A stretch of 64,000 nt of DNA from an uncultured Candidatus Saccharibacteria bacterium. GTDB taxonomy: Bacteria > Patescibacteriota > Minisyncoccia > Phycocordibacterales > GWA1-40-21. The translations under genes were made by a program, and so were the position numbers. Under the pieces are notes generated by a model, which was not told the DNA's origin, made no database searches, and saw only the letters and a program-made list of their open reading frames with translations. The number at the start of each line of letters is the position of its first letter. The first letter of the stretch is position 1. This document shows, in pieces, positions 1-64,000 of this stretch. The stretch is from NCBI GenBank assembly GCA_964567825.1, contig CAZMNX010000001.1, positions 34,775-98,774 of the forward strand. Direction: 5' to 3'.

Positions 1-595
1 CAGTCTTGATTGCCAAATTACCACTAACAACCAAACCCGAGCTGGCCACCTTGTCACCCGCCGCTTTATTTACCGGTATCGATTCTCCAGTTAAAGATGA
101 TTCGTCGACTGAGGCCTGACCAGATAAAACCACTCCATCAATCGGAATTCTTTCCCCCAAATCGACTAGGACTGTATCGCCCACCACCACCTCAGCATAA
201 TTAATTTCCAAAATTTCGCCGCTGCGCTCTACTTTAATTTTTACCGGTTTAAGTTTGAGCAGACTTTCTAAACTTTTTTTAGCCTTTGCTTCGTTATAGG
301 CTAAAAGTAATCGAGCAAAAGTCAGCATTAAGTTGATGAAAATGGCCGACAACCATTCTTTTTCAACCAAAGAAAAAACCAAAGCAATGGCCGCCAGAAG
401 ATCGATTGTCACTTTTCGGCTAATCACAACTTTTATCGCGCTCCACACAACAGGTAAAGTACCGATAACCGCCACTAATAGAATAAGCGGATTGTAGATA
501 TCAATATTTAAAACCCTAAGTCCTTCTAAAACCAGAACAATCAGCAAAAAAGCCATCAGGGCAATATCAAAATAGACGGCACGAAGGTATTTCAT
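1..595 (-). CDS. P-type cation/heavy-metal ATPase, N-terminal part (gene runs off the window start)
   Basis: The reverse-strand translation starts at ATG 593-595 with [18 protein letters not shown]. It shows TM helices followed by an actuator-domain-like region ([27 protein letters not shown]). Confidence 0.7.
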
Positions 596-618
596 CAATC
601 TATTTTAGCACACAAAGA

Positions 619-1182
619 TTATTTGTTCAGCTTCACCGCACCCTCACGCAGTACCTCGATTTTATTGTCCTTAATTCTAACCAGAGTTGAGGGTAAAGAA
701 TCTAAATCTCCACCGTCCACGTAAAAATCCACCTTATCACCGAAATATTTCTTGGCCTCCTCTAGGTTTTTCGCCGGCGACTGTCCCTCCAAATTTGCAC
801 TTGGCGCCACCAAGGGTCCAGTTTGTTTGAGGACTTCAATCAAATCCCTCTTATCCGGCAAACGGAAAGCATTACATCCTTCTGGTCGACGGATATGTTC
901 AAACTTAGGACTATTATAAAACATTTCAACACTAACCTTACCTGGCCAATATTTGTTTAAAAACTCACTCACCTCGGTTGAAAGTTTTATACCAAAAAGA
1001 TCTAGGTCAGCAATTGAACTTATCAAGACAATAAAACCTTTGCCATCGGATCGATTTTTAAGCTGGGAAATTCTAGTGACTGTATTAGGCAAATCCGCCC
1101 GACCAACAAGCCCATATATAGTGTCGGTTGGAATAACTCCTATCCCGCCATTTTTAAGAATTTCGGTATTTTCTGGAGACAT
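619..1182 (-). CDS. tsaC: L-threonylcarbamoyladenylate synthase (YrdC/Sua5 family)
   Basis: GGIGVIPTDTIYGL and APSAN motifs typical of YrdC/TsaC; 187 aa. Confidence 0.85.
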   Translation of the reverse strand: MSPENTEILKNGGIGVIPTDTIYGLVGRADLPNTVTRISQLKNRSDGKGFIVLISSIADLDLFGIKLSTEVSEFLNKYWPGKVSVEMFYNSPKFEHIRRPEGCNAFRLPDKRDLIEVLKQTGPLVAPSANLEGQSPAKNLEEAKKYFGDKVDFYVDGGDLDSLPSTLVRIKDNKIEVLREGAVKLNK

Positions 1183-1188
1183 TTTTTC

Positions 1189-1608
1189 TTATTCTAAACC
1201 GGTTCCCCCCTTATTTTCTTTTCCTTCAGTGTAATTTCTGATCACCTGGAAAGCCCGCTCGAACACTTCGCGATAAATTCCATGATGCACACTCTCTAAA
1301 TCAGATAAAATGGCGTCGTGATTTACTCCCTCATCTTTGAATTCTGGATTCAGTAATCTTTTAAGAATCGCGAATTTGTAAATACTGTCGGCCAAGCTCA
1401 GTTGATAGGCCTCATCAGCCTCTTTATTCTCAGATTCCGGTGTTTCGCTTTTTCCAGCTTCTTCAAGCCTTCTGGCCTCATCCATGCGAGCCTCGTATTC
1501 TGCACATTTTCGGGTTAGTTTAGCCACAAGTTCTGGATCGTCTGGTAATCTAATCGCCGCCGGTGCCGATTCTGCGCCCTCTTTTCCTCCTTTAAACATT
1601 CCAAACAT
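1189..1608 (-). CDS. hypothetical protein (139 aa, acidic/coiled-coil)
   Basis: ORF only; no recognizable motif. Confidence 0.35.
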   Translation of the reverse strand: MFGMFKGGKEGAESAPAAIRLPDDPELVAKLTRKCAEYEARMDEARRLEEAGKSETPESENKEADEAYQLSLADSIYKFAILKRLLNPEFKDEGVNHDAILSDLESVHHGIYREVFERAFQVIRNYTEGKENKGGTGLE

Positions 1609-1674
1609 AATTTTTTAAGTTAACTGATAAAAAATAATTATATCAAAAAACATGCTATAATGGTATTAATAAAC

Positions 1675-2733
1675 TCACTTCATCGAATCATAAACACTCC
1701 ACCTTTCCAAACCAAGCGCCCAGGCTGAAAAGCCGCGCAGTTTATTTTGTTTAATTAAAGCAATTTTTTTAGCTACACTTTTAGCATTTTCATACCAAAT
1801 CGTGTAGCCCTTACCGTCCCGACTCCAATAATGAAAATAGGGGGCCTGCTCAGTTGTATCATAACCAAAAGTAACTTTGTATTTTTTAAAAACATTTTCG
1901 ATTCCCTCGTTGCCACCAATTCCCGTTCGCTTACCATCTAGGTCACGCCATTGCCAATAATATAAACCTAGGCCCAAAGAAATTTTCTCGGGCGGAATTT
2001 TAGTTAAACTAAAAGCAACAACCTTAGTTAGCCAAACATAGCCGGTCACCGGACCTTTAGAATAGGGATCATCATAGGACATCAAACTAATAAAATCGGT
2101 GCTGGAAGCCAGACGGGCATAATCATAAACACCAATAATTCTTTCCCATAAATTTTTGGGGTAATCTGGTGGATTTTCTGAAATCTGAGCAATCACCGCC
2201 ACGCTTAATTTCAAATCATTTTCACTAAAGACCACGTAGGCTCGTTCAATGAATTCAGAGAAACGGTCACGGTAAGCCAGTTCCATCTGTTCAAAGTCAA
2301 TTTGCCAACCCCAATAACCAAAGTCCTTGGCCTCCTGAACCAAATCTGCAATCAAAACATCCTGCCGAGTAACATCATCAAGGAAATCACGACTAGTCGT
2401 GGCGTGAAAGTTACCGTTAGTTAATAGCGGCATCACCTTTATTTTATTAAACTTAGCAAAATCTAAAAGATCCGCCTTTACCGAGCCAAAAAGTTTTCCC
2501 TCCTTATCAATTGCATAATTCTGAGGAGCAAAAACGTCAATCGGCCCCGGATGAGCAAAGAATGATTTTCGGGCGTTCGGCCCTTCGCGAAAATAAAATA
2601 ATCTTTCGTATGTTGCCGCCTCCACAACCCCTCCTAAATAAAAAAAGAAGACAACAATTAATAACAATTTAAGTGAAAAACCCCTCATTTCAATAGCATA
2701 ACATAACACCACGTCGTGGAGAAAATATTTCAT
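1675..2733 (-). CDS. glycoside hydrolase family 18-like protein, N-terminal TM anchor
   Basis: GWQIDFEQ matches the GH18 DxxDxDxE catalytic motif, and GFSAWALGLE is chitinase-like; the N-terminus is hydrophobic. Confidence 0.55.
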   Translation of the reverse strand: MKYFLHDVVLCYAIEMRGFSLKLLLIVVFFFYLGGVVEAATYERLFYFREGPNARKSFFAHPGPIDVFAPQNYAIDKEGKLFGSVKADLLDFAKFNKIKVMPLLTNGNFHATTSRDFLDDVTRQDVLIADLVQEAKDFGYWGWQIDFEQMELAYRDRFSEFIERAYVVFSENDLKLSVAVIAQISENPPDYPKNLWERIIGVYDYARLASSTDFISLMSYDDPYSKGPVTGYVWLTKVVAFSLTKIPPEKISLGLGLYYWQWRDLDGKRTGIGGNEGIENVFKKYKVTFGYDTTEQAPYFHYWSRDGKGYTIWYENAKSVAKKIALIKQNKLRGFSAWALGLERWSVYDSMK

Positions 2734-2739
2734 AATAGA

Positions 2740-3276
2740 TTAGGCCGCCTTCTCTTCTAACAAAGCATCCATCTGACTCTCAATCCTATCCATAGACGCC
2801 TTATAGTCAGCGTCACTTATTAAATTTAGGTCGTGTCTAGCTCTTAATATATCCCTCTCATCTCGAGCAAGTGACATCCTTTTTTCTAAATCTTCTTTCT
2901 GCAACCGTTTCTTCTCTTTATCTTGCTCACCTTGTTTTTTTGATTCTAATTCATCACGCTTAGAATCGCCCTGATTCAACCAGGCTTCAACTTCTAAAGC
3001 CTTATTACCTACCCTAGCGGTCATTTCATGAAATTCAACTTGGGCCACTTCATCATTCATTACTTCCATTGTCTGCCCCTCTTCTTCTAACGTATCATAA
3101 GCCTGATTAAGAAAATCAAGTTCTTTCCTTAACTGAGCTGGATCCATCCTAGATAAAACATCGTCAGTCAATTCATCTATTTTGACGTCTGCACCTTTAA
3201 AAAGTGCGTCGAGCATCTCTTCTTTTTCTCCAGGTTTTTTTATATTATCAATTGAGCTCATATAATAAAATATCAT
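2740..3276 (-). CDS. hypothetical coiled-coil protein
   Basis: Charged, low-complexity coiled-coil-like 178 aa. Confidence 0.3.
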   Translation of the reverse strand: MIFYYMSSIDNIKKPGEKEEMLDALFKGADVKIDELTDDVLSRMDPAQLRKELDFLNQAYDTLEEEGQTMEVMNDEVAQVEFHEMTARVGNKALEVEAWLNQGDSKRDELESKKQGEQDKEKKRLQKEDLEKRMSLARDERDILRARHDLNLISDADYKASMDRIESQMDALLEEKAA

Positions 3277-3284
3277 ATCACAAA

Positions 3285-3359
3285 TGGGGTGACTACTGGG
3301 AGTTGAACCCAGACAGAGAGCTCCACAAGCTCGCGTGCTACCGCTACACCATAGCCACC
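3285..3359 (-). tRNA. tRNA-His (GTG), with extra 5' G(-1) and encoded CCA
   Basis: The hand-folded cloverleaf has acceptor GTGGCTA/TAGTCAC, anticodon loop TTGTGGA, T-arm CTGGG-TTCAACT-CCCAG, and a G-1 opposite discriminator C. Confidence 0.8.
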
Positions 3360-3377
3360 ATATTACCGCCAGATTAA

Positions 3378-3911
3378 CTATTTATACTCTGGGGCAGACT
3401 CTTTTATACCACTTTTATGGTTAGCCTGTCTAGCCAAAGCGTATAAAAGACTAGACAGACGATTTAGATAAGATAAGGTGTGCTCCCCGACTTTTACCTT
3501 CCCCTCTTCCGAAACGCCAACAACGCGGCGCTCAGCGCGGCGGGCTAATGTTCTAGCAAAATCAAAATGAGCCGCCAATTCGGTACCACCCGAAACAAAA
3601 AAGGTTTTAATTGGTGGTAATTCTTTTTCAATACTATCTACAATCTTTTCAATATCCTTAACTTTTTCTTCGACGATTTTTTTATCAGCCCCAGCCAATT
3701 CGGCCTGAATCATAAATAAATTTTGTTGAGCATTATTTATTATTTCTGATAATACCAAATCCCGCTGGGCCAGAACCTTACAAATTCCCAAAAAAGAATT
3801 TGTTTCATCTAAAGTTCCAAGCGCCTCAGCGATCGCTGAGCTCTTAGAAATTCTTTGGTCACAACCAAAAGTCTTAGTCGTGCCTTTATCGCCTTTTCTG
3901 GTATATAACAT
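3378..3911 (-). CDS. ATP:cob(I)alamin adenosyltransferase, PduO type
   Basis: N-terminal MLYTRKGDKGTT motif characteristic of PduO-type adenosyltransferase. Confidence 0.8.
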   Translation of the reverse strand: MLYTRKGDKGTTKTFGCDQRISKSSAIAEALGTLDETNSFLGICKVLAQRDLVLSEIINNAQQNLFMIQAELAGADKKIVEEKVKDIEKIVDSIEKELPPIKTFFVSGGTELAAHFDFARTLARRAERRVVGVSEEGKVKVGEHTLSYLNRLSSLLYALARQANHKSGIKESAPEYK

Positions 3912-3934
3912 AGGATAATTATACTCCTTTACTG

Positions 3935-4018
3935 TGCACGGGAGAAGATTTGAACTTCCAAGCCCTTGCGGGCGCTACCACCTCAAGGTAGTGCGTCTAC
4001 CAGTTTCGCCACCCGTGC
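3935..4018 (-). tRNA. tRNA-Leu (GAG), type II with long variable arm
   Basis: Acceptor GCACGGG/CCCGTGC, anticodon stem CTACC/GGTAG with loop TTGAGGT, long variable arm, T-loop TTCAAAT. Confidence 0.75.
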
Positions 4019-4079
4019 AATGCTGGTAATATAGCTTAAAATTAAACAAAAATACAGTGTCGCCACTGTATTTTTGTAA

Positions 4080-4481
4080 TTATTTAGTTTCAGTTGGAGC
4101 TTCAGTTGTTTCGCTTTTAGGTTCTACTGGCTCCTTAGCATTAATGATATTTTTCATCTTACGACGAATTTCCTTGGCCGCTTTTTCACGAACATTATAT
4201 AGTTTTGAACGGCGGGCTTTAGAATTTCTAACAATTTCAATTTTTTCGATATTGGGAGAAAATAAAGGGAAAATTCTTTCGACTCCAACGCCGTCTATTA
4301 CTTTTCTGACGGTCAAAGTACCACCCGCTTCATCACCGTGTTTACGAGCAATGATCATTCCTTCAAAAATCTGAACACGAGACTTATCGCCTTCCACAAT
4401 TTTCTGGTGAACGCGAACAGTATCGCTCGCTTTGAGGTTTAATTTCTTTCTTTCTTCGATGTTTACTGATGAAATTTTCAT
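4080..4481 (-). CDS. rplS: 50S ribosomal protein L19
   Basis: [15 protein letters not shown] and overall L19 pattern. Confidence 0.9.
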
Positions 4482-4519
4482 TAGGCTAATCTAACACAAT
4501 TAAGCTTTTTTCGCAAATT

Positions 4520-5257
4520 TTACTGAACCCTAAAAAACTCCACCGCTTTTTGAAAGTCCGACGGATAAGGAGCGACGATTTTCATTACTTTTCCCTTACC
4601 GTCATCGGTTGGTACTTCAAATTCAATCGCATAAGCGTGTAGGGCCAAACGATTAATGAAAGAATCAATTGGTGACTTGCGATATACCGCGTATTGTTTA
4701 TCTCCAATGATGCCGTGCCCAGTATCGGCAAAATGAACGCGTAACTGGTGCGTTCGCCCGGTTTGCGGATTGGCTTCAATTAACGAAATCTTCTCCTTTC
4801 GAGCTAAGGTTTTATAGTGAGTAATTGCTTCTTTGGTTTCGCCACGAACCGCCTTGCCGGTGGCGCGTTTACGAAAATCGCTTTTATTACGACCAATTGG
4901 CAGATTAATAATTCCCTCATCGTAGCGCACGTCACCATAAACTACGGCATGGTAAAACTTTTCGATCTCCCTTCTAACAAATTGCTTCTTTAAAAAATCA
5001 TAGGTTGCCTGGTTTTTCGCCACCAGAACAATACCCGATGTCTCGCGATCAATCCGATGGACAATTCCCCATCTTTTTATTACTTCACCAATACCGAGCT
5101 TAAGTGGCTCACCCACATTTTCAAGCTTAGGATATTTTTCTTTGATCCAATCAGTTAAAGCTAGCTCTTTAGTTCGACCATCAGTGTGCACAACCAAACC
5201 CGACGGTTTATTAACCGCCAGCAAATTTTTATCTTCATATAGAATTGGAACCTCCAT
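4520..5257 (-). CDS. RluA-family 23S rRNA/tRNA pseudouridine synthase
   Basis: HRIDRETSGIVLVAK catalytic Asp motif; 245 aa. Confidence 0.85.
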   Translation of the reverse strand: MEVPILYEDKNLLAVNKPSGLVVHTDGRTKELALTDWIKEKYPKLENVGEPLKLGIGEVIKRWGIVHRIDRETSGIVLVAKNQATYDFLKKQFVRREIEKFYHAVVYGDVRYDEGIINLPIGRNKSDFRKRATGKAVRGETKEAITHYKTLARKEKISLIEANPQTGRTHQLRVHFADTGHGIIGDKQYAVYRKSPIDSFINRLALHAYAIEFEVPTDDGKGKVMKIVAPYPSDFQKAVEFFRVQ

Positions 5258-5258
5258 G

Positions 5259-5331
5259 TGGGCGATACAGGACTCGAACCTGTGACATCTTCAGTGTAAA
5301 TGAAGCGCTCTACCAACTGAGCTAATCGCCC
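5259..5331 (-). tRNA. tRNA-Val (TAC)
   Basis: GGGCGATTAGCTCAGTTGGTAGAGCGC..., anticodon loop TTTACAC, T-arm CAGGTTCGAGTCCTG. Confidence 0.8.
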
Positions 5332-5346
5332 GTTTCTCCCAGACTG

Positions 5347-5418
5347 TGCCCCCGGTAGGAATCGAACCTACATCAATGCCTTAGAAGAGCACTGCTCGAT
5401 CCATTGAGCTACGAGGGC
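5347..5418 (-). tRNA. tRNA-Arg (TCT)
   Basis: Acceptor GCCCTCG/CGGGGGC, D-arm GCTC-AATGGATC-GAGC, anticodon loop CTTCTAA, T-arm GTAGG-TTCGATT-CCTAC. Confidence 0.75.
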
Positions 5419-5449
5419 AAAACCAAGGGACCACCAGAATATAACAGCT

Positions 5450-5788
5450 TTAGAGAGATGGGTCAACTATTCTGGGGCCGTCCTTTATTTTTTGAAAGTC
5501 GGCCTGCCTAGCCTCGAACAATAACAAGGCTGATTGTAATTTTTTAAGATCTATCGTTTTCGCTGCCGTCGGTTCCGTGATCGGCTCAGATGCTAAATAG
5601 CCGCCACCGATTTCATTACTTAAATAAATTTTCCAAGCATAAAAAGAAATGAGAAACATTATTACCGTAAAAACACAGACGATTATTTTCCAATCTCTGA
5701 CGTAAGATCGATTCGAATACACCGCCGCTTCAGTTTTTACTGATTTGGGGTGTCGCCTGAAAAACTTTTTAAAAGTAATCTTTTTCAT
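5450..5788 (-). CDS. small membrane protein, last gene of the pilus operon
   Basis: One TM helix; position downstream of the pilM/N/O-like genes. Confidence 0.3.
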   Translation of the reverse strand: MKKITFKKFFRRHPKSVKTEAAVYSNRSYVRDWKIIVCVFTVIMFLISFYAWKIYLSNEIGGGYLASEPITEPTAAKTIDLKKLQSALLLFEARQADFQKIKDGPRIVDPSL

Positions 5789-5794
5789 TATTAT

Positions 5795-6355
5795 TTAATT
5801 TTTAAGTTTACCGACAGAAAAATCTAAATCCGCCGACCAGATTCGTTCTCCTTTTGTTGAGCCCAAATCAAAACTATCGTTAAGCGAAACGCTATTTACA
5901 ACCACTACTCTTGGTAAATTTTCAACTGTTTGCAAAAAACGATAAACATTCTCCCAACGCCCAGAGAAATTGACCCTTAACCGAAGAAGATTAGCGGTAT
6001 CTGAAGCGCCCAGCTCGCCAGAATTCTCATAACCAACGAAACCAATTGTTTGAATAACGCCACTGGTTTTGGCCAGTGCTTCAAAATAGCTAATAAAGTC
6101 AGCTGTTTCCCCATTACCACTACCGACAAAGTACTGATCTAGTTTTTGTCGCTCGGCGACCGAACTCGCAATCGAATCTCTTAGGTTCAAATCTCGTTCC
6201 CTCTCGGCTGATGAAATCATCAGTTGTTTAACTTTATCGTTAATACCAACAATCTTGCCGACCAAAAGATTAGAGAAAATTATCGTCAGTGTAATTGTTA
6301 AAACAAAAAAGATTATAACCAGAATAAATATTTTTTTTGAATAATTTAACTTCAT
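5795..6355 (-). CDS. type IV pilus assembly PilO-like protein
   Basis: N-terminal TM, 186 aa, directly downstream of the PilM and PilN-like genes with a 4-nt overlap. Confidence 0.4.
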   Translation of the reverse strand: MKLNYSKKIFILVIIFFVLTITLTIIFSNLLVGKIVGINDKVKQLMISSAERERDLNLRDSIASSVAERQKLDQYFVGSGNGETADFISYFEALAKTSGVIQTIGFVGYENSGELGASDTANLLRLRVNFSGRWENVYRFLQTVENLPRVVVVNSVSLNDSFDLGSTKGERIWSADLDFSVGKLKN

Positions 6356-6897
6356 ATCTCGGTTTTAATATTTATCGTAAAAGGAATATTCGAATCTCTA
6401 ACTAAATCAGAAATTGGCGAGTCAACGACTGAATAGCCAGCTCTGGTTTTTAAATCATTAATAAATGTAACCAAGCCTTGGCGATTTTTCGATATGCCAC
6501 TAACCAAAAACTGGATCTGGTTCTTTTTTACTAAACTAAACGATAGTCGATTGATCTGAACATTAGCATTCCGACTAGTAATAATCTTGGCGAAGTTGGT
6601 TGAGGCGATGGTGTTGTTCCGGCCATAAGCCTCAACCATTTTAATCTCGTCCAATGTTTGGGTTACGATCCTCAACGCACTTTCACCAATATTCTCTTTA
6701 TTTTCAACGTTAATAACCGTCTTAAATTGATCGCCAACCAGCTTGTCTTTTTGACTGACAGAAGCGTAGTAAGGAATAACGTAAGCCAAAAAATAGACTG
6801 AAAGTAAGGCGGCCATTAAAATAACCGCGGTTCCAAGTCGGAGAAAATACTCTGTTCTAATTGTCTTTTTTTGTTTTTCGGTTATTAGATTGGCCAT
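6352..6897 (-). CDS. type IV pilus assembly PilN-like protein
   Basis: Single N-terminal TM, 181 aa, immediately after pilM. Confidence 0.45.
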   Translation of the reverse strand: MANLITEKQKKTIRTEYFLRLGTAVILMAALLSVYFLAYVIPYYASVSQKDKLVGDQFKTVINVENKENIGESALRIVTQTLDEIKMVEAYGRNNTIASTNFAKIITSRNANVQINRLSFSLVKKNQIQFLVSGISKNRQGLVTFINDLKTRAGYSVVDSPISDLVRDSNIPFTINIKTEI

Positions 6898-6900
6898 AAA

Positions 6901-7965
6901 TTAAGATAAACTAAGACCATTCACCGCTGCATAATTTAATGAATCCAGATAACTTAGCTCCGGTGTGTATTGCTCTAATTTAAAGTTATTTATCCAAACA
7001 TTAGCTAAGTCAACCTTTAAATTCAAATTTAGAGACAGGTATTCTGGTAAACCAACAATCGTAGCTTCTTGACCACATAAAATGATCCTATCTACTTCAC
7101 CGACAACATCTTCACGTTCGTTACAGTAAAGGATAAACTTATACAACTCATCTTTGATGGCAGAAATAGTATTAATTAAATAAGAAAAAACTTCCATATT
7201 TTCCTCGTGGCTGTTATAAAGTTTCTCTTTCTTTAGCTTCGAGGCTTCAGCCGGGGAAATCTTAAAATATTTACACAAAGAATCGGTAAACGCCGAACTA
7301 CCAAAATTAATCGAGGAGGTTTGATAGACGACACCGTTTACAACTAAAGATAAGATGATATTAGACTCTTTAATGTTTACCAAAACGATAACCTGCCGAT
7401 TTCCCTCTTTAATTACCGCCCGGGCAACATTGTTGGCTTCACCACCAAAAAAAATAGGGGTTAGGCCCGCCGATTCAAAAACTGCCTGCCAGTCCTCAAT
7501 AAATTTAAGCGGCGAGGCTGTAACAACAACATCTAGTCCGCTTTGTGATTGATTTTTAGGAACAATATCGAAATCAAAAACTGCCTCCTTAGAAGAAAGG
7601 GGAATATTTTCCTCAAGCTTAAAATCTAAAATATCGTGTATCTCCTTAACTTCGAGCTCCGGTAAATGGGTTTTAAAAATATAAGTTTTTTCTTCTGGAA
7701 TAGAAAATCGGACGCAATTAACATTGGTTCTCTGTCTAATTTCCTTTAGCGCCTTAATTACTGAGTCTCTCTTAATAATTTCACTATGAATAATTGACCC
7801 TGCCTCAAAATCAACTTGGCCATACTTTTCTGGCAATAGGCCCTCAGCTCTATTTTTAGTTGAAAGAAAGCAAAAAGCATTATCGACCAATTCCAAAGAG
7901 ACCGCGGGCATGGCTAAAAATTTCGGGGGGGTAAAAAACTTTGAATAATTTGCTTTATGGGCCAT
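6901..7965 (-). CDS. pilM: type IV pilus assembly ATPase-like protein PilM
   Basis: Actin-like ATPase fold motifs (VIVLVNIKESNIILSLVVNGVVYQTSSINFGSSAFTD). The start was moved to the ATG at 7963-7965 (MAHKANYSKFF) because the 8046 ORF start overlaps the upstream DedA gene, and a TATAAT lies about 20 nt upstream. Confidence 0.7.
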   Translation of the reverse strand: MAHKANYSKFFTPPKFLAMPAVSLELVDNAFCFLSTKNRAEGLLPEKYGQVDFEAGSIIHSEIIKRDSVIKALKEIRQRTNVNCVRFSIPEEKTYIFKTHLPELEVKEIHDILDFKLEENIPLSSKEAVFDFDIVPKNQSQSGLDVVVTASPLKFIEDWQAVFESAGLTPIFFGGEANNVARAVIKEGNRQVIVLVNIKESNIILSLVVNGVVYQTSSINFGSSAFTDSLCKYFKISPAEASKLKKEKLYNSHEENMEVFSYLINTISAIKDELYKFILYCNEREDVVGEVDRIILCGQEATIVGLPEYLSLNLNLKVDLANVWINNFKLEQYTPELSYLDSLNYAAVNGLSLS

Positions 7966-7990
7966 AGTATTTCTGGCCTTATTATAGCAT

Positions 7991-8584
7991 TTATTTTTTA
8001 TTTTTAAACCATTCAAAAACACCAGGTAAAATCGAGACAAAAACAATCAGCAAAACGATCGGTAAAAAGTATTTTTCCACTCCGGGAACAAGTTGACCGA
8101 GAAAATAACCAGATGTAATGATAATACTGGGCCATAATACACCCCCGATTATATTCCAGAAAGAGAAACGCTTAAAAGTCATCTCACCAATACCGGCAAA
8201 GATTGGGGCAAAGGTTCTGATCACGGGGATAAAACGGGAGATAACCACGGTCTTGTTACCATACTTCTCAAAGAATCTTTTGGTGTCCTCTAAGTGTTTA
8301 CGATGAAAAAATAGAGAGTCGGCTTTCTCAAACCAACGATGACCAATCGTTTTCCCAAAACCATAACCGACATAGCCGGCTGAAATGGCACAAATAATTG
8401 ATCCGAGAAGCAAAATCGGAAAGTTGAATAAGCCCTGAGATGCTACAAAACCAGCTGTAAATAGAAGCGAATCCCCCGGTAAGAAAAAACCAAAAAATAG
8501 GCCTGATTCAACAAAAACTATAGTCAACACGCCGAATAAACCGACCACCTGAATCAAATACATTATATCGAAAATGTGCGGCAT
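7991..8584 (-). CDS. DedA/SNARE-associated family membrane protein
   Basis: GDSLLFTAGF motif and multiple TM helices; the start was trimmed to MPHIFDIMYL to remove the overlap with the upstream gene. Confidence 0.7.
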   Translation of the reverse strand: MPHIFDIMYLIQVVGLFGVLTIVFVESGLFFGFFLPGDSLLFTAGFVASQGLFNFPILLLGSIICAISAGYVGYGFGKTIGHRWFEKADSLFFHRKHLEDTKRFFEKYGNKTVVISRFIPVIRTFAPIFAGIGEMTFKRFSFWNIIGGVLWPSIIITSGYFLGQLVPGVEKYFLPIVLLIVFVSILPGVFEWFKNKK

Positions 8585-8585
8585 C

Positions 8586-8930
8586 TTATTTAGCTTTAGC
8601 GCCCGGCTTAACATCGACTCCAACTTCAAAAAGTGAAAAGGCCTCCTCCCCGCCCCCAACCGCCAAAACCATGCCATTACTTTCCAAGCCCATTAGTGAT
8701 CTTGGTTCTAAGTTAGTAACAAAAGCACACTTTTTTCCAACTAGGATACTTAAATCAGGAAAATATTTAGAGATCCCCGAGACAATTTGACGGGGCGCAC
8801 CTTCAGCAAAATCAACAGACAACTTCAGAAGCTTCTCCGAATTTTCAATTTTTTCAACAGCTAGGATCTGGCCAATCTTGATTTCTACTTTTTTAAAATC
8901 GTCGTAATTTATTTTTATTTCATCAGTCAT
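8586..8930 (-). CDS. tRNA-binding domain protein (CsaA / MetRS C-terminal EMAP-like)
   Basis: VEIKIGQILAVEKIENSEKLLKLSVDFAEG and SNGMVLA are typical of the OB-fold tRNA-binding domain. Confidence 0.7.
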   Translation of the reverse strand: MTDEIKINYDDFKKVEIKIGQILAVEKIENSEKLLKLSVDFAEGAPRQIVSGISKYFPDLSILVGKKCAFVTNLEPRSLMGLESNGMVLAVGGGEEAFSLFEVGVDVKPGAKAK

Positions 8931-8932
8931 AA

Positions 8933-9310
8933 TTATTTATTTTTATCAATATAACTTTGTAAAATTATCGCCGCTGCTGAAGCATCGATCATATCATTTT
9001 CCCCAGTAATCTGGCTTGCCTGAATTGAAGTCATAAATTCTGGCTCGAAAATAACTTTTAGGCCGATTAATTCCAGCTGTTTTCTAAAACCATCGATCTT
9101 CCACATGATCTCATTAATTTTCCCATGAAAATCACGCGATTCGCCCATCACCACTACTTCCACATTATTTTTAATACACAAATTAGCTATATTTTTCAAT
9201 AAATCACTATCGTTGGTTAAAACAATTTGAGGAAAGGCAATCCTTCCTTCATCATCAGACATAGCAATCCCCACTCTTTTTTCGCCAAAATCAATTCCTA
9301 GATATCGCAT
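8933..9310 (-). CDS. ruvX: Holliday junction resolvase-like protein RuvX/YqgF
   Basis: MRYLGIDFGEKRVGIAMSD N-terminus. Confidence 0.85.
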   Translation of the reverse strand: MRYLGIDFGEKRVGIAMSDDEGRIAFPQIVLTNDSDLLKNIANLCIKNNVEVVVMGESRDFHGKINEIMWKIDGFRKQLELIGLKVIFEPEFMTSIQASQITGENDMIDASAAAIILQSYIDKNK

Positions 9311-9354
9311 CTCCCCATCTTACACTAAAACAAACAATCAATAAATATGTCAAA

Positions 9355-9395
9355 GGGGTGGGGCGAATATTTCGCGCCCCACCCCCCTTTTTTTC
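9355..9395. terminator. GC-rich hairpin GGGGTGGGGCG-AATATTT-CGCGCCCCACCCC followed by T8; boundary of the GC-rich cassette
   Basis: Perfect 11-bp inverted repeat and T-run read directly, 30 nt downstream of the stop of the 9425..10333 gene. Confidence 0.45.
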
Positions 9396-9424
9396 TTCCT
9401 GCTTTCTTTGTACAGACAGACGGC

Positions 9425-10333
9425 TCAACCCTGCCGGTCGAGGATCTGCCGGAGCCGCTCGAGCATCTGCTTGGCTGCTTCCTCCATGGCAATCTCGGAG
9501 TCCTCGGCCGGAATGTGAACAACCTTCCACCCCTTGCGCAGCCCGAGGTTGTTGTGCCCATCAGCCTTCGGAACCGTGTCCCGCACGCCACGCCAGAAGA
9601 TCTGACGTGCCATCGAAACTTGTTCCGTGACGTAACGGTTGCGCGTAACAGCCGCCTCAATCAGACACCTCGCTTCGGCTTCAGATGAAGCCCTGACCTG
9701 ATGGACCGGCTTGAGCTCCGGCACCCGACTGAGGCGCTCGAGGACCACGCCGACACCCAACACGACCGGAGAAACGATTTCCCCGATGATGGTCTCCTCA
9801 CGTTCAAGGCTAACCAGAGGAAACCTTTCCCCCTCGACCTGCGCCGCACTCACCTCCGGCCCGGACATCGCTCGGCGCAAATCGCCGAAGAAGGTCAGCG
9901 CCAAGTGATCAGGCGTCTCAAACAAAGGTGTCGACGAAGCTCGACCACTCGGAGAAACCACCAACCAGCCGTCGCGCAGGGCGATGTCGTTCCAATTCCC
10001 GGGGAAGGTATGCAATACCCCCTGCCAGAAAAGATCGTTCATCATCACGCGAATAGCGTCGATTTCTGTCTGCCGCTCCTGGTGGCTGACCAAGGCCTCA
10101 AAACACGGGCGTTCCCGCCGATAGGTCTGCGTGAAGCTTTCCTCCTCGTCGAGCATGAGCAAGCGAAGCCGCTCGCCTTCACAGTAGAAGTTGCGGATCA
10201 TGGGATCCATCATCGTCCCCACCGAAAGCTCGCCGGGCTGATACTCCCGGTCTGAACCGCCGGTATCGACCACAACCGCAGTGTTGTTAAAGATCCGACG
10301 CGCAGACTCGAACACAGACAACTTGGTAGTCAT
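9425..10333 (-). CDS. GC-rich cassette gene A: unknown 302-aa protein with internal repeat, paralog of the 31093..31947 product
   Basis: About 60% GC ORF in a <40% GC background, with an SD (GAGGGAAA) and a low-GC TTGACA-containing upstream region. Its N-terminus aligns with the 31.9-kb gene (TMMDPMIRNFYCEG vs VLTDPMGRAFYHYG), and the motif LFW.GV..(n)LGLR.GW occurs twice. Confidence 0.5.
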   Translation of the reverse strand: MTTKLSVFESARRIFNNTAVVVDTGGSDREYQPGELSVGTMMDPMIRNFYCEGERLRLLMLDEEESFTQTYRRERPCFEALVSHQERQTEIDAIRVMMNDLFWQGVLHTFPGNWNDIALRDGWLVVSPSGRASSTPLFETPDHLALTFFGDLRRAMSGPEVSAAQVEGERFPLVSLEREETIIGEIVSPVVLGVGVVLERLSRVPELKPVHQVRASSEAEARCLIEAAVTRNRYVTEQVSMARQIFWRGVRDTVPKADGHNNLGLRKGWKVVHIPAEDSEIAMEEAAKQMLERLRQILDRQG

Positions 10334-10431
10334 CGTATTTCCCTCGTTAGACGTTACAGTTCGGTCACACTTCTAATTAATAGACTAATATACAACTAAA
10401 ACTATGTCAACATATCTAAAATAAAGAAATG

Positions 10432-11202
10432 CTAGCCAAAAATCTCCTTAAAATGCTCTGTCAAAATCTCGCTTTTTTCCTCTTTATCTGCCTCACTTAT
10501 TAAATCCTGCCACTCCTTGGCGGTAGAATATCTTTCTTTAACGTGAACCTCAGCCTTGTCTTTCAGATTATTTATATTTAAAGCTGGATGACCAGCTATG
10601 GCCGATACCACTCCAGCTGTTCGGGAAATTTTTTCATCGGCTACCGGGCGGAGGTCTTCTGGTTCAATATAAAATGTATAAACCATACTTGTTGGAGCTA
10701 AACATTTTCGTAAAATTACCGATATACCATCTTTAAATTTAAATCTGGGATTTTTTTTACCAATTCTATCAGTACCGCCAGTTGGATACAGTAAAACAAT
10801 TCCCCCGCTTTCAATGTGCTCCTTTATTGTTCTGATAAAAGATAGGGCCTCGGTCGGATCATCAGTCGCTTTAATTAAGAGCTCTTCACCCACAATTGGT
10901 GCAAAAAAATTATAGTTCGATTCATTGATAACAATTTTTAAATCTTTTCTTTTTAAGGCATTTAGAATGGTAAAAGTATCATAATAACCAGGATGATTAG
11001 CAATAATAATTCCAGCTTCAGTATTCAATTTTTCTCTAGCCTCAGTAAAAGCCGCTTCATCAGACTGCTCGAGAGCGTAAACCGGTTTCAGTTTTGCCTC
11101 TTCTAAAACTTTAGCGCCTGTCGCTTGAAAACCACCCTCAGCCAAATTGAGCTGCAAATTATCCGCCGCTATCTTATACAAATCACCTTTTAATCCCTCC
11201 AT
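10432..11202 (-). CDS. lysophospholipid acyltransferase (PlsC-like)
   Basis: ANHPGYYD matches the H(X)4D acyltransferase motif; 256 aa. Confidence 0.55.
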   Translation of the reverse strand: MEGLKGDLYKIAADNLQLNLAEGGFQATGAKVLEEAKLKPVYALEQSDEAAFTEAREKLNTEAGIIIANHPGYYDTFTILNALKRKDLKIVINESNYNFFAPIVGEELLIKATDDPTEALSFIRTIKEHIESGGIVLLYPTGGTDRIGKKNPRFKFKDGISVILRKCLAPTSMVYTFYIEPEDLRPVADEKISRTAGVVSAIAGHPALNINNLKDKAEVHVKERYSTAKEWQDLISEADKEEKSEILTEHFKEIFG

Positions 11203-11323
11203 GTGTTTTTATTTTTCGCTTAAACATAAAAATATCATACCATTCTATCAAGTTAAAAGTCATCAACGAAAAATACTTACCCGCAGGTCTTTGGATAGAA
11301 TGGAGATTTTAGACAAATGAAAA

Positions 11324-11359
11324 GGCCTCGCACACAAGTGGCGTGAAGTGTGCGAGGCA
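11324..11359 (-). terminator. rho-independent terminator of GC-rich cassette B
   Basis: GGCCTCGCACAC-(12-nt loop)-GTGTGCGAGGC perfect inverted repeat, followed on the minus strand by CTTTTCATTT. Confidence 0.5.
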
Positions 11360-11415
11360 CCCTTCATCCCCCGTACGAGGCCGTAGCGAGAAGATTCTTG
11401 GTTCTCTCAGACCAT

Positions 11416-11892
11416 TTACCAGCCACCGCCCTGCAACCGCCTGGCCACAGTTCTCGGCTTTTCGATGAAGTCGCTCATATCGCTGCCCTGGTAAAAGGGG
11501 CGATACTGATGTTCCTTCATCCAGTCAGCCAAGGCAACGCACCGATTCGCCATACCCATGACGATGGCGTGCGAAGACGGAACGGCTGGTGCGCTCCATC
11601 CTCGACGCTCTTGCCACCACCGCACAATGCGTGAGCGAGCCTCGTGCGTCCAAACCGCGACGTTGCGTTCCCACTGGAGGCGATCGTGAATCTGATCGGC
11701 CGCTTGCCGAAAAAGATTCACAAGCTCTTCTGAGCTGAGTGTCTTCCACTCTTGTCCGCCGTGTATGGGTACCCCCTGAAAGAGGGCCTCGTAACGCCTG
11801 ACGATGGGGCCGGCAAACGAAATGTTATTCGTGTCCGCGCTGCTCACCAACTCAATCCCCCCACCCGTCTTCTTGTAACGAATTATCTTCAC
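11416..11892 (-). CDS. GC-rich cassette gene B: unknown 158-aa protein (GTG start, SD AGGAGA)
   Basis: GC-rich ORF; the GTG start is preceded by ACAGGAGATTCACC; no recognizable motif. Confidence 0.4.
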   Translation of the reverse strand: MKIIRYKKTGGGIELVSSADTNNISFAGPIVRRYEALFQGVPIHGGQEWKTLSSEELVNLFRQAADQIHDRLQWERNVAVWTHEARSRIVRWWQERRGWSAPAVPSSHAIVMGMANRCVALADWMKEHQYRPFYQGSDMSDFIEKPRTVARRLQGGGW

Positions 11893-11977
11893 GGTGAATC
11901 TCCTGTTCTATCCGTTATTTCAACACCTGACTAGAACCCTATATATAACTCTAGCATATTTATTATAAAAAGTCAAA

Positions 11978-12007
11978 TGCGGAGGATATGGGACGACGTT
12001 GGAGCAG
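11978..12007. repeat. 30-bp direct repeat copy 1 (TGCGGAGGATATGGGACGACGTTGGAGCAG)
   Basis: 29/30 identical to the copy at 12730..12759; lies about 85 nt upstream of the cassette-B gene start, in that gene's orientation. Confidence 0.8.
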
Positions 12008-12035
12008 TATTGATAGAAAGTGAAGACGAACCGTG

Positions 12036-12692
12036 TTATTTCTGATATACAATCTTTAGACTTTTAATAGTCACTCCTGAATGCGGAGATGAAAAAGAAA
12101 TTTTTGATAAATAGATTTTTGATAAGCCAGCAAATAGCGCATTAAAATCATCCTGTTCGTAGTGTCGAATAACCCTTTCAATTTTGTTATTCTTGTCGTA
12201 AGAAAAACCGACACTATCTTCCCCTAGGATTTTTTTAGCAATTTGATATCTACTTTTATAGTCGGGTGAATAGGTCGCATCACAAAGCCACAGATATCCT
12301 CCACTTTTTAGAACGCGTATTATTTCTTTAGCGGCAGCTATTTGCTTTTTCTTAGAAATAATACTAGCAAAGACATACGGAACAACGACCGCATCGAATG
12401 TCTCATTGGCAAAAGGGAGTTCGTTAGTTATGTCTGCTCTCTTATAACTAATATTGCCATTTATCTTTTTACCCTCTTTTAAGGCTTTCACATTTAGGTC
12501 AACCCCAGTAACCGTATATCCTTTTCTAAATAAAAAATCAGAGACTTTCCCTATTCCACAACCGACATCGAGAATATTACTTCTCACCTTCAGGTGGTTG
12601 GTCAATTCTGGGCCGGGAAATACTGTCCCTGATAGAATTTTTTCGGGTTGAATATTTTTCCAATATTCTTTATTAAATTTATCACTATCCAT
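12036..12692 (-). CDS. class I SAM-dependent methyltransferase
   Basis: VLDVGCGIGKVSDFL glycine-rich SAM motif I; 218 aa. Confidence 0.75.
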   Translation of the reverse strand: MDSDKFNKEYWKNIQPEKILSGTVFPGPELTNHLKVRSNILDVGCGIGKVSDFLFRKGYTVTGVDLNVKALKEGKKINGNISYKRADITNELPFANETFDAVVVPYVFASIISKKKQIAAAKEIIRVLKSGGYLWLCDATYSPDYKSRYQIAKKILGEDSVGFSYDKNNKIERVIRHYEQDDFNALFAGLSKIYLSKISFSSPHSGVTIKSLKIVYQK

Positions 12693-12729
12693 CGAACGGC
12701 TATTGTAGCAAAATTTATTTGCGGAGGAT

Positions 12730-12759
12730 ATGGGACGACGTTGGAACAGCTTTAAACAA
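12730..12759. repeat. 30-bp direct repeat copy 2 (TGCGGAGGATATGGGACGACGTTGGAACAG)
   Basis: Overlaps the last codons of the ABC-F gene and lies about 38 nt upstream of the methyltransferase start. Confidence 0.8.
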
Positions 12760-14203
12760 TCGTTCCCCCACGGATAGTCAGGGTACGAGTAATTGATATC
12801 TTTTCGATAAAATAGCGATCGTGAGAAACTACAATGATAGAGCCCTTATAATCGACCAACGCGCTTTCAATTATTTCTCGAGAAATAATGTCGAGATGAT
12901 TTGTCGGCTCGTCCAAAACGAGTAGCTCGTTTTCTTGATTTGTTAATTTAGCGAAAATAAGCCTCACCCTTTCACCCAGACTTAAATCGGAAACTTTTTT
13001 AAAAATATCCTGTCCACGAAAAATAAAGGCGCCCAAGATGGCCCTAGGATCCCTTGTCGTGCCAATTAATCTATCAGTGTTTAAGAATTCTTCAATTACA
13101 GTCTTATTCGGGTCTAAGTTTTCATGCTCTTGGGCAAAGTAACCGATATGAACTTTTTCACCAATTCTTACGTTTCCCTCATCTAGCGCGAGGTCGCCGG
13201 CTATTATTTTAAGTAAAGTTGTTTTTCCCGAACCATTATCCCCGGAAAGTAAAATCCTTTCTCCTCCTCTTACCTCAAGATTGATTCTCCAAAGAATATT
13301 TTTTTCGGCAAATCTTTTGGTCACCTCTTTAACTCTAATTATAAGTTTGGAGGCAGCTGTTTCTCCTTTTAGGTCGAGCCCCCGAATCTTATTGTATTCT
13401 CTTGGCTTGATGATTTCTTGACTGTAAATTTCTCTTTCTAATCTTTTTTCCATCGCCCTGATCTGCTTGCCCTTGGCAGGATCTGGATGCACATGTGCCT
13501 CTTGTTTTTTTAGAGCTAACCAAAGTTCCATCCGCTTCTTTTCTTTTTGCTGTCGCCAATAATTATCCTCCTGCCTCAAAAGCTGATTGTTCCTCTCCGT
13601 CACGTAGTCACTATAACCTCCAACGTATTGAGTAAATTTATGATTTACAGGATTAATTTCTAATATCTTACTTACACAGTTATCAAGTAATTTTCTATCG
13701 TGAGAGATTAGTAAGATTGCCCCCTTAAAATCCTTAATGAGGCTTTCGAGCCACTCTACACCCTTCTTATCCAAATGGTTTGTCGGTTCATCAAGTAGTA
13801 AAATGCCGGCCCCTTCAAGTAATATTTTTGCTAGGGCTAGTCTGGTTTTTTGCCCTCCGCTTAATTTATTTACTAATGTGTCAGTTGCTACCTTGCTAAG
13901 CCCAACTTTTTCAAGAATTGATTTCGCCCTACCGACGCTTTCGTCGATTGATAGGAAACTCTTTATTGTGTCAGTACCCTGATGGGACGGTTGTTGTGGC
14001 AAATAGCCAACTCTTTCGTGATCTATCTGAACATTACCCCCATCTGCTTCTATTTCACCAACGATTATCTTCATAAGGGTTGATTTACCAGAACCATTTG
14101 GTCCAACTAAGCCGATTTTATCTTTTTTGTCCAAGGTAAAAGACACCTTTTCAAAGAGGGGCTCACCTAGTATCGATTTTGTTATATTTTTTACGGTAAT
14201 CAT
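12752..14203 (-). CDS. ABC-F family ATPase (EttA-like translation factor), two ABC domains, no TM
   Basis: Two Walker A motifs (GPNGSGKST, GDNGSGKTT), two LSGG signatures and a charged linker; 483 aa. Confidence 0.85.
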   Translation of the reverse strand: MITVKNITKSILGEPLFEKVSFTLDKKDKIGLVGPNGSGKSTLMKIIVGEIEADGGNVQIDHERVGYLPQQPSHQGTDTIKSFLSIDESVGRAKSILEKVGLSKVATDTLVNKLSGGQKTRLALAKILLEGAGILLLDEPTNHLDKKGVEWLESLIKDFKGAILLISHDRKLLDNCVSKILEINPVNHKFTQYVGGYSDYVTERNNQLLRQEDNYWRQQKEKKRMELWLALKKQEAHVHPDPAKGKQIRAMEKRLEREIYSQEIIKPREYNKIRGLDLKGETAASKLIIRVKEVTKRFAEKNILWRINLEVRGGERILLSGDNGSGKTTLLKIIAGDLALDEGNVRIGEKVHIGYFAQEHENLDPNKTVIEEFLNTDRLIGTTRDPRAILGAFIFRGQDIFKKVSDLSLGERVRLIFAKLTNQENELLVLDEPTNHLDIISREIIESALVDYKGSIIVVSHDRYFIEKISITRTLTIRGGTIV

Positions 14204-14424
14204 TTTTTTGTTAAGAATTAAAAAAAACCAGCTAGTGCCGGTTTTTCAAAAAAGATGGTTAAACGCTAGAATTAAGTTAGTTTTTTTGAAATTTTACCCA
14301 GCACAAAACAGCCTGAGTAGTTGCTCCCTTAAAGTTCTTGAACAGAATGTAAAATTTGTCTTTCATGACGTTTATTATAGTACTACAAAAACGCACTAAT
14401 TGCAATATGACACCTAAATATTAT

Positions 14425-14514
14425 TGGCGGAGGAGGTGAGATTCGAACTCACGGCACCCTTGCGAGCGCGACAGTTTTCAAGACTGTTCCTTTAAACCAC
14501 TCAGGCACTCCTCC
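14425..14514 (-). tRNA. tRNA-Ser (TGA), type II, encoded CCA
   Basis: Acceptor GGAGGAG/CTCCTCC, anticodon stem ACAGT/ACTGT with loop CTTGAAA, long variable arm, T-loop TTCGAAT, 3' GCCA. Confidence 0.8.
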
Positions 14515-14561
14515 GTGCTTGAAATATTGCCATATTTTAAGAGTATTTTCAAGCTTAAATC

Positions 14562-15470
14562 TTATTCCGCCTTATTCACTTTATGCCCACCGAATTTATT
14601 ACGCATAGCGGAAATTAATTTACCAGCGTAAGTTGGTGTAGTGCGTGACTGCTCACGGACCTCAAGCGCATTCTCCAAGCTAGGCATCTTACCATCAGCC
14701 TCAGCTAAAAGTTTTTTCATCTCCTCTTCCGTCTCCCCTTTTGGCACATTACCAGAAATAGCATCCAGGTAACCGGTCTCATTAAAAGATTCAGCCAGCC
14801 AGGTCATTAATTTACTGTCCACAATACTACCGTGAGAATAAACTTTAGCAACTTCTTTTAAATCCACATTCAGGCTGGAATTCTTTATTACTTCAAAACC
14901 TTCGCCAAGGGCCGACATCATGCCATATTCGATCCCGTTGTGCACCATCTTTACAAAGTGGCCGGCACCGGAATTTCCCAAATAAGCAAAACCTTCTGGC
15001 CCAGCTAAATCTTTAAAAACATTTTTAGTGTATTCAAAACTTTCTTTATCACCACCAATCATGAGGCACGCTCCATTTCGGGCCCCGCCCATTCCACCAG
15101 AAGTACCACAATCCATAAAACTCACGCCCACCTTCTTTAATTTGGCGTAACGAGCTTGGGAATCTTTATAATAAGAATTACCGCCGTCGATCACGATATC
15201 GCCCTCATTTAAAAGTGGGGTGAGCTCGCCAAGCACTTGATCCAAGGCTTCACCAGCGTTCACCATGAGCCAGATTACTTTCTTTTCTGGCAATAATTTT
15301 ACCAACTCAGAAACTGAAGACGATGGCGCCGCTCCAACCTTAACCACTTCTTGCATTTTTTCCTGAGTACGATTAAAAACTACCACTTCATATTTATGAT
15401 CAAGTAAATTCAAAACCATATTTGAGCCCATGCGGCCGAGACCGATAAAACCAATTTTTAACTTTTCCAT
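14562..15470 (-). CDS. gnd: 6-phosphogluconate dehydrogenase (decarboxylating), short form
   Basis: N-terminal Rossmann motif GFIGLGRMGSNMVLNL; about 300 aa; adjacent to zwf. Confidence 0.8.
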   Translation of the reverse strand: MEKLKIGFIGLGRMGSNMVLNLLDHKYEVVVFNRTQEKMQEVVKVGAAPSSSVSELVKLLPEKKVIWLMVNAGEALDQVLGELTPLLNEGDIVIDGGNSYYKDSQARYAKLKKVGVSFMDCGTSGGMGGARNGACLMIGGDKESFEYTKNVFKDLAGPEGFAYLGNSGAGHFVKMVHNGIEYGMMSALGEGFEVIKNSSLNVDLKEVAKVYSHGSIVDSKLMTWLAESFNETGYLDAISGNVPKGETEEEMKKLLAEADGKMPSLENALEVREQSRTTPTYAGKLISAMRNKFGGHKVNKAE

Positions 15471-16846
15471 ATAATATTATTTTTCTTATTCCAATCGGCT
15501 AGTTCTTTTGGTCCAGAACTACCAATTGGATATTTATAAACTTCCAAATTTCGACGGTCAATTTTGTCTACCACCTTCCAGGCTAATTCGACTTCATCAT
15601 TTCGCACAAAAACCGACTGTTCGCCAGACAAGGCCTGCTCTAATAAAACTTCATAAGCCTCCGGGGTATTCTCGCCATGTGTGCAATGATGGCAATATTC
15701 CATATCAACAGTTTCAACCTCAAAACCTCTTCGTAAGGATTTGGAATTAAGTTCAAAAGAAAAACCCTCTTCTGGTTCAATTCTGATAGTTAGATAGTTA
15801 CTGTCGGAAGGGCAGGTTTTTGAAAGCAAGCAGTCTACTGGTTTAAATCGAATATGAATTACTGCTTCTTTCTTGTTCATATTTTTACCAGAACGAACAA
15901 AGAACGGCACTCCCCGCCATCTCTTATTATTTATTTCCAGTTTGGCTGCAAAAAAAGTTTCTGTTCTAGAATCGGTGCTGACTCCTTTTTCTTGAGCATA
16001 ACCCTCGTACTGCCCCAAAATTAGATCTTTAATTTTTGTCTTCTTTAAAACTTTTACTTTCTGATCACGCAAATATTCGCCGGAAAGAAACTTTGGTGAC
16101 TCCATGGCCACAAGTGAAACCATTTGCAAAATATGATTTTGTAACATGTCTTTTACGGCACCGTATTTATCAAAATAATTACCACGATTTTTGATGCCGA
16201 AATCCTCATCACGAATAATTTGTACGGAGTCAATGTGCTTATTATTCCATAAAGGCTCAAGAATCCGATTGGTAAAACGCAGCAAAGCAATATTCCCCAC
16301 TAATTCCTTACCGAGATAATGGTCCACACGAAAAACATTTTTTTCAGCAAAAACTTTATCAATGCTTTTATTAATTTTTTGAGCCGAAGACAAACCATCG
16401 CCAAACGGCTTTTCGTAAAGTACTCTCTCCCATTTATTATCTTTACTATTTACTAAGCCAACCTTCGCTAAATTCTCACTGGCAACCGTAAAATGTTCAG
16501 GTAGGGTGGCGAGATAAAATAAACGATTTCCAGACAAGCCCTCTCTTTGTTCAATTTCTAAAATTTTATTTTTTAAACTTTCGAAATCAGCCGTCTGATC
16601 AAAATCTAGTCTCTGATAATAGGCCGAGTTACAGAGTTTGGTCCAAACCGCCTCGTCAATATTTTTAATATTTTGTTTGGCCTCAGCTAGAATCGATTGA
16701 ATCGAAACGTCTGAACGGGCCACGCCAATCAGAGCCACTTTAGAAATCGTATTGAGCTTAAGAAGAGTATATAGAGCCGGAATGAGTTTTAACTTAGCCA
16801 GATCCCCTGTCGCTCCCATGATTATAAAAGTAAAATTCCTGTCCAT
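15458..16846 (-). CDS. zwf: glucose-6-phosphate 1-dehydrogenase
   Basis: RVDHYLGKE active-site motif and the N-terminal NADP-binding GATGDLA. Confidence 0.85.
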   Translation of the reverse strand: MDRNFTFIIMGATGDLAKLKLIPALYTLLKLNTISKVALIGVARSDVSIQSILAEAKQNIKNIDEAVWTKLCNSAYYQRLDFDQTADFESLKNKILEIEQREGLSGNRLFYLATLPEHFTVASENLAKVGLVNSKDNKWERVLYEKPFGDGLSSAQKINKSIDKVFAEKNVFRVDHYLGKELVGNIALLRFTNRILEPLWNNKHIDSVQIIRDEDFGIKNRGNYFDKYGAVKDMLQNHILQMVSLVAMESPKFLSGEYLRDQKVKVLKKTKIKDLILGQYEGYAQEKGVSTDSRTETFFAAKLEINNKRWRGVPFFVRSGKNMNKKEAVIHIRFKPVDCLLSKTCPSDSNYLTIRIEPEEGFSFELNSKSLRRGFEVETVDMEYCHHCTHGENTPEAYEVLLEQALSGEQSVFVRNDEVELAWKVVDKIDRRNLEVYKYPIGSSGPKELADWNKKNNIIWKS

Positions 16847-16851
16847 ATTAT

Positions 16852-18282
16852 CTATATCTTACCATAAATCTTATAATGGTAGCCGTAACAGTCCCCTTTG
16901 GCGATTCCTTTTAAATTATCAGTCCTAATAAAAGTTTCACCCCACTCCGACGGGCTAACGTTCATGATATATTTATGATCTCTTAATAAATAACTTATAT
17001 CAGTATGGTAGTCATTAATTAATATAGTCTTTACTAAAAAAATATCTTCAAAATGTTGGTGAGCGGCGATAATTGGCCGGTGTTTCTCCACCCATTCGTT
17101 GAGCCAGCGACTGGTCACAAAGGCAGTATTTAATTTTTCATATTTTGCTATCTGATTTTTAATCACCTGAACACACAAACTCTGCTGGATTTGATCCCCA
17201 TTTTTTTTATTGATATCAACAATATCCGACAAGCCTAACAAAATAAAAACAGCAAAAACTAAAATAAAGTAAGCAGCCTTGTTTTGAAAAAAAATCTTTT
17301 CTAGAACCAAGCAAATACACAGAATAAAAATGGGGTACATTATGAAAAAATAACGCCAGGCGAATAGGGGTGTAATCAAAGTAATAATAGAAGGAAAAGC
17401 GAAGCAGACACCGAGACCAATAATTAAAATTCTTTCGGTCAGGTAAGAGTTACTATTTTTATGATCTTCATTTTTTCGAATAAAATGGCTCGCAATAAAA
17501 TAGGCGAATAAAATCAAAAATGGAATTACTAAAATATCGTTTGACGACATTGCACTAAAAGTGGCATAAATATCACTAAATTTTGTCGGTGGCATCCAAT
17601 TGCCATATGACGTTCCATTAATTTTCCGAATAATTTGAACCAAAATAAAGAACCAGACCGGCAAAGCCGCCACAAAAATTATCAAATGTGACCAGATTAA
17701 TTTTTTAGAATCAACGATTTTCTGCCTAAATTTATATAAGATAACTACATTAAACAATAATACGAATACTCCAAAAATATGAGTATATAGGAGGGCTAAA
17801 TTGGCAAAAATATAGCCCGGTCTAGAATATTTTTTTGGTTTAAATAATAAACTAAATAAAAAGTATAGGGAGATTACGGCCAAAAGAAATAACAACGAAT
17901 ACATTCTCGCTATTTGGGAGTAGGACATATGAAAAATAGAGAGAGAAACGACACCGGTAGCCAAAAGTGCGGCTCTTTTACCAAAAAAGTCCAGGGCAAA
18001 CTTAGCAAAGACAATAATACCGATCACTCCAAAAATTACTGATAATATTCGCAAGTTAATTTCAGACATACCAAAAATAATACTGAAAAGTTTAGCTATA
18101 TAAAAATATAAAGGAACATGAACATCATTGTACATTTGCACATTCATGTCTACAAAACCTCTACCGATAATATCGTAGGTATACCATTCATCATGCGAGA
18201 ATGGAAAATTTAGAGGATAGATTCGTAAAAATACACCGAAAGCGACGATGACACCAATTGCAAAATAATAAGCTTTTTTCAT
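16852..18282 (-). CDS. GT-C fold membrane glycosyltransferase (GT39/ArnT/PMT-like)
   Basis: Polytopic membrane protein (>10 TM) with an HDE motif in the first loop, directly downstream of a polyprenyl-phosphate sugar synthase-like gene. Confidence 0.45.
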   Translation of the reverse strand: MKKAYYFAIGVIVAFGVFLRIYPLNFPFSHDEWYTYDIIGRGFVDMNVQMYNDVHVPLYFYIAKLFSIIFGMSEINLRILSVIFGVIGIIVFAKFALDFFGKRAALLATGVVSLSIFHMSYSQIARMYSLLFLLAVISLYFLFSLLFKPKKYSRPGYIFANLALLYTHIFGVFVLLFNVVILYKFRQKIVDSKKLIWSHLIIFVAALPVWFFILVQIIRKINGTSYGNWMPPTKFSDIYATFSAMSSNDILVIPFLILFAYFIASHFIRKNEDHKNSNSYLTERILIIGLGVCFAFPSIITLITPLFAWRYFFIMYPIFILCICLVLEKIFFQNKAAYFILVFAVFILLGLSDIVDINKKNGDQIQQSLCVQVIKNQIAKYEKLNTAFVTSRWLNEWVEKHRPIIAAHQHFEDIFLVKTILINDYHTDISYLLRDHKYIMNVSPSEWGETFIRTDNLKGIAKGDCYGYHYKIYGKI

Positions 18283-19448
18283 TAGTATTTATTGCGTAAA
18301 AAATTATACTGGATGAACAAAAAATCTCTTAAAGTCAGCAACGTGTCCCGCACTGGTCGCAAACTCGAAGCCCGGTCATCTTTCCATCGAATCGGTACCT
18401 CCAGTATTTTATAATCATAAAATTGCGACACAGCCAAAAACTCCAAATCAAAACCAAATCTTTTAATTTGTTGTTTACCAAAAATTTCTTTGGCAACCTG
18501 GCTTTTCATCAATTTAAAACCACATTGTGTATCCTTAATATCCTTAATAAGGGTAGAACTTAAAATTGAACCCGCGCGGCTGATTATTTTCCGATAAAGG
18601 GGCTGTTTCAGTTCGATTACGCTCTCCTTTAGCTTTCGTGAACCAATTACAACGTCAAATTCACCAATATATTTTTGTAGGTTTAGAAGTTCTTCGATCG
18701 GAGTAGAACTATCGGCATCCGTAAACAAAATATATCTTCCCCTACTATTTTCTATCCCAAGCTTGACCGCATTACCTTTTCCTTGATTCGGAATTACATC
18801 AATTTTTTTCAACACCGCTGTGTTGAATTTAAAATCCGACACTTTTTTCGAAGTATCATCCCTAGATCCATCATTCACTACTATGACCTCGCACTTGTGG
18901 CCAAAAGATTTAAAAAAATTATCAATAGATGCCAAAGTTCGGAGAATTCTATCGCCTTCATTATAGGCCGGAATCACAATCGAATAATCAAAATCATATT
19001 TCACTTCTAAAAATTCTTTTTTTTCAAAAATTTTAAAGGTCCAACGCTTATTGCCCCAATAATTCCAGTATAAGACCAGCAAAGAAGTGATTATTTTAGC
19101 CAAGATGTACCACAGACCAGCGACAATGTGTAAAAAATACATAAGCAAGAGGGTGATACCCAAACCAACCAACGAAATTATCAAAAATTTCAGATATTGG
19201 TGGTGATAAGCCTTGCTTTTATTACCAAAAGTCCAGAGCTTATTCCAAATGAAGTTATTGGTGGCCGCCAAGATAAAGGAGATGGTGGCACCCCAAATGA
19301 CGCCAAAACCCAAATATTCAACCAAAACAAACAAAAAAACTAGGTCAATAATCGTACCGGTAGTCCCCACCACACAATAACGAATCATTCGCTTAATTTC
19401 TTTCATGTTTGTGTGAAAATAATAGCATATTTCAACAAATTTACCCAA
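18282..19448 (-). CDS. GtrA-like TM domain fused to a GT2 polyprenyl-phosphate glycosyltransferase (DPM1-like)
   Basis: N-terminal four-TM GtrA-like region, then VIPAYNE, DGSRDDT and DADSSTP (DXD) motifs. Confidence 0.65.
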   Translation of the reverse strand: MGKFVEICYYFHTNMKEIKRMIRYCVVGTTGTIIDLVFLFVLVEYLGFGVIWGATISFILAATNNFIWNKLWTFGNKSKAYHHQYLKFLIISLVGLGITLLLMYFLHIVAGLWYILAKIITSLLVLYWNYWGNKRWTFKIFEKKEFLEVKYDFDYSIVIPAYNEGDRILRTLASIDNFFKSFGHKCEVIVVNDGSRDDTSKKVSDFKFNTAVLKKIDVIPNQGKGNAVKLGIENSRGRYILFTDADSSTPIEELLNLQKYIGEFDVVIGSRKLKESVIELKQPLYRKIISRAGSILSSTLIKDIKDTQCGFKLMKSQVAKEIFGKQQIKRFGFDLEFLAVSQFYDYKILEVPIRWKDDRASSLRPVRDTLLTLRDFLFIQYNFLRNKY

Positions 19449-19539
19449 AGAACAGGCTTCTTAAGCATCTTATTGCAAGGTAAATACCGATTATGATACA
19501 ATTGTTAGATATTAATTATTTATTACTAATCTTAATCTA

Positions 19540-20112
19540 ATGACTAAAGTCCAAAAGTATCTTCTGCCCATCACTCTAGTTTTAGCAATCATTTTTGGTG
19601 TTTCTACTTCTCTTTTAAAAAGTAAAAATCCTGGCGATGCCATAAGTAATCTCGGCGCCGCCGTCGTCTCAACTATGGGTTCGGGTAGCAGTAGTTCAAG
19701 GTGGACATGTGATCCAGGTCCCGATCCAAGTGGGTGTGTTCCAGGAACGCATATAATGAAAACTTTCGTATTAAGGGGCTGTGGTTGGACCCAAACATAT
19801 GAAGGCTGCTCAGTTAGTTGTGGTGCAGATCCTATGCTTCCCTATCCCAATCCTATGTCGCGCTGTTCTGGAATTAAAACCATAACAAAAGAGTATAAAA
19901 ACTGTAAGTGGGTAGACGGTAGTCCGAAGTGTGAATATAATAGTTGTTCTTTGGCGCGAAAACCTAGAAATGGCTGCGCTAACAATGTTACCTTAACATC
20001 TTGGAATCTGGACCGAGCTTCCTGCTCGTGGAAACCAGTATATTTACCCTGCAGTATGTATGGTCTGACGAGATGTGATCCAAATATTACAGCTGAAAAT
20101 AAGTGCATCTAA
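19540..20112 (+). CDS. Cys-rich secreted/anchored protein 1, with a leader identical to that of the 20997 gene
   Basis: Signal/TM YLLPITLVLAIIFGV plus a Gly/Ser linker; 21 Cys in 136 aa of the mature part; the first 53 codons plus 21 nt upstream are identical to the paralog. Confidence 0.6.
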   Translation: MTKVQKYLLPITLVLAIIFGVSTSLLKSKNPGDAISNLGAAVVSTMGSGSSSSRWTCDPGPDPSGCVPGTHIMKTFVLRGCGWTQTYEGCSVSCGADPMLPYPNPMSRCSGIKTITKEYKNCKWVDGSPKCEYNSCSLARKPRNGCANNVTLTSWNLDRASCSWKPVYLPCSMYGLTRCDPNITAENKCI

Positions 20113-20948
20113 TGGATAAAAAATACCAAAACTTTTTGGAGGTGCTAGGCCCAAAAAATGCTCTTATTATAGGTTTGGTTAGTGGAATATTATTAATCAG
20201 TACTATCGGTTTCATTGTTCTTGGCTCCATGGCCCTAAACGGCGGAGTAAATTGCTCAGCAAACATTGATACTGATCGACTAGCGACCGACAACGCCCAA
20301 CAGCCTTTGACAGAGGCCCCAAAAACCGACAAACCAAAAGTGGAGTTGTTCGTCATGTCTTATTGTCCGTTTGGATTACAAATGGAAAAAGCTTATTTGC
20401 CAGTCATGGAACTATTGGGTAAAAAAGCTGATATTGATATAAAATTCGTCAATTACGCCATGCACGAGAAGAAAGAAGTTGACGAAAATACCAGACAGTA
20501 CTGTATCCAAAAAGAGCAAACCGAAAAATACACCAACTATCTTAAGTGTTTCGCTTCAACGGACAAATTTGATACTTGTTTAGCCGGTGCGCAAATTGAC
20601 GAATACAAACTAACGGCTTGTATTACTAAGGCTGACAAAGAATTCAAAATTAGCAAATCTTACGACGATAAAGCTAACTGGCTAGGTGGACAGTTCCCCG
20701 CGTATCTTATTCATCAAGACTTAAATGTTAAATATGGCGTGCAGGGCTCCCCAACCCTAGTAATTAACGGAGTTCAAGCCGAAGCCGATAGAACCCCAGA
20801 AGCGGTCAAAACAGCCATTTGCAACGCTTTTAACCAGAAACCAGCCGAATGCTCAACAACATTAAGTAACCAAGGTTTCCAGCCAGGATTTGGAACTGAA
20901 GTTGAAGCTGCTGGACCTACGGCTGCGTCAACAGACTCATGTAATTAA
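20103..20948 (+). CDS. membrane-anchored thioredoxin-fold protein (DsbA-like, CPFG variant)
   Basis: N-terminal TM, then VMSYCPFG in a thioredoxin-like context; several further Cys; lies between the two Cys-rich genes. Confidence 0.45.
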   Translation: MHLMDKKYQNFLEVLGPKNALIIGLVSGILLISTIGFIVLGSMALNGGVNCSANIDTDRLATDNAQQPLTEAPKTDKPKVELFVMSYCPFGLQMEKAYLPVMELLGKKADIDIKFVNYAMHEKKEVDENTRQYCIQKEQTEKYTNYLKCFASTDKFDTCLAGAQIDEYKLTACITKADKEFKISKSYDDKANWLGGQFPAYLIHQDLNVKYGVQGSPTLVINGVQAEADRTPEAVKTAICNAFNQKPAECSTTLSNQGFQPGFGTEVEAAGPTAASTDSCN

Positions 20949-20996
20949 AATTAATACTGTGTTAAGATTAGTGGGTTTATTACTAATCTTAATCTA

Positions 20997-21632
20997 ATGA
21001 CTAAAGTCCAAAAGTATCTTCTGCCCATCACTCTAGTTTTAGCAATCATTTTTGGTGTTTCTACTTCTCTTTTAAAAAGTAAAAATCCTGGCGATGCCAT
21101 AAGTAATCTCGGCGCCGCCGTCGTCTCAACTATGGGTTCGGGTAGCAGTTCGAGTAACGGGCCTTGTTCGAATGGCAGGCCATGTTGTGGCGGTAGGCCG
21201 TACTCTGGTTTCGAACGTTGTTGCAATGGCGTAATATACGATAGTGAATCTTGGCAGGGCATTAATCCAGATGGCAGTATCAGTGACCATGACCGAGTTT
21301 GTTGTGGTGGTAGGGTTGTGGTAGTTGGGAATGATAGTCGCTGGGTAGGTACTATATGTTGTCAAAATATCAATACTGTTAAGACTTATAATCGTCGCCA
21401 TTGGGATTGTAGCTCCACGGGAATATGTCTACTAAATGAGACCAGAGTTTGTGGTGGTTGCGCAAATCAGCCTAATCCACTAGAGGCACCTTATTGTGTT
21501 CAATATGATACGGGGGCACATATGATTCACCGCACATGGAATAGTCAAAGATGTGCTTATGGTGATTTCCAATGGACCGATTGTGGTCCTGGTTCTCGAT
21601 GTAATAGCACAGGGACAGCTTGTCAAAGATAG
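20997..21632 (+). CDS. Cys-rich secreted/anchored protein 2, with the identical leader module
   Basis: Same 53-aa N-terminus, then a different Cys-rich domain (CCGG repeats; 26 Cys). Confidence 0.6.
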   Translation: MTKVQKYLLPITLVLAIIFGVSTSLLKSKNPGDAISNLGAAVVSTMGSGSSSSNGPCSNGRPCCGGRPYSGFERCCNGVIYDSESWQGINPDGSISDHDRVCCGGRVVVVGNDSRWVGTICCQNINTVKTYNRRHWDCSSTGICLLNETRVCGGCANQPNPLEAPYCVQYDTGAHMIHRTWNSQRCAYGDFQWTDCGPGSRCNSTGTACQR

Positions 21633-21668
21633 TTTTGTTTTGGTGTCTGATTTTTATGCTATAATAGT

Positions 21669-22136
21669 GTGAGTATGGAAAAAGTATCACTTACTTGGCA
21701 AGCACCTGAATATAGTCATTACAAAAGGAGTACTGACTGGTTTTGGGCGGTGGGAATTATTACTATCTGCATTGCGATATTAGCCTTCGTTTTTCACAAT
21801 GCCCTTTTTGGAATTTTAATTTTATTATCTGCCGGTATCTTAGTTTTTTATACTATTCGTGAGCCCGGCACGGTTGAGTATGAAATAAATCAACGCGGTA
21901 TTGTAATTGGTAAGGAATTACACCCCTATCTGACGATCGAAGCTTTTTGGATTGAAACTCGTACCGGTGAACCAAAAATAATTTTGCGTTCGAAAAAAAA
22001 TGTCTTGCCTTACATTATAATTCCCCTCCATGAGGAAAGTGTAGACGATGTCGCCTCGGTTTTATCTGAATTTCTGGAAGAAAAAGAATTGCAAGAACCG
22101 GCCTCTCATAAAATCATGGAGTATTTGGGTTTTTAG
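21669..22136 (+). CDS. hypothetical membrane protein (two TM, PH-like C-terminus?)
   Basis: ORF with two hydrophobic helices (WFWAVGIITICIAILAFVF, LFGILILLSAGILVF). Confidence 0.35.
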   Translation: MSMEKVSLTWQAPEYSHYKRSTDWFWAVGIITICIAILAFVFHNALFGILILLSAGILVFYTIREPGTVEYEINQRGIVIGKELHPYLTIEAFWIETRTGEPKIILRSKKNVLPYIIIPLHEESVDDVASVLSEFLEEKELQEPASHKIMEYLGF

Positions 22137-22179
22137 TCTTCTTATGTTAAAGTCTCTTTTAAGCTCCTAGCGGAGTAAT

Positions 22180-22254
22180 GCTCTCGTCGTTCAATGGATA
22201 GGACACTTCCCTGCGAAGGAAGAAATCCAGGTTCGATTCCTGGTGGGGGCACCA
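22180..22254 (+). tRNA. tRNA-Arg (anticodon GCG by hand folding), encoded CCA
   Basis: Acceptor GCTCTCG/TGGGGGC (three G-U pairs), D-arm GTTC-AATGGATA-GGAC, anticodon stem CTTCC/GGAAG with loop CTGCGAA, T-arm CCAGG-TTCGATT-CCTGG, then ACCA. Confidence 0.6.
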
Positions 22255-22287
22255 TAATAAAAAACCACCCATTCATTGGGTGATTTT

Positions 22288-22554
22288 TTATTTACTATTT
22301 TTTGCTATAAGTTTGGCTAATCTAGATTTCTTTCTTGAAGCCGTATTCTTGTGAATTAAGTGGGTCTTGCAAGCTTTATCTATCGCCTGATAAGCGGTAG
22401 CCAATAAAGCCTCAGCTTCTTTAACTTTCTTTTCTGATACTAGTTTTTTAATTTTCTTAACTGTCTCAGAAATCGCATCTTTTCGGCGAGCATTAAAAAG
22501 TGCCTTATTTTTTGAGGCGCGTAGGGCTTTTTTGGCTGATGAAGTAATCGGCAT
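22288..22554 (-). CDS. rpsT: 30S ribosomal protein S20
   Basis: MPITSSAKKALRASKNKALFNARRK... typical S20. Confidence 0.85.
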   Translation of the reverse strand: MPITSSAKKALRASKNKALFNARRKDAISETVKKIKKLVSEKKVKEAEALLATAYQAIDKACKTHLIHKNTASRKKSRLAKLIAKNSK

Positions 22555-22621
22555 TGATTTATTTATAACTTAACTGTCTGCCTAACTTAACATAAAGTTA
22601 ACTAGAATGCAAGAAGTGTCC

Positions 22622-23338
22622 TTAGCGAATAATCTTGTAATCCGACTTCTTTTGTAAAAAATGAGGTAGATTAGCAACGACAATCCACTGAAAAAATAAC
22701 CTCCACCAACCAACCCGCTCGAATCGTCTGGTTGAGGTTAGGACCGTTTTGGTTTGGAAGAAAACAAATTTACCAAATTTAAGCGCTTGTTTAAGAAACT
22801 TCAGGTCTTCCCCGGCCGATAATTGTTCATCAAATTTAATATTTCCAAGAATAGAAGACTTTACAATTTGAATTGAATAAGAAACCTTAAATAAGCGATG
22901 GCACAAATCATAAAAGGCAAACCACAACTTCGCCCTATTAGAAAAAGGATCGGGTTCAAGTGAGGTCGTGCCCGCAACATAGTTCTTCGAATTATTATTC
23001 TGCAAAAAAATATTTAAATCATTTAAGAAATCTGACTTCAGGACGGTGTCGGCATCAAGAAAAACCGTCCAATCGCTACCAGCCTTTATCATGCTGATGC
23101 CAAGATTTCGCGCCGCCGAAACTCCTTTTTTCGGAGAGGAAATAACTTCAATATTGTTGCCAGCAAAAGCCCTGGCCTTTTCAAAAGTTTTATCGGTTGA
23201 GCCGTTTTCTATAGTTAAAACAGTGTACTTGTCCTTAGGATAATTGAGCTCGGTCAGATGTCTTAACGTGGCCTCAATATACTTCTCCTCGTTATGGGCC
23301 GGGATAATTATCGAAAAAAATAAGTGCTGATTTTCCAT
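22622..23338 (-). CDS. GT2 family glycosyltransferase
   Basis: IIIPAHNEEKYI N-terminus and DADTV (DXD). Confidence 0.7.
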   Translation of the reverse strand: MENQHLFFSIIIPAHNEEKYIEATLRHLTELNYPKDKYTVLTIENGSTDKTFEKARAFAGNNIEVISSPKKGVSAARNLGISMIKAGSDWTVFLDADTVLKSDFLNDLNIFLQNNNSKNYVAGTTSLEPDPFSNRAKLWFAFYDLCHRLFKVSYSIQIVKSSILGNIKFDEQLSAGEDLKFLKQALKFGKFVFFQTKTVLTSTRRFERVGWWRLFFQWIVVANLPHFLQKKSDYKIIR

Positions 23339-23346
23339 ATAACAGT

Positions 23347-23940
23347 TTAGTTATTTTCTAATTTCTTGCCTAAATATTTAATATATCTAAAAATTAAGAC
23401 AATAATTACTAGGCCGGCGGCCACTAAAAATATCTTACCGGCCACACTTGTAATCTGCACATAAAGATTTCCGAAATAAAAGCCGATAGCGAGAAGCACG
23501 CCGGACCAAATCAATTGACCGAGGACATTAATAAACACATAGCGCCAAAAAGGAATTTTTGACAGGCCGGCCGTAAATAAAACAACGATGGCAAAGCCTA
23601 GGCCGTTACTAATCTTAGACAAAAATAAAACCGGATTTTTGTACTGGTGAAATAAATCCGAAGCCTTGGTAATGTGATCCTCAGTAATGTTAAAACGTTT
23701 ACCAAAACGGGTGGCGAAGCCGTGGCCATAACGAAATCCCAAATAATACCAGACCACATCTCCGATCAAATCTCCCAACATTAATGAAACATAGAGTGGA
23801 ATTAGGCTAAAATAGCCAGCAAACAATAGACCGCCTAAAAATAGAGACAAAAATGGCCCCTCCAACATGGCAATAATTACTACAACAGCGTAAATCAAGA
23901 TCGAGTGACTTAGACTAAACGCCAGGAGGTATTCGTGCAT
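23347..23940 (-). CDS. DedA/VTT-domain membrane protein
   Basis: Multi-TM protein with a VTT/DedA-like core (GYFSLIPLYVSLMLGDLIGDVVWYYLG). Confidence 0.6.
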   Translation of the reverse strand: MHEYLLAFSLSHSILIYAVVVIIAMLEGPFLSLFLGGLLFAGYFSLIPLYVSLMLGDLIGDVVWYYLGFRYGHGFATRFGKRFNITEDHITKASDLFHQYKNPVLFLSKISNGLGFAIVVLFTAGLSKIPFWRYVFINVLGQLIWSGVLLAIGFYFGNLYVQITSVAGKIFLVAAGLVIIVLIFRYIKYLGKKLENN

Positions 23941-23943
23941 AGA

Positions 23944-24969
23944 TTATTTATCACTATCAAACTTATCCTCAATCGTTTTGATTTTCTCGTGGAGTTTGGT
24001 AATAGATGTGTGAATCTTTTGAGTCAGAGTTGGCGACTCGATCGAAACAACGGCCGCCGAAGCAGTAATTGGTACGACATTTTCAACCGTTCGATCATAA
24101 AGATAAGCACCACCGCCCATCAAACCAAAAACCAAAAGGGAGAGGCTCACCTTGGTATAAAGCATGGCTCGTTTAAAATCCTGAACACTAGTTTTAAATG
24201 GGGATTGGTCCTTAGCCGGCTTGCGAATATCGATATGAGAAGTTAAAAATGGTTTGTTAAAAAAGATTGTCCAAAAGAAGTTCATTGAGTACTTATAGCA
24301 CATGGTCAAAATCCCCTCCTCTTTAAGACGACGGCCGGAAGAATAAATTGGTAGCTTGAAAGTAAAAACTACGGGACCAAGCGGATTTAATTTTTTTGCA
24401 ATATGAGTATCCTCACCCCAAAAGGAAAAATCCGGATTAAAGCCGCCGATCTTTTCTAAGGCCGAACGACGAATCACAAAGTTTCCACCTTGTAACAAGG
24501 AACTGATTCTCAAAACAAAACGATTAACAAAGTAGAAATAATAATCGATCAAATATTGTAATCGAACAATTAGATTCGAATAGATCGGTAGATCATGAAA
24601 GATGAACGGGCCACTTAAGGCGACAAGCTTGGGATTTTTTGAGAATCGATCCATAACCGTATCGATCCAACCGGGAGTGAGGACCGAATCAGAATCGATA
24701 TTAGCAATCAAATCGCCAGAAGAAGCAAGAAAACCAGCCTGCCTAGCGGCCGATAGACCCTTCTTGGGCTCATCAACTACTTTTACCCCAGGAAATGAAG
24801 AAGCAACCTCTTTGGTTCGATCAGTACTGGCATTATTAACCACAATTATCTCCATATCATATAGCCCTTTTTGCTTTTCCTTAAGCACGGCTTCAAGGCA
24901 CATTGGTAGATATGCCTCCTCATTATAGGCCGGTATAATGAAACTTAATTTCATATCTATAGTATACAT
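23944..24969 (-). CDS. GT2 family glycosyltransferase with C-terminal TM
   Basis: IIPAYNEEAYL and DSDS motifs; a TM helix near the C-terminus. Confidence 0.7.
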   Translation of the reverse strand: MYTIDMKLSFIIPAYNEEAYLPMCLEAVLKEKQKGLYDMEIIVVNNASTDRTKEVASSFPGVKVVDEPKKGLSAARQAGFLASSGDLIANIDSDSVLTPGWIDTVMDRFSKNPKLVALSGPFIFHDLPIYSNLIVRLQYLIDYYFYFVNRFVLRISSLLQGGNFVIRRSALEKIGGFNPDFSFWGEDTHIAKKLNPLGPVVFTFKLPIYSSGRRLKEEGILTMCYKYSMNFFWTIFFNKPFLTSHIDIRKPAKDQSPFKTSVQDFKRAMLYTKVSLSLLVFGLMGGGAYLYDRTVENVVPITASAAVVSIESPTLTQKIHTSITKLHEKIKTIEDKFDSDK

Positions 24970-25039
24970 TAAAAATGGTTTTTTTCAATTGTCTAGACCA
25001 GAAGCTTTTACCATAAAAATATGTATAATTAGGCTTATG

Positions 25040-25606
25040 ATCTCGCAGATTACTGGCAAAATAATCCTAAAAACCGAAAAATATCTCGTTATTGATACCA
25101 ATAATATCGGTTATAAAGTTTTTAGTACCAGCACCCTTCTAAATCAAAGCAAGTTGGAAGCTGAAGTAAGGGTTTGGACCTATCTTGCTGTCCGGGAAAA
25201 TGCCCTAGATTTATACGGTTTCGCTGGTAAAGATGAATTAGATTTTTTTGAATTACTCATCACCATTTCGGGCGTCGGGCCCAAAACAGCTTTGGGAATA
25301 TTGAACGTAGCAACCGTTAATTCTCTACGTAAAGCGATTTCCAGCGGCGAAACAGCCCATCTCACTAAAGTTTCGGGCCTAGGTAAAAAAATGGCTGATA
25401 AAATTGTTTTAGAACTAAAAGGAAAATTGGGAAGCTACGAAGAAGTGAGTATGGGACTTAAAGAAGAAATCGATGCCCTCGAAGCTCTAAAATCTTTGGG
25501 TTACTCCCACAAGGAAGGTCGCGAAGCGCTTCAAGAGATTGATAAAAGCATTACCACCACCAGCGGACGGGTCAAAGCCGCCCTAAAACATTTGGGTAAA
25601 AATTAG
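25040..25606 (+). CDS. ruvA: Holliday junction branch migration protein RuvA
   Basis: MISQITGKII..EKYLVIDTNNIGYKV and the helix-hairpin-helix motif ISGVGPKTALGIL; the start was moved to the ATG at 25040. Confidence 0.85.
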   Translation: MSQITGKIILKTEKYLVIDTNNIGYKVFSTSTLLNQSKLEAEVRVWTYLAVRENALDLYGFAGKDELDFFELLITISGVGPKTALGILNVATVNSLRKAISSGETAHLTKVSGLGKKMADKIVLELKGKLGSYEEVSMGLKEEIDALEALKSLGYSHKEGREALQEIDKSITTTSGRVKAALKHLGKN

Positions 25607-25618
25607 TAAAATAAAACT

Positions 25619-26878
25619 ATGATAGAAAAAGTTTTGCGTCGTATCAAAAAAATAATTCCGAAAAAAGTCTTTACCTTTTTTCAGCCAGCTTACCACTATA
25701 GTCTAGCGCTGGCTGGAGCTTTAATTTATCGCCTTCCCTCTCGAAAAATTAAAGTGGTAGCGGTGACCGGTACCAAAGGAAAAACTTCAACCGTCGAACT
25801 CATTAATGCCATTTTGGAAGAAGCAGGTTTTGTTACAGCTCTAGCTAGTACTTTGCGCTTTAAAATCCGAGATGATTCAAAACCAAATATGCTTAAAATG
25901 ACCATGCCTGGTCGGTTTTTCATTCAAAGATTCTTGCGCCAAGCAGTCGACAAACATTGTGACTACATTGTACTTGAGATTTCTTCCGGTGCGGTTTTAC
26001 AGTATCGTCATCTGTTCATAGATTTAGATGCTTTAATTTTTACCAACATTGCACCGGAACATATCGAACAGCATGGTTCATTTGAAAAATATTTGGAAGC
26101 AAAATTAAAAATTGCTAAAGCACTAGAAAAATCACCCAAGAAAAATAAAATCATTGTCGCAAATATTGATGATAAAGAAGGACACAAATTTTTGGCCATT
26201 AATGTTGAAAAAAAGGCCCCCTACTCTCTTAAAGATGGTGAGCCAATAGTGTGCCACGAAAATGGTAGCAAATTTGTCTGCGAAGAAATTGAAATCGAGT
26301 CTAAATTGCCTGGTAAATTTAATGTCTATAATATGTTGGCCGCTATTTCTTATACTCGAGCCCTCGGCATCACCATGGAGACAATCAAAACTGGTCTAGA
26401 AAAAGTAACCGAAATAAAAGGCCGAGCCCAAAAAATCCCAAATAATTTAGGAATAGACGTGGTTGTTGATTATGCCCATACCCCAGACTCACTTAAGGCA
26501 ATTTACGAAGCCTTTCCTCAAAAAAAGATTTGTGTTTTAGGAAACTGTGGCGGTGGTCGTGATAAATGGAAAAGAAAAGAAATGTCGGCAATTGCTGATA
26601 AATATTGTTCAGAAATAATCGTGACCGACGAGGATCCCTATGACGACGATCCGTTGGAAATCGCCCAGCAAATGGCCGCCGAAATTAAAAATAAAAAACC
26701 AAAATTAATTATTGATCGCCGTGAAGCCATCGCTTCGGCCATAAAACTTGCCCAGAAAGGCGATGCTGTATTAATAACTGGCAAAGGTACCGATCCCTAT
26801 ATCATGCGGGCTAACGGTAAAAAAGAGCCCTGGAGCGACGCGAAAGTGGCCGAGGAAGAGATTAAGAAGTTAAGCTAA
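25619..26878 (+). CDS. Mur ligase family protein (MurE-like; lacks a recognizable N-terminal domain)
   Basis: VTGTKGKTST P-loop, EISSGAVLQYRHLF, TNIAPEHIEQHGSFEKY, DYAHTPDSL; 419 aa. Confidence 0.55.
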   Translation: MIEKVLRRIKKIIPKKVFTFFQPAYHYSLALAGALIYRLPSRKIKVVAVTGTKGKTSTVELINAILEEAGFVTALASTLRFKIRDDSKPNMLKMTMPGRFFIQRFLRQAVDKHCDYIVLEISSGAVLQYRHLFIDLDALIFTNIAPEHIEQHGSFEKYLEAKLKIAKALEKSPKKNKIIVANIDDKEGHKFLAINVEKKAPYSLKDGEPIVCHENGSKFVCEEIEIESKLPGKFNVYNMLAAISYTRALGITMETIKTGLEKVTEIKGRAQKIPNNLGIDVVVDYAHTPDSLKAIYEAFPQKKICVLGNCGGGRDKWKRKEMSAIADKYCSEIIVTDEDPYDDDPLEIAQQMAAEIKNKKPKLIIDRREAIASAIKLAQKGDAVLITGKGTDPYIMRANGKKEPWSDAKVAEEEIKKLS

Positions 26879-27797
26879 AAACGGTCGCCTTCTTTTCAAA
26901 AAAATTAGTCAGGGCCTTAGCTGTCGCCTCGGCCATTTTGTCCATAAATACCCGACGCATTTCTTTAGTTCTTAATTTGCCTTCATAAATGTAGGCGTAT
27001 TCGATCAAAGCACTTAAAGTGTCCGAGGTATTAAATCGCCCAATTGCAATTAAATCCTGATCCTGAACAACGCCCGCTGATTCTTGGGGCATGGTACTTA
27101 CACCACTAACCGTCGATAGACCAGACAGTAAATCATTGGCCAGTTCAATACTAGAAGTGGAATTTGAATATTGTTTTTCTGGTACATAAATAGCGAAGCC
27201 ACTGAAATTTGGTCGACCGTTTATTTTAGGATTATCATTAAAGTGAATGTGCAGGGTAATATCAATTTTATTCTCATTGGCCCACTTATTTATTCCATAA
27301 AGGTGTGTTGCAACCAAAGTCGGCGCGCTATTATGTTGAACGGAGTCAATTAGATTTATTCTCCCCTCGTTCACCAGGGTCGTCATCTCCTTTTTCTGTT
27401 CGTTTCTCCAATCCTGAATGGCCGCTAGATTATTGGTAAAATAATTATCTAAATCAGTGTTCCATTTATTAAAATCACGAGAAACAACGACTTCAAACTT
27501 ATCATTAGTAGACAAATAAGCTTCTAGTCTTTGCGCCAGGGCCACATTCAAATCTCTTTCAATAATCGATCCGTACTCTGCCCCACCATAATCTGGCTCA
27601 TGGCCCGGTACTAATAAGATCTGAATCTTACCTTGGCTCGGCGCATTATCATATTTCAAAACTACCTCTTTCACGGTTTTACCTTGAGAAAAGAAAACAG
27701 CGGCATATTGTGGAAAGGCTGCGGTGAGTAAATTAACGAGAAGAACGATCATCGCCAAAAGACAAAGTAAGCCGGCAATGATCTGTTTTTTGGTCAT
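26862..27797 (-). CDS. N-acetylmuramoyl-L-alanine amidase (Amidase_3-like), N-terminal TM
   Basis: ILLVPGHEPDYGGAEYGSIIERDLNVALAQRLEAYL and HIHFND resemble Amidase_3 metal-binding regions. Confidence 0.5.
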   Translation of the reverse strand: MTKKQIIAGLLCLLAMIVLLVNLLTAAFPQYAAVFFSQGKTVKEVVLKYDNAPSQGKIQILLVPGHEPDYGGAEYGSIIERDLNVALAQRLEAYLSTNDKFEVVVSRDFNKWNTDLDNYFTNNLAAIQDWRNEQKKEMTTLVNEGRINLIDSVQHNSAPTLVATHLYGINKWANENKIDITLHIHFNDNPKINGRPNFSGFAIYVPEKQYSNSTSSIELANDLLSGLSTVSGVSTMPQESAGVVQDQDLIAIGRFNTSDTLSALIEYAYIYEGKLRTKEMRRVFMDKMAEATAKALTNFFEKKATVFSLTS

Positions 27798-27872
27798 TGA
27801 AATATTATAGCAAAATTATATTTACCTGTAACGCTATTTTACTTTTTACAGCATTGGGCTTAAACTAAAAAT

Positions 27873-28733
27873 ATGCCTGAATTACCCGAAGTCGAAACCC
27901 TAAAAAGAGAGCTGGAAAAATCCTTGATTGGAAAGAAAATAAAAAAAGTAGAGATACTCTGGCCCAAGGCGGTCTCTCCTCTTTTACCAGCGACATTTCA
28001 AAAACACTTAGTTGATCAAAAGATAACCGGCCTAAATCGCCGAGCTAAGATGCTGATCCTAAATATCGGCAAAGAAAAACATCTAGCCTTTCATTTAAAA
28101 ATGACCGGCCAACTCATTTTTGTTCCCCAAAATGATGAAATCGTGGGTGGCGGCCATCCAACGAACGATGTTCAAACACCAGGTAAGCACACTCGCCTAA
28201 TCTTTTCGTTCAGTAACGGCGATCATTTGTATTTTAATGATTTACGTAAATTTGGTTGGTCACGACTTTTAAATAGGGAGGAACTAAAAAACTCAACTAA
28301 ACATTACGGCCCAGAACCACTCGGCCCCGATTTTACACTCGAACATTTCGAAAACATTTTTAAAAGATATCCTGGACGCACAGTGAAACAACTACTTCTT
28401 GATCAAACCCTAATCGCCGGTATTGGTAATATTTATGCCGACGAAGCCGCCTTCCTTTCCGGAGTTTTACCGATGCGAAAAGCCGCTAAAGTCAGCCCGA
28501 AAGAACTGAAGGATTTGCATAAAAACATTATTGCCGTCCTGAATTTGTCCATCAAGCACAAAGGAACGTCTTCCAGAAACTACCGTCGCTCCGATGGCAC
28601 TAAAGGTAACTTCGTCAATAAACTTTTTGTCTATGGTCGCAAAGGTTTACCTTGTAAAAAATGTGGTTCTTCTATTCAAAAAATTAAACACGTCGGTAGG
28701 GGTACGCATTATTGTTCGAGGTGTCAGAAGTAG
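27873..28733 (+). CDS. mutM: formamidopyrimidine-DNA glycosylase
   Basis: MPELPEVET N-terminus and a C-terminal CxxC-x-CxxC zinc finger (CKKCGSSIQKIKHVGRGTHYCSRCQK). Confidence 0.9.
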   Translation: MPELPEVETLKRELEKSLIGKKIKKVEILWPKAVSPLLPATFQKHLVDQKITGLNRRAKMLILNIGKEKHLAFHLKMTGQLIFVPQNDEIVGGGHPTNDVQTPGKHTRLIFSFSNGDHLYFNDLRKFGWSRLLNREELKNSTKHYGPEPLGPDFTLEHFENIFKRYPGRTVKQLLLDQTLIAGIGNIYADEAAFLSGVLPMRKAAKVSPKELKDLHKNIIAVLNLSIKHKGTSSRNYRRSDGTKGNFVNKLFVYGRKGLPCKKCGSSIQKIKHVGRGTHYCSRCQK

Positions 28734-28734
28734 T

Positions 28735-29235
28735 TTAGATTTCTAGCATCCGAAACATCGCCACTCCAAAAGCCACCGAGACGTTAAGGGACTCCTTACT
28801 TCCCAGCATGGGAATCTCGGCAACCTTGTCGGCTAGTTTTAGAATTGACCTGGAGACGCCGTCAACTTCATTGCCAATCACAAAGGCCACTTTTGAACCC
28901 TTAGTGAATTTTATTTTCTTATAATCCACTGATTTATCAGACTGTTCAATACAAACAATTTTAAAGCCCTCTTTTTTTAATTGTTTAATCACCCATAAAG
29001 ATTTCGGGAAATATTCCCAATCAACGTTTATTTCAGCACCCAAAGAAACTTTGGAAATGTCTTCTCGTAACCGCCCAAAACGATCCCGTGGAGTGGGAGT
29101 GGTACCGCAAAGTATAAGCTTGCTAATATCCAAGGCATCGGAAGTTCGAAAAATTGAGCCCACATTGAAAGTGCTGCGGATATTATCTAAAACCACGATG
29201 GTCTCAACCTTGTTTTTTGGTGAATACTTCGACAT
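28735..29235 (-). CDS. SpoU/TrmH-family (SPOUT) RNA 2'-O-methyltransferase
   Basis: VAFVIGNEVDGVS and IPMLGSKESLNVSVAFGVAMF motifs. Confidence 0.7.
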   Translation of the reverse strand: MSKYSPKNKVETIVVLDNIRSTFNVGSIFRTSDALDISKLILCGTTPTPRDRFGRLREDISKVSLGAEINVDWEYFPKSLWVIKQLKKEGFKIVCIEQSDKSVDYKKIKFTKGSKVAFVIGNEVDGVSRSILKLADKVAEIPMLGSKESLNVSVAFGVAMFRMLEI

Positions 29236-29305
29236 CTTTTCATTCTAAGCTTTCACTAAATATTCGCAAGTAGTTAAAAGTTGATAACTTTGCTATAATA
29301 TTTTC

Positions 29306-29722
29306 ATGCCTCACACCTTCAATATTTTCCCCGAATTATTTTCTTTTTCTCTAATTGCACCAAGTATTTTAAGGGTTATTTTGGGTTTGCTCTTTCTCAA
29401 CCTAGGCTCACTTAAGCTCGGAAAAGAGCGATCGGGATGGGTATCCTCGTTTAAGCTTTTAAATATTCACCCAGCCGGATTCTTCACTGGTCTACTGGGA
29501 ATTGTTGAAACAGTTGGTGGCTTTTTACTGATAATCGGTGCTTATACCCAGCTTACCGCTTTAATTTTGTTAATCATTTCAATCTGCGAACTAATGATCG
29601 AGTACCGAGAAGAATCAGTTCTCAAAAGAGATTTTGTTTTCTACTTACTACTAGCAACCATTTGTGTCTCACTTCTACTCACCGGTGCCGGTTTGTTTGC
29701 GGTGGATATTCCAATCCTATAA
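29306..29722 (+). CDS. DoxX family membrane protein
   Basis: Four TM; ILGLLFLNLGSLKL and ETVGGFLLIIG DoxX-like motifs. Confidence 0.55.
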   Translation: MPHTFNIFPELFSFSLIAPSILRVILGLLFLNLGSLKLGKERSGWVSSFKLLNIHPAGFFTGLLGIVETVGGFLLIIGAYTQLTALILLIISICELMIEYREESVLKRDFVFYLLLATICVSLLLTGAGLFAVDIPIL

Positions 29723-29761
29723 AAACGTAAAAGGTCCGGCGCGATGTGCTCGCGCCGGACC
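29721..29761 (-). terminator. rho-independent terminator of GC-rich cassette C
   Basis: GGTCCGGCGCG-ATGTGCT-CGCGCCGGACC perfect 11-bp stem, followed on the minus strand by TTTTACGTTTTT. Confidence 0.55.
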
Positions 29762-29785
29762 CCTCCCTAACCTCCACCCAGACTC

Positions 29786-30220
29786 TTACTCTGTCTGGTA
29801 TTCCTCGATGATTGTAATGAACGAATACCGCTTGACCCCATAGGCGTAACCACGCATGATGTCCCTCATCCCCCGATACTCTTCGCGATAGCCGAAGTTG
29901 AACGAGAAACGATTGTACCACCAATAGTAGTACCAGCCTTCAGTCTGCACGAACTCGCGCCAAGCCTGCGGGTTGAACTGGACGAGTTTTGCACTGTAGC
30001 CCCGCCCCGCTGAAGTTATTGCCACTCGCATAGGCCGAGTGTCAATTCGTGTCACCCACACCCAAGGGGCCGACACGTGCCATCCGCCTCGTTCTTGTAA
30101 CCACATCTTGCCATTGAACCAATTCCTGGCAAGGCCAACCTGAGTGAGGTCGGTGTAGTTCAGAAAAGACAGATAGAAAAGCAGGACAAAGGCCAGAACG
30201 GCCACAATCTTCCTTTTCAT
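29786..30220 (-). CDS. GC-rich cassette C gene 2: SPFH/band-7-like small membrane protein
   Basis: Start MKRKIVAVLAF is a TM helix; GWHVSAPWVWVTRIDTRPMRVAI and AKLVQFNPQ resemble the N-terminal half of an SPFH domain; the ATG overlaps the upstream stop (ATGA). Confidence 0.4.
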   Translation of the reverse strand: MKRKIVAVLAFVLLFYLSFLNYTDLTQVGLARNWFNGKMWLQERGGWHVSAPWVWVTRIDTRPMRVAITSAGRGYSAKLVQFNPQAWREFVQTEGWYYYWWYNRFSFNFGYREEYRGMRDIMRGYAYGVKRYSFITIIEEYQTE

Positions 30221-30768
30221 TTTCCACTTCCGACCGAGGCGGTAGGCACACCAGCCTGACTCGGCGCAAGCTCTTTGCCGACGATGAGAAACGGGCAATC
30301 CCGCCCAGCTTCACTGTCAAACGCGTAGCACCGAAGAATTTCCGCCAGGTCGTTACGGCTGTCTCCAGCCTTCCGACCATGCCAGCGCAGAAAAACGTCG
30401 AGGCCCTTCGGATCAAACTGCACAAGCTTGGCATTCAGTACCCGGCTGCTTATGCTGCCGACACCCCCACCACCCGACGACGTTCCGTTGAGCCCGCCAG
30501 TGATCTGCACCTGAATTGGGCGTAGATCGATCGCGTGCACGCTGTAATGGAACGGATTGCGGATGAAGTAGCCGGTGCGATCAAGATGCTCGATCTCTCC
30601 GGTGTACTTGTTGAAGGTGAACGGAAATTCGTAGTTGTCCACGAACGTCACGAACACGACCCGGAAGAACAGCAAAGCGATGAGCGCAACGCCCAACGAA
30701 ATGCCGCCCCAGACCAGGACGCCCGACAGGCTGATGCGAAAACGAAACTTGCTCGATGTATCATTCAT
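30217..30768 (-). CDS. GC-rich cassette C gene 1: SPFH/band-7-like small membrane protein
   Basis: Start MNDTSS preceded by SD AGAGG; TM helix; GYFIRNPFHYSVHAIDLRPIQVQI and NAKLVQFDPKG are stomatin/HflK-like. Confidence 0.4.
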   Translation of the reverse strand: MNDTSSKFRFRISLSGVLVWGGISLGVALIALLFFRVVFVTFVDNYEFPFTFNKYTGEIEHLDRTGYFIRNPFHYSVHAIDLRPIQVQITGGLNGTSSGGGGVGSISSRVLNAKLVQFDPKGLDVFLRWHGRKAGDSRNDLAEILRCYAFDSEAGRDCPFLIVGKELAPSQAGVPTASVGSGK

Positions 30769-30868
30769 CTCGAACCTCTTAGTTTTGACGAACACACAGA
30801 TCTCTTGGCGAAATACCAAGTTTAATCTCCGTCGCAAGGTTATCACACAATAGACTATTTGTCAACTG

Positions 30869-30941
30869 TCCGCCCAGTTGGAATCGAACCAACGACCTTC
30901 TCCTTAAAAGGGAGCTGCTCTACCAGCTGAGCTATGGGCGG
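30869..30941 (-). tRNA. tRNA-Lys (TTT)
   Basis: Acceptor CCGCCCA/TGGGCGG, D-arm GCTC-AGCTGGTA-GAGC, anticodon loop CTTTTAA, T-arm GTTGG-TTCGATT-CCAAC; the 3' end faces cassette C. Confidence 0.75.
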
Positions 30942-31008
30942 ATTGAAAAGAATATAACAAGAAAAAACCCAAATGTCCAATAATATTCCGACTATACAAT
31001 ATCAAAAA

Positions 31009-31052
31009 AGAGGCCGGTGGTGGGAATCGAACCCACACACCGCCTCCCATAT
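31009..31052 (-). terminator. tRNA T-arm-like hairpin plus T6: terminator of cassette D, or a tRNA 3' remnant
   Basis: On the minus strand GGCGGTGTGTGGG-TTCGATT-CCCACCACCGGCC is followed by TCTTTTTTGA. It has a T-loop-like TTCGATTCC, but no complementary 5' acceptor strand could be found. Confidence 0.4.
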
Positions 31053-31092
31053 TTGTTCTCCACCTCCAAACTAGATGTCTGTCGAGCCCCGT

Positions 31093-31947
31093 TCAGCCAA
31101 CGCCGACCATAACCTCCTGTGGCGGGAACGACGTCAGCATCCAACCCGCCCGGAGGCCAAGTGAGGACGTCTGCTCGCCATCGAGCATCTTCTCGACCAC
31201 CCCCGCCCAGAACAGATCGGCGGCCAAGTCACTGCGAGTTCGCGCGCGTTCCATGGCGACCAGAACCTTCCTGACGTAACCGATGGAGTGCGAAGCCACG
31301 AAGGCATTCATACCCGTCTTGTCGTTCATGAAGGGAATCTCGGCTTTGGCATCGTCCCGAATCTGAGACGAAACGTTCCAGAGTGCCCGCAGAGCTGGAT
31401 CATCGATCGTCGCCATTTCGGCTTCGCCCTCTTCGAGTGGCGAATCCACGTCAAACGAAGCTTCGGCCGCCGTTCCGCTGTCGCCCTTCAGAGCTGCAGT
31501 CACCTCATCCAGAAAGTTCGGATGGGGATTCTTCACGTCACCACCGAACTGACCGAATAGCCCGTCCTTCTTGGCGAACACCCGGAACCCAGAGCAGATC
31601 ACTCCCTGGTCGAAGATGCCGCGCATGGCCGGCAACTCGCGCAAAATGCATTCCCAAGCGAAACGCATCAGCAGGTTGCCGTCCTCCCTCGCCCGCTGCG
31701 CGCTCTGAATCCGCCTGCCGAACTCGCCGAGATTGGGCAGACTGATCAGGCCGCCGGACAGCGACTCCATCACTTTCTCGCGACCGTAATGGTAGAACGC
31801 CCGCCCCATGGGATCGGTCAGGACACCGATCTCCTCGTAACCCCCTGGGGCCTCTGTTCTATTGACAGTGCAGATCTCCGACGGGACGTGCCCGTTCAAA
31901 ATCTCACCCACCAAAACGAACGCCGACTTACTCTTGCTTGTGCTCAT
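31093..31947 (-). CDS. GC-rich cassette gene D: unknown protein, paralog of the 9425..10333 product
   Basis: About 60% GC; ATG at 31945-31947 preceded by GAAAGG; shares DPMGRAFYHYG and ADLFWAGVV..(n)..LGLRAGW motifs with cassette A. Confidence 0.5.
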   Translation of the reverse strand: MSTSKSKSAFVLVGEILNGHVPSEICTVNRTEAPGGYEEIGVLTDPMGRAFYHYGREKVMESLSGGLISLPNLGEFGRRIQSAQRAREDGNLLMRFAWECILRELPAMRGIFDQGVICSGFRVFAKKDGLFGQFGGDVKNPHPNFLDEVTAALKGDSGTAAEASFDVDSPLEEGEAEMATIDDPALRALWNVSSQIRDDAKAEIPFMNDKTGMNAFVASHSIGYVRKVLVAMERARTRSDLAADLFWAGVVEKMLDGEQTSSLGLRAGWMLTSFPPQEVMVGVG

Positions 31948-32050
31948 GGCACTGCCTTTCTGGTCCAATAATGTGGACCGATTGACTAACCAACAACCGA
32001 ACAGACATCAAAAAACTACTAAACCTAAAAAGGAGATTAGCACGAATAAT

Positions 32051-32692
32051 CTATTGTGTCAAAGCGGCATCAATCTGGGCTTTAAGAGTTTGCAGATCCG
32101 TAACCTCTACCCCATTTAAAAGCAAAAAGGGTGTGTAGTCCAAAGCCAAAGCCTTGGCATCATTCAAATCAGCCTGAATAAAATCAGCAAATTTCTTTTG
32201 ATCAATATCGGCTTTAAATTTTACAATGTCTAAACCAACAGTTTTAGCGTAACTCACAAAAAGAGCCGTCGGATCTTTTATCTCGGCCCAATCATTTTGA
32301 TTTTTGTAAAGTAATTCACTCATTTCCCAATATTTACCCTGAGCATTTGCCGCCTCAGCAGCTTCGGCTGAAGGAAAAGCATTAATGTGTTGAGATAATG
32401 GAAAATTACGATACACAAAATTAAAATTGGGGTTGGTTTTATAAGAATCGGCAATTTGTTTTACAAAAGGTGAAACCGTAGCACAGGCTGGACATTGAAA
32501 ATCACCAAACTCTACTAAGGTAACTTTCGCTGTTGTTGTACCAGTCATGTGGCTATTTGGTCTAACCAACAAACTAAGGTCGCGGGCCTTACCATCATTA
32601 GGCTTCGGAGCAAACCAAATAAAAGCTCCGAGTAAAACTACGCAGATAACGACAATGCCAACAATCATTTTTACTTCACTATTTATTTTCAT
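32051..32692 (-). CDS. DsbA-family thiol:disulfide oxidoreductase, N-terminal TM
   Basis: FGDFQCPAC CxxC active site in a thioredoxin-fold context. Confidence 0.7.
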   Translation of the reverse strand: MKINSEVKMIVGIVVICVVLLGAFIWFAPKPNDGKARDLSLLVRPNSHMTGTTTAKVTLVEFGDFQCPACATVSPFVKQIADSYKTNPNFNFVYRNFPLSQHINAFPSAEAAEAANAQGKYWEMSELLYKNQNDWAEIKDPTALFVSYAKTVGLDIVKFKADIDQKKFADFIQADLNDAKALALDYTPFLLLNGVEVTDLQTLKAQIDAALTQ

Positions 32693-33098
32693 ATTTTCGA
32701 TAAATTAAAGTTAAACCGACAATAATAAGTGAAGCAATTAAAGATAAAAATGGAATGGTAATAATGCCGAACAGTTGTAAATCAACATCTGTACAAGAGA
32801 TGCCGTCTCGGCAGGGAACAAAATTTTCAGGAATCACTCCCCAATACAATAAATTATGAAAAAGGGCGACCAGAGTGGCCAAGATAGACAAGGGTAAAAT
32901 GTAGCGATAAGCTTTGGCATCCTTATAAATAATCGCCACGGCACTGATTACAACTAATGGGTAAACTAAAATTCTTTGATACCAACACAAAATACACGGT
33001 GCCCAGCCCAAAACATCGCTAAAATACAAGCTGCCCAGGGTGGCTAATAAAGAAAGGGCAAAAATCGAATATAAGCTATATTTTTTAATAAAAATCAT
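32679..33098 (-). CDS. disulfide bond formation protein B-like (DsbB/BdbC)
   Basis: Four TM with Cys pairs (CILCWYQR and CRDGISC) in the loops; overlaps the dsbA-like gene start. Confidence 0.6.
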   Translation of the reverse strand: MIFIKKYSLYSIFALSLLATLGSLYFSDVLGWAPCILCWYQRILVYPLVVISAVAIIYKDAKAYRYILPLSILATLVALFHNLLYWGVIPENFVPCRDGISCTDVDLQLFGIITIPFLSLIASLIIVGLTLIYRKYENK

Positions 33099-33132
33099 AA
33101 CCTTTTGATTATAACAGGTTTGAAAGATATGG

Positions 33133-33858
33133 CTAGATTCTGGCCAAAAAGACTTTTTCCAAAATTTTATCTCTCAAAATTTCCTCGCCAACACCGGTAT
33201 GTACCAAAACACCCTTATCCAAAATATATGCCCGATCAGTAATTGCTAAAATAGACTTTATATTGTGCTCTACAATCACAATCGCCATTTTCCTCTTCTC
33301 GTTTATCTCCCTTATTTTTTCAAAAACTTCCTTAACGACTTTGGGCGCCAAACCGAGCGACGGTTCGTCTAATAAAAGTAATTTTGGATCAGTAATCAAA
33401 CCTCGAGCGATAGCCACCATCTGCTGTTGCCCGCCAGATAAATTTCCGGTTTTTTCATTTAACTTCGCTTTTAAATCTGGAAATAAAGCTAAAACCTCAG
33501 CCAATCTTTCTTTTAAAATATCACGGTCGTTTATCGTAATGCCCCCGAGTTCTAAATTTTCCTTCACGGTCAAATATCTAAACACTCTTCGGCCTTGAGG
33601 CACAAAAGAAATACCCATTTTTACCACCTCGTGTGAAATTGGTTTAATCACTTGCTCGTGCCAAGAAACCTTTCCCTGAGCGGTTTCCACCAAACCAAAG
33701 ATTACTTTCAAAACGGTAGACTTCCCCGCCCCATTTGGCCCCATCAAGGCCACAATTTCCCCCTCATCAAAAGACAGCGAAACATCTTTCAGAGCATGCA
33801 CCCCGCCAAAATTTACACTGATGTTTTCGAGCCGCAGTAGTTGTTCGTTATTCCGCAT
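33133..33858 (-). CDS. livF: branched-chain amino acid-type ABC transporter ATP-binding protein (LivF-like)
   Basis: GPNGAGKST Walker A, LSGGQQQM signature, LLLDEP Walker B; 241 aa. Confidence 0.75.
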   Translation of the reverse strand: MRNNEQLLRLENISVNFGGVHALKDVSLSFDEGEIVALMGPNGAGKSTVLKVIFGLVETAQGKVSWHEQVIKPISHEVVKMGISFVPQGRRVFRYLTVKENLELGGITINDRDILKERLAEVLALFPDLKAKLNEKTGNLSGGQQQMVAIARGLITDPKLLLLDEPSLGLAPKVVKEVFEKIREINEKRKMAIVIVEHNIKSILAITDRAYILDKGVLVHTGVGEEILRDKILEKVFLARI

Positions 33859-33863
33859 AATAC

Positions 33864-34634
33864 CTATATCTTAACTTGCTTTTCTTCTTCAACCAAGTCC
33901 CAGATCAAATCAAACTTTTGCTTTTCACTAAAAGCGATCTCTTTGCTTTCTATCATTAATACCACGAGCTCTTTGCCTCCACCAAAAATAATCACTCGAT
34001 CATCGTATATTAAAGTTGAGGTATTATGATTATATTTTGTCGGCAAATATTTTACCTCTCGCAATTCCTTCTCGTTATTCTCCTGGCCTACCCACTTTTT
34101 TGTTTTATCAAATAGATCATCAAAAAAAATCCCCCTCATAGAAATATTCATCTTAACCCGCCTAGGTAGATAATGATTTAAGTCGTACTCCTCACTTACG
34201 ACCTGATGTAATTCTTTTAATGACCCAATATAACGTAAAACTGCGCCGGGCGTCTTTAGGCTGTCCTCAGCTACCACCTTAAAGGCCTCCTTACCTTCAT
34301 ACAAAACTATCTTTGGTTGATAAGGTTTACTGCTAGCTAAGGCTTTAAACTGAGGCAATAAACTAGAAAGCTCTTTGAGTCTTCGCTCTTCTCTGGTGAA
34401 AAACATCTCGGGTTTGGTAGCAATAAAGTGCAGGCCGTCTCTCATTTTTAAACTACCCATCAAACCCCTTGCCTCCAATCCTTTAAATGTTAAATAGGCC
34501 GTAGAACGCTTGATTTTAGCCCTTTTGGCGATAGCGGACATGCCGGATTCACCCAGCTCAAGACTGGCCAAATACAAAGAGGCCTCTCTTTCTTCTAGGC
34601 CGTAATCCACTAATTTTTTAAATAATTCTTCCAT
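33864..34634 (-). CDS. TrmB-family transcriptional regulator (module 1)
   Basis: N-terminal winged HTH (GLEEREASLYLASLELGESGMSAIAKRAKIKRSTAYLTFKGLEARGLMGS) plus a C-terminal TrmB-type domain; divergent to the SBP gene. Confidence 0.65.
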   Translation of the reverse strand: MEELFKKLVDYGLEEREASLYLASLELGESGMSAIAKRAKIKRSTAYLTFKGLEARGLMGSLKMRDGLHFIATKPEMFFTREERRLKELSSLLPQFKALASSKPYQPKIVLYEGKEAFKVVAEDSLKTPGAVLRYIGSLKELHQVVSEEYDLNHYLPRRVKMNISMRGIFFDDLFDKTKKWVGQENNEKELREVKYLPTKYNHNTSTLIYDDRVIIFGGGKELVVLMIESKEIAFSEKQKFDLIWDLVEEEKQVKI

Positions 34635-34805
34635 TGTCGTTATTTATGACAACAGTATATCACAGCCAATTATGTTGTAAAGCCCTTTATCCACAGCCTA
34701 TTTTAGAAAGTTAAAAAGTTTACTTTTATCGTATAGTCATATTTCGTGACTTATTGACAATTTCTATTATAATTACAGAGTTATTTAATAGGATAATTTA
34801 AAGAC

Positions 34806-35861
34806 ATGAAAAACAAAATAATTATAAGTATAGTCGCCATTGCACTAATAGTCTTTGGTTTTACAATACAGAGCACAAGAACAGAGACAGCTCCGATAAA
34901 AATCGGTGTTATTCTCCCTCTAAGCGGAGATCTGTCTTTTATTGGCGAGCCGGCTAAGTATGGCGCGGAAATGGCTTTGGAAAATTTCAAAGACACTAAA
35001 CATAAATACGAGTTGGTCTTTGAGGACGATCAGTTTGATGGAAAAAAAGCCGTCACAGCTGCCCAAAAACTAATTTCGGTTGATAAAGTAAATGTCTTGG
35101 TGACCTTTGGTTCATCCGGTGGTAATTCGGTGAAACCACTAGCAGAAACAAATAAAATTCTGCACTTTACTGTCGCCTCGGATCAAAAGATCGCTGATGG
35201 TAAATATAATTTTAACCATTGGACTTCCCCAAAAGAAGAAGTCACCACCATGGTGGCTGAACTTATCAAAAACAATATTAAAACTGTAAGTATTTTGACA
35301 ATGAACCAAGACGGTATGATTTCCACAACCAATGAACTAAAGGAGCAATTAAAAAATACTAATATTCGAATAATTGATGACGAAAAATTTAATGTCGGGA
35401 CAAGAGACTTCAGAACTTTAGCTGCTAAAGTTAAGCTAAATCAACCTGAACAGATCATCATGGTAAACTACTCTCCTGAGCTTGAGATACTTGGTAGACA
35501 AATACGAGAAACTGGCATAAAGGTTCCCATGACGTCCTTCGAGGGCTTAGACGCCACCACCGATCCAAAATTATTTGCTGGCTCCTGGTATTCTACCGCC
35601 AGTGATGTGACAGAAGCCTTTAAAAATACATTCAAAGCTAAGTATAGTGTCGCCCCAATAGTAGGAACGGGTAATGTTCACGACGTTATATCTATGCTTA
35701 TTACAGCGACTGAAAATGTTCGAGGTTCGGTCACAACAGAAAAAATCGCTTCGGAACTATTAAAAATAAAAGACTTTGACGGTTCTATCGGTCGTATCTC
35801 CATGGATCAGAACGGTTCAGTTGTATCTAAGGCAGTCATAAAAACTGTGGTAGCCAAATAA
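34806..35861 (+). CDS. Liv-type (Peripla_BP_6) ABC substrate-binding protein (module 1)
   Basis: N-terminal TM/signal, then IKIGVILPLSGDLSFIGEPAKYGAEMALE, typical of LivJ/K-like SBPs. Confidence 0.7.
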   Translation: MKNKIIISIVAIALIVFGFTIQSTRTETAPIKIGVILPLSGDLSFIGEPAKYGAEMALENFKDTKHKYELVFEDDQFDGKKAVTAAQKLISVDKVNVLVTFGSSGGNSVKPLAETNKILHFTVASDQKIADGKYNFNHWTSPKEEVTTMVAELIKNNIKTVSILTMNQDGMISTTNELKEQLKNTNIRIIDDEKFNVGTRDFRTLAAKVKLNQPEQIIMVNYSPELEILGRQIRETGIKVPMTSFEGLDATTDPKLFAGSWYSTASDVTEAFKNTFKAKYSVAPIVGTGNVHDVISMLITATENVRGSVTTEKIASELLKIKDFDGSIGRISMDQNGSVVSKAVIKTVVAK

Positions 35862-35868
35862 GACACAG

Positions 35869-36672
35869 CTACTCCCGAAGCTCCCCATTCCCCCAGGCGA
35901 TCTCGAAGACCATTTTCATCATATCGTGAATGATTTGGTCTTCGATGATTACCCCGATAATATTTAGACCGCCAAGTTTTACAATTGAAACTTTATTTTT
36001 GCCATAAATAGTAATCTCGGCTTCATAAGGAAACTTTTCGGCTGGTATATAGCGTGCCTTGGGCCACAATTCTTTTTTTATATTCTCAAATACCTCTGGG
36101 CTGTAAGACCGATTCTCTGGTGTGTCAGGAAGAATCCCTCTGGTAGTAATATTCAAACGCTCCTTTGCTTTAATAAAAGCTTTCAACTGTATTGGGGTCA
36201 TAACATTTTTAAATTTATCAGCATTGGAAAAGGCCATCATCTCATAATTACCCTCTCGAGAAACTGCATCATTACAAATATTTAAAATAGTGTCTGGACC
36301 CTCGAAGAATAAAACTTTGGGACGATCGGCCATCAAAGAAAAGATTTCTTCAATATCCGGCAAGATTTTTTCGATTCTCTCTAAACTCGACTTAGCCATT
36401 TCAATTCGACTATTGGAATACTGGGCAAGTTTATGTGGTTTATCGATTTGATAAAATATTTTATTTCTTTTTTCTACTTCATTAACCAAACCTCGAACCG
36501 ATAGTGTGGCCAAAACATTATAAGTCGTGGCCCGCTTTAGGCCACAGTATTCAGCGATTCTGGAAGGATAGGCCCCACCGAGCTCAAGCAAGGACACATA
36601 AACCAAAGCTTCTTTGTCTGTAAAACCTGTACTTTCGAGTTTTTTAACTAGAGATTGATTCTTTATTTGCAT
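35869..36672 (-). CDS. TrmB-family transcriptional regulator (module 2)
   Basis: GFTDKEALVYVSLLELGGAYPSRIAEYCGLKRATTYNVLATLSVRGLV wHTH. Confidence 0.65.
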   Translation of the reverse strand: MQIKNQSLVKKLESTGFTDKEALVYVSLLELGGAYPSRIAEYCGLKRATTYNVLATLSVRGLVNEVEKRNKIFYQIDKPHKLAQYSNSRIEMAKSSLERIEKILPDIEEIFSLMADRPKVLFFEGPDTILNICNDAVSREGNYEMMAFSNADKFKNVMTPIQLKAFIKAKERLNITTRGILPDTPENRSYSPEVFENIKKELWPKARYIPAEKFPYEAEITIYGKNKVSIVKLGGLNIIGVIIEDQIIHDMMKMVFEIAWGNGELRE

Positions 36673-36888
36673 ATAAACAGTATATCAGGTGCCAAATTTA
36701 TTGTCAAACTAAACCGACAAAATAACCCACCTAGGCCTAAATCCTATTAAAATAAAGCTATTTTAGCCTTATTTGTCATTTGCTTCACCTAAAGTATTGA
36801 CAACCGTGTATACTTGTATCAGAACAAGCACGTTGAAATTTCGGTCAAAACAGGCTTATTAATTTAAAAATTAACATTTAAAACATTT

Positions 36889-37977
36889 ATGAAAAAATAT
36901 CTTGGAATTATATTAGCAATTATTGTCGTCATCGTCGGTATCCTAATCTTTAGTCAAAAAGAAACTAAATCACAAACGAGCGAGAAGCAAACGGTAAAAA
37001 TCGGTTTGAGTCTTCCCCTCTCTGGTGGTGTCGCCTTTCTCGGTGAACCAGCTAAGAAAGCAGCCGAGCTGGCCTTGAAGGATGCCGGCAAGACGAAATA
37101 CAATTATGAATTAGTTTTCGAAGACGATCAGTTCAGTCCAAAAATTGCCGCGAGCACAGCAAGTAAACTCATCAACGTGGACAAAGTTTTGGCGATAATC
37201 GAATTCGGTTCTGGTACCGGTAATGCTATCAATAGCATTGCAGAAAAGGGACAGACAGTTGAATTCGCTCTTGCCTCTGATCCAACGGTCGCTAAAGGAG
37301 TGTACAACTACGTTCACTGGACTCCGCCATTCAAGGAGGGACAATTACTGGCACAGGAGTTGATCCAGAGAGGATACAAAAAAGTATCAATTATTGATAC
37401 CAATCATCCCGGTCCTTTAGCGGTTACTGATGCAGTAAAAGAATTTGTAAAAGGTTCTGGTGTAGAGATTGTTTCTTATGATCTAACAAATATTGGAGAG
37501 AAAGATTTTAAAACAATTATTACTAAAATAAAGAAAGCTAACCCAGACATTGTTATTTTAGAGATGTTCTCACCAGAAATTGAAATCGCCGCTCGTCAAA
37601 TGAAAGAGTTGGGTGTAAATATACCCGTTACGTCAGTCGAGACATTTGAATGGAGCAGCAATCCGGAATTGTTTGAAGGTTCCTGGTTCGTCTCAGATTC
37701 AATCGTGCCGAACTTTACCGCTAAGTTTAAGTCAGCTTACGGCACCGATCCACAAGCCGGCTCATCTTACGTCTACGACTTGGTCAGCCTACTCATCAAG
37801 CTTCAAGAGAAATCGGACACCGTGATCGCGCCTAAAGATCTACCGGCGGCCATCACCCAAATGGGTGACTGGAATTCTCCGGTCTTTGGACAGGTAAAGA
37901 TCGACAGTGAAGGTTTCTTCATCACCGAACCATCGGTCAAAATGATCAAGGATGGCAAGGTTATCTCGGCCCAATAA
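36889..37977 (+). CDS. Liv-type ABC substrate-binding protein (module 2)
   Basis: VKIGLSLPLSGGVAFLGEPAKKAAELALKD. Confidence 0.7.
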   Translation: MKKYLGIILAIIVVIVGILIFSQKETKSQTSEKQTVKIGLSLPLSGGVAFLGEPAKKAAELALKDAGKTKYNYELVFEDDQFSPKIAASTASKLINVDKVLAIIEFGSGTGNAINSIAEKGQTVEFALASDPTVAKGVYNYVHWTPPFKEGQLLAQELIQRGYKKVSIIDTNHPGPLAVTDAVKEFVKGSGVEIVSYDLTNIGEKDFKTIITKIKKANPDIVILEMFSPEIEIAARQMKELGVNIPVTSVETFEWSSNPELFEGSWFVSDSIVPNFTAKFKSAYGTDPQAGSSYVYDLVSLLIKLQEKSDTVIAPKDLPAAITQMGDWNSPVFGQVKIDSEGFFITEPSVKMIKDGKVISAQ

Positions 37978-37983
37978 GCCAAC

Positions 37984-38014
37984 AAAAAACCACCCGCATC
38001 ATGGGTGGTTTTTT
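37984..38014. terminator. bidirectional rho-independent terminator (AAAAAACCACCC-GCATCAT-GGGTGGTTTTTTG)
   Basis: Perfect 8-bp stem flanked by A6 and T6, between the convergent SBP2 and livG genes. Confidence 0.7.
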
Positions 38015-38015
38015 G

Positions 38016-38768
38016 TTACTTCCCCAAATACGCCTCGATGACTTCGGGCTTAGACAGGACACTCACGGGCTCACCCTCGGCCAATAGTTTGCCGCTATCT
38101 AAAACGATCACATGGTCGGACAGGTCGCGAATGAGGTCCATATTATGCTCGATCAGCACCACAGTTTTGCCCTGAGTCCGCAATTCCTTTAAAAGACCAG
38201 AAACGATTTGAATCATCTCGGGAAACAGCCCAGCAAAAGGCTCGTCAAAAAAGATCGTATGCAAACCATCATCTTCTCCCAAATCCATCGCCAACACTCG
38301 CCCGATTTCTAATAATTTCCTCTGCCCGTAAGATAGATTGTGAGCGAGTTCATTTCTTTTTTCCCACAAATTCACTTTTTTCAAAACTTGCTCGGCAATA
38401 TCCAGATGAAATTTTTTATGCTTTTCAAAAAGAGATCCGAAGACGCCCCTCGAAGTAATCACAATCAAAATATTGTCCAAAACCGGCATTTGTTCGAACA
38501 AACGCACGTCTTGAAAGGTCCTGGTAATGCCAAAACTGGGTATATCAAAGGCTTTGATTTTTTTCAAAACGGTATGCTCGCCCACTTTCACCAAACCACT
38601 ATCATACGGAGTAAAACCGGTCAGCAAATTCACCAAGGTTGATTTCCCCGACCCATTTGGCCCAATCACGCCGGTGATTTTTCCTTCGGGAAAAGAAATA
38701 GATAGACCGTCCACTGCCTTCACTCCCCCAAAGTGCTTCTTGATATTTTCTGTTTTCACAATCGGCAT
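38016..38768 (-). CDS. livG: branched-chain amino acid-type ABC transporter ATP-binding protein (LivG-like)
   Basis: GPNGSGKST, LSYGQRKLLEIGRVL, IFFDEPFAG; 250 aa. Confidence 0.75.
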   Translation of the reverse strand: MPIVKTENIKKHFGGVKAVDGLSISFPEGKITGVIGPNGSGKSTLVNLLTGFTPYDSGLVKVGEHTVLKKIKAFDIPSFGITRTFQDVRLFEQMPVLDNILIVITSRGVFGSLFEKHKKFHLDIAEQVLKKVNLWEKRNELAHNLSYGQRKLLEIGRVLAMDLGEDDGLHTIFFDEPFAGLFPEMIQIVSGLLKELRTQGKTVVLIEHNMDLIRDLSDHVIVLDSGKLLAEGEPVSVLSKPEVIEAYLGK

Positions 38769-38823
38769 TCATACAGTATAACAAAAAACCATTGACAGCA
38801 AAATCACGTTTGTTATACTTTAA

Positions 38824-39282
38824 CTACTTACGGCCTTCGGGCTCGGAACCACCTTTACAAGAGGTGGTTTCATATTTACGTTCTTTATCATCAATGACGT
38901 CTTTCATCCTGTTTTTTATTTCTAAAAAATTTTCCTCATTAATATAACCGATTTTATCAATCAATCTCTTGCTATCGATTAACTTTATTTGAGAAAGGTT
39001 GACTGTATTCTTGGTCTCAACACTAAAAACATCAAAACTGAAATAGTACTTCCCCAATTTGTGTTGTGAAGTCAAAGAAAGTCCCCAGAAAGTTTCGGCA
39101 TTAAACTTTTTGAATATTAAAACCGGTCTTCTAAATTCATCGCCCTTCCCATCTTGTTCATATCCGACATTCAGACCTAAGTGACACCACCAGACTTCTC
39201 TAGTGCGAAAAAACACATTATCTATGTCTTTCAGATTGATAATCTTTTTCTTCTCATTCCACCGATCAAAATCTTTCCCCAT
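38824..39282 (-). CDS. MazF/PemK-family endoribonuclease toxin-like protein, no adjacent antitoxin ORF
   Basis: VWWCHLGLNVGYEQDGKGDEFRRPVLIF...LSLTSQHK and C-terminal SQIKLIDSKRLIDKIGYI fit the PemK/MazF fold pattern; only 83 nt of non-coding DNA lie upstream. Confidence 0.6.
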   Translation of the reverse strand: MGKDFDRWNEKKKIINLKDIDNVFFRTREVWWCHLGLNVGYEQDGKGDEFRRPVLIFKKFNAETFWGLSLTSQHKLGKYYFSFDVFSVETKNTVNLSQIKLIDSKRLIDKIGYINEENFLEIKNRMKDVIDDKERKYETTSCKGGSEPEGRK

Positions 39283-39365
39283 ATCGCCCGACAGTCTAAC
39301 ACAAGAAAAAAGACAGATTTTAAACTAAAATGTGGATAAATCGAGGGAGTATTTTTTGTGAGGTA

Positions 39366-40517
39366 CTAGTACTTCACCCAGCCATCCTTGGTGTAAGTTT
39401 GAAGATAAGTTTTTCTGTTTGAATTACCCAAATTATCAAATGAAAGCTCCCCAGCCGCACCGTTCATCTTGATCTGACGTAAGTTGTCCGCCACCTCCTT
39501 GGTATTATTTATATCTTTGCTTTTTTCTAGGGCCCATTTTAAAGCATAAACGTCATCATAGGCATAAGTAGCATCGGCAATTAGTAAGTCCACACCATAG
39601 GCTATTTTGTAATTCTTTTGAAACTCAATCGCTTTTATATTATTTGAATCTAAATCATAGTTATTATCTACCACCCTCATCTTTACTAAAGTTTCTTTAA
39701 ATTGCTCATACATAAATGGTAAAACATATACAGTGGAACCCGAATACAATCTCTTGTTATCCAGACCAAAGACTTTCAGTTGTTTGGTTATATTTATAGT
39801 CTCAGACCCTGGAAAACCATAAACCACAATGGCGTCAGGATTAAAAGATTTGATTTTCGCCATTTGAGTCTTAAAATCTAAATCTCCAAAGCTAAACATT
39901 TGATCTAAAAACTGAGAACTAACAGCTTCGGATTTAAGCCCGGCCAGAAAGACCTCGGTATCACCAAAATTTACAGCCATAATCCCCACTTTTTTCATGC
40001 CATCATTATTCAAGGCCTGACCAATAGAACGACCCACTTCCTCCATATCCCAATAATCCCTGAACACGTAGTTACCTGTCCCAACTCGAGAAACGGTGGC
40101 TGTAATATAAAGAACTTTATTCTGTTCCGCCACCGGCGCCGAGGCGAGTGACTGGCTAGAAAAAGCGGTAAAAAGATACCTTACCTCATCTATATTAATT
40201 AACTTTTGTACAGCACTAACAGATTTTGTAACATCGCCCCAATCATCCTCAAAAAGAACTTCCAGTCTCTTTCCATCAACCCCACCATTACCGTTAATTT
40301 CTTTTACGGCTAATTCAATTCCCCTTTTGTATTCAATACCATAAGTAGAAAACTGCCCCGTTAAAGGATAGACAGCTCCGATTTTAATAAAATTATTGTC
40401 GTTTGATTTTGTAACACCAGTCAGGACAGCTAAAATTACTATAACCGTTATCGCCGACCATAAGATGTACCTTGTTTTATTTTTCATCACATGAGTATTG
40501 TGCCACAACATCGCCAT
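39366..40517 (-). CDS. Liv-type ABC substrate-binding protein (module 3)
   Basis: IKIGAVYPLTGQFSTYGIEYKRGIELAVKEINGNGGVDGK. Confidence 0.7.
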   Translation of the reverse strand: MAMLWHNTHVMKNKTRYILWSAITVIVILAVLTGVTKSNDNNFIKIGAVYPLTGQFSTYGIEYKRGIELAVKEINGNGGVDGKRLEVLFEDDWGDVTKSVSAVQKLINIDEVRYLFTAFSSQSLASAPVAEQNKVLYITATVSRVGTGNYVFRDYWDMEEVGRSIGQALNNDGMKKVGIMAVNFGDTEVFLAGLKSEAVSSQFLDQMFSFGDLDFKTQMAKIKSFNPDAIVVYGFPGSETINITKQLKVFGLDNKRLYSGSTVYVLPFMYEQFKETLVKMRVVDNNYDLDSNNIKAIEFQKNYKIAYGVDLLIADATYAYDDVYALKWALEKSKDINNTKEVADNLRQIKMNGAAGELSFDNLGNSNRKTYLQTYTKDGWVKY

Positions 40518-40617
40518 CTAGTCCTTATTTTAGAATAAGCAAACAATACATTTTAATTATAGCTTGTATATAAAGCATATTATGCTATACTAAAGTCGTC
40601 CAAAGTTTGGACTTATT

Positions 40618-41358
40618 ATGAATACGCTAAACAAATTGATCCGGTACGGCCTCAGCAAATTCGAAGCCACCGTATATCTAGACGTCCTTTCCCACCTGGA
40701 TTCATCTGCTTTTGCTATCTATAAAAGAGTTGGGCTACCAAAAACTAGCGTCTATCATATTTTGGAATCGTTAAGAAAACGAGGCCTGGTAGAATCTTGG
40801 AAAAAAAATAACATCCAGCACTTTTCAGCTGGTAGTCCAAAAAGACTTCTATTTGAGCTAAAGGAAAAAGAAGATCTTCTACAATCCCTCGTTCCAGACC
40901 TCACTACTCTTTCCAATCAAGAAAACCAGACCAACTCTGTAAAAATGTACGAGGGAGCGAATAATTTAAAAAAGGTTATGCGGGAGGCATTAGAATATTG
41001 CGCAAAGCATAAAACCAACAGCATGCTAACGGCCGCCACAGATTCCATATCGTCCGATATGCCAAAATTTATGGATGACTGGCTCAAAGAAAGAGAAAAA
41101 ATGAATATCTTTGTAAAAATGCTTATACCTAAAGGCAAAATACCATTAGGCTTTCAGTCAAATAGCCTTCGAGAAACAAAGTTTCTACCAGAAAATTTCT
41201 TCCTACCAGGCATAATAAACATTTATGGCAACCGAGTAGATCTGTTCTCATTCAAGAACAATAAAATAAACTCTGTGGTCATTGATTCCGAAGCCTACAC
41301 CGACCTGTTGCGTAACTTCTTCTTGCTTACTTGGAATAACGCCGAGAAAACAAACTAA
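40618..41358 (+). CDS. TrmB-family transcriptional regulator (module 3)
   Basis: GLSKFEATVYLDVLSHLDSSAFAIYKRVGLPKTSVYHILESLRKRGLV. Confidence 0.65.
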   Translation: MNTLNKLIRYGLSKFEATVYLDVLSHLDSSAFAIYKRVGLPKTSVYHILESLRKRGLVESWKKNNIQHFSAGSPKRLLFELKEKEDLLQSLVPDLTTLSNQENQTNSVKMYEGANNLKKVMREALEYCAKHKTNSMLTAATDSISSDMPKFMDDWLKEREKMNIFVKMLIPKGKIPLGFQSNSLRETKFLPENFFLPGIINIYGNRVDLFSFKNNKINSVVIDSEAYTDLLRNFFLLTWNNAEKTN

Positions 41359-41360
41359 CC

Positions 41361-42392
41361 CTACCTCACACATTTCCCGCCTTCAATCTTAGTCAACACC
41401 AAATCTCGCTCGACGACATTGTTTTTGTTAAAAGTAATGTCGCCATAGACCCCTTCAATTTTGTTTGTTTTGAGATATGACAGAGCCTTTTCGGGATTAT
41501 TATTGGTTGCCTTCATGGCGTAAAGCGCCGTCAAAGTATTTTCGTAGGCTAAACCGTAAAAAGTCGAGTAGCTGGCGCCGAGTTTTGATATAGGATATTC
41601 ATAACTGTAATTACCGTCCAAACTAAATCTCTTATCAGTCAAAACACCAGGAAAAGTACAAGACAGGTAGGTCAGATACGGAACCTTAACTCCCAAGGTC
41701 GACAAATCAGCAAAAACTTGATTAAGAGACGGACCATACCCCACGACAACCAAGACATCTGGTTGAAACTTCTTTATCTTCAAAGCCTCGGTCTTGAAAT
41801 CGGTGGTTGTCTTTTCAAAAGAAAAAGTTGCCACCGCTCGATCCGAGGCAATCGTCTTCTGCCATTCGTTTTTCCAAATGTTTCCAAACTCATCATTGAT
41901 GTTCACGATGGCTACCCTTTTCCAATTCGAATTAGCATTTACCTGCTTACTCACATCATTTAATGACGGCACTAAACCTTGAAACAAATAGGTTTTGTCT
42001 TTAGTCAAACCATAACCAGCCGCATCGGTAATCAAAACGACCTTGGCTTTTTCTGCGAGTGGCGCCACCGCATTGGTCACCCCACTTAAACCAGTCACAG
42101 CAAATTTTACTTGATCTATCTCGAATAGTTTATTAGCTGCCGACACCGCCACCTTAGGATCATTAGCTGAATCCTCTAAAATTAAATCAACTTTTATGCC
42201 AGTTTGCTCTTCAAAATGTCTCACCGCATCTTTTACCCCCTGAGCCGAAAGCTCACCAAAGATCGCTGAAGGGCCAGACAAAGCATACAAAGCACCAATC
42301 TTTAAGGTTCCAGTTTTTGTTCTATTAAAACCGAAATAAACGCCGATTACTAGTAAAGCTACAACGACTAAAGCAATAATTATCTTTTTCAT
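41361..42392 (-). CDS. Liv-type ABC substrate-binding protein (module 4)
   Basis: LKIGALYALSGPSAIFGELSAQGVKDAVRHFEEQTG. Confidence 0.7.
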   Translation of the reverse strand: MKKIIIALVVVALLVIGVYFGFNRTKTGTLKIGALYALSGPSAIFGELSAQGVKDAVRHFEEQTGIKVDLILEDSANDPKVAVSAANKLFEIDQVKFAVTGLSGVTNAVAPLAEKAKVVLITDAAGYGLTKDKTYLFQGLVPSLNDVSKQVNANSNWKRVAIVNINDEFGNIWKNEWQKTIASDRAVATFSFEKTTTDFKTEALKIKKFQPDVLVVVGYGPSLNQVFADLSTLGVKVPYLTYLSCTFPGVLTDKRFSLDGNYSYEYPISKLGASYSTFYGLAYENTLTALYAMKATNNNPEKALSYLKTNKIEGVYGDITFNKNNVVERDLVLTKIEGGKCVR

Positions 42393-42477
42393 ACTTGCAT
42401 ATTATCAAACAAATGGTAACATATATCAATAAGCAGTTTTGTCGGAAAATATCGACATAATTGTGATAATAATCACA

Positions 42478-43221
42478 ATGAATATTCAGGAACTAGAAAA
42501 AATCGGCTTAACAGGCAAGAAAGCGAGAGTTTATTTAGCAGTCCTAGAGGTTGGCCAAGCTACAATTATTCAAATCGCTAGAAAGACCCTGATTAAAAGA
42601 ACGACTCTATATGATCTGGTAGCCGACCTAACAGCCCAAGGCTACTTATCAGAAATTAAAAAAGGTAATAAAAATATTATCATCGCCGAGGATCCTGCGG
42701 TTTTGATTAAAACTTTCGAGAATCGATTGGACGAGGTGAGAGACTTAGCGCCAACTCTATTTAAAATCTTCAACTCCGTCACTTCCCGCCCCCAGATTCG
42801 TTTCTATGAAGGAGTCGAGGGCATAAGGCATATGATGGAAGAGGCTTTGGTAATGAAACAAAAAGAAGTTCACTATTGGGGCCCGGCGGATAATATTATT
42901 GAGATTTTGGGAAATGTTTATATTGATAAATGGTTGAAAAGAAGAGTCCGAGCGGGTATCCAGACTCACGGCCTCCTCACCCAAAATGCCCCACGAGGCT
43001 CAAAACCGTTCCTGAAAACCGATAAAAACGCCTTGCGTGAGGTGCGTTGGCTATCCACCAAAACTATTTTTGATGGCATCCTCTGGCTTTATGATAATAA
43101 AGTGATGTACATCGCTTCGGCTAAGGATTCCTTTGGCTTCATCATCGAAAGTGACAACTTCACCCAATTTATGAAGGTTATTTTCCAAAGTATGTGGGAG
43201 ACAGCGAGGGAGGATAGGTAG
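42478..43221 (+). CDS. TrmB-family transcriptional regulator (module 4)
   Basis: MNIQELEKIGLTGKKARVYLAVLEVGQATIIQIARKTLIKRTTLYDLVADLTAQGYL; the start was moved from 42439 to 42478 by alignment with the paralogs. Confidence 0.65.
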   Translation: MNIQELEKIGLTGKKARVYLAVLEVGQATIIQIARKTLIKRTTLYDLVADLTAQGYLSEIKKGNKNIIIAEDPAVLIKTFENRLDEVRDLAPTLFKIFNSVTSRPQIRFYEGVEGIRHMMEEALVMKQKEVHYWGPADNIIEILGNVYIDKWLKRRVRAGIQTHGLLTQNAPRGSKPFLKTDKNALREVRWLSTKTIFDGILWLYDNKVMYIASAKDSFGFIIESDNFTQFMKVIFQSMWETAREDR

Positions 43222-43223
43222 AA

Positions 43224-43254
43224 CAAAAAACACCCAGGAAGGGGTGTTTTTTGT
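43224..43254. terminator. bidirectional rho-independent terminator (AAAAAACACCC-AGGAA-GGGGTGTTTTTTG)
   Basis: Hairpin flanked by A and T runs, between the convergent regulator-4 and SBP5 genes. Confidence 0.7.
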
Positions 43255-43277
43255 TTACCATAATCAATGTCCCGAGT

Positions 43278-44405
43278 TTAGATTTTTGTAGGGACACCTT
43301 TAACTAGCTTGAAGGCTGATTCAACGATTGGTGCCGCACCGTTATTATCAATAGTCACTAAACCAGTTGAACCTTGATAATTTGAGATTTTAAGGAGACT
43401 AGATTTTACAGCACTCGCAGTAATCTCGCCCTTAATACCCGGCAATACCTTGGTCAACAAAATATTTGTTGCATCGTAGGCTGGGTGTGTGGTCAGAGGA
43501 AGAATTGGACCTCGACCAACTAAAGCCTTAAACTTGGCGTCAAAAGCTGCAGCTTGACCGTTGGTTGCATCAGCATCCCAATAAGCGAAGGTCGTTCCTT
43601 CAGCCTTACCATCTGCCAATTGCTGTGCTATTGGGCTAGTAATAGTACCAGTGGTGTAGAAAGATTGTTTCATTCCTAAATCTCGAGTTTGTTTCATAAT
43701 CAAGCCAGTTTCATCATGACCCAGCAAAACCAAACCCTCAACATTCCCCGTCTTAAGTTTTAATAATTGAGTTCTAAAATCTTTATCTTCATAGTTGAAT
43801 GATTCGATTTGTACTTTACCACCCTTACTTTCAAACTCTTTCTTGAATGAGTTCGCCACAATCGCCATGAAAGTATCTTTGGTTGAATACATAATACCGG
43901 CGCTCTTTTTACCCTCGGCCGCCATCTGATCGGCTAGTGAAATACCAATTGATTCGGTTTCTGTCGCTAAACAAAACACATTTTTGGAAGCATTAGCCAC
44001 CTCCTTATTACAATCCAGCGGATTAATTATTACGACCCCATCCTGAGCCGCCTTATCCATCACCGCGAACAAACCGCCATAACTAGCGACTAAAATAACT
44101 TTTACTTTATCGACGTTCACAAGCTTCTCGTAAGCTGAAACCGTATTCTTGGTTAAGTACTGATCGTCTTCAGAAATTAGCTCGACTTGTCTACCATTTA
44201 CCCCGCCAGCCTTGTTAACATCGGCAACCGCAATTTCCACCGCTTTCACCGCGTCCATACCCAGCACCGCTGATGGACCAGTAAGCGGACCAATGTAACC
44301 AATCTTGATTGGCTCAGTTGTGCCGACAGGTGAAACTCTGCTAAAATACATACTAAGGCCGATAATCACGATTATTAGAACGATAATGCTTAATGTCTTT
44401 TTCAT
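43278..44405 (-). CDS. Liv-type ABC substrate-binding protein (module 5)
   Basis: IKIGYIGPLTGPSAVLGMDAVKAVEIAVADVNKAGGVNG. Confidence 0.7.
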   Translation of the reverse strand: MKKTLSIIVLIIVIIGLSMYFSRVSPVGTTEPIKIGYIGPLTGPSAVLGMDAVKAVEIAVADVNKAGGVNGRQVELISEDDQYLTKNTVSAYEKLVNVDKVKVILVASYGGLFAVMDKAAQDGVVIINPLDCNKEVANASKNVFCLATETESIGISLADQMAAEGKKSAGIMYSTKDTFMAIVANSFKKEFESKGGKVQIESFNYEDKDFRTQLLKLKTGNVEGLVLLGHDETGLIMKQTRDLGMKQSFYTTGTITSPIAQQLADGKAEGTTFAYWDADATNGQAAAFDAKFKALVGRGPILPLTTHPAYDATNILLTKVLPGIKGEITASAVKSSLLKISNYQGSTGLVTIDNNGAAPIVESAFKLVKGVPTKI

Positions 44406-44527
44406 ATAAATTATTTGTTATTAAGATTGATAAACTTGACCGTATATCCATCTTAGCATATAATATATTAATTGTCAACCAAAAAGGGTGACAATAATGA
44501 GTAAAAAGACAAAAAAGGGCTAAAAAT

Positions 44528-45289
44528 ATGAATATTTCCAAAGAAATTCAAAAACTGCTAGACCTCGATTTCACTCCAAATGAGGCTTCCGTCTACTCAA
44601 TCCTGATCCAGAGCGGTTCGACCAAGGCAGGCGTGATAATCAGCAAAACCGGGCTCCATCGTAACCTAGTTTATACCGCTTTGGATCATTTAATTGCCCG
44701 AAAAATCGTCTCGGTTCAGGATTCCAAGAGCGGGCGAGTCTATACCGCTATTTCACCAAACATTTTAATTGAGGAGTATGACCATAAAAAAGAATTGGCC
44801 GAGGAGCTAACAAAAAGTTTTAAACAAAAAAGTTTTATCGGCGATCAAGAAATTTCTGTGCATGAGGGCAATGAAGACTATTTAAAACTTTTGACTAGTG
44901 TGATCAATTCCCTACCCCAAGGCTCAACCAAGCTCGTTTTGGGTACTGGCGGGGCGGATTTTATGCGCCATACCATGTTGTCGATTTGGGACAAATACCA
45001 TGAGGTAGCGAAAAAACAACAGATAAAGATAAAGATGCTCGCTTACGGCGAACAAAGAGGTGCCCTAGAGAAAGTAACGGCCGCCGAAGGAATTTACAAC
45101 ATTAAATACCTGCCAGCTGATACAGAAAACCCCGCTGGTATTCATATTTATCCCGAAATAAATACTGTCTTAAACATTATTTACTCCACTGAATTCCAAC
45201 CAGTTACGGCCATAAAAATCAAAAATAAATCCTTAACCCAGGGTTATCTAAATTTATTCAATAATCTGTGGAAGGAGGGAGAGAAGTAA
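44528..45289 (+). CDS. TrmB-family transcriptional regulator (module 5)
   Basis: LDFTPNEASVYSILIQSGSTKAGVIISKTGLHRNLVYTALDHLIARKIV. Confidence 0.6.
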   Translation: MNISKEIQKLLDLDFTPNEASVYSILIQSGSTKAGVIISKTGLHRNLVYTALDHLIARKIVSVQDSKSGRVYTAISPNILIEEYDHKKELAEELTKSFKQKSFIGDQEISVHEGNEDYLKLLTSVINSLPQGSTKLVLGTGGADFMRHTMLSIWDKYHEVAKKQQIKIKMLAYGEQRGALEKVTAAEGIYNIKYLPADTENPAGIHIYPEINTVLNIIYSTEFQPVTAIKIKNKSLTQGYLNLFNNLWKEGEK

Positions 45290-45335
45290 AATTTGACAGT
45301 AAAATCACACCCGCTATAATGATTGTAATAGACGT

Positions 45336-45369
45336 GAACGGCATCCTAAATGGGTGCCGTTCGTTTTTT
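45336..45369 (+). terminator. rho-independent terminator (GAACGGCA-(11-nt loop)-TGCCGTTC-GTTTTTT)
   Basis: 8-bp stem plus T-run after the regulator-5 stop. Confidence 0.6.
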
Positions 45370-46000
45370 ATAAATCTGTACGTTTTAGGTGCTCTCGGAG
45401 GTAAGTGAAATCCATAAATTTATCCCCGGCAAATCTCCTAATTTCTTTCGCTGTTCTTAGCCCACTAGCTAACACCATAACTTTTTTCTCGTCAACATTA
45501 CGTAAATATTTCAAAACGGGCAAAAAGTCTCCGTCACCAGAAAGTACAAGAACCTGCCCAAACAAACCCCTATCACGCATTAAGTAAAAAGCCATTTCCA
45601 CATCACAATTTGCTTTACGTTTTTTACTACCAGCCTCATCTTCATAAATCTTTACCGGCTTCAAGACAAGTTTGTACTTAAACTCTTCCAGTTTTTTATA
45701 AAAACGGACTTGTTTTAGATGACGTTCGAGAATAGTAAGTTCAACATTAGTAAAACTTTTGCTATTTTTCTCAACATAATCTATAAGGTATTTTTCTAGA
45801 TCCGCCAAAGAAACGGTGTCGTTTGTCAGGTAATCAAAGGAAAACTTGTGAATTTCTACACCTCCAAAATAATAGATTTTGGATACTCCGAACTTACCTC
45901 GGAGATATTTATGAAGTTTTTCAAAATCAATTTTCCAACCCAAACTTTTCTCCCCTCCATAGAATAAATTGGATGCATCAATATAAGCGAATGTTTCCAT
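45368..46000 (-). CDS. NYN-domain (LabA-like, PIN-fold) putative RNase
   Basis: AYIDASNLFYGG ... VLSGDGDFLPVLKYL, characteristic of NYN/LabA domains. Confidence 0.6.
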   Translation of the reverse strand: METFAYIDASNLFYGGEKSLGWKIDFEKLHKYLRGKFGVSKIYYFGGVEIHKFSFDYLTNDTVSLADLEKYLIDYVEKNSKSFTNVELTILERHLKQVRFYKKLEEFKYKLVLKPVKIYEDEAGSKKRKANCDVEMAFYLMRDRGLFGQVLVLSGDGDFLPVLKYLRNVDEKKVMVLASGLRTAKEIRRFAGDKFMDFTYLREHLKRTDL

Positions 46001-46097
46001 ATCGCCAGGCAGTCTAGCACGAGAAAAAAGAGGTCCTGGCGAAGAACTGTGGATAAAAACAACCCTATTTTACAAGGAAGGAGACCTACTACTCGTT

Positions 46098-46964
46098 TTA
46101 CAATTTATACTCCCCAACCAGCCCCTGTGGCCTATATAGCATAAGTAAGACTAAGAGAAGACCGTACACCACTTGGCGCATTTGGGCAGCGACATCGGTG
46201 GGAAAACCAACGAAACGGAGAATTTCGGGGAGAAGAATGAGGAAAATAGCGCCGACGACTGAGCCTTTCAGGCTGGCCATACCGCCGAGGATAATGATAG
46301 CGAGAATAAAGATACTTTCGTTCAAACCAAAAGTGGAGGGGTCAATAAAAGTAATATACGTCGCAAAAAGTCCACCAGCCAAACCGGCCATCCCAGCGGT
46401 AATAATAAAAATAGTTAGTTTAAATAATTTGGTGTTGTAACCAAACACCGATAAGGCTTTCTCGTCTTCTCTAATACCTTTCAAGACTCGGCCAAAAGAG
46501 GATTTGGTGATTCCTAAACTAATTAAATAAACCAGACCCGCACCAACGATCGTTAGAATCAGAAAAGATAAATTACTACTTAATTCAAAGCCAAACAATG
46601 ACGGCCGATTGATACCGGGAATGCCGAGTGGGCCGCGAGTTAAACTTTCCCAATTTAGAAAGATGCTGTAGATAATAATGTTGAAACCAAAAGACACTAA
46701 AGCATAGTAATCATCTTTAAAACGGCTCAAGATCAGGCCAAGGAGGCCCGCAATGAGCCCCGCCAGGATAATCCCCACGAGCAAGGCTAGAAAAAAGTTC
46801 CAGCCATATACCGTCATCAGAATCGCCACAGCATAGGCGCCAATGCCATAAAAAGCGGCGTGAGTGACGGAAAGTAACCCCGTATACCCCACCACCAAAT
46901 TTAGTGAGAGTGCTAGTGGCACATATATTCCGATTAGAATGGCGAGATGAATAAAGTATTCCAT
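46098..46964 (-). CDS. livM: branched-chain amino acid-type ABC transporter permease (LivM-like)
   Basis: VGYTGLLSVTHAAFYGIGAYAVAIL and about 8 TM. Confidence 0.7.
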   Translation of the reverse strand: MEYFIHLAILIGIYVPLALSLNLVVGYTGLLSVTHAAFYGIGAYAVAILMTVYGWNFFLALLVGIILAGLIAGLLGLILSRFKDDYYALVSFGFNIIIYSIFLNWESLTRGPLGIPGINRPSLFGFELSSNLSFLILTIVGAGLVYLISLGITKSSFGRVLKGIREDEKALSVFGYNTKLFKLTIFIITAGMAGLAGGLFATYITFIDPSTFGLNESIFILAIIILGGMASLKGSVVGAIFLILLPEILRFVGFPTDVAAQMRQVVYGLLLVLLMLYRPQGLVGEYKL

Positions 46965-46981
46965 TAGTTTTAGATTATATC

Positions 46982-47728
46982 TTATTTTCTAACTTCAGAC
47001 ACCAGCCACAAGGCACTAAATAAGCCACGCATGGTATTTGAGAACTCTTTACTCTCAACAATAAAACCAAAATTTTCTTGTGGAGTAGAAATAATCGCCA
47101 CTTTATTATCATAAATAAAGATCGTCTCTGTGATGTGTATGCCTTCAGGGGCAATTCTCAATTCTCGCATTATATTAGTTTGGTAGATATCCTCCATTAC
47201 TTCAGTATTTTTCATTCGAATACTCTTGGCAGTAATGTTCTTTTCAACCCTCAGTTTCAACCATTGATCAATATAATCTTTTCCCACAGTGTCGATAACA
47301 TCTTTCCCCGATCCAATATATAAATATTCTCGGCTTTTAACTTTCAAAACATCGTCAAAAATACCCTGAACAGCTTTTTGACCCGAAAAATACCTCATAG
47401 TTGGGCCGTCTGTTTTCTGCCTGAATACTTTCAACAAATCCCCCGACAGTCTTTGGGCAATTACCATCTGAGTCTCAGCTTGTTTTTTCAAAATCTCGGG
47501 AGATTCCGCCTTATATTTAACTTTCTTCGAGCCAGGCACGACCGAAACTAACCCTTTTTCTAATAATTCATCCAGAACGAGATAGCAAGTTGGCCTTTTG
47601 ATTCCTGCTCTACCCGCTAATTCAGAGACAGAGAAAGTGTCCAGTTCTAAGGAGCGGACATAGACGATCGCCTGTCTTTCTGTCAGCCCTAATGATATAA
47701 GTTTATTTTTAGATTCAATAAAATCCAT
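46982..47728 (-). CDS. TrmB-family transcriptional regulator (module 6)
   Basis: GLTERQAIVYVRSLELDTFSVSELAGRAGIKRPTCYLVLDELLEKGLV. Confidence 0.65.
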   Translation of the reverse strand: MDFIESKNKLISLGLTERQAIVYVRSLELDTFSVSELAGRAGIKRPTCYLVLDELLEKGLVSVVPGSKKVKYKAESPEILKKQAETQMVIAQRLSGDLLKVFRQKTDGPTMRYFSGQKAVQGIFDDVLKVKSREYLYIGSGKDVIDTVGKDYIDQWLKLRVEKNITAKSIRMKNTEVMEDIYQTNIMRELRIAPEGIHITETIFIYDNKVAIISTPQENFGFIVESKEFSNTMRGLFSALWLVSEVRK

Positions 47729-47905
47729 ATACCGACCATATTAGCAAAAGCCGAATAATTTGTCAACATCTGTGACAACTTATTGTAAATTAGACAGTAG
47801 CGTTGTTTCTAGCCACATTTTAGTGTTATGTGTCCCAGTTTTTGACACAAACCAAAGAACCTGCTATACTTTAAATAGAAAATTATAAATTATTACATAA
47901 TATAA

Positions 47906-48988
47906 ATGAATAAAACATATAAAATAGCGTTGGCGATTGTAGTCTTGATACTTATTGGATCTGCTTTATTTTGGAACGCGGGCCATAAAAGCAATAATGT
48001 GGCGGTTGGTGCCATATTATCTCTAACTGGTCCGGCTCAATATTTTGGTGAGGAAACCAAAAAGGGCATGGATTTGGCTAACCAGGACGGCGCGGTGAAT
48101 TTTGTTTACGAGGATAGCCGATCGGATGCAACTACGGCGGTCTCGGCTTATAACAAACTTAAATCACAGAATATTAAGGCCGTAGTCCTATCGCTGAGCA
48201 ATGTGGCCGAAGTGGTTGTTCCCCTAACCGAAAAAGATCAGATATTTTCTGTACAAAATCTTGTCTCGGCTAGAAAGGTTCAGGGTGATATGTCGGTACG
48301 GTTTTTCACCTCGGCTGAACAAGAAGCGCCAATCATGGCAAATTTTGCGGCGAGTAACCTGAAATTAAATAGGGTTGCGATATTAGCCAGCACCGATGCC
48401 TACGGTAAGACTTACGCTGAAGTCTTCAAAACTACTTTTGAAAATTTTGGTGGTCAGGTCGTCATAAATGAAAGTTATGACAAGAAAGACCAAGATTTCA
48501 AAACCCAGCTGGCAAAAATAAAGATTTCTGATGCCGAAGGTGTCTATATCATTGGTCTTGATACTCATTTGGTCAGTATATTCAAGCAAATGAATGAGCT
48601 TGGATTAAAACAAATTAAAATGACTAATTGGATAATGGCCTCTCCAGGCGTTCAGGCCAAAGTCGGGGCTAATAGTGAAGGTGTGTATATGACGACCCCA
48701 GATTACTATATTGCCGGCAATAAAAAAGTGGCTGATTTTACCGAAGCTTATCAGAAGAAATATGGAACGCTCCCAAGTGCTTACTCGGCTATCGGTTACG
48801 ATACAACTAGTTTGTTTAGGGAAGCAGTAAAGGGCGCAAAAAGCTCTCAGGATATTCAGAATAATTTCAAAAATATCAAGAACTTTGACGGCTTGATGGG
48901 TAAATTAAATGTAAATGAAAAGGGAGAAATAACCATTCCGCTTATTCCAGCCAAGATGGAAGGTGGAAAGATGGTTGTGATAAAATAA
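47906..48988 (+). CDS. Liv-type ABC substrate-binding protein (module 6)
   Basis: VAVGAILSLTGPAQYFGEETKKGMDLANQ. Confidence 0.7.
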   Translation: MNKTYKIALAIVVLILIGSALFWNAGHKSNNVAVGAILSLTGPAQYFGEETKKGMDLANQDGAVNFVYEDSRSDATTAVSAYNKLKSQNIKAVVLSLSNVAEVVVPLTEKDQIFSVQNLVSARKVQGDMSVRFFTSAEQEAPIMANFAASNLKLNRVAILASTDAYGKTYAEVFKTTFENFGGQVVINESYDKKDQDFKTQLAKIKISDAEGVYIIGLDTHLVSIFKQMNELGLKQIKMTNWIMASPGVQAKVGANSEGVYMTTPDYYIAGNKKVADFTEAYQKKYGTLPSAYSAIGYDTTSLFREAVKGAKSSQDIQNNFKNIKNFDGLMGKLNVNEKGEITIPLIPAKMEGGKMVVIK

Positions 48989-49008
48989 GTATCTTCACAA
49001 ATAAAATA

Positions 49009-49043
49009 ACAAAAAACTAGCCTGTAATGTGGGCTAGTTTTTT
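49009..49043. terminator. bidirectional rho-independent terminator (AAAAAACTAGCC-TGTAATGTG-GGCTAGTTTTTTG)
   Basis: Perfect stem with A6/T6 flanks, between the convergent SBP6 and SBP7 genes. Confidence 0.7.
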
Positions 49044-49069
49044 GTTATCTTAGATCCTATTAAACGCTA

Positions 49070-50200
49070 TTACTCCCCCAACTTCACAAACTGACCGTCT
49101 TTTACCGTCTTCATAAAGATGTTTCTGGTCACGTCTCCGTTTTGATCAAAACTAAATTTACCAGAAGCACCGTCGAAATCTTTTATTCCGAGGAGAGCTT
49201 GTTTAATTTTGTCAGTATCAGTTGCTCCAGCCTCATCTATTGCCAAAGCTATAACTTTAAGAATGTCGTGTCCAGAAGCGACGAAAAAGTCCGCTGTTTT
49301 ACCCGCACCACGTACTCGATCTGCAAAACCTTTTGAAATTACGGAATCAGACTCGTTATACATGAATGGGTAAATTATTCCCTCGATCTCTTTTGGATAT
49401 TGTTTGAGCAAGGCACCGTTTTCTGTCGCCCAAGTAGAAACATATTGAGCCTTAATACCTAGCTGATTAGCCTGAGAAATCAAAAGTCCGATAGAAGGCC
49501 CAGAGTTATGAATATCAAAAATAACATCTGGGTTTTTTGGTTTAATTCTTGTCAGCTCGGTGCGCACATCCAAACCAGGCGAGGCAAATTGCTCATCCGC
49601 CACCACCTGGCCACCAAGCTTCTCAAACTCCGCTTTAAAATCGGTATAATGTTCTTGAGTAAAAGCCGCGGTTACCCTAGCAAAAGCCACGGTCTCTACC
49701 CCACTCTCCTTTAGATAGGAAGCTAAAGGTTTAACAAGTTCTGCCGTTGTGGGTATTAACCTAAACATATAGTCGTCCTTAGTAAAGACATCTAGAGATG
49801 AGTTTGGCGAAATTACAATAATTTTCTTTTCGGTAGTATAAGGCAATATTGTCAAAGTGGTTCCATTCCAGGAATCACCGATAATCACCTTCACACCATC
49901 AACGTCTATCAGTTTTTTAGCAACGGTCAGCGCAGTGGTATTATCGGTTTTACTATCCTCAATAATCAAACTAACTTTTTGACCATCAATACCGCCATTA
50001 GCGTTTATACCAGCCAAGGCTAATTGCAAACCATTCACCAATTGCTCGCCAAAATAAGCTCCTGGGCCAGTCAGAGAGGCAATAACACCAATCTTTAACT
50101 CACCCTTATTACTTGGCTTATTAAATAAGCCAAGACCAATGATAGCAATGACCACCAGCACTATTCCTAATATTAACCATTTCTTATTCTTATTTTCCAT
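49070..50200 (-). CDS. Liv-type ABC substrate-binding protein (module 7)
   Basis: LKIGVIASLTGPGAYFGEQLVNGLQLALAGINANGGIDG. Confidence 0.7.
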   Translation of the reverse strand: MENKNKKWLILGIVLVVIAIIGLGLFNKPSNKGELKIGVIASLTGPGAYFGEQLVNGLQLALAGINANGGIDGQKVSLIIEDSKTDNTTALTVAKKLIDVDGVKVIIGDSWNGTTLTILPYTTEKKIIVISPNSSLDVFTKDDYMFRLIPTTAELVKPLASYLKESGVETVAFARVTAAFTQEHYTDFKAEFEKLGGQVVADEQFASPGLDVRTELTRIKPKNPDVIFDIHNSGPSIGLLISQANQLGIKAQYVSTWATENGALLKQYPKEIEGIIYPFMYNESDSVISKGFADRVRGAGKTADFFVASGHDILKVIALAIDEAGATDTDKIKQALLGIKDFDGASGKFSFDQNGDVTRNIFMKTVKDGQFVKLGE

Positions 50201-50372
50201 GTAATTTATAAATCTTAATTAATAACAACCCTCGACATAGATAAGGATACCATGTTATAATATATTAGTCACATTTGTCTTTACACAAATTGAAGCTTGC
50301 AAAAAAGCCTTTTGTAATATAGACTTATTTAGTCGATATTTTGTCTTTTATTTCCGACATATCCAAGAAAAA

Positions 50373-51119
50373 ATGCAAATAAACAAATATAAAAATGCCC
50401 TGATTGGCTTTGGTCTTAAAGAAAACGAGGCAGATGTTTATGTTACAGCCCTCAAATTAGGCCCCACCCCCATCCTCCCCATCGCCCGAGAGACCGGCAT
50501 AAGACGAACTACCGTGTATGAAATAATAAAGTCTTTGATTGCTAAAGGACTGATCACCGCCGAACTTAAGGGGTTCAAGAAACTTTTCTGTGCTACTCAC
50601 CCCAAAAATTTGATCTCTATTTTTGAAAATAAAAGAGAAACACTAGAAACAGTGATCCCAAGCCTAACTACCCTTTACAAGACTCAAGGCAATACTGATT
50701 CAATTAAAACTTATGAAAGCCTCGAGTCTATAAAGTCACTCTATTCGGAAATACTGGACAATTTTCGTTCTGGTGATTTTTGTTATGTAATTGGTGATAC
50801 TGACAAATTTATCCAGAACGACCCTAAATTTTTCATGAAATATGTCGAGGAGAGGGCGAAGAAAAATATTGATATCAAACTTATCCTATCAGACAGTGAA
50901 ATGTCTATCGAAAGAAAGAAGTATGCGAAAAATTTTAATTCGCAAATAAGGCTTTTACCCAAAAATACTGTTCTGTCAGCAAATTTTACGGTGACAAAAA
51001 ACCTTCTTTTGACCCAAGCTGTTGGTGGGGGTCAGTTGGCAGTGACTATTAATAATCAAGAAATTATAAATCTCCAAAAGAACCTTTTTGAGGTCCTTTG
51101 GAATTCCTTGCCAGAATAA
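50373..51119 (+). CDS. TrmB-family transcriptional regulator (module 7)
   Basis: GLKENEADVYVTALKLGPTPILPIARETGIRRTTVYEIIKSLIAKGLI. Confidence 0.65.
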   Translation: MQINKYKNALIGFGLKENEADVYVTALKLGPTPILPIARETGIRRTTVYEIIKSLIAKGLITAELKGFKKLFCATHPKNLISIFENKRETLETVIPSLTTLYKTQGNTDSIKTYESLESIKSLYSEILDNFRSGDFCYVIGDTDKFIQNDPKFFMKYVEERAKKNIDIKLILSDSEMSIERKKYAKNFNSQIRLLPKNTVLSANFTVTKNLLLTQAVGGGQLAVTINNQEIINLQKNLFEVLWNSLPE

Positions 51120-51120
51120 A

Positions 51121-52197
51121 CTATTTTACCTCTACGAAACCACTACCATTCCAAGTCTTAACCACCTGTTCCAAATCAAATGATCCGTCGCCCAGATATC
51201 TATATCCTCCAGATACGCCAGTAAAGTCTTGCCTCAATAGCTTCATAACCCCTGTATTTAGGCCGTCTTCTTTGATGAGGGTATTGGCAAGTTGGGTCAC
51301 AGCATCGTACAGATTATCCCCAGCTGTGGCCGGATACATATTATATTTGGCAAAATATTTATTTAGAAAATCAGCATTTTGATCTCCCACAAACAGTTGA
51401 TTATCTAGTGCACCCTCGGCAATCTTTATCTGGCCTGAAGACTCAAAATTTAAAATGCCAACTAATGGCACTTCCCAGCCAAGGTCTTGAATTTGTTTAG
51501 CAAACGAGCCGACTTGGGGCGATAAATAAACAATCACTACATCAGGTTTTGCGGATTTCAATTTGGCGATTGCTGTTCTGAAATCATTTTCGCCCTTAGC
51601 CACTGATTCATTGGCGACTATCTCATAACCAAGAGTTGGTAGCCTCTTCGCTGTTTCATCAGCGTTAGCTTTTGGTCCGTCAGCCTGATTCCAAATTATC
51701 GCTATTTTTTTGTATTTATCTTTTAGAATAAGGTTCTCTAGGGCGGTTATAAGTAACGGTGAACTTGGCACATACCTAACTACCCACTTCTTATTTAGAT
51801 TAATATCTGAGGAATTACCCAAGCCAATCATAGGAATTTCTGCCTTCTCGGCCACATACGAAGCAGCAACTGAAGCGGCTGAACTATATGTAACTAATGC
51901 TCTCACTCGATCCACCTGAATTAATTTTTGGGCGGCCGAAACGGTCAGCTTTGGATCTAGTTGATCATCCTCAAAAATAATTTCAATTTTTTCTCTCACA
52001 GCAGGAGAAAGATCAGCTAAGGCCATCTCCACCACCTTTTTACTTGCCTCTCCGGCCGCCTGAGCTGGACCGGTCAAGGGAAGAATAACGCCAATCTTTA
52101 TGGCCTCATTATTTCTGGGGTTTGAAATAGTGCCTAAATAAAACACCCCGGCAACGACCACCACCAAAATAACGACAATACTTAATGTTTTTCTCAT
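51121..52197 (-). CDS. Liv-type ABC substrate-binding protein (module 8)
   Basis: IKIGVILPLTGPAQAAGEASKKVVEMALADL. Confidence 0.7.
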   Translation of the reverse strand: MRKTLSIVVILVVVVAGVFYLGTISNPRNNEAIKIGVILPLTGPAQAAGEASKKVVEMALADLSPAVREKIEIIFEDDQLDPKLTVSAAQKLIQVDRVRALVTYSSAASVAASYVAEKAEIPMIGLGNSSDINLNKKWVVRYVPSSPLLITALENLILKDKYKKIAIIWNQADGPKANADETAKRLPTLGYEIVANESVAKGENDFRTAIAKLKSAKPDVVIVYLSPQVGSFAKQIQDLGWEVPLVGILNFESSGQIKIAEGALDNQLFVGDQNADFLNKYFAKYNMYPATAGDNLYDAVTQLANTLIKEDGLNTGVMKLLRQDFTGVSGGYRYLGDGSFDLEQVVKTWNGSGFVEVK

Positions 52198-52353
52198 ATT
52201 ATATTTTTATTATTAATAGAACGACACGTAAAGCATATCAAGTAAATAGTATTTAATCTATAATAATTAGACGATTATCTTACTTTTACCAAAAAACTCT
52301 TGCTTTACATAGTTTAAAATGCTAGAATAAGTAGTCATAAATGATGACTTTTT

Positions 52354-53127
52354 ATGCAAAATACAAAAACAATTAGTTCATTGGTAGAGCTTGGCCTAGA
52401 TAAAGAAGAGGCAGAAATATATCTATATCTCACAAAAGTGGGGTCTAATAAGAAAGAAAATACGGCTTTTGCTATCGGGAAGAACCTAGGCATACCCAGA
52501 AGCTCCGCCTATTTATATATAGAGAGGCTCATGAATAAGGACCTGGTTTCATCCTACAAAATTAACAACAAAAAACATTTCTTAGCCGAAAATCCAAACA
52601 GGATCGAAAAATCTTTAGATAAAAAGAAGGAAATTCTTGGTTCAATAGTTGCTGACATAAAAAATATGGCCGAGAGTCAGGAAAAGGATTTTTCCACAAG
52701 GGTATATCGCGGTTCCGGCAGTTTAGAGCGCGTTTATGATGAAATTTTTGACAAAAGAGAGATGGCGAAATTCAAAAATATTTATGTCTTGACCAATACC
52801 CTACTCAGCAAGCTGCTACCCAAAAACTTACCGATAGAATTAGATAAAGTAAAAAAAATAAACAACATTTACACCAAAATGATCCTTATCCCTGATAAAT
52901 CAGATCTGGGCTCCTATTTCCAAAGCGACAGTCACCGAGAAGTACGGACCTTACCAGAAGGTTCTGTCTTCAACGGTTCTATTTATATTTATGGAGACAA
53001 AATGGCCCTATTTTCTCTAGACGAAAAGGACCCACTTTCTATGATCATAGAATCCCCCACAATCGTACAGATGGTCAAATCTTTCTTTTTGTGTACTTGG
53101 GAGCTACTAGACAAAAAAGTTTCCTGA
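52354..53127 (+). CDS. TrmB-family transcriptional regulator (module 8)
   Basis: GLDKEEAEIYLYLTKVGSNKKENTAFAIGKNLGIPRSSAYLYIERLMNKDLV. Confidence 0.6.
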   Translation: MQNTKTISSLVELGLDKEEAEIYLYLTKVGSNKKENTAFAIGKNLGIPRSSAYLYIERLMNKDLVSSYKINNKKHFLAENPNRIEKSLDKKKEILGSIVADIKNMAESQEKDFSTRVYRGSGSLERVYDEIFDKREMAKFKNIYVLTNTLLSKLLPKNLPIELDKVKKINNIYTKMILIPDKSDLGSYFQSDSHREVRTLPEGSVFNGSIYIYGDKMALFSLDEKDPLSMIIESPTIVQMVKSFFLCTWELLDKKVS

Positions 53128-53179
53128 TAAGACTATGGCTACAATATCCCATCAATATAAACACTGAGTTTAAAAACTT

Positions 53180-54049
53180 CTACTTCCTCCCGAAAATTCC
53201 TCGCGCACGGAAGAGGAGAAAGATAATGAGTAAACCAAAGGCGATGGCGTCTTTCCACTCGCCGGAGATTTTCCAGATACCGAAATTTTCGACAAAACCC
53301 AGGAGAAAAGCACCGAGGATACCGCCAGACAAACTGCCGACTCCACCGATAATTGAGGCGATGACTCCTTTCAGAAGCAGGCTCATACCCATGGTTGGCT
53401 CGAGTCCGGTGTCAAAACCAGCCAAAATTCCGGCATAGCCAGCAATCGCCGAACCGACAAAGAAAATAATGCCGATTACTTTATTAGTATTGATGCCGAC
53501 GATACGAGAAACTTCTTCGTCGTCGCTGACAGCCTTGATCGATTTGCCAAACAAAGTAAATTTCAAAATAATTCCCAAGCCGATGGCGATAACAAAAACG
53601 GAAATAAACATGTAAAGCTGAATGTCGGTAATAATTCCTCCACCGATATCAAATATTTTAGAGACGCTGTTCTGGCGGCTTAAGGTTTGAAACTGGCTAG
53701 TGAATAAAATAGCGATAATAGCTTGGATAGCCGTGAGCAGGCCGAGAGAAGCGACCAGCAAAACCATATGTGAGCTTTTGCGGTTCCGTAGTTTGCGATA
53801 AACCAAAACTTCGGACAAATAACCAAGCAAACCAGCCACCAAAACTCCTAAAATAATACTGATTATAATCGGCCAACCTAAAATTTTCGTTAAAAAGAAA
53901 ACGGTATAACCGCCGGCCACCGCCAAGGCACCGTGCGCTAGATTAAAAAACTTAGTCGCACCGTAAATTAAGTTGAAACCAATCGCCACCAAAGCATATA
54001 GCGATCCGGCAATTAAGCTGTTGGCAATAAGTTGGGGTAAAATATCCAT
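53180..54049 (-). CDS. livH: branched-chain amino acid-type ABC transporter permease (LivH-like)
   Basis: ANSLIAGSLYALVAIGFNLIYGATKFFNLAHGAL N-terminus typical of LivH. Confidence 0.7.
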   Translation of the reverse strand: MDILPQLIANSLIAGSLYALVAIGFNLIYGATKFFNLAHGALAVAGGYTVFFLTKILGWPIIISIILGVLVAGLLGYLSEVLVYRKLRNRKSSHMVLLVASLGLLTAIQAIIAILFTSQFQTLSRQNSVSKIFDIGGGIITDIQLYMFISVFVIAIGLGIILKFTLFGKSIKAVSDDEEVSRIVGINTNKVIGIIFFVGSAIAGYAGILAGFDTGLEPTMGMSLLLKGVIASIIGGVGSLSGGILGAFLLGFVENFGIWKISGEWKDAIAFGLLIIFLLFRARGIFGRK

Positions 54050-54055
54050 AGAATA

Positions 54056-54529
54056 TTACATAATTGCAAGGAAACCGCCGTAGCCAATGATGACCAGTAG
54101 ATAAATCAATTTAAAGACTTTTTGAGCCCAGGAATGAGGATTACCCTTTATATTAATGGCGGTGTAGACGATCATCAAAATAGTAAACAAGGAAAAATAA
54201 CCATAGGCCAAGTTGGAATTAAATTTAGCCGCCACTAAACCAATAGCGTTTAGAACAAAAAGATTTCCGGTGGTGTTTGTAAACCAACCAAAGACATCCC
54301 AAACATAGGTGTCCTTCCAATAACCAATTTTAGAATAGGCTAAGCTGGCGACATACAATAAAGGTATAGCTAAAACCAATTGGAAAATTACTAACTCGGA
54401 AAAACGATTGGGGTCTAGAGTTATTATTAAGGTTAGGACAAAAAATAACGAACCCATCATGAAACTGTTGATGGTCACCTTATTAGCGGACTTTTGGGGA
54501 TTGGTACTAAATAATTTTATAGAAGGCAT
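54056..54529 (-). CDS. hypothetical membrane protein (4 TM)
   Basis: ORF with hydrophobic helices. Confidence 0.35.
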   Translation of the reverse strand: MPSIKLFSTNPQKSANKVTINSFMMGSLFFVLTLIITLDPNRFSELVIFQLVLAIPLLYVASLAYSKIGYWKDTYVWDVFGWFTNTTGNLFVLNAIGLVAAKFNSNLAYGYFSLFTILMIVYTAINIKGNPHSWAQKVFKLIYLLVIIGYGGFLAIM

Positions 54530-54555
54530 AATTTTCTTTATTAATAATACTTAAT

Positions 54556-55056
54556 CTAATACACGCCGAGAATTGGTAAAACTCCGAGAAAAACGATCAG
54601 AGAAATATGAACAATTTCTCTAAAAATTCTTCGTTTCAAGTTTTGGGGCTTATAGGAAACGACGATACTGGCTCTAACCAGGGTAAGTGCCGTATTGACC
54701 CCAAGAAAAACTAGGGAAATATAGACGGCCGAAATGAAAGAAAGCAAGAGGCCAATCGAGTTTATAAAAAAACCATAAGCGATAGTAAAGCTAATAAAAC
54801 CCAACTTTGTCCAACGATGAGAATCGGAATAAACCGCTTCTTTTATTCTGGCTAGCAAGCCACACATAAAAAATGGGACAGCCAAAACTAACTGTAAAGT
54901 AAAAAATGGATTGCTAGAAATTATTTCTGGTTTAATTGTAGCGACTAAACCAAAAAGGGTGATGCAGATACCGAGCAAGGTGACATCGATCAGGTTTCGA
55001 GTGTCGGTTTTAAATCTACTTCTCTCCTTCTTTTTTAAAGCATCGTCTTCTGGCAT
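54556..55056 (-). CDS. hypothetical membrane protein (4 TM)
   Basis: ORF with hydrophobic helices. Confidence 0.35.
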   Translation of the reverse strand: MPEDDALKKKERSRFKTDTRNLIDVTLLGICITLFGLVATIKPEIISSNPFFTLQLVLAVPFFMCGLLARIKEAVYSDSHRWTKLGFISFTIAYGFFINSIGLLLSFISAVYISLVFLGVNTALTLVRASIVVSYKPQNLKRRIFREIVHISLIVFLGVLPILGVY

Positions 55057-55059
55057 GGT

Positions 55060-55413
55060 TTAGCTTTGTAAATCTAAATCCTCGAATGGAGTAGCAAGAC
55101 CTTTTGGTTTAAAATCTGGCGCCACCTCTAGGGCCGCCACCATCGTCCTCCCATTTTCGATTTGTCTTTGCATTAATAAAATAGACTCGTTTAGCTCATG
55201 AATTGCCTTCTCCTGTTCTATTATAAGCTGATTGACGGTCTCGATCGCCTCAAGTCTAGATATCTCATGAATATCGTCAATACCGTCATCACAAGTATCG
55301 ATGGTTACCGTATCACCAGAATAAAGAACCTTAACGCTACCTCTCTCACTATTAGTCCTAAAAATGGCCATTTTATTTACAAATTTTTCTCCTGTTGGTG
55401 CGGCTTCGTTCAT
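55060..55413 (-). CDS. hypothetical protein (117 aa, acidic)
   Basis: ORF only. Confidence 0.3.
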   Translation of the reverse strand: MNEAAPTGEKFVNKMAIFRTNSERGSVKVLYSGDTVTIDTCDDGIDDIHEISRLEAIETVNQLIIEQEKAIHELNESILLMQRQIENGRTMVAALEVAPDFKPKGLATPFEDLDLQS

Positions 55414-55490
55414 TTTTATTTAAAATTATTCTAATAAATCAATTTTTATAACTCCATTCTACTCTCCCTGCTTTATTATGCAAATTTTAA

Positions 55491-55510
55491 AGAGCTCGAC
55501 CGAAGTCGAG
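55491..55510 (-). terminator. hairpin GCTCGAC-CGAAGT-CGAGC downstream of cassette E
   Basis: Inverted repeat followed on the minus strand by CTTTAAAATTT. Confidence 0.35.
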
Positions 55511-55583
55511 CCCTGTTGATAGTGGTTCCGGACATATCAGGTCCGTTGCAGAGTAATCTGCGTAGAAGTTAGGAAAAGGACCG

Positions 55584-56405
55584 CTAGTCCTTCATGAGGA
55601 TCTCGAGCGCCGCCGCCCAATCCTTGGTGCCGTCCGCGTTCATCGGCGCGTGCATCATGACCGTCTTCGCCCCATCGATCTTCACCGAGAAGGACGAGTA
55701 GTAGTCAAATGCCGCCGAGAACGGATCCGCGTGATGGTTCAAGTCGGTGACCACCGCAACAAACTTGGCTCCACGATGCGCCGCCTCGACCATGAGGAGA
55801 ACACCGTAGGGAACGAGCTCGCCGAGCTTGAAGTTGCTGCCCATTGTCTTGGAAGACATCGGGAGATGCAAGTCCGTGAGAACGACGTCGAACTTCTCGC
55901 TGCCGAGAGTCTTCATCGCTTCCTCGTAGCCCGTCGCCGTCGTGAGCTTCTGTCCGGCCAGGCCAGACTTCGCGCTCACGATGTGTGTGGCCGTATCGTC
56001 GATGACGAGGATGCGGAGAGCATCAGGGCGGAGAGGAACTGCTTCCTCAACCACTTTGGCCACCGGAACTTCCAGCGGTTGGAGTCTCGCACGAATCCCG
56101 TTGATGACATCAACGAGACCAACCAGGATATTCACCGTGGGGATGATCAAGCAGTTCTCGGGCAACCGCAAGCGCTCCTCACGATTCGACAGCCTGAGGC
56201 AGGCGTACGACTTCTCCTGGCTGTACCCACGCTCAATCTCACGCACGTCTGTGAAGATGACGAGATCCGCCTCGTCCACCGTTTCCACGAACACATGCGA
56301 AGTTTCGTTGCCGACGATCGGCAAGACCTGCTTGATCGAGCGTGGGAGGGGTCCGTCCTCCATCGCGAGACGAATTCGAACCGGTCGGTTTGTTGTTGTG
56401 CTCAT
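55584..56405 (-). CDS. GC-rich cassette E gene 2: unknown N-terminal domain plus C-terminal receiver (REC)-like domain
   Basis: ILVIDDTATHIVSAKSG...KFDVVLTDLHLPM...VAVVTD resembles CheY-like DD / D-phosphoacceptor / T spacing; start ATG at 56403-56405 with SD AAAGGAAAAG. Confidence 0.45.
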   Translation of the reverse strand: MSTTTNRPVRIRLAMEDGPLPRSIKQVLPIVGNETSHVFVETVDEADLVIFTDVREIERGYSQEKSYACLRLSNREERLRLPENCLIIPTVNILVGLVDVINGIRARLQPLEVPVAKVVEEAVPLRPDALRILVIDDTATHIVSAKSGLAGQKLTTATGYEEAMKTLGSEKFDVVLTDLHLPMSSKTMGSNFKLGELVPYGVLLMVEAAHRGAKFVAVVTDLNHHADPFSAAFDYYSSFSVKIDGAKTVMMHAPMNADGTKDWAAALEILMKD

Positions 56406-56557
56406 TGGCACTTTTCCTTTCTGTTGTTGTAAAGATCTTTTCCGTTTCGTCCTTTTGGACTCATCAGGTAAAGTACTCACTTTACTACGGAGGGGCATTT
56501 ACTATGGCGCCCCAGATGCCATGAAAGTTTCTTAGCACTTACAACAGATGAAGGTCC

Positions 56558-56994
56558 CTAGTCCCGCTTCGGATCGGCCCAGAAGATCGCGTAGGCGATC
56601 ATTTCCGGGGTGACGTTTGTCACCTGGCCGATCTCATCGAAGTACCACGGAGTGGCCCGATTCAGGTCCATACCATCGGTACAGACGATGAGACCGAGCT
56701 TCTGCCGACTCTCCTGGCTCATGTCCAGGGCATTCCCCGCGATCATGAGCTTCCAGCCGGTGGCCTGCAGGAAATTCTGCAGATCGCCAGCCTTGATCGG
56801 AACGACCAGCCGGCCGTCCACGTACCGAACGCACCGCTCCTGAGGAACGATGACGTCGGCGGCCGCCTGCGCCTCGCCGCATCCCGGACAGGGCTTAGCT
56901 CCGCCCACCGAGACGCGGACCAGAGCCGCCGCCAGAAACAAGCCGACCCCGACCACCGCAATCACCCACAGGGTATCGCAAATGCGCTTCATCA
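56558..56994 (-). CDS. GC-rich cassette E gene 1: membrane-anchored hypothetical protein
   Basis: MMKRICDTLWVIAVVGVGLFLAAALV TM; SD AAGGGAGAG before the ATG; GC-rich. Confidence 0.4.
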
Positions 56995-57131
56995 TGACTT
57001 TCTCTCCCTTTATTTCAATCACCTATTGATCGCGTTGTGCGACCCGGGGTAGGTGAAACCCCACTGTCTAGTATGATAGCATACTTTAGGCTAAAAGTCA
57101 AGCACTTTTTAAGGCCCTAGGGAGGGAGTGT

Positions 57132-57824
57132 TTATAGGGCTAAGATAAAGCGTTCTAGAGCCACCGCGAAGTCTATTTCGCCACGATGAGCCTCGTGATA
57201 CATATTAAAAAGCTGTGAGGACATCTTTTTGAGCTTTTTTGAATCATAGTTTCGAAATTGCTGATCAGAAAGCATCTTTTTAACTTTCCAAAAGAAAATG
57301 CCGTGCACCTCTTCCGATGGCACTTTTTCCGCTAAAGCATCTTGATACAAAGTCCACAATTCCTTTTTATTTTTATCGCCTAAAGCATTAGCAAATTCAA
57401 AAAAATCAATCTTCTCCCCTTTTAAGGCTAGGGCCTCTTTTTTATTTAATTTTTTTTCTGGTTTTACAAATTCCTCAATCTTATTATTTTCACTCTCATA
57501 TTTCTTAAATTTCTCCAGTTCTTTTTTATTTAGCTTACCCTCTAAAAACACAAAAAAGTTTGGCGAGGTGCTGATATCCTTTATTTTTCCCAACAAAACT
57601 TCCCCGGTCTCTTCTTCATCACAAAGGTGATCAGCAAAAACTAAAGTTTTAGCAAAAAACAAACCCTGACTGGCGATCAATTCATCCAGCTTACTTTCTG
57701 AAAAATTCTCGACGTTTAATTTAAAAAAACCAGCATCCGCATGCTTCTTTTTAGCGGCCACAATATTCTTTTGGGCCACATTTCGGGCCTTGGCCGTGTC
57801 GGTACCGTGGAATAAGAAAAACAT
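57132..57824 (-). CDS. holA: DNA polymerase III delta subunit-like (HolA)
   Basis: N-terminal FFLFHGTD (y-l-y-G-D type motif), C-terminal GEIDFAVALERFIL, directly downstream of polA. Confidence 0.5.
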   Translation of the reverse strand: MFFLFHGTDTAKARNVAQKNIVAAKKKHADAGFFKLNVENFSESKLDELIASQGLFFAKTLVFADHLCDEEETGEVLLGKIKDISTSPNFFVFLEGKLNKKELEKFKKYESENNKIEEFVKPEKKLNKKEALALKGEKIDFFEFANALGDKNKKELWTLYQDALAEKVPSEEVHGIFFWKVKKMLSDQQFRNYDSKKLKKMSSQLFNMYHEAHRGEIDFAVALERFILAL

Positions 57825-57841
57825 GATTTAACTATAACCTA

Positions 57842-60229
57842 TTATTTAACTTTTTCCATCTCGCCCCAATTGTCCCCAATGGCAATTTCCGCCACACAAA
57901 CCACCCCCTTAGTATCCTTTGGGTCAATTACACTTTCCATTATTTTCTTAATTTTGGGAGCTAAATCTTTAATTAATTCTTCTTTTATTTCATACACCAG
58001 TTCATCGTGTACTTGTAATAGTAAATGAGCGTTAGTGGCACCGAGAAACTCATCCACCTTCACCATCGCCAATTTTACAATGTCCGCCTCGGTTCCCTGC
58101 ACCGGCGCATTGATCGCCATACGCTCGGCCATCGCCCGCATGAATGGTAATTTCGATTTTAAACCCTCAAAATAGCGACGACGACCAAAAAAAGTTTCGG
58201 TGTAGCCGGTACGTAAAGCGTCGGCTTTCACTGAATCTAAATATTTGGCCAAACCAGAAAATTTAGCAAAGTAATCATCGTAGAACTTTTGCGCTTCAGC
58301 GCGATCGGTACCAAGATTTACCTTCAAAGCCGAAACGCCCATCCCATACATGATGCCGAAGTTAATTATTTTCGCTCGACGACGCATTTCTTTATCTACC
58401 TTCTCAAGTGGCACGCCAAACACCTCGGAAGCGACCGCCGTGTGCACGTCCTCTCCTGTTTTAAAAATCTCAATTAATTTTTTATCGCTCGATAAAAAAG
58501 CAGCGATTCGTAATTCGATTTGTGAATAATCAAAAGCGACTAATTTATAACCAGGCGTGGCACAAAAAGCTTGGCGAATTTCTCGTCCCAAATCCGTTCT
58601 ATTCGGAATGTTTTGAAGATTTGGATCAGCCGAAGACATCCTCCCTGTTGTGGTCCCGGTTTGTAAAAATTTTGCGTGCAACCTACCATCTTCCGCCACC
58701 ATATTGGGAATATTATCAATATAAGTGGAGAGCATTTTTTGCAATTCGCGATATTCCAAAATAAGTGGAATTATGGGGCTCAAATCCTTCATTTTTTCAA
58801 GCTCACTTTCTTTAGTTGAAACCTTACCACCAGCCGTTTTTTTCTGATTCTTCACTTTCAAACCCATCTTCACAAACAAAACTTCCCCCATTTGTTTTGG
58901 TGAATTGATATTAAATTCCCCACCAGCTAAATCCCAAATTTTCTTTTCTAAAATTGCTAGTTCTTTATGATGAGTGACTGAAAGTTTATTCAAAAGTTCT
59001 TTATCTACCACAATTCCACGATTTTGCATTTTCTCAATCACTGGAATTAATGGTTTTTCAATCTTGTCAAAAACTTTGTCTAATTTTTTATCCTTTATTT
59101 CTTGCATCAAAGATTGATGCGCTTCTTTCAAAGTTTTCTTGGCCGAAAAACTTAAAATATCATTCAAATCTGGACTCGTTAGAGTTGAATTAATAATCCA
59201 CAGAGCAATAGCTGATTCCTTAAGCAGCGCCTCGTCAATAATTTCTATTACTGAATCCTTAACCTCGTCCACTAAACTCGACTGGGTTGGCACGGCGCCC
59301 ATCACCTCTTTAAATCTCGCACTCAATGTTCTGAACTCCAAATCAATCCACACCTTCGCAATTTTTTCAAAATCCAAATTTTCCTGCCAATTTTTAGCTG
59401 GAATTTCAAACTCAATTGGCGCATCTTTGCGAATGGTACCGAGCATTTTAGAAAACAAAGCCTCTTCCTCACCCTCTTCGAGTAATTTAAAAATTCGTTC
59501 GGTAATTCCGACTTTTTTGAAGGTCTCTAGTGCCCCCTTAGCCTTTAATTTTTTATAAATATCTTCGATGGTGCCAAAATTTTGAATTAGAATACTGGCC
59601 GTTTTTTCACCAATGCCTTTAATACCAATAATGTTATCTGATGGGTCACCACGCAGACCTTTATAATCTGGCAAAAGTTTCGGTTCAAAGCCAAACCTTT
59701 CCAGCACCGCCTTCTCGTTGTAAATGATAGTATCTTTAATACCCTTTTTTAAAGTGTAAACTCGCACTTTGTCGTCTACCACCAATTGCAAAGTATCCAT
59801 ATCGCCCGAAGCGATTACTACTTCATTTTGTTTAGCATTTTCTAAATCTTCAGAAATTATTTTAGACAAGGTGCCGATCATATCGTCGGCTTCAAAACCC
59901 TCTTTGGCAAAAATAGGAATATTTAGGGCTTCAAAAATTTCTCGCGATCTTTTTAATTGCGCCACGAGAGCATCATCGGTTTTGGCGCGGCCGGCCTTAT
60001 ATTCTTTATACGCTTCATGACGGTAAGTCGGTTTCGGTAAATCGTAGCAAGCCAAAATATAATCCGGTTTTAAATCGTCAATAATCTTGATCAGCATAGT
60101 CGACAAACCATACAAAGCCCCCGTCGGCTCGCCTTTACTGGTCGCAAAATCTGGCAAGGCATGATAAGCACGATGAATAATCGCGTGAACGTCGAGCAAG
60201 ACAAATTTTTGAACTTCTTTCTTAATCAC
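57842..60229 (-). CDS. polA: DNA polymerase I (5'-3' exonuclease plus polymerase domains)
   Basis: N-terminal 5'-nuclease region and C-terminal family A polymerase motifs (DYSQIELR, LLLQVHDELVYE); 795 aa. Confidence 0.9.
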   Translation of the reverse strand: MIKKEVQKFVLLDVHAIIHRAYHALPDFATSKGEPTGALYGLSTMLIKIIDDLKPDYILACYDLPKPTYRHEAYKEYKAGRAKTDDALVAQLKRSREIFEALNIPIFAKEGFEADDMIGTLSKIISEDLENAKQNEVVIASGDMDTLQLVVDDKVRVYTLKKGIKDTIIYNEKAVLERFGFEPKLLPDYKGLRGDPSDNIIGIKGIGEKTASILIQNFGTIEDIYKKLKAKGALETFKKVGITERIFKLLEEGEEEALFSKMLGTIRKDAPIEFEIPAKNWQENLDFEKIAKVWIDLEFRTLSARFKEVMGAVPTQSSLVDEVKDSVIEIIDEALLKESAIALWIINSTLTSPDLNDILSFSAKKTLKEAHQSLMQEIKDKKLDKVFDKIEKPLIPVIEKMQNRGIVVDKELLNKLSVTHHKELAILEKKIWDLAGGEFNINSPKQMGEVLFVKMGLKVKNQKKTAGGKVSTKESELEKMKDLSPIIPLILEYRELQKMLSTYIDNIPNMVAEDGRLHAKFLQTGTTTGRMSSADPNLQNIPNRTDLGREIRQAFCATPGYKLVAFDYSQIELRIAAFLSSDKKLIEIFKTGEDVHTAVASEVFGVPLEKVDKEMRRRAKIINFGIMYGMGVSALKVNLGTDRAEAQKFYDDYFAKFSGLAKYLDSVKADALRTGYTETFFGRRRYFEGLKSKLPFMRAMAERMAINAPVQGTEADIVKLAMVKVDEFLGATNAHLLLQVHDELVYEIKEELIKDLAPKIKKIMESVIDPKDTKGVVCVAEIAIGDNWGEMEKVK

Positions 60230-60266
60230 GATTAAGGTATTATAGCATTTTCAAAACTTAATCTTG

Positions 60267-61661
60267 TCACTGTAAATATGGATAGCTACTTCCTTCATCA
60301 ATGATCCAAACGGAATCGAAATCCCAATCGGTGAAAGTCTCCTGTTGATACATGGCTGAGGTTGTGGTGCCTGTACCCAGAGCACTTTCCAACATTCCTG
60401 AAGTTTCGATATCCCAAAAAGAATAATTCACAGTACAACCAAAGGAAGAAAGACCAATTAGACCTCCGCGACCATCTCCGTCTCCACCAACAATCAAACC
60501 AGTAGAGTAAGAATTACTAATACTAGCCATGGAACACTGCCCAGCTAACCCGCCAACAGCACTAGACCCTTCTACACTCGCCAAAGAATATGAATTCGTA
60601 ATTCCACTATGACTCCCGATCGATCCGACCAAACCACCAACAGCATTCAACCCATTAACACTACCGGTCACATATGAATTTAAAGTGTCAGAATCCGCCA
60701 GTGCTCCAACCAAACCACCTACCGCGTTACCCCCAAAAATATTTACATCAACTAAGCCTAGATTAGAGATACTGCCCATTGAAAATCCAAAAAGACCGAC
60801 GTATCCAGTTTCTGGTAAATTGATAGTTAAATCGGATATTGTATAATTTTGTCCGTTTAAAGTACCGGCGAACTTATTTGATGGATTGCCGATCGGCTGC
60901 CAATCTGCTCCAAACTCATCATAACCGAAGGTATCAACATCGAGATTATTATTCAAAACAAAATAAGAATTTATAAGATAATATCTAATATTATTCAGTT
61001 GAGCCCAATTACAAATCTGATATGGGTTACCTTCAGATCCATCCCCTCCACAGAACTCTGGGGAGTATTCTCCGGCCACCCCTAAATAAGTTACCCCCTC
61101 TGCGACAAAAGGGGCTTTATCAACACCAAGCTGAGACAACAACTCGTAAATTTGAACCAAATTACACATGGAATTATTTGGAGGACCAGAAGGAGAACTG
61201 GCGTGGGCGGCGGCAGTCGTGGTGGTGTTGTTGTTAATCAAATTACAAATATCTTCTAAAGAATAACCAGTGGGATCACCGGGTGAACCGTGGGGAGTGA
61301 GAGAAGAAGCGATGACACTAGTGGTGGCATAAACAGGATCAGGATTTCCATAATCACCAGTGACTCCGAGGTAAACAGTACCGGTAGCCACATTTTCTCT
61401 TTTAATTAAATTTGCCAGGTCAGCATAAAGTTGCGATATGGAGTATGAAGAAGTGGCTGTGGGTGAAGTAGTTGGAGAAAAAGAATGATCACCCTCTACC
61501 GCTGTATCAATACTATGAATCAAATTATAAATATCAGTTGTTGTGTAATACATGGGCCTGACTTCTCCGGTGTTATATGCAAACTCAGCAACAACAAGAA
61601 CAGTAGACAAGATCAAAATCAAACAAACAAAAAATATTACTGAGCTAAAATTAGCTTTCAT
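60267..61661 (-). CDS. secreted GLUG-motif repeat protein
   Basis: Signal peptide, then repeated G-GLVG..N.Y..G.V.G...VGGLVG units (GLUG-like), Thr/Ser-rich linker. Confidence 0.55.
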   Translation of the reverse strand: MKANFSSVIFFVCLILILSTVLVVAEFAYNTGEVRPMYYTTTDIYNLIHSIDTAVEGDHSFSPTTSPTATSSYSISQLYADLANLIKRENVATGTVYLGVTGDYGNPDPVYATTSVIASSLTPHGSPGDPTGYSLEDICNLINNNTTTTAAAHASSPSGPPNNSMCNLVQIYELLSQLGVDKAPFVAEGVTYLGVAGEYSPEFCGGDGSEGNPYQICNWAQLNNIRYYLINSYFVLNNNLDVDTFGYDEFGADWQPIGNPSNKFAGTLNGQNYTISDLTINLPETGYVGLFGFSMGSISNLGLVDVNIFGGNAVGGLVGALADSDTLNSYVTGSVNGLNAVGGLVGSIGSHSGITNSYSLASVEGSSAVGGLAGQCSMASISNSYSTGLIVGGDGDGRGGLIGLSSFGCTVNYSFWDIETSGMLESALGTGTTTSAMYQQETFTDWDFDSVWIIDEGSSYPYLQ

Positions 61662-61718
61662 GAGAAAATTATATCACTCTGTGGTGAATTTTACATCTAT
61701 ATATAGACCATATGAGTG

Positions 61719-62162
61719 TCACCACACTATTTCCCGCTCGTTCTCCGAGATAAATTTAAAATTAAGTCTGATTAAATCTTTTGGCAAGACATCAATCACC
61801 CGCTCTGGCCATTCTAATAAAATTAAATTGCTTTTATCTTGGAGTATTTTTTCAAAACCCAAAACCTGTAACTCTCTTCCGGAGTCAAGACGATAAGCAT
61901 CAATGTGAATTAAGTTTTTAAAATTATTTTTACCGTCGAGCTGATATATTTTTTCAATTACAAAAGTTGGACTGGTCATAAACTCATTAATTCCCAAATG
62001 GCGACCGAGAGCTTGCGAAAAAGTGGTTTTACCAGAACCGAGGTCGCCAAACAAGCCGATGAGGGTGGCCGTTTCCTTTCCCTTTTCTAATTTAATAATC
62101 TTACTTAAAAAATCACCCGCAATCTTATTCGTCTCTTCTAAACTTTTACTTAAAAATTTCAT
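61719..62162 (-). CDS. tsaE: tRNA threonylcarbamoyladenosine biosynthesis protein TsaE
   Basis: LFGDLGSGKTTFSQALGRHLGI P-loop and HIDAYRL; 147 aa. Confidence 0.85.
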   Translation of the reverse strand: MKFLSKSLEETNKIAGDFLSKIIKLEKGKETATLIGLFGDLGSGKTTFSQALGRHLGINEFMTSPTFVIEKIYQLDGKNNFKNLIHIDAYRLDSGRELQVLGFEKILQDKSNLILLEWPERVIDVLPKDLIRLNFKFISENEREIVW

Positions 62163-62185
62163 CGCTATATTTTAGCATAAAAAAA

Positions 62186-62230
62186 GGAGCGCGCTGGGAG
62201 ATTTTCCTCTCCCAAACGCGCCAGGCCCTT
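62186..62230 (-). terminator. rho-independent terminator of GC-rich cassette F
   Basis: Compound hairpin GCGCG-CT-GGGAGA-TTTTCC-TCTCCC-AAA-CGCGC, followed on the minus strand by TCCTTTTTTT. Confidence 0.6.
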
Positions 62231-62236
62231 AGGCCT

Positions 62237-62575
62237 TCACCGTTGCCGTGGTGGTAATTGGGGCAACAGCCCCTGGAACTCCTGGCCCGATGGGGACTGA
62301 CTGACACCAGCCTGAGACCCGCCACCACTCGTTCCCCAACTCCAGTTCCCGCTGGTGTGCCAGGTACCACCATTGTATGGCACAACCGCCGCGCCATTGC
62401 CCGTGCTGCGGGCTTTGTTGTGATAGGTTGTCGTTTCCTTGATCGTACCATCGGGCAGGGTCACCCGCTCGTAGGTGGTTTCCCCGCTGTTTTCGGATTC
62501 TGACACCTGTGGTGCCGTCATGCACCCGCCCGCCAGCACGAGCCCAATCATCGCAAAGAACACTGTCGTTTTCAT
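62237..62575 (-). CDS. GC-rich cassette F: small lipoprotein (lipobox LAGGC), Gly/Ser/Thr/Trp-rich
   Basis: MKTTVFFAMIGLVLAGGC signal/lipobox; SD AGGGGA; GC-rich. Confidence 0.5.
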   Translation of the reverse strand: MKTTVFFAMIGLVLAGGCMTAPQVSESENSGETTYERVTLPDGTIKETTTYHNKARSTGNGAAVVPYNGGTWHTSGNWSWGTSGGGSQAGVSQSPSGQEFQGLLPQLPPRQR

Positions 62576-62634
62576 ATCGCATCCCCTGGTTAACCCACAC
62601 TATCACTCGGAATTTCGAAAACTACTATTCCACT

Positions 62635-62663
62635 ATTATACACCCAAACGTCTTTCCTGTCAA
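62635..62663 (-). promoter_or_regulatory. consensus sigma70-like promoter (TTGACA-17-TATAAT) for the cassette F lipoprotein gene
   Basis: Minus strand reads TTGACAGGAAAGACGTTTGGGTGTATAAT about 60 nt upstream of the ATG at 62575. Confidence 0.5.
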
Positions 62664-62722
62664 GCACAATTATTCCCCCTAAACCCTTACAGCTCAAGCC
62701 TATTTTGTGGTATTATATTGGC

Positions 62723-64000
62723 ATGACCACCTTTGACAATGAAGACAAGCAAGAAAAAAGGCTTGAGGAATTACGTAAAAAAGAAGAGGAGGATGTAGTT
62801 CAAATTTTGGCCACCAAATATGGCTTGGATTTTATTGATCTTAGACCAATTCCAATTAATACCGACGCCCTTCGTTTGATTCCTGAGGATCTAGCTCGCG
62901 AAGCTAAAATAGCGGCCTATGATCGCGTGGCTAAAAAAATTCAAATCGTGGTTTTCTCTCCAAAAAATGAAAAGGCGGCAATTATTTTAAAGAAACTAGA
63001 AGCCGACGGTTACAAATTACAGATCAGTATGGCCACCACGGCCAGCCTAGAAAAAGCCTGGGAGCGCTATAAAGATTTATCTTATGCCGTAAATAGCACG
63101 GCCGGAACTTTTGATATTTCTACCGCCCAAGTGACCGACTTCATGGCTAAGATAAAAAAAATTGAAGATGTTTCTTTAATCATAAAAGATATTTTGGCCC
63201 TAAAGAAAGCTTATAAGATTTCCAAGATGATGGAGGCGATGATCGCCGGGGCTCTCGCTCTCTCGGCTTCCGATGTTCACGTCGAGCCGGAAGAAAAATA
63301 TGTTCGAATTCGTTTCCGACTTGATGGTGTGCTCTTAAATGTTTTTGATTTCGACGTGGAAACCTACGAGCTTCTACTTTCTCGTATTAAATTATTGTCG
63401 GGAATGAAATTAAACGTCAAAAATACCTCCCAAGACGGCCGTTTCAGTGTGAAAATTTTGGATAATGATATTGAAATCCGTTCCTCGATCTTGCCAGGAG
63501 CTTACAATGAATCCATTGTTATGCGCTTACTTAATCCTAAATCCATCGCCGTACCACTTGAAGAATTAGGTATCGAGGAAAGAACTTTAAACTCACTCAT
63601 GGAGCAAATTAACAAGCCAAACGGTATGCTTTTAATTACTGGTCCGACTGGTTCTGGTAAAACCACGACCCTCTATGCCTTCATGAAAAAGATTTCCACT
63701 CCGGATATTAAAATAATCACGATTGAAGATCCAATCGAGTATCACTTACCGGGAATTGTTCAAACTCAGGTGGAAGAAGAAAAAGATTACACTTTCCTAT
63801 CGGGTTTGCGCTCAGCCTTAAGACAAGACCCCGACGTAATCATGGTTGGAGAAATTCGAGACAGTGAAACGGCCACCATTGCCATTAACTCGGCCCTAAC
63901 TGGCCACTTGGTTTTTTCAACCCTACACACCAACACGGCCGCCGGAGCCTTCCCCCGCTTAATTGATCTCGGAGTTAATCCAAAAATTATTTCTTCCGCA
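62723..64000 (+). CDS. pilB: type IV pilus / type II secretion assembly ATPase (PilB/GspE family), C-terminus beyond the window
   Basis: LLITGPTGSGKTTTLYA Walker A, DPDVIMVGEIRD Walker B/Asp box, FSTLHTN His box; the frame stays open to the window end. Confidence 0.85.
   Translation, partial: MTTFDNEDKQEKRLEELRKKEEEDVVQILATKYGLDFIDLRPIPINTDALRLIPEDLAREAKIAAYDRVAKKIQIVVFSPKNEKAAIILKKLEADGYKLQISMATTASLEKAWERYKDLSYAVNSTAGTFDISTAQVTDFMAKIKKIEDVSLIIKDILALKKAYKISKMMEAMIAGALALSASDVHVEPEEKYVRIRFRLDGVLLNVFDFDVETYELLLSRIKLLSGMKLNVKNTSQDGRFSVKILDNDIEIRSSILPGAYNESIVMRLLNPKSIAVPLEELGIEERTLNSLMEQINKPNGMLLITGPTGSGKTTTLYAFMKKISTPDIKIITIEDPIEYHLPGIVQTQVEEEKDYTFLSGLRSALRQDPDVIMVGEIRDSETATIAINSALTGHLVFSTLHTNTAAGAFPRLIDLGVNPKIISSA

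Follow-up and report, generated by a model that had tools for sequence, protein, structure and literature searches.

In a transporter locus of an uncultured Candidatus Saccharibacteria bacterium, all eight regulator modules carry a common inverted repeat, (T/A/C)GTC-N9/10-GAC(A/T), with the spacer widened to N13 in module 5. There is good in silico support for reading these sites as predicted operators through which members of a new bacterial TrmB subfamily regulate their own genes, and we consider it likely that they are the operators of the adjacent TrmB-like regulators. The window, that is, the whole stretch of DNA that was analysed, is 64 kb long (GCA_964567825.1, contig CAZMNX010000001.1, positions 34,775-98,774 of the forward strand), and it holds eight adjacent modules, each made up of a TrmB-like regulator gene and a divergent gene for a Liv-type substrate-binding protein (SBP).

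Regulators 1 (33864..34634), 2 (35869..36672) and 6 (46982..47728) are on the minus strand, and regulators 3 (40618..41358), 4 (42478..43221), 5 (44528..45289), 7 (50373..51119) and 8 (52354..53127) are on the plus strand. The SBP genes (span 34806..52197) all match Peripla_BP_6 (8/8) and are found on the plus strand at 34806-35861, 36889-37977 and 47906-48988 and on the minus strand at 39366-40517, 41361-42392, 43278-44405, 49070-50200 and 51121-52197. An ABC ATPase gene (ABC_tran; 33133-33858, minus strand) lies 3' of regulator 1 on the same strand, and a permease gene (46098-46964) and a NYN gene (45368-46000), both on the minus strand, likewise follow regulator 6. That the regulators are TrmB-like had been proposed from the sequence, and three lines of evidence agree with it: the Pfam family PF01978 (8/8 regulators), profile matches to TrmB (3QPH, E 3e-13) and to full-length TrmBL2 (E 3.5e-6), and the AF2 model of regulator 3 (pLDDT 91.6), whose top fold matches are TrmBL2 and TrmB (E 4.5e-11 for TrmB). 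The proteins are about 250 aa long and have a winged helix-turn-helix, a long dimerisation helix and a TrmBL2-type C-terminal domain; an invariant Tyr in the recognition helix corresponds to Tyr50 of TrmB (PMC4158304). Regulator 5 is the sole paralogue type with approximately 50%-identical orthologues in many Patescibacteria lineages.

Motif searches covered the eight regulator/SBP intergenic regions, 1.2 kb in total. Among all 1088 trinucleotide inverted dyads, the top rank went to GTC-N9-GAC (6 sites, P 1e-11), followed by GTC-N10-GAC (3 sites). Against these nine core sites, 5000 shuffles gave 0.065 on average and never more than 2. GTC/GAC dyads with spacers of N3-8, N11, N14-16 or N18 were not found at all in these regions. 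Core sites occur at 7.5/kb within the eight intergenic regions versus 0.22/kb outside them. In a comparison set of 12 related contigs holding 38 regulators, the core is present within 220 nt upstream of 27 regulators, while an exact match is missing from the same interval for the other 11, a point that, like the single core mismatches in L007 (module 3) and L012 (module 8), speaks against the operator reading. The spacers in these contigs are again mostly N9 (18) and N10 (13), with all others at 3 or fewer, and the density of core sites in these upstream stretches is 42-fold above that of the rest of the loci. The motif was spotted post hoc, after the data had been viewed, which is mitigated by the dyad enumeration and by the independent loci.

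The original prediction had named palindromes at five modules and suggested a distinct operator for each. All of the quoted strings are present in the window, but the list lacked sites for modules 1, 2 and 7 and did not include the additional ones at the promoters of SBP1 and SBP6, and the systematic search found a core site in every module. The sites do have their own flanks and spacing in each orthologue group; they are not unrelated sequences, as all are built on one core. The placement of the palindromes against start codons held in part as well. Operators are found near the ATG because the leaders are very short or absent, whereas in modules 2 and 6, where the leader is approximately zero, they lie over the -35 and not at the ATG. 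The predicted extended -10 elements, TGATATACT, were located on the minus strand 5' of regulator 1 (34654-34662) and regulator 2 (36679-36687), and the gap of only 6 nt between -10 and ATG suggests that the regulator 2 mRNA is probably leaderless.

In module 1, operator O1, TTGTCATAAATAACGACAA (GTC-N9-GAC; 34634..34652, minus strand), lies between the regulator -10 and the ATG, which it overlaps. It is 100% identical in the L008 orthologue (68% identity), although the -10 and spacer differ there. The second site, O2, AGTCA-N7-TGACT (GTC-N9-GAC; 34735..34751, plus strand), overlaps the -35-like GTGACT of the SBP1 promoter, and in L008 its arms are retained with an altered interior, AGTCACTAAATATGACT. 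The module 2 operator, TTGTCGGTTTAGTTTGACAA (GTC-N10-GAC; 36701..36720, minus strand), has the regulator -35, TTGACA, as its right arm; all 10 arm positions are invariant across five orthologues (46-51% identity), versus 2/10 positions of the interior and 12% of other intergenic positions. In module 6, the named repeat TTGTCA-N7-TGACAA is present at 47760..47778 (O1, GTC-N9-GAC, minus strand), one position away from the 47759-47777 first given for it. It lies 31 nt from the ATG and over the regulator -35 (TTGACA, 47761-47766), and its arms are invariant (10/10) in three orthologues (79-81% identity). O2 of this module, TGTGTC-N9-GACACA (47829..47849, plus strand), covers the SBP6 -35 (TTGACA, 47842-47847) and is retained in three orthologues as GTCAAAA-N5-GAC at a fixed -115/-116.

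In module 3, GTCCAAAGTTTGGAC at 40598-40612, 5 nt upstream of the ATG (40618), is included in the operator cGTCCAAAGTTTGGACt (GTC-N9-GAC; 40597..40613, plus strand), which follows a TGcTATACT -10 by 6-7 nt. GTCC-N7-GGAC is retained in orthologues of 82, 63 and 55% identity, with GGAT in one of 67% and one core mismatch in L007; the interior varies, and in L005 the site is upstream of TATAAT rather than downstream. The module 5 repeat, ATTGTCAACC-N5-GGGTGACAAT (44471-44495, one mismatch), does precede regulator 5 as described, but at 32 nt from the ATG (44528) it does not abut it. As an operator it reads ATTGTCAACC-N5-GGgTGACAAT (GTC-N13-GAC; 44471..44495, plus strand), and it overlaps both the SBP5 -35 (TTGACA, 44473-44478, minus strand) and the start region of the regulator promoter TTGACC-17-TATAAT (44436-44464). 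Its core, GTCAACC...GG(N)TGAC, is retained in L009 (69% identity) and in L013 (57%), a different and GC-richer genome; L008 has GAT, and the outer ATTG/CAAT is not retained among orthologues. The deviant N13 spacing of this module speaks against the operator reading. The module 7 operator, TTGTCTTTTATTTCCGACAT (GTC-N10-GAC; 50341..50360, plus strand), is 12 nt upstream of the ATG, and TGTCTTTT...CGACA with N10 is retained in three orthologues (84, 67 and 67% identity) with diverged flanks. In module 8, AGTCAT-AAATG-ATGACT was found at 52333-52349 as predicted (GTC-N9-GAC, plus strand), 4 nt after a TGcTAGAAT -10 (52320-52328) and 4 nt before the ATG; this AGTCAT-N5-ATGACT site is identical in L009 (88% identity) and has one core mismatch, AGaCAT, in L012 (80%).

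Module 4 has two candidate sites. The operator with the shared core, TTGTCGGAAAATATCGACAT (GTC-N10-GAC; 42439..42458, plus strand), is the conserved element of the spacer, with 19/20 positions invariant in the orthologue alignment and TTGTCGGAAAATATCGACA (then T/A) identical in L001, L002, L004 and L009. The site originally put forward, TGTGATAATAATCACA (42462-42477), sits directly against the ATG (42478) in the lineage-specific palindrome ATTGTGAT-N4-ATCACAAT (42460..42479, plus strand), and it is not a member of the shared-core set. It shares half-sites and spacing with the CRP consensus, TGTGA-N6-TCACA, and is a perfect palindrome with 8-bp arms (local shuffle p 0.02), so it was considered as a genuine CRP/FNR-type site, or a second operator of recent origin, that would act in this genome only. 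We regard this as very unlikely. The palindrome is missing in four of four orthologues found (82-91% protein identity), which keep the neighbouring TTGTCGGAAAATATCGACA; of its 16 positions none is invariant among the three that could be aligned; the pattern with up to one mismatch occurs once in the 64 kb versus 1.18 expected; and the left arm is accounted for by a putative extended -10, TGTGATAAT, lying 7 nt upstream of the ATG. The palindrome is neither conserved nor enriched, nor is it linked to a CRP-family gene among those seen here, and its resemblance to a CRP site is best treated as coincidental.

Chance was assessed for each palindrome with dinucleotide shuffles of the 70 nt upstream (perfect arms, GC-weighted). 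Three of the five named palindromes stand out, in modules 3 (p 0.03), 4 (0.02) and 5 (0.017), whereas those of modules 6 (p=0.13) and 8 (p=0.17) taken alone are not above shuffles. In orthologous loci the inverted repeats of modules 3, 5, 6 and 8 are kept, and the CRP-like one of module 4 is absent. Overall, operator arms are invariant at 8-10/10 positions versus 12-53% of the remaining intergenic positions, and interiors are free to vary in modules 2 and 3. Promoter function partly explains the conservation of arms that coincide with a TTGACA -35 (modules 2, 5 and 6). Flanks and spacing are specific to each regulator clade and are kept among its orthologues, which would fit cognate, partly diverged specificities, and the sites travel with their regulator where module order differs between genomes.

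We propose that each regulator would bind, as a dimer, to the inverted repeat of the divergent promoter region beside its own gene, an assignment of protein to site that draws on adjacency and co-conservation. The site lies over the regulator -35 in modules 2, 6 and probably 4, whereas in modules 1, 3, 5, 7 and 8 it spans the transcription start, in the interval from the -10 to the ATG. Because the sites overlap the -35 or the transcription start, an occupied site would be expected to block RNA polymerase, resulting in negative autoregulation. The SBP -35 is overlapped by the same or a second site in modules 1, 5 and 6, where the SBP gene would also be repressed. Each regulator probably shuts off itself and its partner SBP gene at its own site. 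The promoters of regulators 1 and 6 also appear to drive the downstream genes (the ATPase in module 1, the permease and NYN genes in module 6). We infer the direction of regulation and its control by ligand; repression is assumed to be relieved by a ligand sensed at the C-terminal domain. Sites 3' of a -10 would be transcribed, and modest hairpins (-4 to -10 kcal/mol) are possible there, a further point against the operator reading.

One global factor, either one of the paralogues (for instance the regulator-5 type, which is widely conserved) or a protein unrelated to them, could instead recognise all GTC-N9/10-GAC sites and co-regulate the whole transporter locus, so that the neighbours would not each bind their own. 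The same core in all modules, mostly with the same TTGTC half-site, the recurrence of AGTCA-N7-TGACT, found at the SBP1 promoter and again as the operator of module 8, and the cross-talk otherwise expected among six co-resident regulators with TTGTC-type sites point in this direction. We nevertheless think it unlikely, given that flanks, inner bases and spacers differ between paralogue groups and are kept within orthologue groups, as in the clade variants GTCC-N7-GGAC (regulator 3), TGTCGG...TCGACA (regulator 4), N10 (regulators 2, 4 and 7) and N13 (regulator 5), and that sites move with their own regulator when module order changes.

The repeats might also act in RNA: as stem-loops at the 5' end of the short regulator leaders, they could make the mRNA more stable or hide a weak ribosome-binding site. 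In modules 1, 3, 5, 7 and 8 the sites are downstream of the -10 and would be transcribed, their predicted hairpins (-4.3 to -9.7 kcal/mol) have z-scores of about -2 to -4, and the module-3 right arm, (A/T)GGAC, is 6 nt before the ATG, where GGAC is a possible weak ribosome-binding site. This seems quite improbable, however, as in modules 2 and 6 and their orthologues the motif is over the -35 and would not be transcribed from the regulator promoter. Moreover, the arms keep their sequence and show no compensatory changes, the changes in the interior do not preserve pairing, the L005 module-3 site is upstream of the -10, and the predicted fold of the module-8 variant in L012 reaches only -1.6 kcal/mol. 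It is extremely unlikely that the palindromes have no function of their own and simply arise from the AT-richness of intergenic DNA and from -35 hexamers (TTGACA / TGTCAA) standing back to back in divergent promoters. AT-rich inverted repeats of 5-6 bp are indeed plentiful in every spacer, TTGACA boxes coincide with several arms, and the lone palindromes of modules 1, 2, 6, 7 and 8 are not individually significant, but the excess of core sites over shuffles, the strict N9/N10 restriction and the first rank of GTC-N9-GAC argue against this, as do the invariance of the non-promoter arm in 4-5 orthologues and the module 1, 3, 7 and 8 sites, which have no -35 box.

The archaeal regulators TrmB, TrmBL1/Tgr and VNG1451C bind inverted repeats at ABC-transporter promoters, and they act as repressors if the site coincides with the core promoter or follows it (PMC4158304). 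In structure as well as in full-length sequence, the regulators here are matched best by TrmBL2 (TK0471/PF0496; PDB 5BOX, 5BPD), which has the same short architecture without the C-terminal sugar-binding part of ~70 aa. TrmBL2 is an abundant chromatin protein on coding and intergenic DNA with little sequence specificity, unlike the discrete conserved dyads found here in the regulators' own promoters. That this closest structural relative is largely sequence-unspecific (PMC4158304) counts against the operator reading. TrmB of the Pyrococcus furiosus / Thermococcus litoralis trehalose/maltose (TM) operon is also a PF01978 protein encoded beside the transporter that it controls, and it binds an inverted repeat at the malE (binding-protein) promoter and represses by blocking polymerase recruitment (PMC4158304). 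It differs in its site, TACT-N3-AGTA over the archaeal BRE/TATA versus GTC-N9/10-GAC at bacterial sigma-70-type promoters, and in its length of 338 aa with a sugar-binding subdomain, which the ~250 aa regulators do not have; here, moreover, eight paralogue/SBP pairs serve one Liv-type transporter. TrmBL1/Tgr (Thermococcales glycolytic motif) and Halobacterium salinarum TrmB (VNG1451C) are global, with large regulons and sugar effectors, whereas those here are predicted to act locally, each in its own module, and have other half-sites. The likenesses are that both are dimeric and bind inverted repeats, TATCAC-N5-GTGATA and TACT-N7-8-GAGTA, that autoregulation has been proposed for Tgr, that both have position-dependent effects, and that TACT-N7-8-GAGTA has nearly the half-site separation of GTC-N9/10-GAC (PMC4158304).

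Between 33.1 and 54.0 kb, the window carries the genes of one Liv-type ABC importer, with ATPase genes at 33133-33858 and 38016-38768 and permease genes at 46098-46964 and 53180-54049. Interspersed among them are eight divergent gene pairs (modules 1-8), each made up of a Peripla_BP_6 substrate-binding protein (SBP1-SBP8) and a regulator of ~250 amino acids (regulators 1-8), and the regulators have 19-28% pairwise identity. The genome is reduced, yet one ABC importer of the amino-acid type has at least eight one-component regulators to itself. Module number and order vary among close relatives (contigs L001, L004 and L008-L012), in which certain SBP genes have no regulator, additional paralogue types are present, and mobile-type genes (integrase, Fic, Bro-N, PemK, NYN) are scattered among the modules. 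The variable number and order, together with the interspersed mobile-type genes, suggest that modules are gained and lost rapidly among related genomes.

All eight regulators exceed the gathering cut-off for the Pfam PF01978 N-terminal wHTH (34.5-53.8 bits vs. 25.6), in agreement with the original prediction that they are TrmB-like; the Pfam search found no match past the HTH in these 246-267 aa proteins. The profile of the eight paralogues matches TrmB (3QPH, E 3e-13) and aligns full-length to the 264-aa TrmBL2 (5BOX, E 3.5e-6). In the TrmB family, a long amphipathic coiled-coil helix after the wHTH mediates dimerisation. An AlphaFold2 model of regulator 3, made as a monomer (pLDDT 91.6), has a wHTH, a long helix at residues 76-100 right behind the wing, and an alpha/beta C-terminal domain. 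TrmBL2 and TrmB, on which the model superposes, were its best PDB matches in a fold search, and the C-terminal domain also matches the PLD-like Nuc fold (Nuc, NucT) and the TrmB sugar-binding-domain entry 2F5T. According to the fold matches, only the PLD-like first subdomain is there, and the TrmB/TrmBL1-type sugar-binding subdomain is missing, as it is in TrmBL2. Judged from their sequences and the model, the regulators are members of the TrmB family with a TrmBL2-type short architecture, because of their length, the full-length alignment to TrmBL2, and the presence of only the PLD-like subdomain. The recognition-helix Tyr in R-x-T-x-Y (Y46 of regulator 3) is invariant across the eight paralogues and in an 88-sequence alignment, and its counterpart in TrmB, Tyr50, has an important part in binding DNA (PMC4158304).

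This is a large family: a search at E<=1e-10 gives 13,320 cluster representatives. The top-scoring relatives in the representatives search (P0170, P0188, P0236) are long proteins of 370-1079 aa with a single N-terminal wHTH followed by 2-7 tandem ~135-aa C-terminal domains, each ending in ...F..LWNQD, an unusual multi-sensor-domain architecture within the same family.

In the original prediction, each module seemed to have its own palindromic operator, and distinct sites abutted the start codons of individual regulators. The quoted strings are all found in the window, including the TGATATACT extended -10 elements that precede regulators 1 and 2, and their coordinates are right except in module 6, where the site is one base off (47760-47778). 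Sites abut the ATG in modules 3, 4, and 8 only; the module-5 site ends 32 nt before it and the module-6 site is 31 nt away. Scored as isolated perfect-arm palindromes against dinucleotide-shuffled versions of the upstream 70 nt, modules 3, 4, and 5 gave p = 0.02-0.03, modules 6 and 8 gave p = 0.13-0.17, and modules 1, 2, and 7 gave nothing; p was above 0.1 in five modules. Scoring palindromes one at a time misses part of the signal. We rejected a terminator scan's call of an intrinsic terminator at 40598-40612, since it sits between the starts of two divergent genes, with an ATG 5 nt downstream, leaving no upstream gene to terminate, and its tail (TTATTATGAA) has no T-run. An Rfam search found tRNAs only, with no match in the module region.

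What the modules share is the inverted repeat GTC-N9/10-GAC, with N13 in module 5. We counted GTC-Nx-GAC in the eight spacers between regulator and SBP genes (1205 nt in total, 1.9% of the window) and found six sites with N9, three with N10, one with N13 (module 5), and none at N3-8, 11, 14-16, or 18. Shuffled spacers had a mean of 0.065 core sites and a maximum of 2 (5000 shuffles). When all 64 trinucleotide inverted dyads were enumerated without bias at 17 spacings, GTC-N9-GAC ranked first (P 1.4e-11) and GTC-N10-GAC second (P 1.6e-5). The longer form TTGTC-N7-13-GACAA occurs 5 times in the window vs. 0.38 expected, and four of the five are in the spacers of modules 1, 2, 5, and 6. Every one of the eight modules has a core site: module 1 at 34634-34652 and 34735-34751, module 2 at 36701-36720, module 3 at 40597-40613, module 4 at 42439-42458, module 5 at 44471-44495, module 6 at 47760-47778 and 47829-47849, module 7 at 50341-50360, and module 8 at 52333-52349.

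A conserved 'AGTCC' beside the SBP3 start was considered as a second module-3 operator and rejected, as it is the SBP3 Shine-Dalgarno sequence (AAGGAC, 4 nt upstream of the ATG) read on the opposite strand. At 40519-40536 and in the orthologues, AAGGAC is always paired with (G/T/A)(T/G/A)CC 7-8 nt off, forming an imperfect GTCC-N7/8-GGNC dyad like the module-3 operator, which we excluded from the site count. This dyad may serve as a weak second operator covering the ribosome-binding site of SBP3.

We compared 13 related contigs, searching the loci with single proteins, the alignment of the eight paralogues having no sufficiently conserved stretch; percentages are regulator protein identities to the window orthologue. 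In module 1, TTGTCATAAATAACGACAATG is identical in a 68% orthologue though the -10 differs, and at the second site the AGTCA/TGACT arms are kept and the interior is changed. TTGTC-N10-GACAA is kept in four module-2 orthologues (46-51%), with 10/10 arm positions invariant, vs. 2/10 in the interior and 12% of the remaining spacer. Module 3 has GTCC-N7-GGAC in three orthologues (82, 63, and 55%) and GGAT in the 67% one, all with a variable interior; on contig L005 the site is upstream of the -10, not downstream. In module 5 (76, 69, and 57%), GTCAACC...GG(N)TGAC with N13 persists as far as the 57% orthologue, whose genome is a different, GC-richer one, and the outer ATTG/CAAT is lost. Both module-6 dyads are kept at 79-81%, fixed at -46 and -116; TGTCTTTT...CGACA with N10 is kept in module 7 (84, 67, and 67%) with diverged flanks; and the module-8 site is identical at 88% and has one core mismatch at 80%. 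The originally predicted sites in modules 3, 5, 6, and 8 are thus conserved, that of module 8 with this mismatch.

On the related contigs, GTC-N9/10-GAC is found within 220 nt upstream of 27 of the 38 regulators, with a spacer histogram of 18 for N9, 13 for N10, and 3 or fewer for all others, and the core is 42 times denser upstream of regulators than in the rest of these loci. Paralogue types missing from the window have their own variants in the same place (e.g. TGTCC-N7-GGACA, TGTCG-N7-CGACA, and TGTCAAT-N3-ATTGACA). Overall, the dyads in the regulators' own promoters are conserved and specific to each clade, which is indirect evidence of sequence-specific binding. The idea of module-specific operators was partly right, in that each orthologue group preserves its own flanks and spacing, but one shared core underlies all of them. 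A code relating the recognition helix to the base before GTC (K/R-R-x-T vs. P-K/R-S/T-S) fits the window paralogues but is broken by L010:5076, a regulator with PRSS and TTGTC, so we claim no recognition code.

Regulator 5 (44528-45289) has ~50%-identical orthologues across many Patescibacteria lineages (Taylorbacteria, Kerfeldbacteria, Uhrbacteria, and Parcubacteria records); close relatives of regulators 3 and 7 are confined to a narrow group. Its broad lineage spread and odd N13 operator suggest that regulator 5 may be the ancestral member of the paralogue set.

The flagship of the original prediction, a CRP-like site in module 4, is not conserved. The TGTGA-N6-TCACA dyad is present at 42462-42477, but the pattern occurs once in the 64-kb window vs. 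1.18 expected, TGTGATAATAATCACA is missing from all four module-4 orthologues (82-91%), and 0/16 of its positions are invariant in an alignment of three orthologues. The neighbouring TTGTCGGAAAATATCGACA is identical in all four. An extended -10 specific to this lineage (TGTGATAAT, 7 nt upstream of the ATG), combined with chance symmetry, accounts better for the CRP-like site. In one regulator-4 orthologue (89% identity; L002, 1385-1509), ~110 nt of unrelated sequence separates the conserved operator from the ATG, so its operator-to-start distance departs by over 100 nt from that of the other orthologues.

The spacers hold near-consensus sigma-70 promoters, in which the -10 is often of the TGn extended type. 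In modules 1, 3, and 8, the gap between the -10 and the ATG is 19-26 nt and is exactly filled by the 17-19 bp dyad, which spans the expected start of transcription. In modules 2 and 6 this gap is just 6 and 9 nt, so their mRNAs are probably leaderless, and the proximal operator arm is the -35 TTGACA. The module-5 dyad begins 7 nt past the regulator 5 -10 and also covers the -35 of the opposite-strand SBP5 promoter; in modules 1 and 6, the second dyad lies over the -35 of the SBP promoter. For SBP2, SBP3, SBP7, and SBP8, no promoter could be assigned with confidence.

We consider it likely that the dyads are operators of the adjacent TrmB-like dimers. A dimer on its dyad would exert negative autoregulation of the regulator gene and, given the positions of the dyads relative to the promoters, would also repress the partner SBP gene in at least modules 1, 5, and 6. 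The ATPase gene behind regulator 1 and the permease gene behind regulator 6 would be repressed too, via apparent co-transcription. Ligand on the C-terminal domain would presumably relieve repression. Recognition of all sites by one global factor is an unlikely alternative in view of the clade-specific operator variants. Still less probable is that the dyads work as RNA hairpins in short leaders: hairpins of -4 to -10 kcal/mol are possible, but the same motif is at the -35 in modules 2 and 6 and the arm sequence is conserved without covariation. That the dyads are a by-product of promoters or AT-rich sequence is contradicted by the statistics, and we give this reading almost no credence.

An extension of operator binding by the adjacent dimers, which we offer with considerable doubt, is that the dyads form a readable operator code for paralogue-expanded regulators, with up to eight TrmB-like dimers separated solely by spacer length (N9, N10, N13) and one or two bases beside the invariant GTC/GAC core. 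Cross-regulation between modules would come from certain sites being shared on purpose; a candidate is AGTCA-N7-TGACT, found at the SBP1 promoter and as the regulator-8 operator. Another candidate is the operator pair 70 bp apart in modules 1 and 6, which could loop. If such a code were true, the Liv-type importer of an obligate epibiont would be a hierarchically controlled multi-substrate uptake switch.

The proposed mechanism is a conventional one, in which a repressor dimer occupies a dyad that overlaps its own promoter. In the archaeal trehalose/maltose transporter operon, TrmB is likewise encoded beside transporter genes with a palindrome at the malE promoter, and the half-site separation in the Halobacterium TrmB site, TACT-N7-8-GAGTA, is similar to that of the dyads here (PMC4158304). 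Unlike these two archaeal systems, the modules have bacterial promoters, a new half-site, a short TrmBL2-type architecture, and eight paralogous copies per importer. Full-text searches of the available library did not link TrmB to Saccharibacteria, Patescibacteria, or the candidate phyla radiation (CPR). To our knowledge, how Saccharibacteria and other CPR/Patescibacteria control transcription has hardly been studied. We regard the finding as robust in silico. Each regulator has a conserved, predictable putative binding site on a near-consensus promoter. GTC-N9/10-GAC is a testable cis-regulatory motif for a bacterial TrmB subfamily with thousands of members, and it offers regulon prediction in uncultured genomes and candidate pairs of promoter and operator under ligand control from which genetic tools for these organisms could be built.

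Several other features of the spacers are worth recording. A perfect TTGACA lies 8 nt (SBP1, 34754-34773) or 6 nt (SBP2, 36774-36814) upstream of TATAAT/TATACT, too near for a -35, yet it is conserved in the orthologues on L008. At SBP2 it forms TGTCA-N19-TGACA, and similar arms are 18-19 nt apart on L008, L012, and L010. These TTGACA sequences may control the SBP genes, either as an operator with a longer spacer or as separate half-sites. Upstream in module 7 there is another promoter, TCGACA-N18-TGtTATAAT (50232-50285), followed by a block, AGTCAyATwTGTCTT(T)ACA, that includes a GTC-N6-GTC direct repeat; three orthologues keep this block. Regulator 5 is alone among the regulators here in having a long leader (~57 nt) and a clear AAGGG ribosome-binding site, and in that leader a short upstream ORF (MSKKTKKG, stop TAA; 44497-44523) starts 1 nt past the module-5 dyad.

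Finally, two near-identical strong promoters on the + strand, TTGACAG(C/T)AAAATCAC...TATA(C/A)T at 38792-38819 and 45293-45320, one of them a 12/12 consensus match, face the 3' ends of minus-strand nuclease-like genes (PemK/MazF-like, 38824-39282, and NYN, 45368-46000). The motif is missing from the 13 related loci, and neither promoter region has an Rfam match. Each is followed within ~15 nt by a GC-rich hairpin, the one at 45334-45364 being a 13-bp terminator, and the two promoters may make tiny antisense or antitoxin-like RNAs.

Follow-up and report, generated by a model that had tools for sequence, protein, structure and literature searches.

Bacterial prophage operons are known in which single genes are flanked by clustered hammerhead ribozymes, and these process polycistronic RNAs (Perreault et al. 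2011, PLoS Comput Biol, PMC3088659). The element described here, which lies between two genes of a GC-rich island in a 64-kb stretch of Patescibacteria DNA (the whole of this stretch is referred to as the window), resembles the prophage hammerheads in several respects. A consensus core is found in the intergenic spacers of co-oriented genes, the flanked genes vary, and the role proposed is likewise the conversion of a polycistronic RNA into single-gene mRNAs; the related locus L011, a five-gene array, carries four such elements, one in each of its spacers (4/4) and each ahead of a gene. Unlike the prophage hammerheads, the present ones reside in a Patescibacteria chromosome with no integrase or phage genes in view, belong to a type III variant whose stem I is a short hairpin and which went unreported at Rfam gathering thresholds in the three scanned sources that contain it, are tied to one conserved downstream gene family and are preceded by a conserved hairpin leader. 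We found no report of hammerheads in Patescibacteria in the searchable literature, and the loci found here give a first concrete example of hammerheads punctuating operons in CPR/Patescibacteria.

Engineered ribozyme insulators of the RiboJ type combine a hammerhead and a hairpin in the 5' UTR. Like them, the hammerhead of the window would remove variable upstream RNA from a 5' UTR and leave a defined, structured 5' end. Unlike them, it is natural, its insulating effect is a predicted one, and the leader hairpin is located on the 5' side of the hammerhead and would consequently stay with the upstream fragment. As for the protein encoded downstream, the systems to compare are the output-less receivers (CheY, DivK, PilG/PilH, FrzZ) and the pair formed by the ABL domain and the receiver of RcsC. 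Pseudo-receivers and atypical receivers are also known, for example FrzS, the AmiR-type proteins and aspartate-less receivers. We favor, with a probability of roughly 0.6, the interpretation that the locus is an accessory operon which is split by the ribozyme into two mRNAs and which encodes an output-less atypical receiver.

The GC-rich island and its intergenic element

A preliminary description, made from the sequence of the window, had singled out a GC-rich two-gene cassette of foreign composition, and the base counts bear this out. GC content is 0.578 over positions 55584-57022 compared with 0.406 for the whole window, and GC3 reaches 0.76 in geneB and 0.81 in geneA (overall GC 0.585 and 0.63, respectively) against a background of about 0.38 (0.36-0.49 in the neighboring genes). 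According to the ORF list, the island (55.5-57.1 kb) consists of two co-oriented minus-strand genes, geneA followed by geneB (Table 1). Its borders coincide with a putative host-type promoter and a putative terminator. The candidate promoter is the top promoter-like site within 55000-57400 (10 of 12 matches plus the TG) and is located about 80 nt 5' of the geneA ATG in AT-rich, host-like sequence, and the terminator-like hairpin is absent from the consensus scan output because its T-run is interrupted.

Table 1. Features of the GC-rich island and their positions in the window
Feature	Position	Strand	Basis
Candidate sigma-70-type promoter: TTGACT, 17 nt spacer, TATCAT plus TG extension	57073..57101	-	putative function
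geneA, 145-aa ORFan: one N-terminal TM helix, CPGC motif, soluble domain of ~100 aa	56558..56995	-	ORF, composition, hydropathy
Conserved leader with hairpin GGGGC-loop-GCCCC	56492..56545	-	comparison with L011, 6 loci
Type III hammerhead ribozyme	56441..56491	-	Rfam sub-threshold match, covariance model, MFE fold
Hammerhead stem III	5' strand 56491-56487, 3' strand 56445-56441	-	
Hammerhead A17; predicted cleavage (A/G)	56486; 56486/56485	-	
Hammerhead stem I hairpin	56485-56468	-	
Hammerhead core CUGAUGA; GAA	56467-56461; 56448-56446	-	
Hammerhead stem II	56460-56449	-	
geneB, 273-aa tandem-receiver protein	55584..56405 (incl. stop codon)	-	JGI call, alignment, AF2
geneB N-terminal domain, aa 8-108: degenerate receiver-like (flavodoxin-like) fold, no conserved acidic pocket	56082..56384	-	
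geneB C-terminal domain, aa 125-273: atypical receiver	55587..56033	-	
Terminator-like hairpin GGGCUCGAC-UUCG-GUCGAGCUC followed by UUUAAAAUUU	55482..55513	-	read from sequence, putative function

The start of geneB had to be revised. The 304-aa reading (start 56498), which is also the gene call of the NCBI assembly, is over-extended; the real start is the ATG at 56405, preceded at about 10 nt by an AAGGA-type RBS. The resulting 273-aa protein is 100% identical to the JGI gene call P0001, and its start agrees with the N-termini of aligned homologues. The first 31 codons of the longer ORF, which the preliminary description had taken for the N-terminus of the protein, are the hammerhead, which it had overlooked. 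Ribozymes mis-annotated as protein, as in this 304-aa NCBI product, may be common.

On sequence grounds, the spacer element is a type III hammerhead, for which self-cleavage is predicted. Its core is a perfect match to the consensus (C3-U-G-A-N-G-A9 and G12-A-A14), it has the required G10.1-C11.1 pair closing stem II, the A15.1-U16.1 pair at the base of stem III and a nucleotide other than G (A) at position 17, and its MFE fold is a three-way junction (z -3.4) in which loops close stems I and II while stem III stays open. The Rfam model Hammerhead_1 (RF00163) aligns with 25.5 bits (E 2e-4), short of the gathering score of 34, and at gathering thresholds nothing was reported in any of the three scanned sources containing hammerhead copies (the window, L011 and L014). 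Our own covariance model R1 gives 91 bits at the window copy and recovers 12 copies in 9 loci; the same architecture is found in other loci with compensatory changes. In the alignment of the 12 copies 12 of 16 pairs covary and 96.9% of the cells are paired, compared with 33-48% in slid controls, but the covariation statistics of the first 8 sequences are inflated because these were picked by a filter requiring pairing, and the 4 further copies, which behave alike, were aligned to the model that retrieved them.

Most hammerhead copies immediately precede a geneB homologue; in L017 the two are separated by about 1 kb that contains small ORFs. Since a hammerhead is present in only about one quarter of the geneB family loci, it is not obligatory for geneB. 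No further hammerhead was detected in the window, even with the filters off, and no other known ribozyme class was seen near the homologues in 11 loci at Rfam gathering thresholds. The hammerhead subtype is also present on two IMG/VR contigs. The leader 5' of the ribozyme is kept in 6 loci. It is 82-100% identical to that of L011, although nucleotide identity in the adjoining upstream genes is only about 50%, and its hairpin is 100% paired with 2 of 5 pairs covarying. A candidate helix between the leader and an upstream AUGG, invariant across loci, makes a pseudoknot possible.

GeneA carries a TM helix at approximately residues 8-30 (KD19 maximum 2.5), which agrees with the pairing of the receiver gene with a small TM protein proposed at the outset. 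A search among 5.8 billion proteins returned geneA itself as the sole match; one distant homologue (38% over 85 aa) is encoded in L050, where it precedes a geneB homologue. As in the window, a gene for a small exported or membrane protein is followed by a hammerhead and then by a geneB homologue in L003, L011, L014, L050 and L051. The upstream proteins of the different loci can be sorted into several groups, between which little similarity or none is detectable, and a conserved partner gene for geneB was rejected, since geneA has no family and the upstream genes differ between loci. The other GC-rich genes of the window, among them a 302-aa gene that is also an ORFan, were considered as co-traveling partners, and none of them was found within ±6 kb of geneB homologues elsewhere.

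The geneB family and its GC excess

The preliminary description had pictured a stand-alone module dropped into this position. The module is not unique: geneB belongs to a Patescibacteria-wide family of at least 149 clusters at 90% identity with a length of about 270 aa, and at E≤1e-10 there are 354 representatives of the wider domain. All named or genome-derived members are labeled Patescibacteria, save a few MAGs labeled only 'bacterium'. At least 35 distinct loci contain a homologue, some of them on contigs of 550-745 kb, and in related genomes geneB is found in the same gene neighborhood of an amino-acid ABC transporter (Liv-type). Pfam holds no matching family of its own for the geneB domain, and stand-alone homologues carry an NHHxHP motif. 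The geneB family forms a large, uncharacterized, CPR-centered branch of the receiver superfamily with a His-rich remodeled active site.

The foreign composition is likewise a property of the whole family. Its members are GC-richer than their flanks in 35 of 35 loci and exceed the AT-rich host genomes by 5-20 GC points, with copies in L015, L017 and L023 that are nearly ameliorated. This persistent GC excess is unexplained by the operon model that we prefer. It points either to a GC-rich reservoir of genes, so far unseen, on which Patescibacteria draw or to some unknown force by which composition is maintained. One way to account for it would be a gene-specific force acting in place, such as selection on mRNA stability or structure or biased gene conversion, instead of repeated import. 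We regard this as possible but somewhat doubtful. The excess is seen in every locus even though the proteins are just 40-70% identical, and the genomes whose neighboring genes are 62-86% identical to those of the window all show a GC3 of 0.67-0.76 in this gene, as would be expected of a composition held in place. However, no mechanism for such a force is known, the nearly ameliorated copies do not fit it, and unrelated ORFans of the window share both the bias and the GC-type amino-acid usage, for which a shared foreign origin is a better fit. Two particular causes were rejected. Translational selection is contradicted by the ribosomal protein genes in the window (L19, S20), which have a GC3 of 0.29. 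An overlapping antisense gene was considered because of the ORF 55650-56432 on the plus strand, but this ORF is open only in GC3-rich copies and contains 5-14 stops in AT-richer homologues, so that no conserved antisense ORF exists.

Domains and active site of the geneB protein

The AF2 model of geneB (pLDDT 90, pTM 0.81) contains two domains. The C-terminal one has the (βα)5 flavodoxin-like fold of REC domains, which upholds the receiver-like C-terminus proposed from the sequence, and the residues named there also map correctly: ILVIDD holds the acidic pair, LTDLHLPM the acceptor Asp and VVTD the β4 Thr. With its fold, acidic pocket and acceptor Asp, and with no DNA-binding or enzymatic output domain, as the preliminary description had stated, geneB is similar to the output-less receivers. 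The N-terminal domain, formerly described as unknown, indeed has no output function recognizable in it, but it is predicted to adopt a degenerate receiver-like fold. Like pseudo-receivers (FrzS, AmiR-type), it keeps the fold without a conserved acidic pocket. The succession of a degenerate α/β domain and a receiver recalls RcsC, whose NCBIfam model aligns across both domains of geneB.

Signature residues of the C-terminal domain comprise D137/D138, the acceptor D179, T221-D222, H225-H226-x-D228, H253-A-P and K262-D-W264. D138 and D179 are invariant and D137 is mostly D or E (alignment A1, 42 sequences); the family profile aligns D179 with the acceptor Asp of two known receivers, those of RcsC and RpfC, and T221, at the end of strand 216-221, is kept in at least 90% of the sequences as the β4 Thr/Ser. 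The β5 Lys is missing: strand 247-253 ends with H253-A-P, H253 being present in at least 90%, and the sole conserved Lys, K262, follows 9 residues later in the loop before α5. H225, H226, D228 and H253 are invariant or nearly so and lie in the loops that form the active site of receiver domains. Compared with the CheY-type and RcsC receivers, geneB thus differs in the His replacing the β5 Lys and in the HHxD and KDW motifs, and also in an invariant β3-α3 loop that is about 12 residues longer (PMSS...F.LG..VPYG), in a second half of the C-domain that REC profiles do not recognize, and in having no chemotaxis, pilus or kinase partner that consistently adjoins it. As in atypical receivers, one signature residue out of five is absent from the C-domain, which unlike aspartate-less receivers retains the acceptor Asp and the acidic residue. 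The conserved His cluster is found in no family returned by Pfam, NCBIfam, PADLOC or PDB sequence searches.

Profile searches, suggested earlier as a check, gave a divided answer. Pfam Response_reg (PF00072) does match, but with 20.5 bits, under the gathering threshold of 30.2, and only over profile positions 1-53 of 111, that is β1-β3; stand-alone relatives show the same half-match. In PADLOC geneB gives only a chance-level REC hit, and membership in a defense system was rejected on this result. Classical phospho-signaling by geneB is not assured, because the β5 Lys is replaced by His and a His/Asp cluster is present, and with this phosphoryl-binding Lys absent the protein may not be phosphorylated at all.

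These features bear on two other interpretations of geneB. One is that geneB is an ordinary orphan response regulator, with D179 phosphorylated by a kinase encoded elsewhere and geneA possibly serving as an accessory membrane sensor. The REC fold and the conserved acidic pair, acceptor Asp and β4 Thr are what such a regulator would have, and about 40% of the homologues carry a precomputed PF00072 hit and the JGI name 'CheY-like'. Against it stand the near-invariant His at the β5 Lys position, the half of the domain unmatched by REC profiles, the ORFan status of geneA together with the changing upstream partner, and the kinase searches. A regex scan revealed no combination of H-box, N-box and G-box in the 64-kb window, in line with the earlier remark that it contains no histidine kinase, and precomputed Pfam annotation of three long contigs (L001, L003 and L005) shows no HisKA or HATPase_c within ±8 kb of the gene. 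An ordinary regulator is for these reasons unlikely. The other interpretation takes the C-domain for a receiver scaffold turned into a metal-dependent enzyme or metal-binding module (e.g., a phosphatase or hydrolase) without a phospho-switch. It is suggested by the (near-)invariant D138, D179, D222, H225, H226, D228 and H253 on the β1, β3, β4 and β5 loops, by the His-rich motif of the stand-alone homologues and by the size and conservation of a family that matches none in Pfam. Yet the structural neighbors found are receivers only, there is no sequence match to any enzyme family, and the side-chain positions are deduced from topology, which leaves this interpretation as improbable as that of an ordinary regulator. 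A His-rich receiver branch with no kinase in view bears on signaling by ultra-small symbionts with few two-component genes.

Operon model and origin of the cassette

The split-operon interpretation brings these observations together as follows. The locus would be a self-contained accessory operon of a Patescibacteria (Paceibacteria-type) genome, arranged as host-like promoter, geneA, structured leader, type III hammerhead, geneB and terminator hairpin. Transcription would produce a dicistronic geneA-geneB RNA, which the hammerhead is predicted to cut after A56486. The geneA mRNA would then end with a stable hairpin and a 2',3'-cyclic phosphate, and the geneB mRNA, with its 5' end 80 nt ahead of the ATG, would carry a 5'-OH there, followed by the folded ribozyme body. 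In this way cleavage might make the conserved geneB independent, in stability and translation, of the variable upstream gene. The geneB protein, a pseudo-receiver followed by an atypical receiver, would be cytoplasmic and output-less. Most likely protein-protein contacts would link it to its cellular target, with modification of the remodeled Asp/His pocket, or metal binding there, serving as the switch; it would not act as a DNA-binding regulator.

A more far-reaching proposal is that the hammerhead and leader form the junction of an undescribed Patescibacteria gene-cassette system. GC-rich accessory genes, among them those for a variable exported protein and for a conserved protein built on a receiver scaffold whose His-rich pocket may be catalytic, would move between operons through recombination at ribozyme modules that are nearly identical, and their non-host composition would be re-supplied by a hidden GC-rich replicon shared among Paceibacteria. 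If this were true, the ribozyme would let each cassette be expressed independently of its landing site. We consider the proposal distinctly improbable and offer it as speculation.

Signs of mobility were sought at the island itself. There are no mobility ORFs in 52-60 kb and no flanking direct or inverted repeats beyond chance, and of the features by which prophages and islands are recognized, atypical composition was the only one found. A transposon or integrative element was rejected, as the borders show neither target-site duplication nor terminal inverted repeats and an integrase is lacking; a phage or plasmid origin of geneB was rejected as well, since IMG/VR, INPHARED and PLSDB contain no relatives of it. 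It is highly improbable that the cassette came in by a single recent horizontal transfer from some GC-rich organism or phage, or is a chimera of the assembly, and plays no lasting role in this lineage: although composition and amino-acid usage are those of a GC-rich genome and geneA, like a second GC-rich gene in the window, is an ORFan, the many homologous loci, all Patescibacteria where labeled, the shared Liv-type neighborhood, the host-type borders, the missing integrase and repeats and the empty phage and plasmid database searches all speak against it. Other GC-rich ORFan mini-operons occur in the same genome as the cassette.

The spacer hammerhead ribozyme

The geneA-geneB cassette, a small membrane-protein gene (geneA) followed by a receiver-type gene (geneB), is most likely an accessory operon. 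Its spacer contains a complete type III hammerhead ribozyme with the consensus core, a G-C closing stem II, an A15.1-U16.1 pair and A at position 17. The scan at Rfam gathering thresholds missed this copy, and those of loci L011 and L014 likewise went unreported (L numbers denote the other contigs compared); in a 201-nt search, Rfam Hammerhead_1 gave the spacer 25.5 bits against a threshold of 34 (E 2e-4). When other loci were searched by pattern plus pairing, seven had the same architecture 5' of a geneB homologue, and all three stems showed compensatory changes. R1, the covariance model built from these copies and that of the window, scores 91 bits in the window and identified four further copies (L014, L050 and two more in L011). 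With its filters off as well, it detects no second hammerhead in the window. In the alignment of all 12 copies, 96.9% of cells are paired versus 33-48% with slid partners, and double changes occur in 12 of 16 pairs, where eight of the sequences had been chosen by a pairing filter and the alignment was fitted to the model. The 57-nt RNA alone folds into the exact three-way junction (-15.2 kcal/mol, z -3.4). It is worth pointing out that the same hammerhead subtype (loop I GUGUGU) is present on two IMG/VR viral contigs, at 2944-2989 of L061 and 2945-3014 of L062 (both minus strand), one contig being GC-rich (0.57) and one AT-rich (0.36).

A 304-aa ORF starting at 56498 reads the ribozyme as the peptide MPLRSKVSTLPDESKRTKRK, and this pseudo-peptide recurs over the L011 copies. 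The geneB call is 304 aa at NCBI (GCA_041443065.1, a 2470-bp contig) and 273 aa at JGI; the NCBI version translates the hammerhead region, window 56406-56498, as protein. The true start of geneB is the ATG at 56405, with AAGGA just before it.

Features of the cassette and GC-rich mini-islands (window coordinates)
Feature	Position	Strand	Details
Best promoter-like site	57101-57073	-	TTGACT, 17 nt, TATCAT, TG extension
geneA	56558-56995	-	145-aa TM protein; single hydrophobic helix at N-terminus
Hammerhead ribozyme, type III	56491-56441	-	geneA-geneB spacer; UCCGU-A / GUAAAGU-GAGU-ACUUUAC-CUGAUGA-GUCC-AAAA-GGAC-GAA-ACGGA (slash marks predicted cleavage after A)
Hairpin, 9 bp, then U-rich tail	55513-55482	-	
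Mini-island	9425-10333	-	
Mini-island	11416-11892	-	
Mini-island	29786-30768	-	
Mini-island	31093-31947	-	
Mini-island	62237-62575	-	

Recurrent gene order and proposed RNA processing

The order of a small GC-rich exported or membrane protein, a hammerhead and a geneB homologue was found in every hammerhead locus with enough upstream sequence. Besides geneA in the window, the upstream protein is 116 aa long and 38% identical to geneA in L050, a lipoprotein in L003 and L014 (118 and 123 aa), a 142-aa protein with a signal peptide in L051 and an 86-aa TM peptide in L011. Overall, the ribozyme is found in 9 of the 36 unique geneB loci, about a quarter, and loci having geneB alone (e.g. L001 and L005) are without a hammerhead.

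In L011, hammerheads at 4324, 4788, 5361 and 5836 occupy all four spacers of a five-gene array (3824-7978), one apiece. This matches prophage operons, in which clustered hammerheads flank individual genes and processing of the polycistronic RNA has been shown in vitro (PMC3088659). The array is of mixed composition, comprising a GC-rich 159-aa ORF, an AT-richer 122-aa ORF that ends in a histidine-triad-like HFHLHLL motif, a 101-aa ORF, the 86-aa TM peptide and the geneB homologue; it is followed by a 330-aa protein whose C-terminus resembles an ordinary receiver.

The sequence directly 5' of the hammerhead is a conserved leader. Its covarying hairpin (GRGRC-loop-GYCYC) would, after the predicted cleavage, form a cap at the 3' terminus of the upstream mRNA. 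Other hammerhead copies have unrelated hairpins at this position. Leader and hammerhead together (~100 nt) are 82-100% identical between window 56441-56545 and L011 5780-5904, versus 50-85% for the flanking coding DNA; the upstream genes are unrelated and the downstream ones are 60-85% identical at the nucleotide level. This pattern suggests that the ribozyme module has been exchanged recently or gene-converted, or that it is constrained beyond the known core.

According to the accessory operon reading, hammerhead cleavage would split the dicistronic RNA into separate mRNAs for geneA and geneB, the latter with a 5'-OH and a structured 5' end. The cut would allow the conserved geneB to be expressed independently of the variable upstream gene. 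No transposition-like repeats were found in the island flanks and no integrase near the island. Both the receiver superfamily and hammerhead-punctuated operons are known already, and the geneB cassette is a variant of both.

The geneB protein and its family

The Pfam Response_reg model matches geneB with 20.5 bits, below the gathering score of 30.2 and over profile positions 1-53 only; NCBIfam, PHROGs, PADLOC and PDB sequences likewise cover only receiver β1-β3. A confident AlphaFold2 model from 42 homologues (pLDDT 90, pTM 0.81) has two α/β domains, residues 10-108 and 132-272 of the 273-aa protein, with a low-confidence linker between them. Therefore, what the preliminary description called an unknown N-domain is a degenerate receiver-like domain. 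Its conservation is limited to A47, D48, L49, F52, E59, Y68 and P83, and the residue at the acceptor-equivalent position varies. For the C-domain, the receiver residues had been picked correctly: both D138 and D179 are invariant, and at least 90% of sequences keep T221. The family profile puts D179 on the acceptor Asp of RcsC/RpfC receivers (E 5e-7). This domain is nonetheless atypical, having H253-A-P at the end of β5 with the K-P motif replaced, a nearly invariant β3-α3 loop about 12 residues longer (P183-M-S-S ... F193. L G ... V P Y201 G), T221-D222-x-x-H225-H226-x-D228-P in the β4-α4 loop and K262-D-W264 just before α5. Judging by receiver topology, all these motifs would lie on phosphorylation-pocket loops. 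The geneB protein is an output-less pseudo-receiver plus an atypical receiver. It probably works via protein contacts controlled at the Asp/His pocket, with phosphorylation, metal binding and catalysis as candidate modes of this control. The earlier proposal, a stand-alone signalling module of foreign composition, holds in part; it overlooked the ribozyme, what the N-domain is, the absent Lys and the family-wide distribution.

Among 5.8 billion proteins searched, 149 clusters of ~270 aa match geneB over its full length, the few named ones coming from Taylorbacteria, Wolfebacteria and Parcubacteria/Paceibacterota. In species-representative genomes, 20 loci were picked up; three belong to MAGs labelled only 'bacterium', and the rest carry Patescibacteria lineage labels. 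A metagenome scan added 33 further loci. No match to the family was found on IMG/VR contigs, in GenBank phages or in PLSDB plasmids. With the C-domain alone as the query, an exhaustive HMMER search returned 950 representatives at E≤1e-3, of which 354 reach ≤1e-10 and 33 reach ≤1e-30. Many of these relatives are stand-alone proteins of 140-200 aa that share the D...D...P, TDxNHHxHP, HAP and KDW motifs and also match only the first half of the Pfam REC model; the sole named one is from Candidatus Sungbacteria. Together, these proteins make up a large branch of the receiver superfamily that is centred on the CPR and uncharacterised.

Several loci have additional genes of note. L018 encodes a GC-rich stand-alone 173-aa paralogue of the C-domain (3446-3967, minus strand; TDxDHHxD and KNW motifs; PF00072 31.3 bits) 2 kb from the full-length gene, and L012 a 61-aa fragment of a second copy (5202-5381, minus strand). 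The gene directly 3' of the geneB homologue in L008 (7418-8101) and L010 (1424-2110) is GC-rich and encodes 227 aa, including an RNA polymerase alpha C-terminal domain (PF03118, E 1.7e-17). In L019 (147-4310), three genes within ~1-4 kb of the geneB homologue are distantly homologous to genes of the window. Two match 6352-6897 and 6901-7965 at 24-30% identity, a pair that by eye resembles PilN/PilM-type genes of type IV pilus assembly, and the third matches 8933-9310 at 51% identity. This neighbourhood, a single case, is a possible functional lead.

GC content of geneB and of the mini-islands

The two co-oriented minus-strand ORFs, geneA and geneB, fill a sharp GC island at 55.5-57.1 kb, where GC in 500-nt windows is 0.53-0.61 versus about 0.34-0.45 on both sides (0.578 for 55584-57022; 0.406 for the whole window). 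GC3 is 0.81 in geneA and 0.76 in geneB, versus 0.36-0.49 in eight neighbours including holA and polA. In all 35 unique loci, the geneB homologue exceeds its flanks in GC (median excess +0.11, range +0.02 to +0.22, above +0.10 in 22 loci), with GC3 mostly 0.5-0.8 versus 0.25-0.5 in neighbouring genes. The excess is also seen in genomes closely related to that of the window. In L003, L014 and L045, the genes for Liv-type amino-acid ABC transporters (permeases, ATPases and binding proteins) and for TrmB-like regulators share 62-86% identity with those of the window, and geneB lies in the same gene neighbourhood at different exact positions. Compared with the window copy, geneB is 52-57% identical overall in L003 and L014, and the match is split in L045.

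Two candidate explanations of the GC excess are left: either the gene has been acquired repeatedly from a GC-rich pool as yet unseen, or a gene-specific force maintains the composition in place. An antisense ORF was rejected as the cause, the long ORF being a GC3 by-product and not conserved. Ribosomal-protein genes have a GC3 of 0.29; therefore, translational selection is not the cause.

At ~33000-54000, the window has an unusually long run of TrmB-like HTH regulator genes alternating with Liv-type periplasmic binding protein genes (~7-8 each), with ABC ATPase and permease genes in between; L003 and L014 have this expanded cluster as well.

The five other GC-rich mini-islands of the window (GC3 0.58-0.74 where computed, versus a median of 0.38) encode proteins without Pfam families, each with a near-consensus TTGACA/TATAAT promoter of its own and a strong hairpin terminator. 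Their amino-acid usage is of the GC-rich-genome type (K 3.9% vs 8.8%, R 7.6% vs 3.7%), and no hammerheads were found in them. Both genes tested for homologues, geneA and a 302-aa ORF, are ORFans. Weak paralogue pairs are found in the mini-islands (302/284-aa; 144/183-aa TM). Between the GC-rich gene 31093-31947 and tRNA-Lys (30868-30941) lies a fragment resembling the T-arm and acceptor of a tRNA (GGCGGUGUGUGGGUUCGAUUCCCACCACCGGCC, then U6; 31012-31044, minus strand), for which Rfam gave weak matches only (tmRNA T-arm and mascRNA); it may be an integration-site remnant or a tRNA-like terminator.
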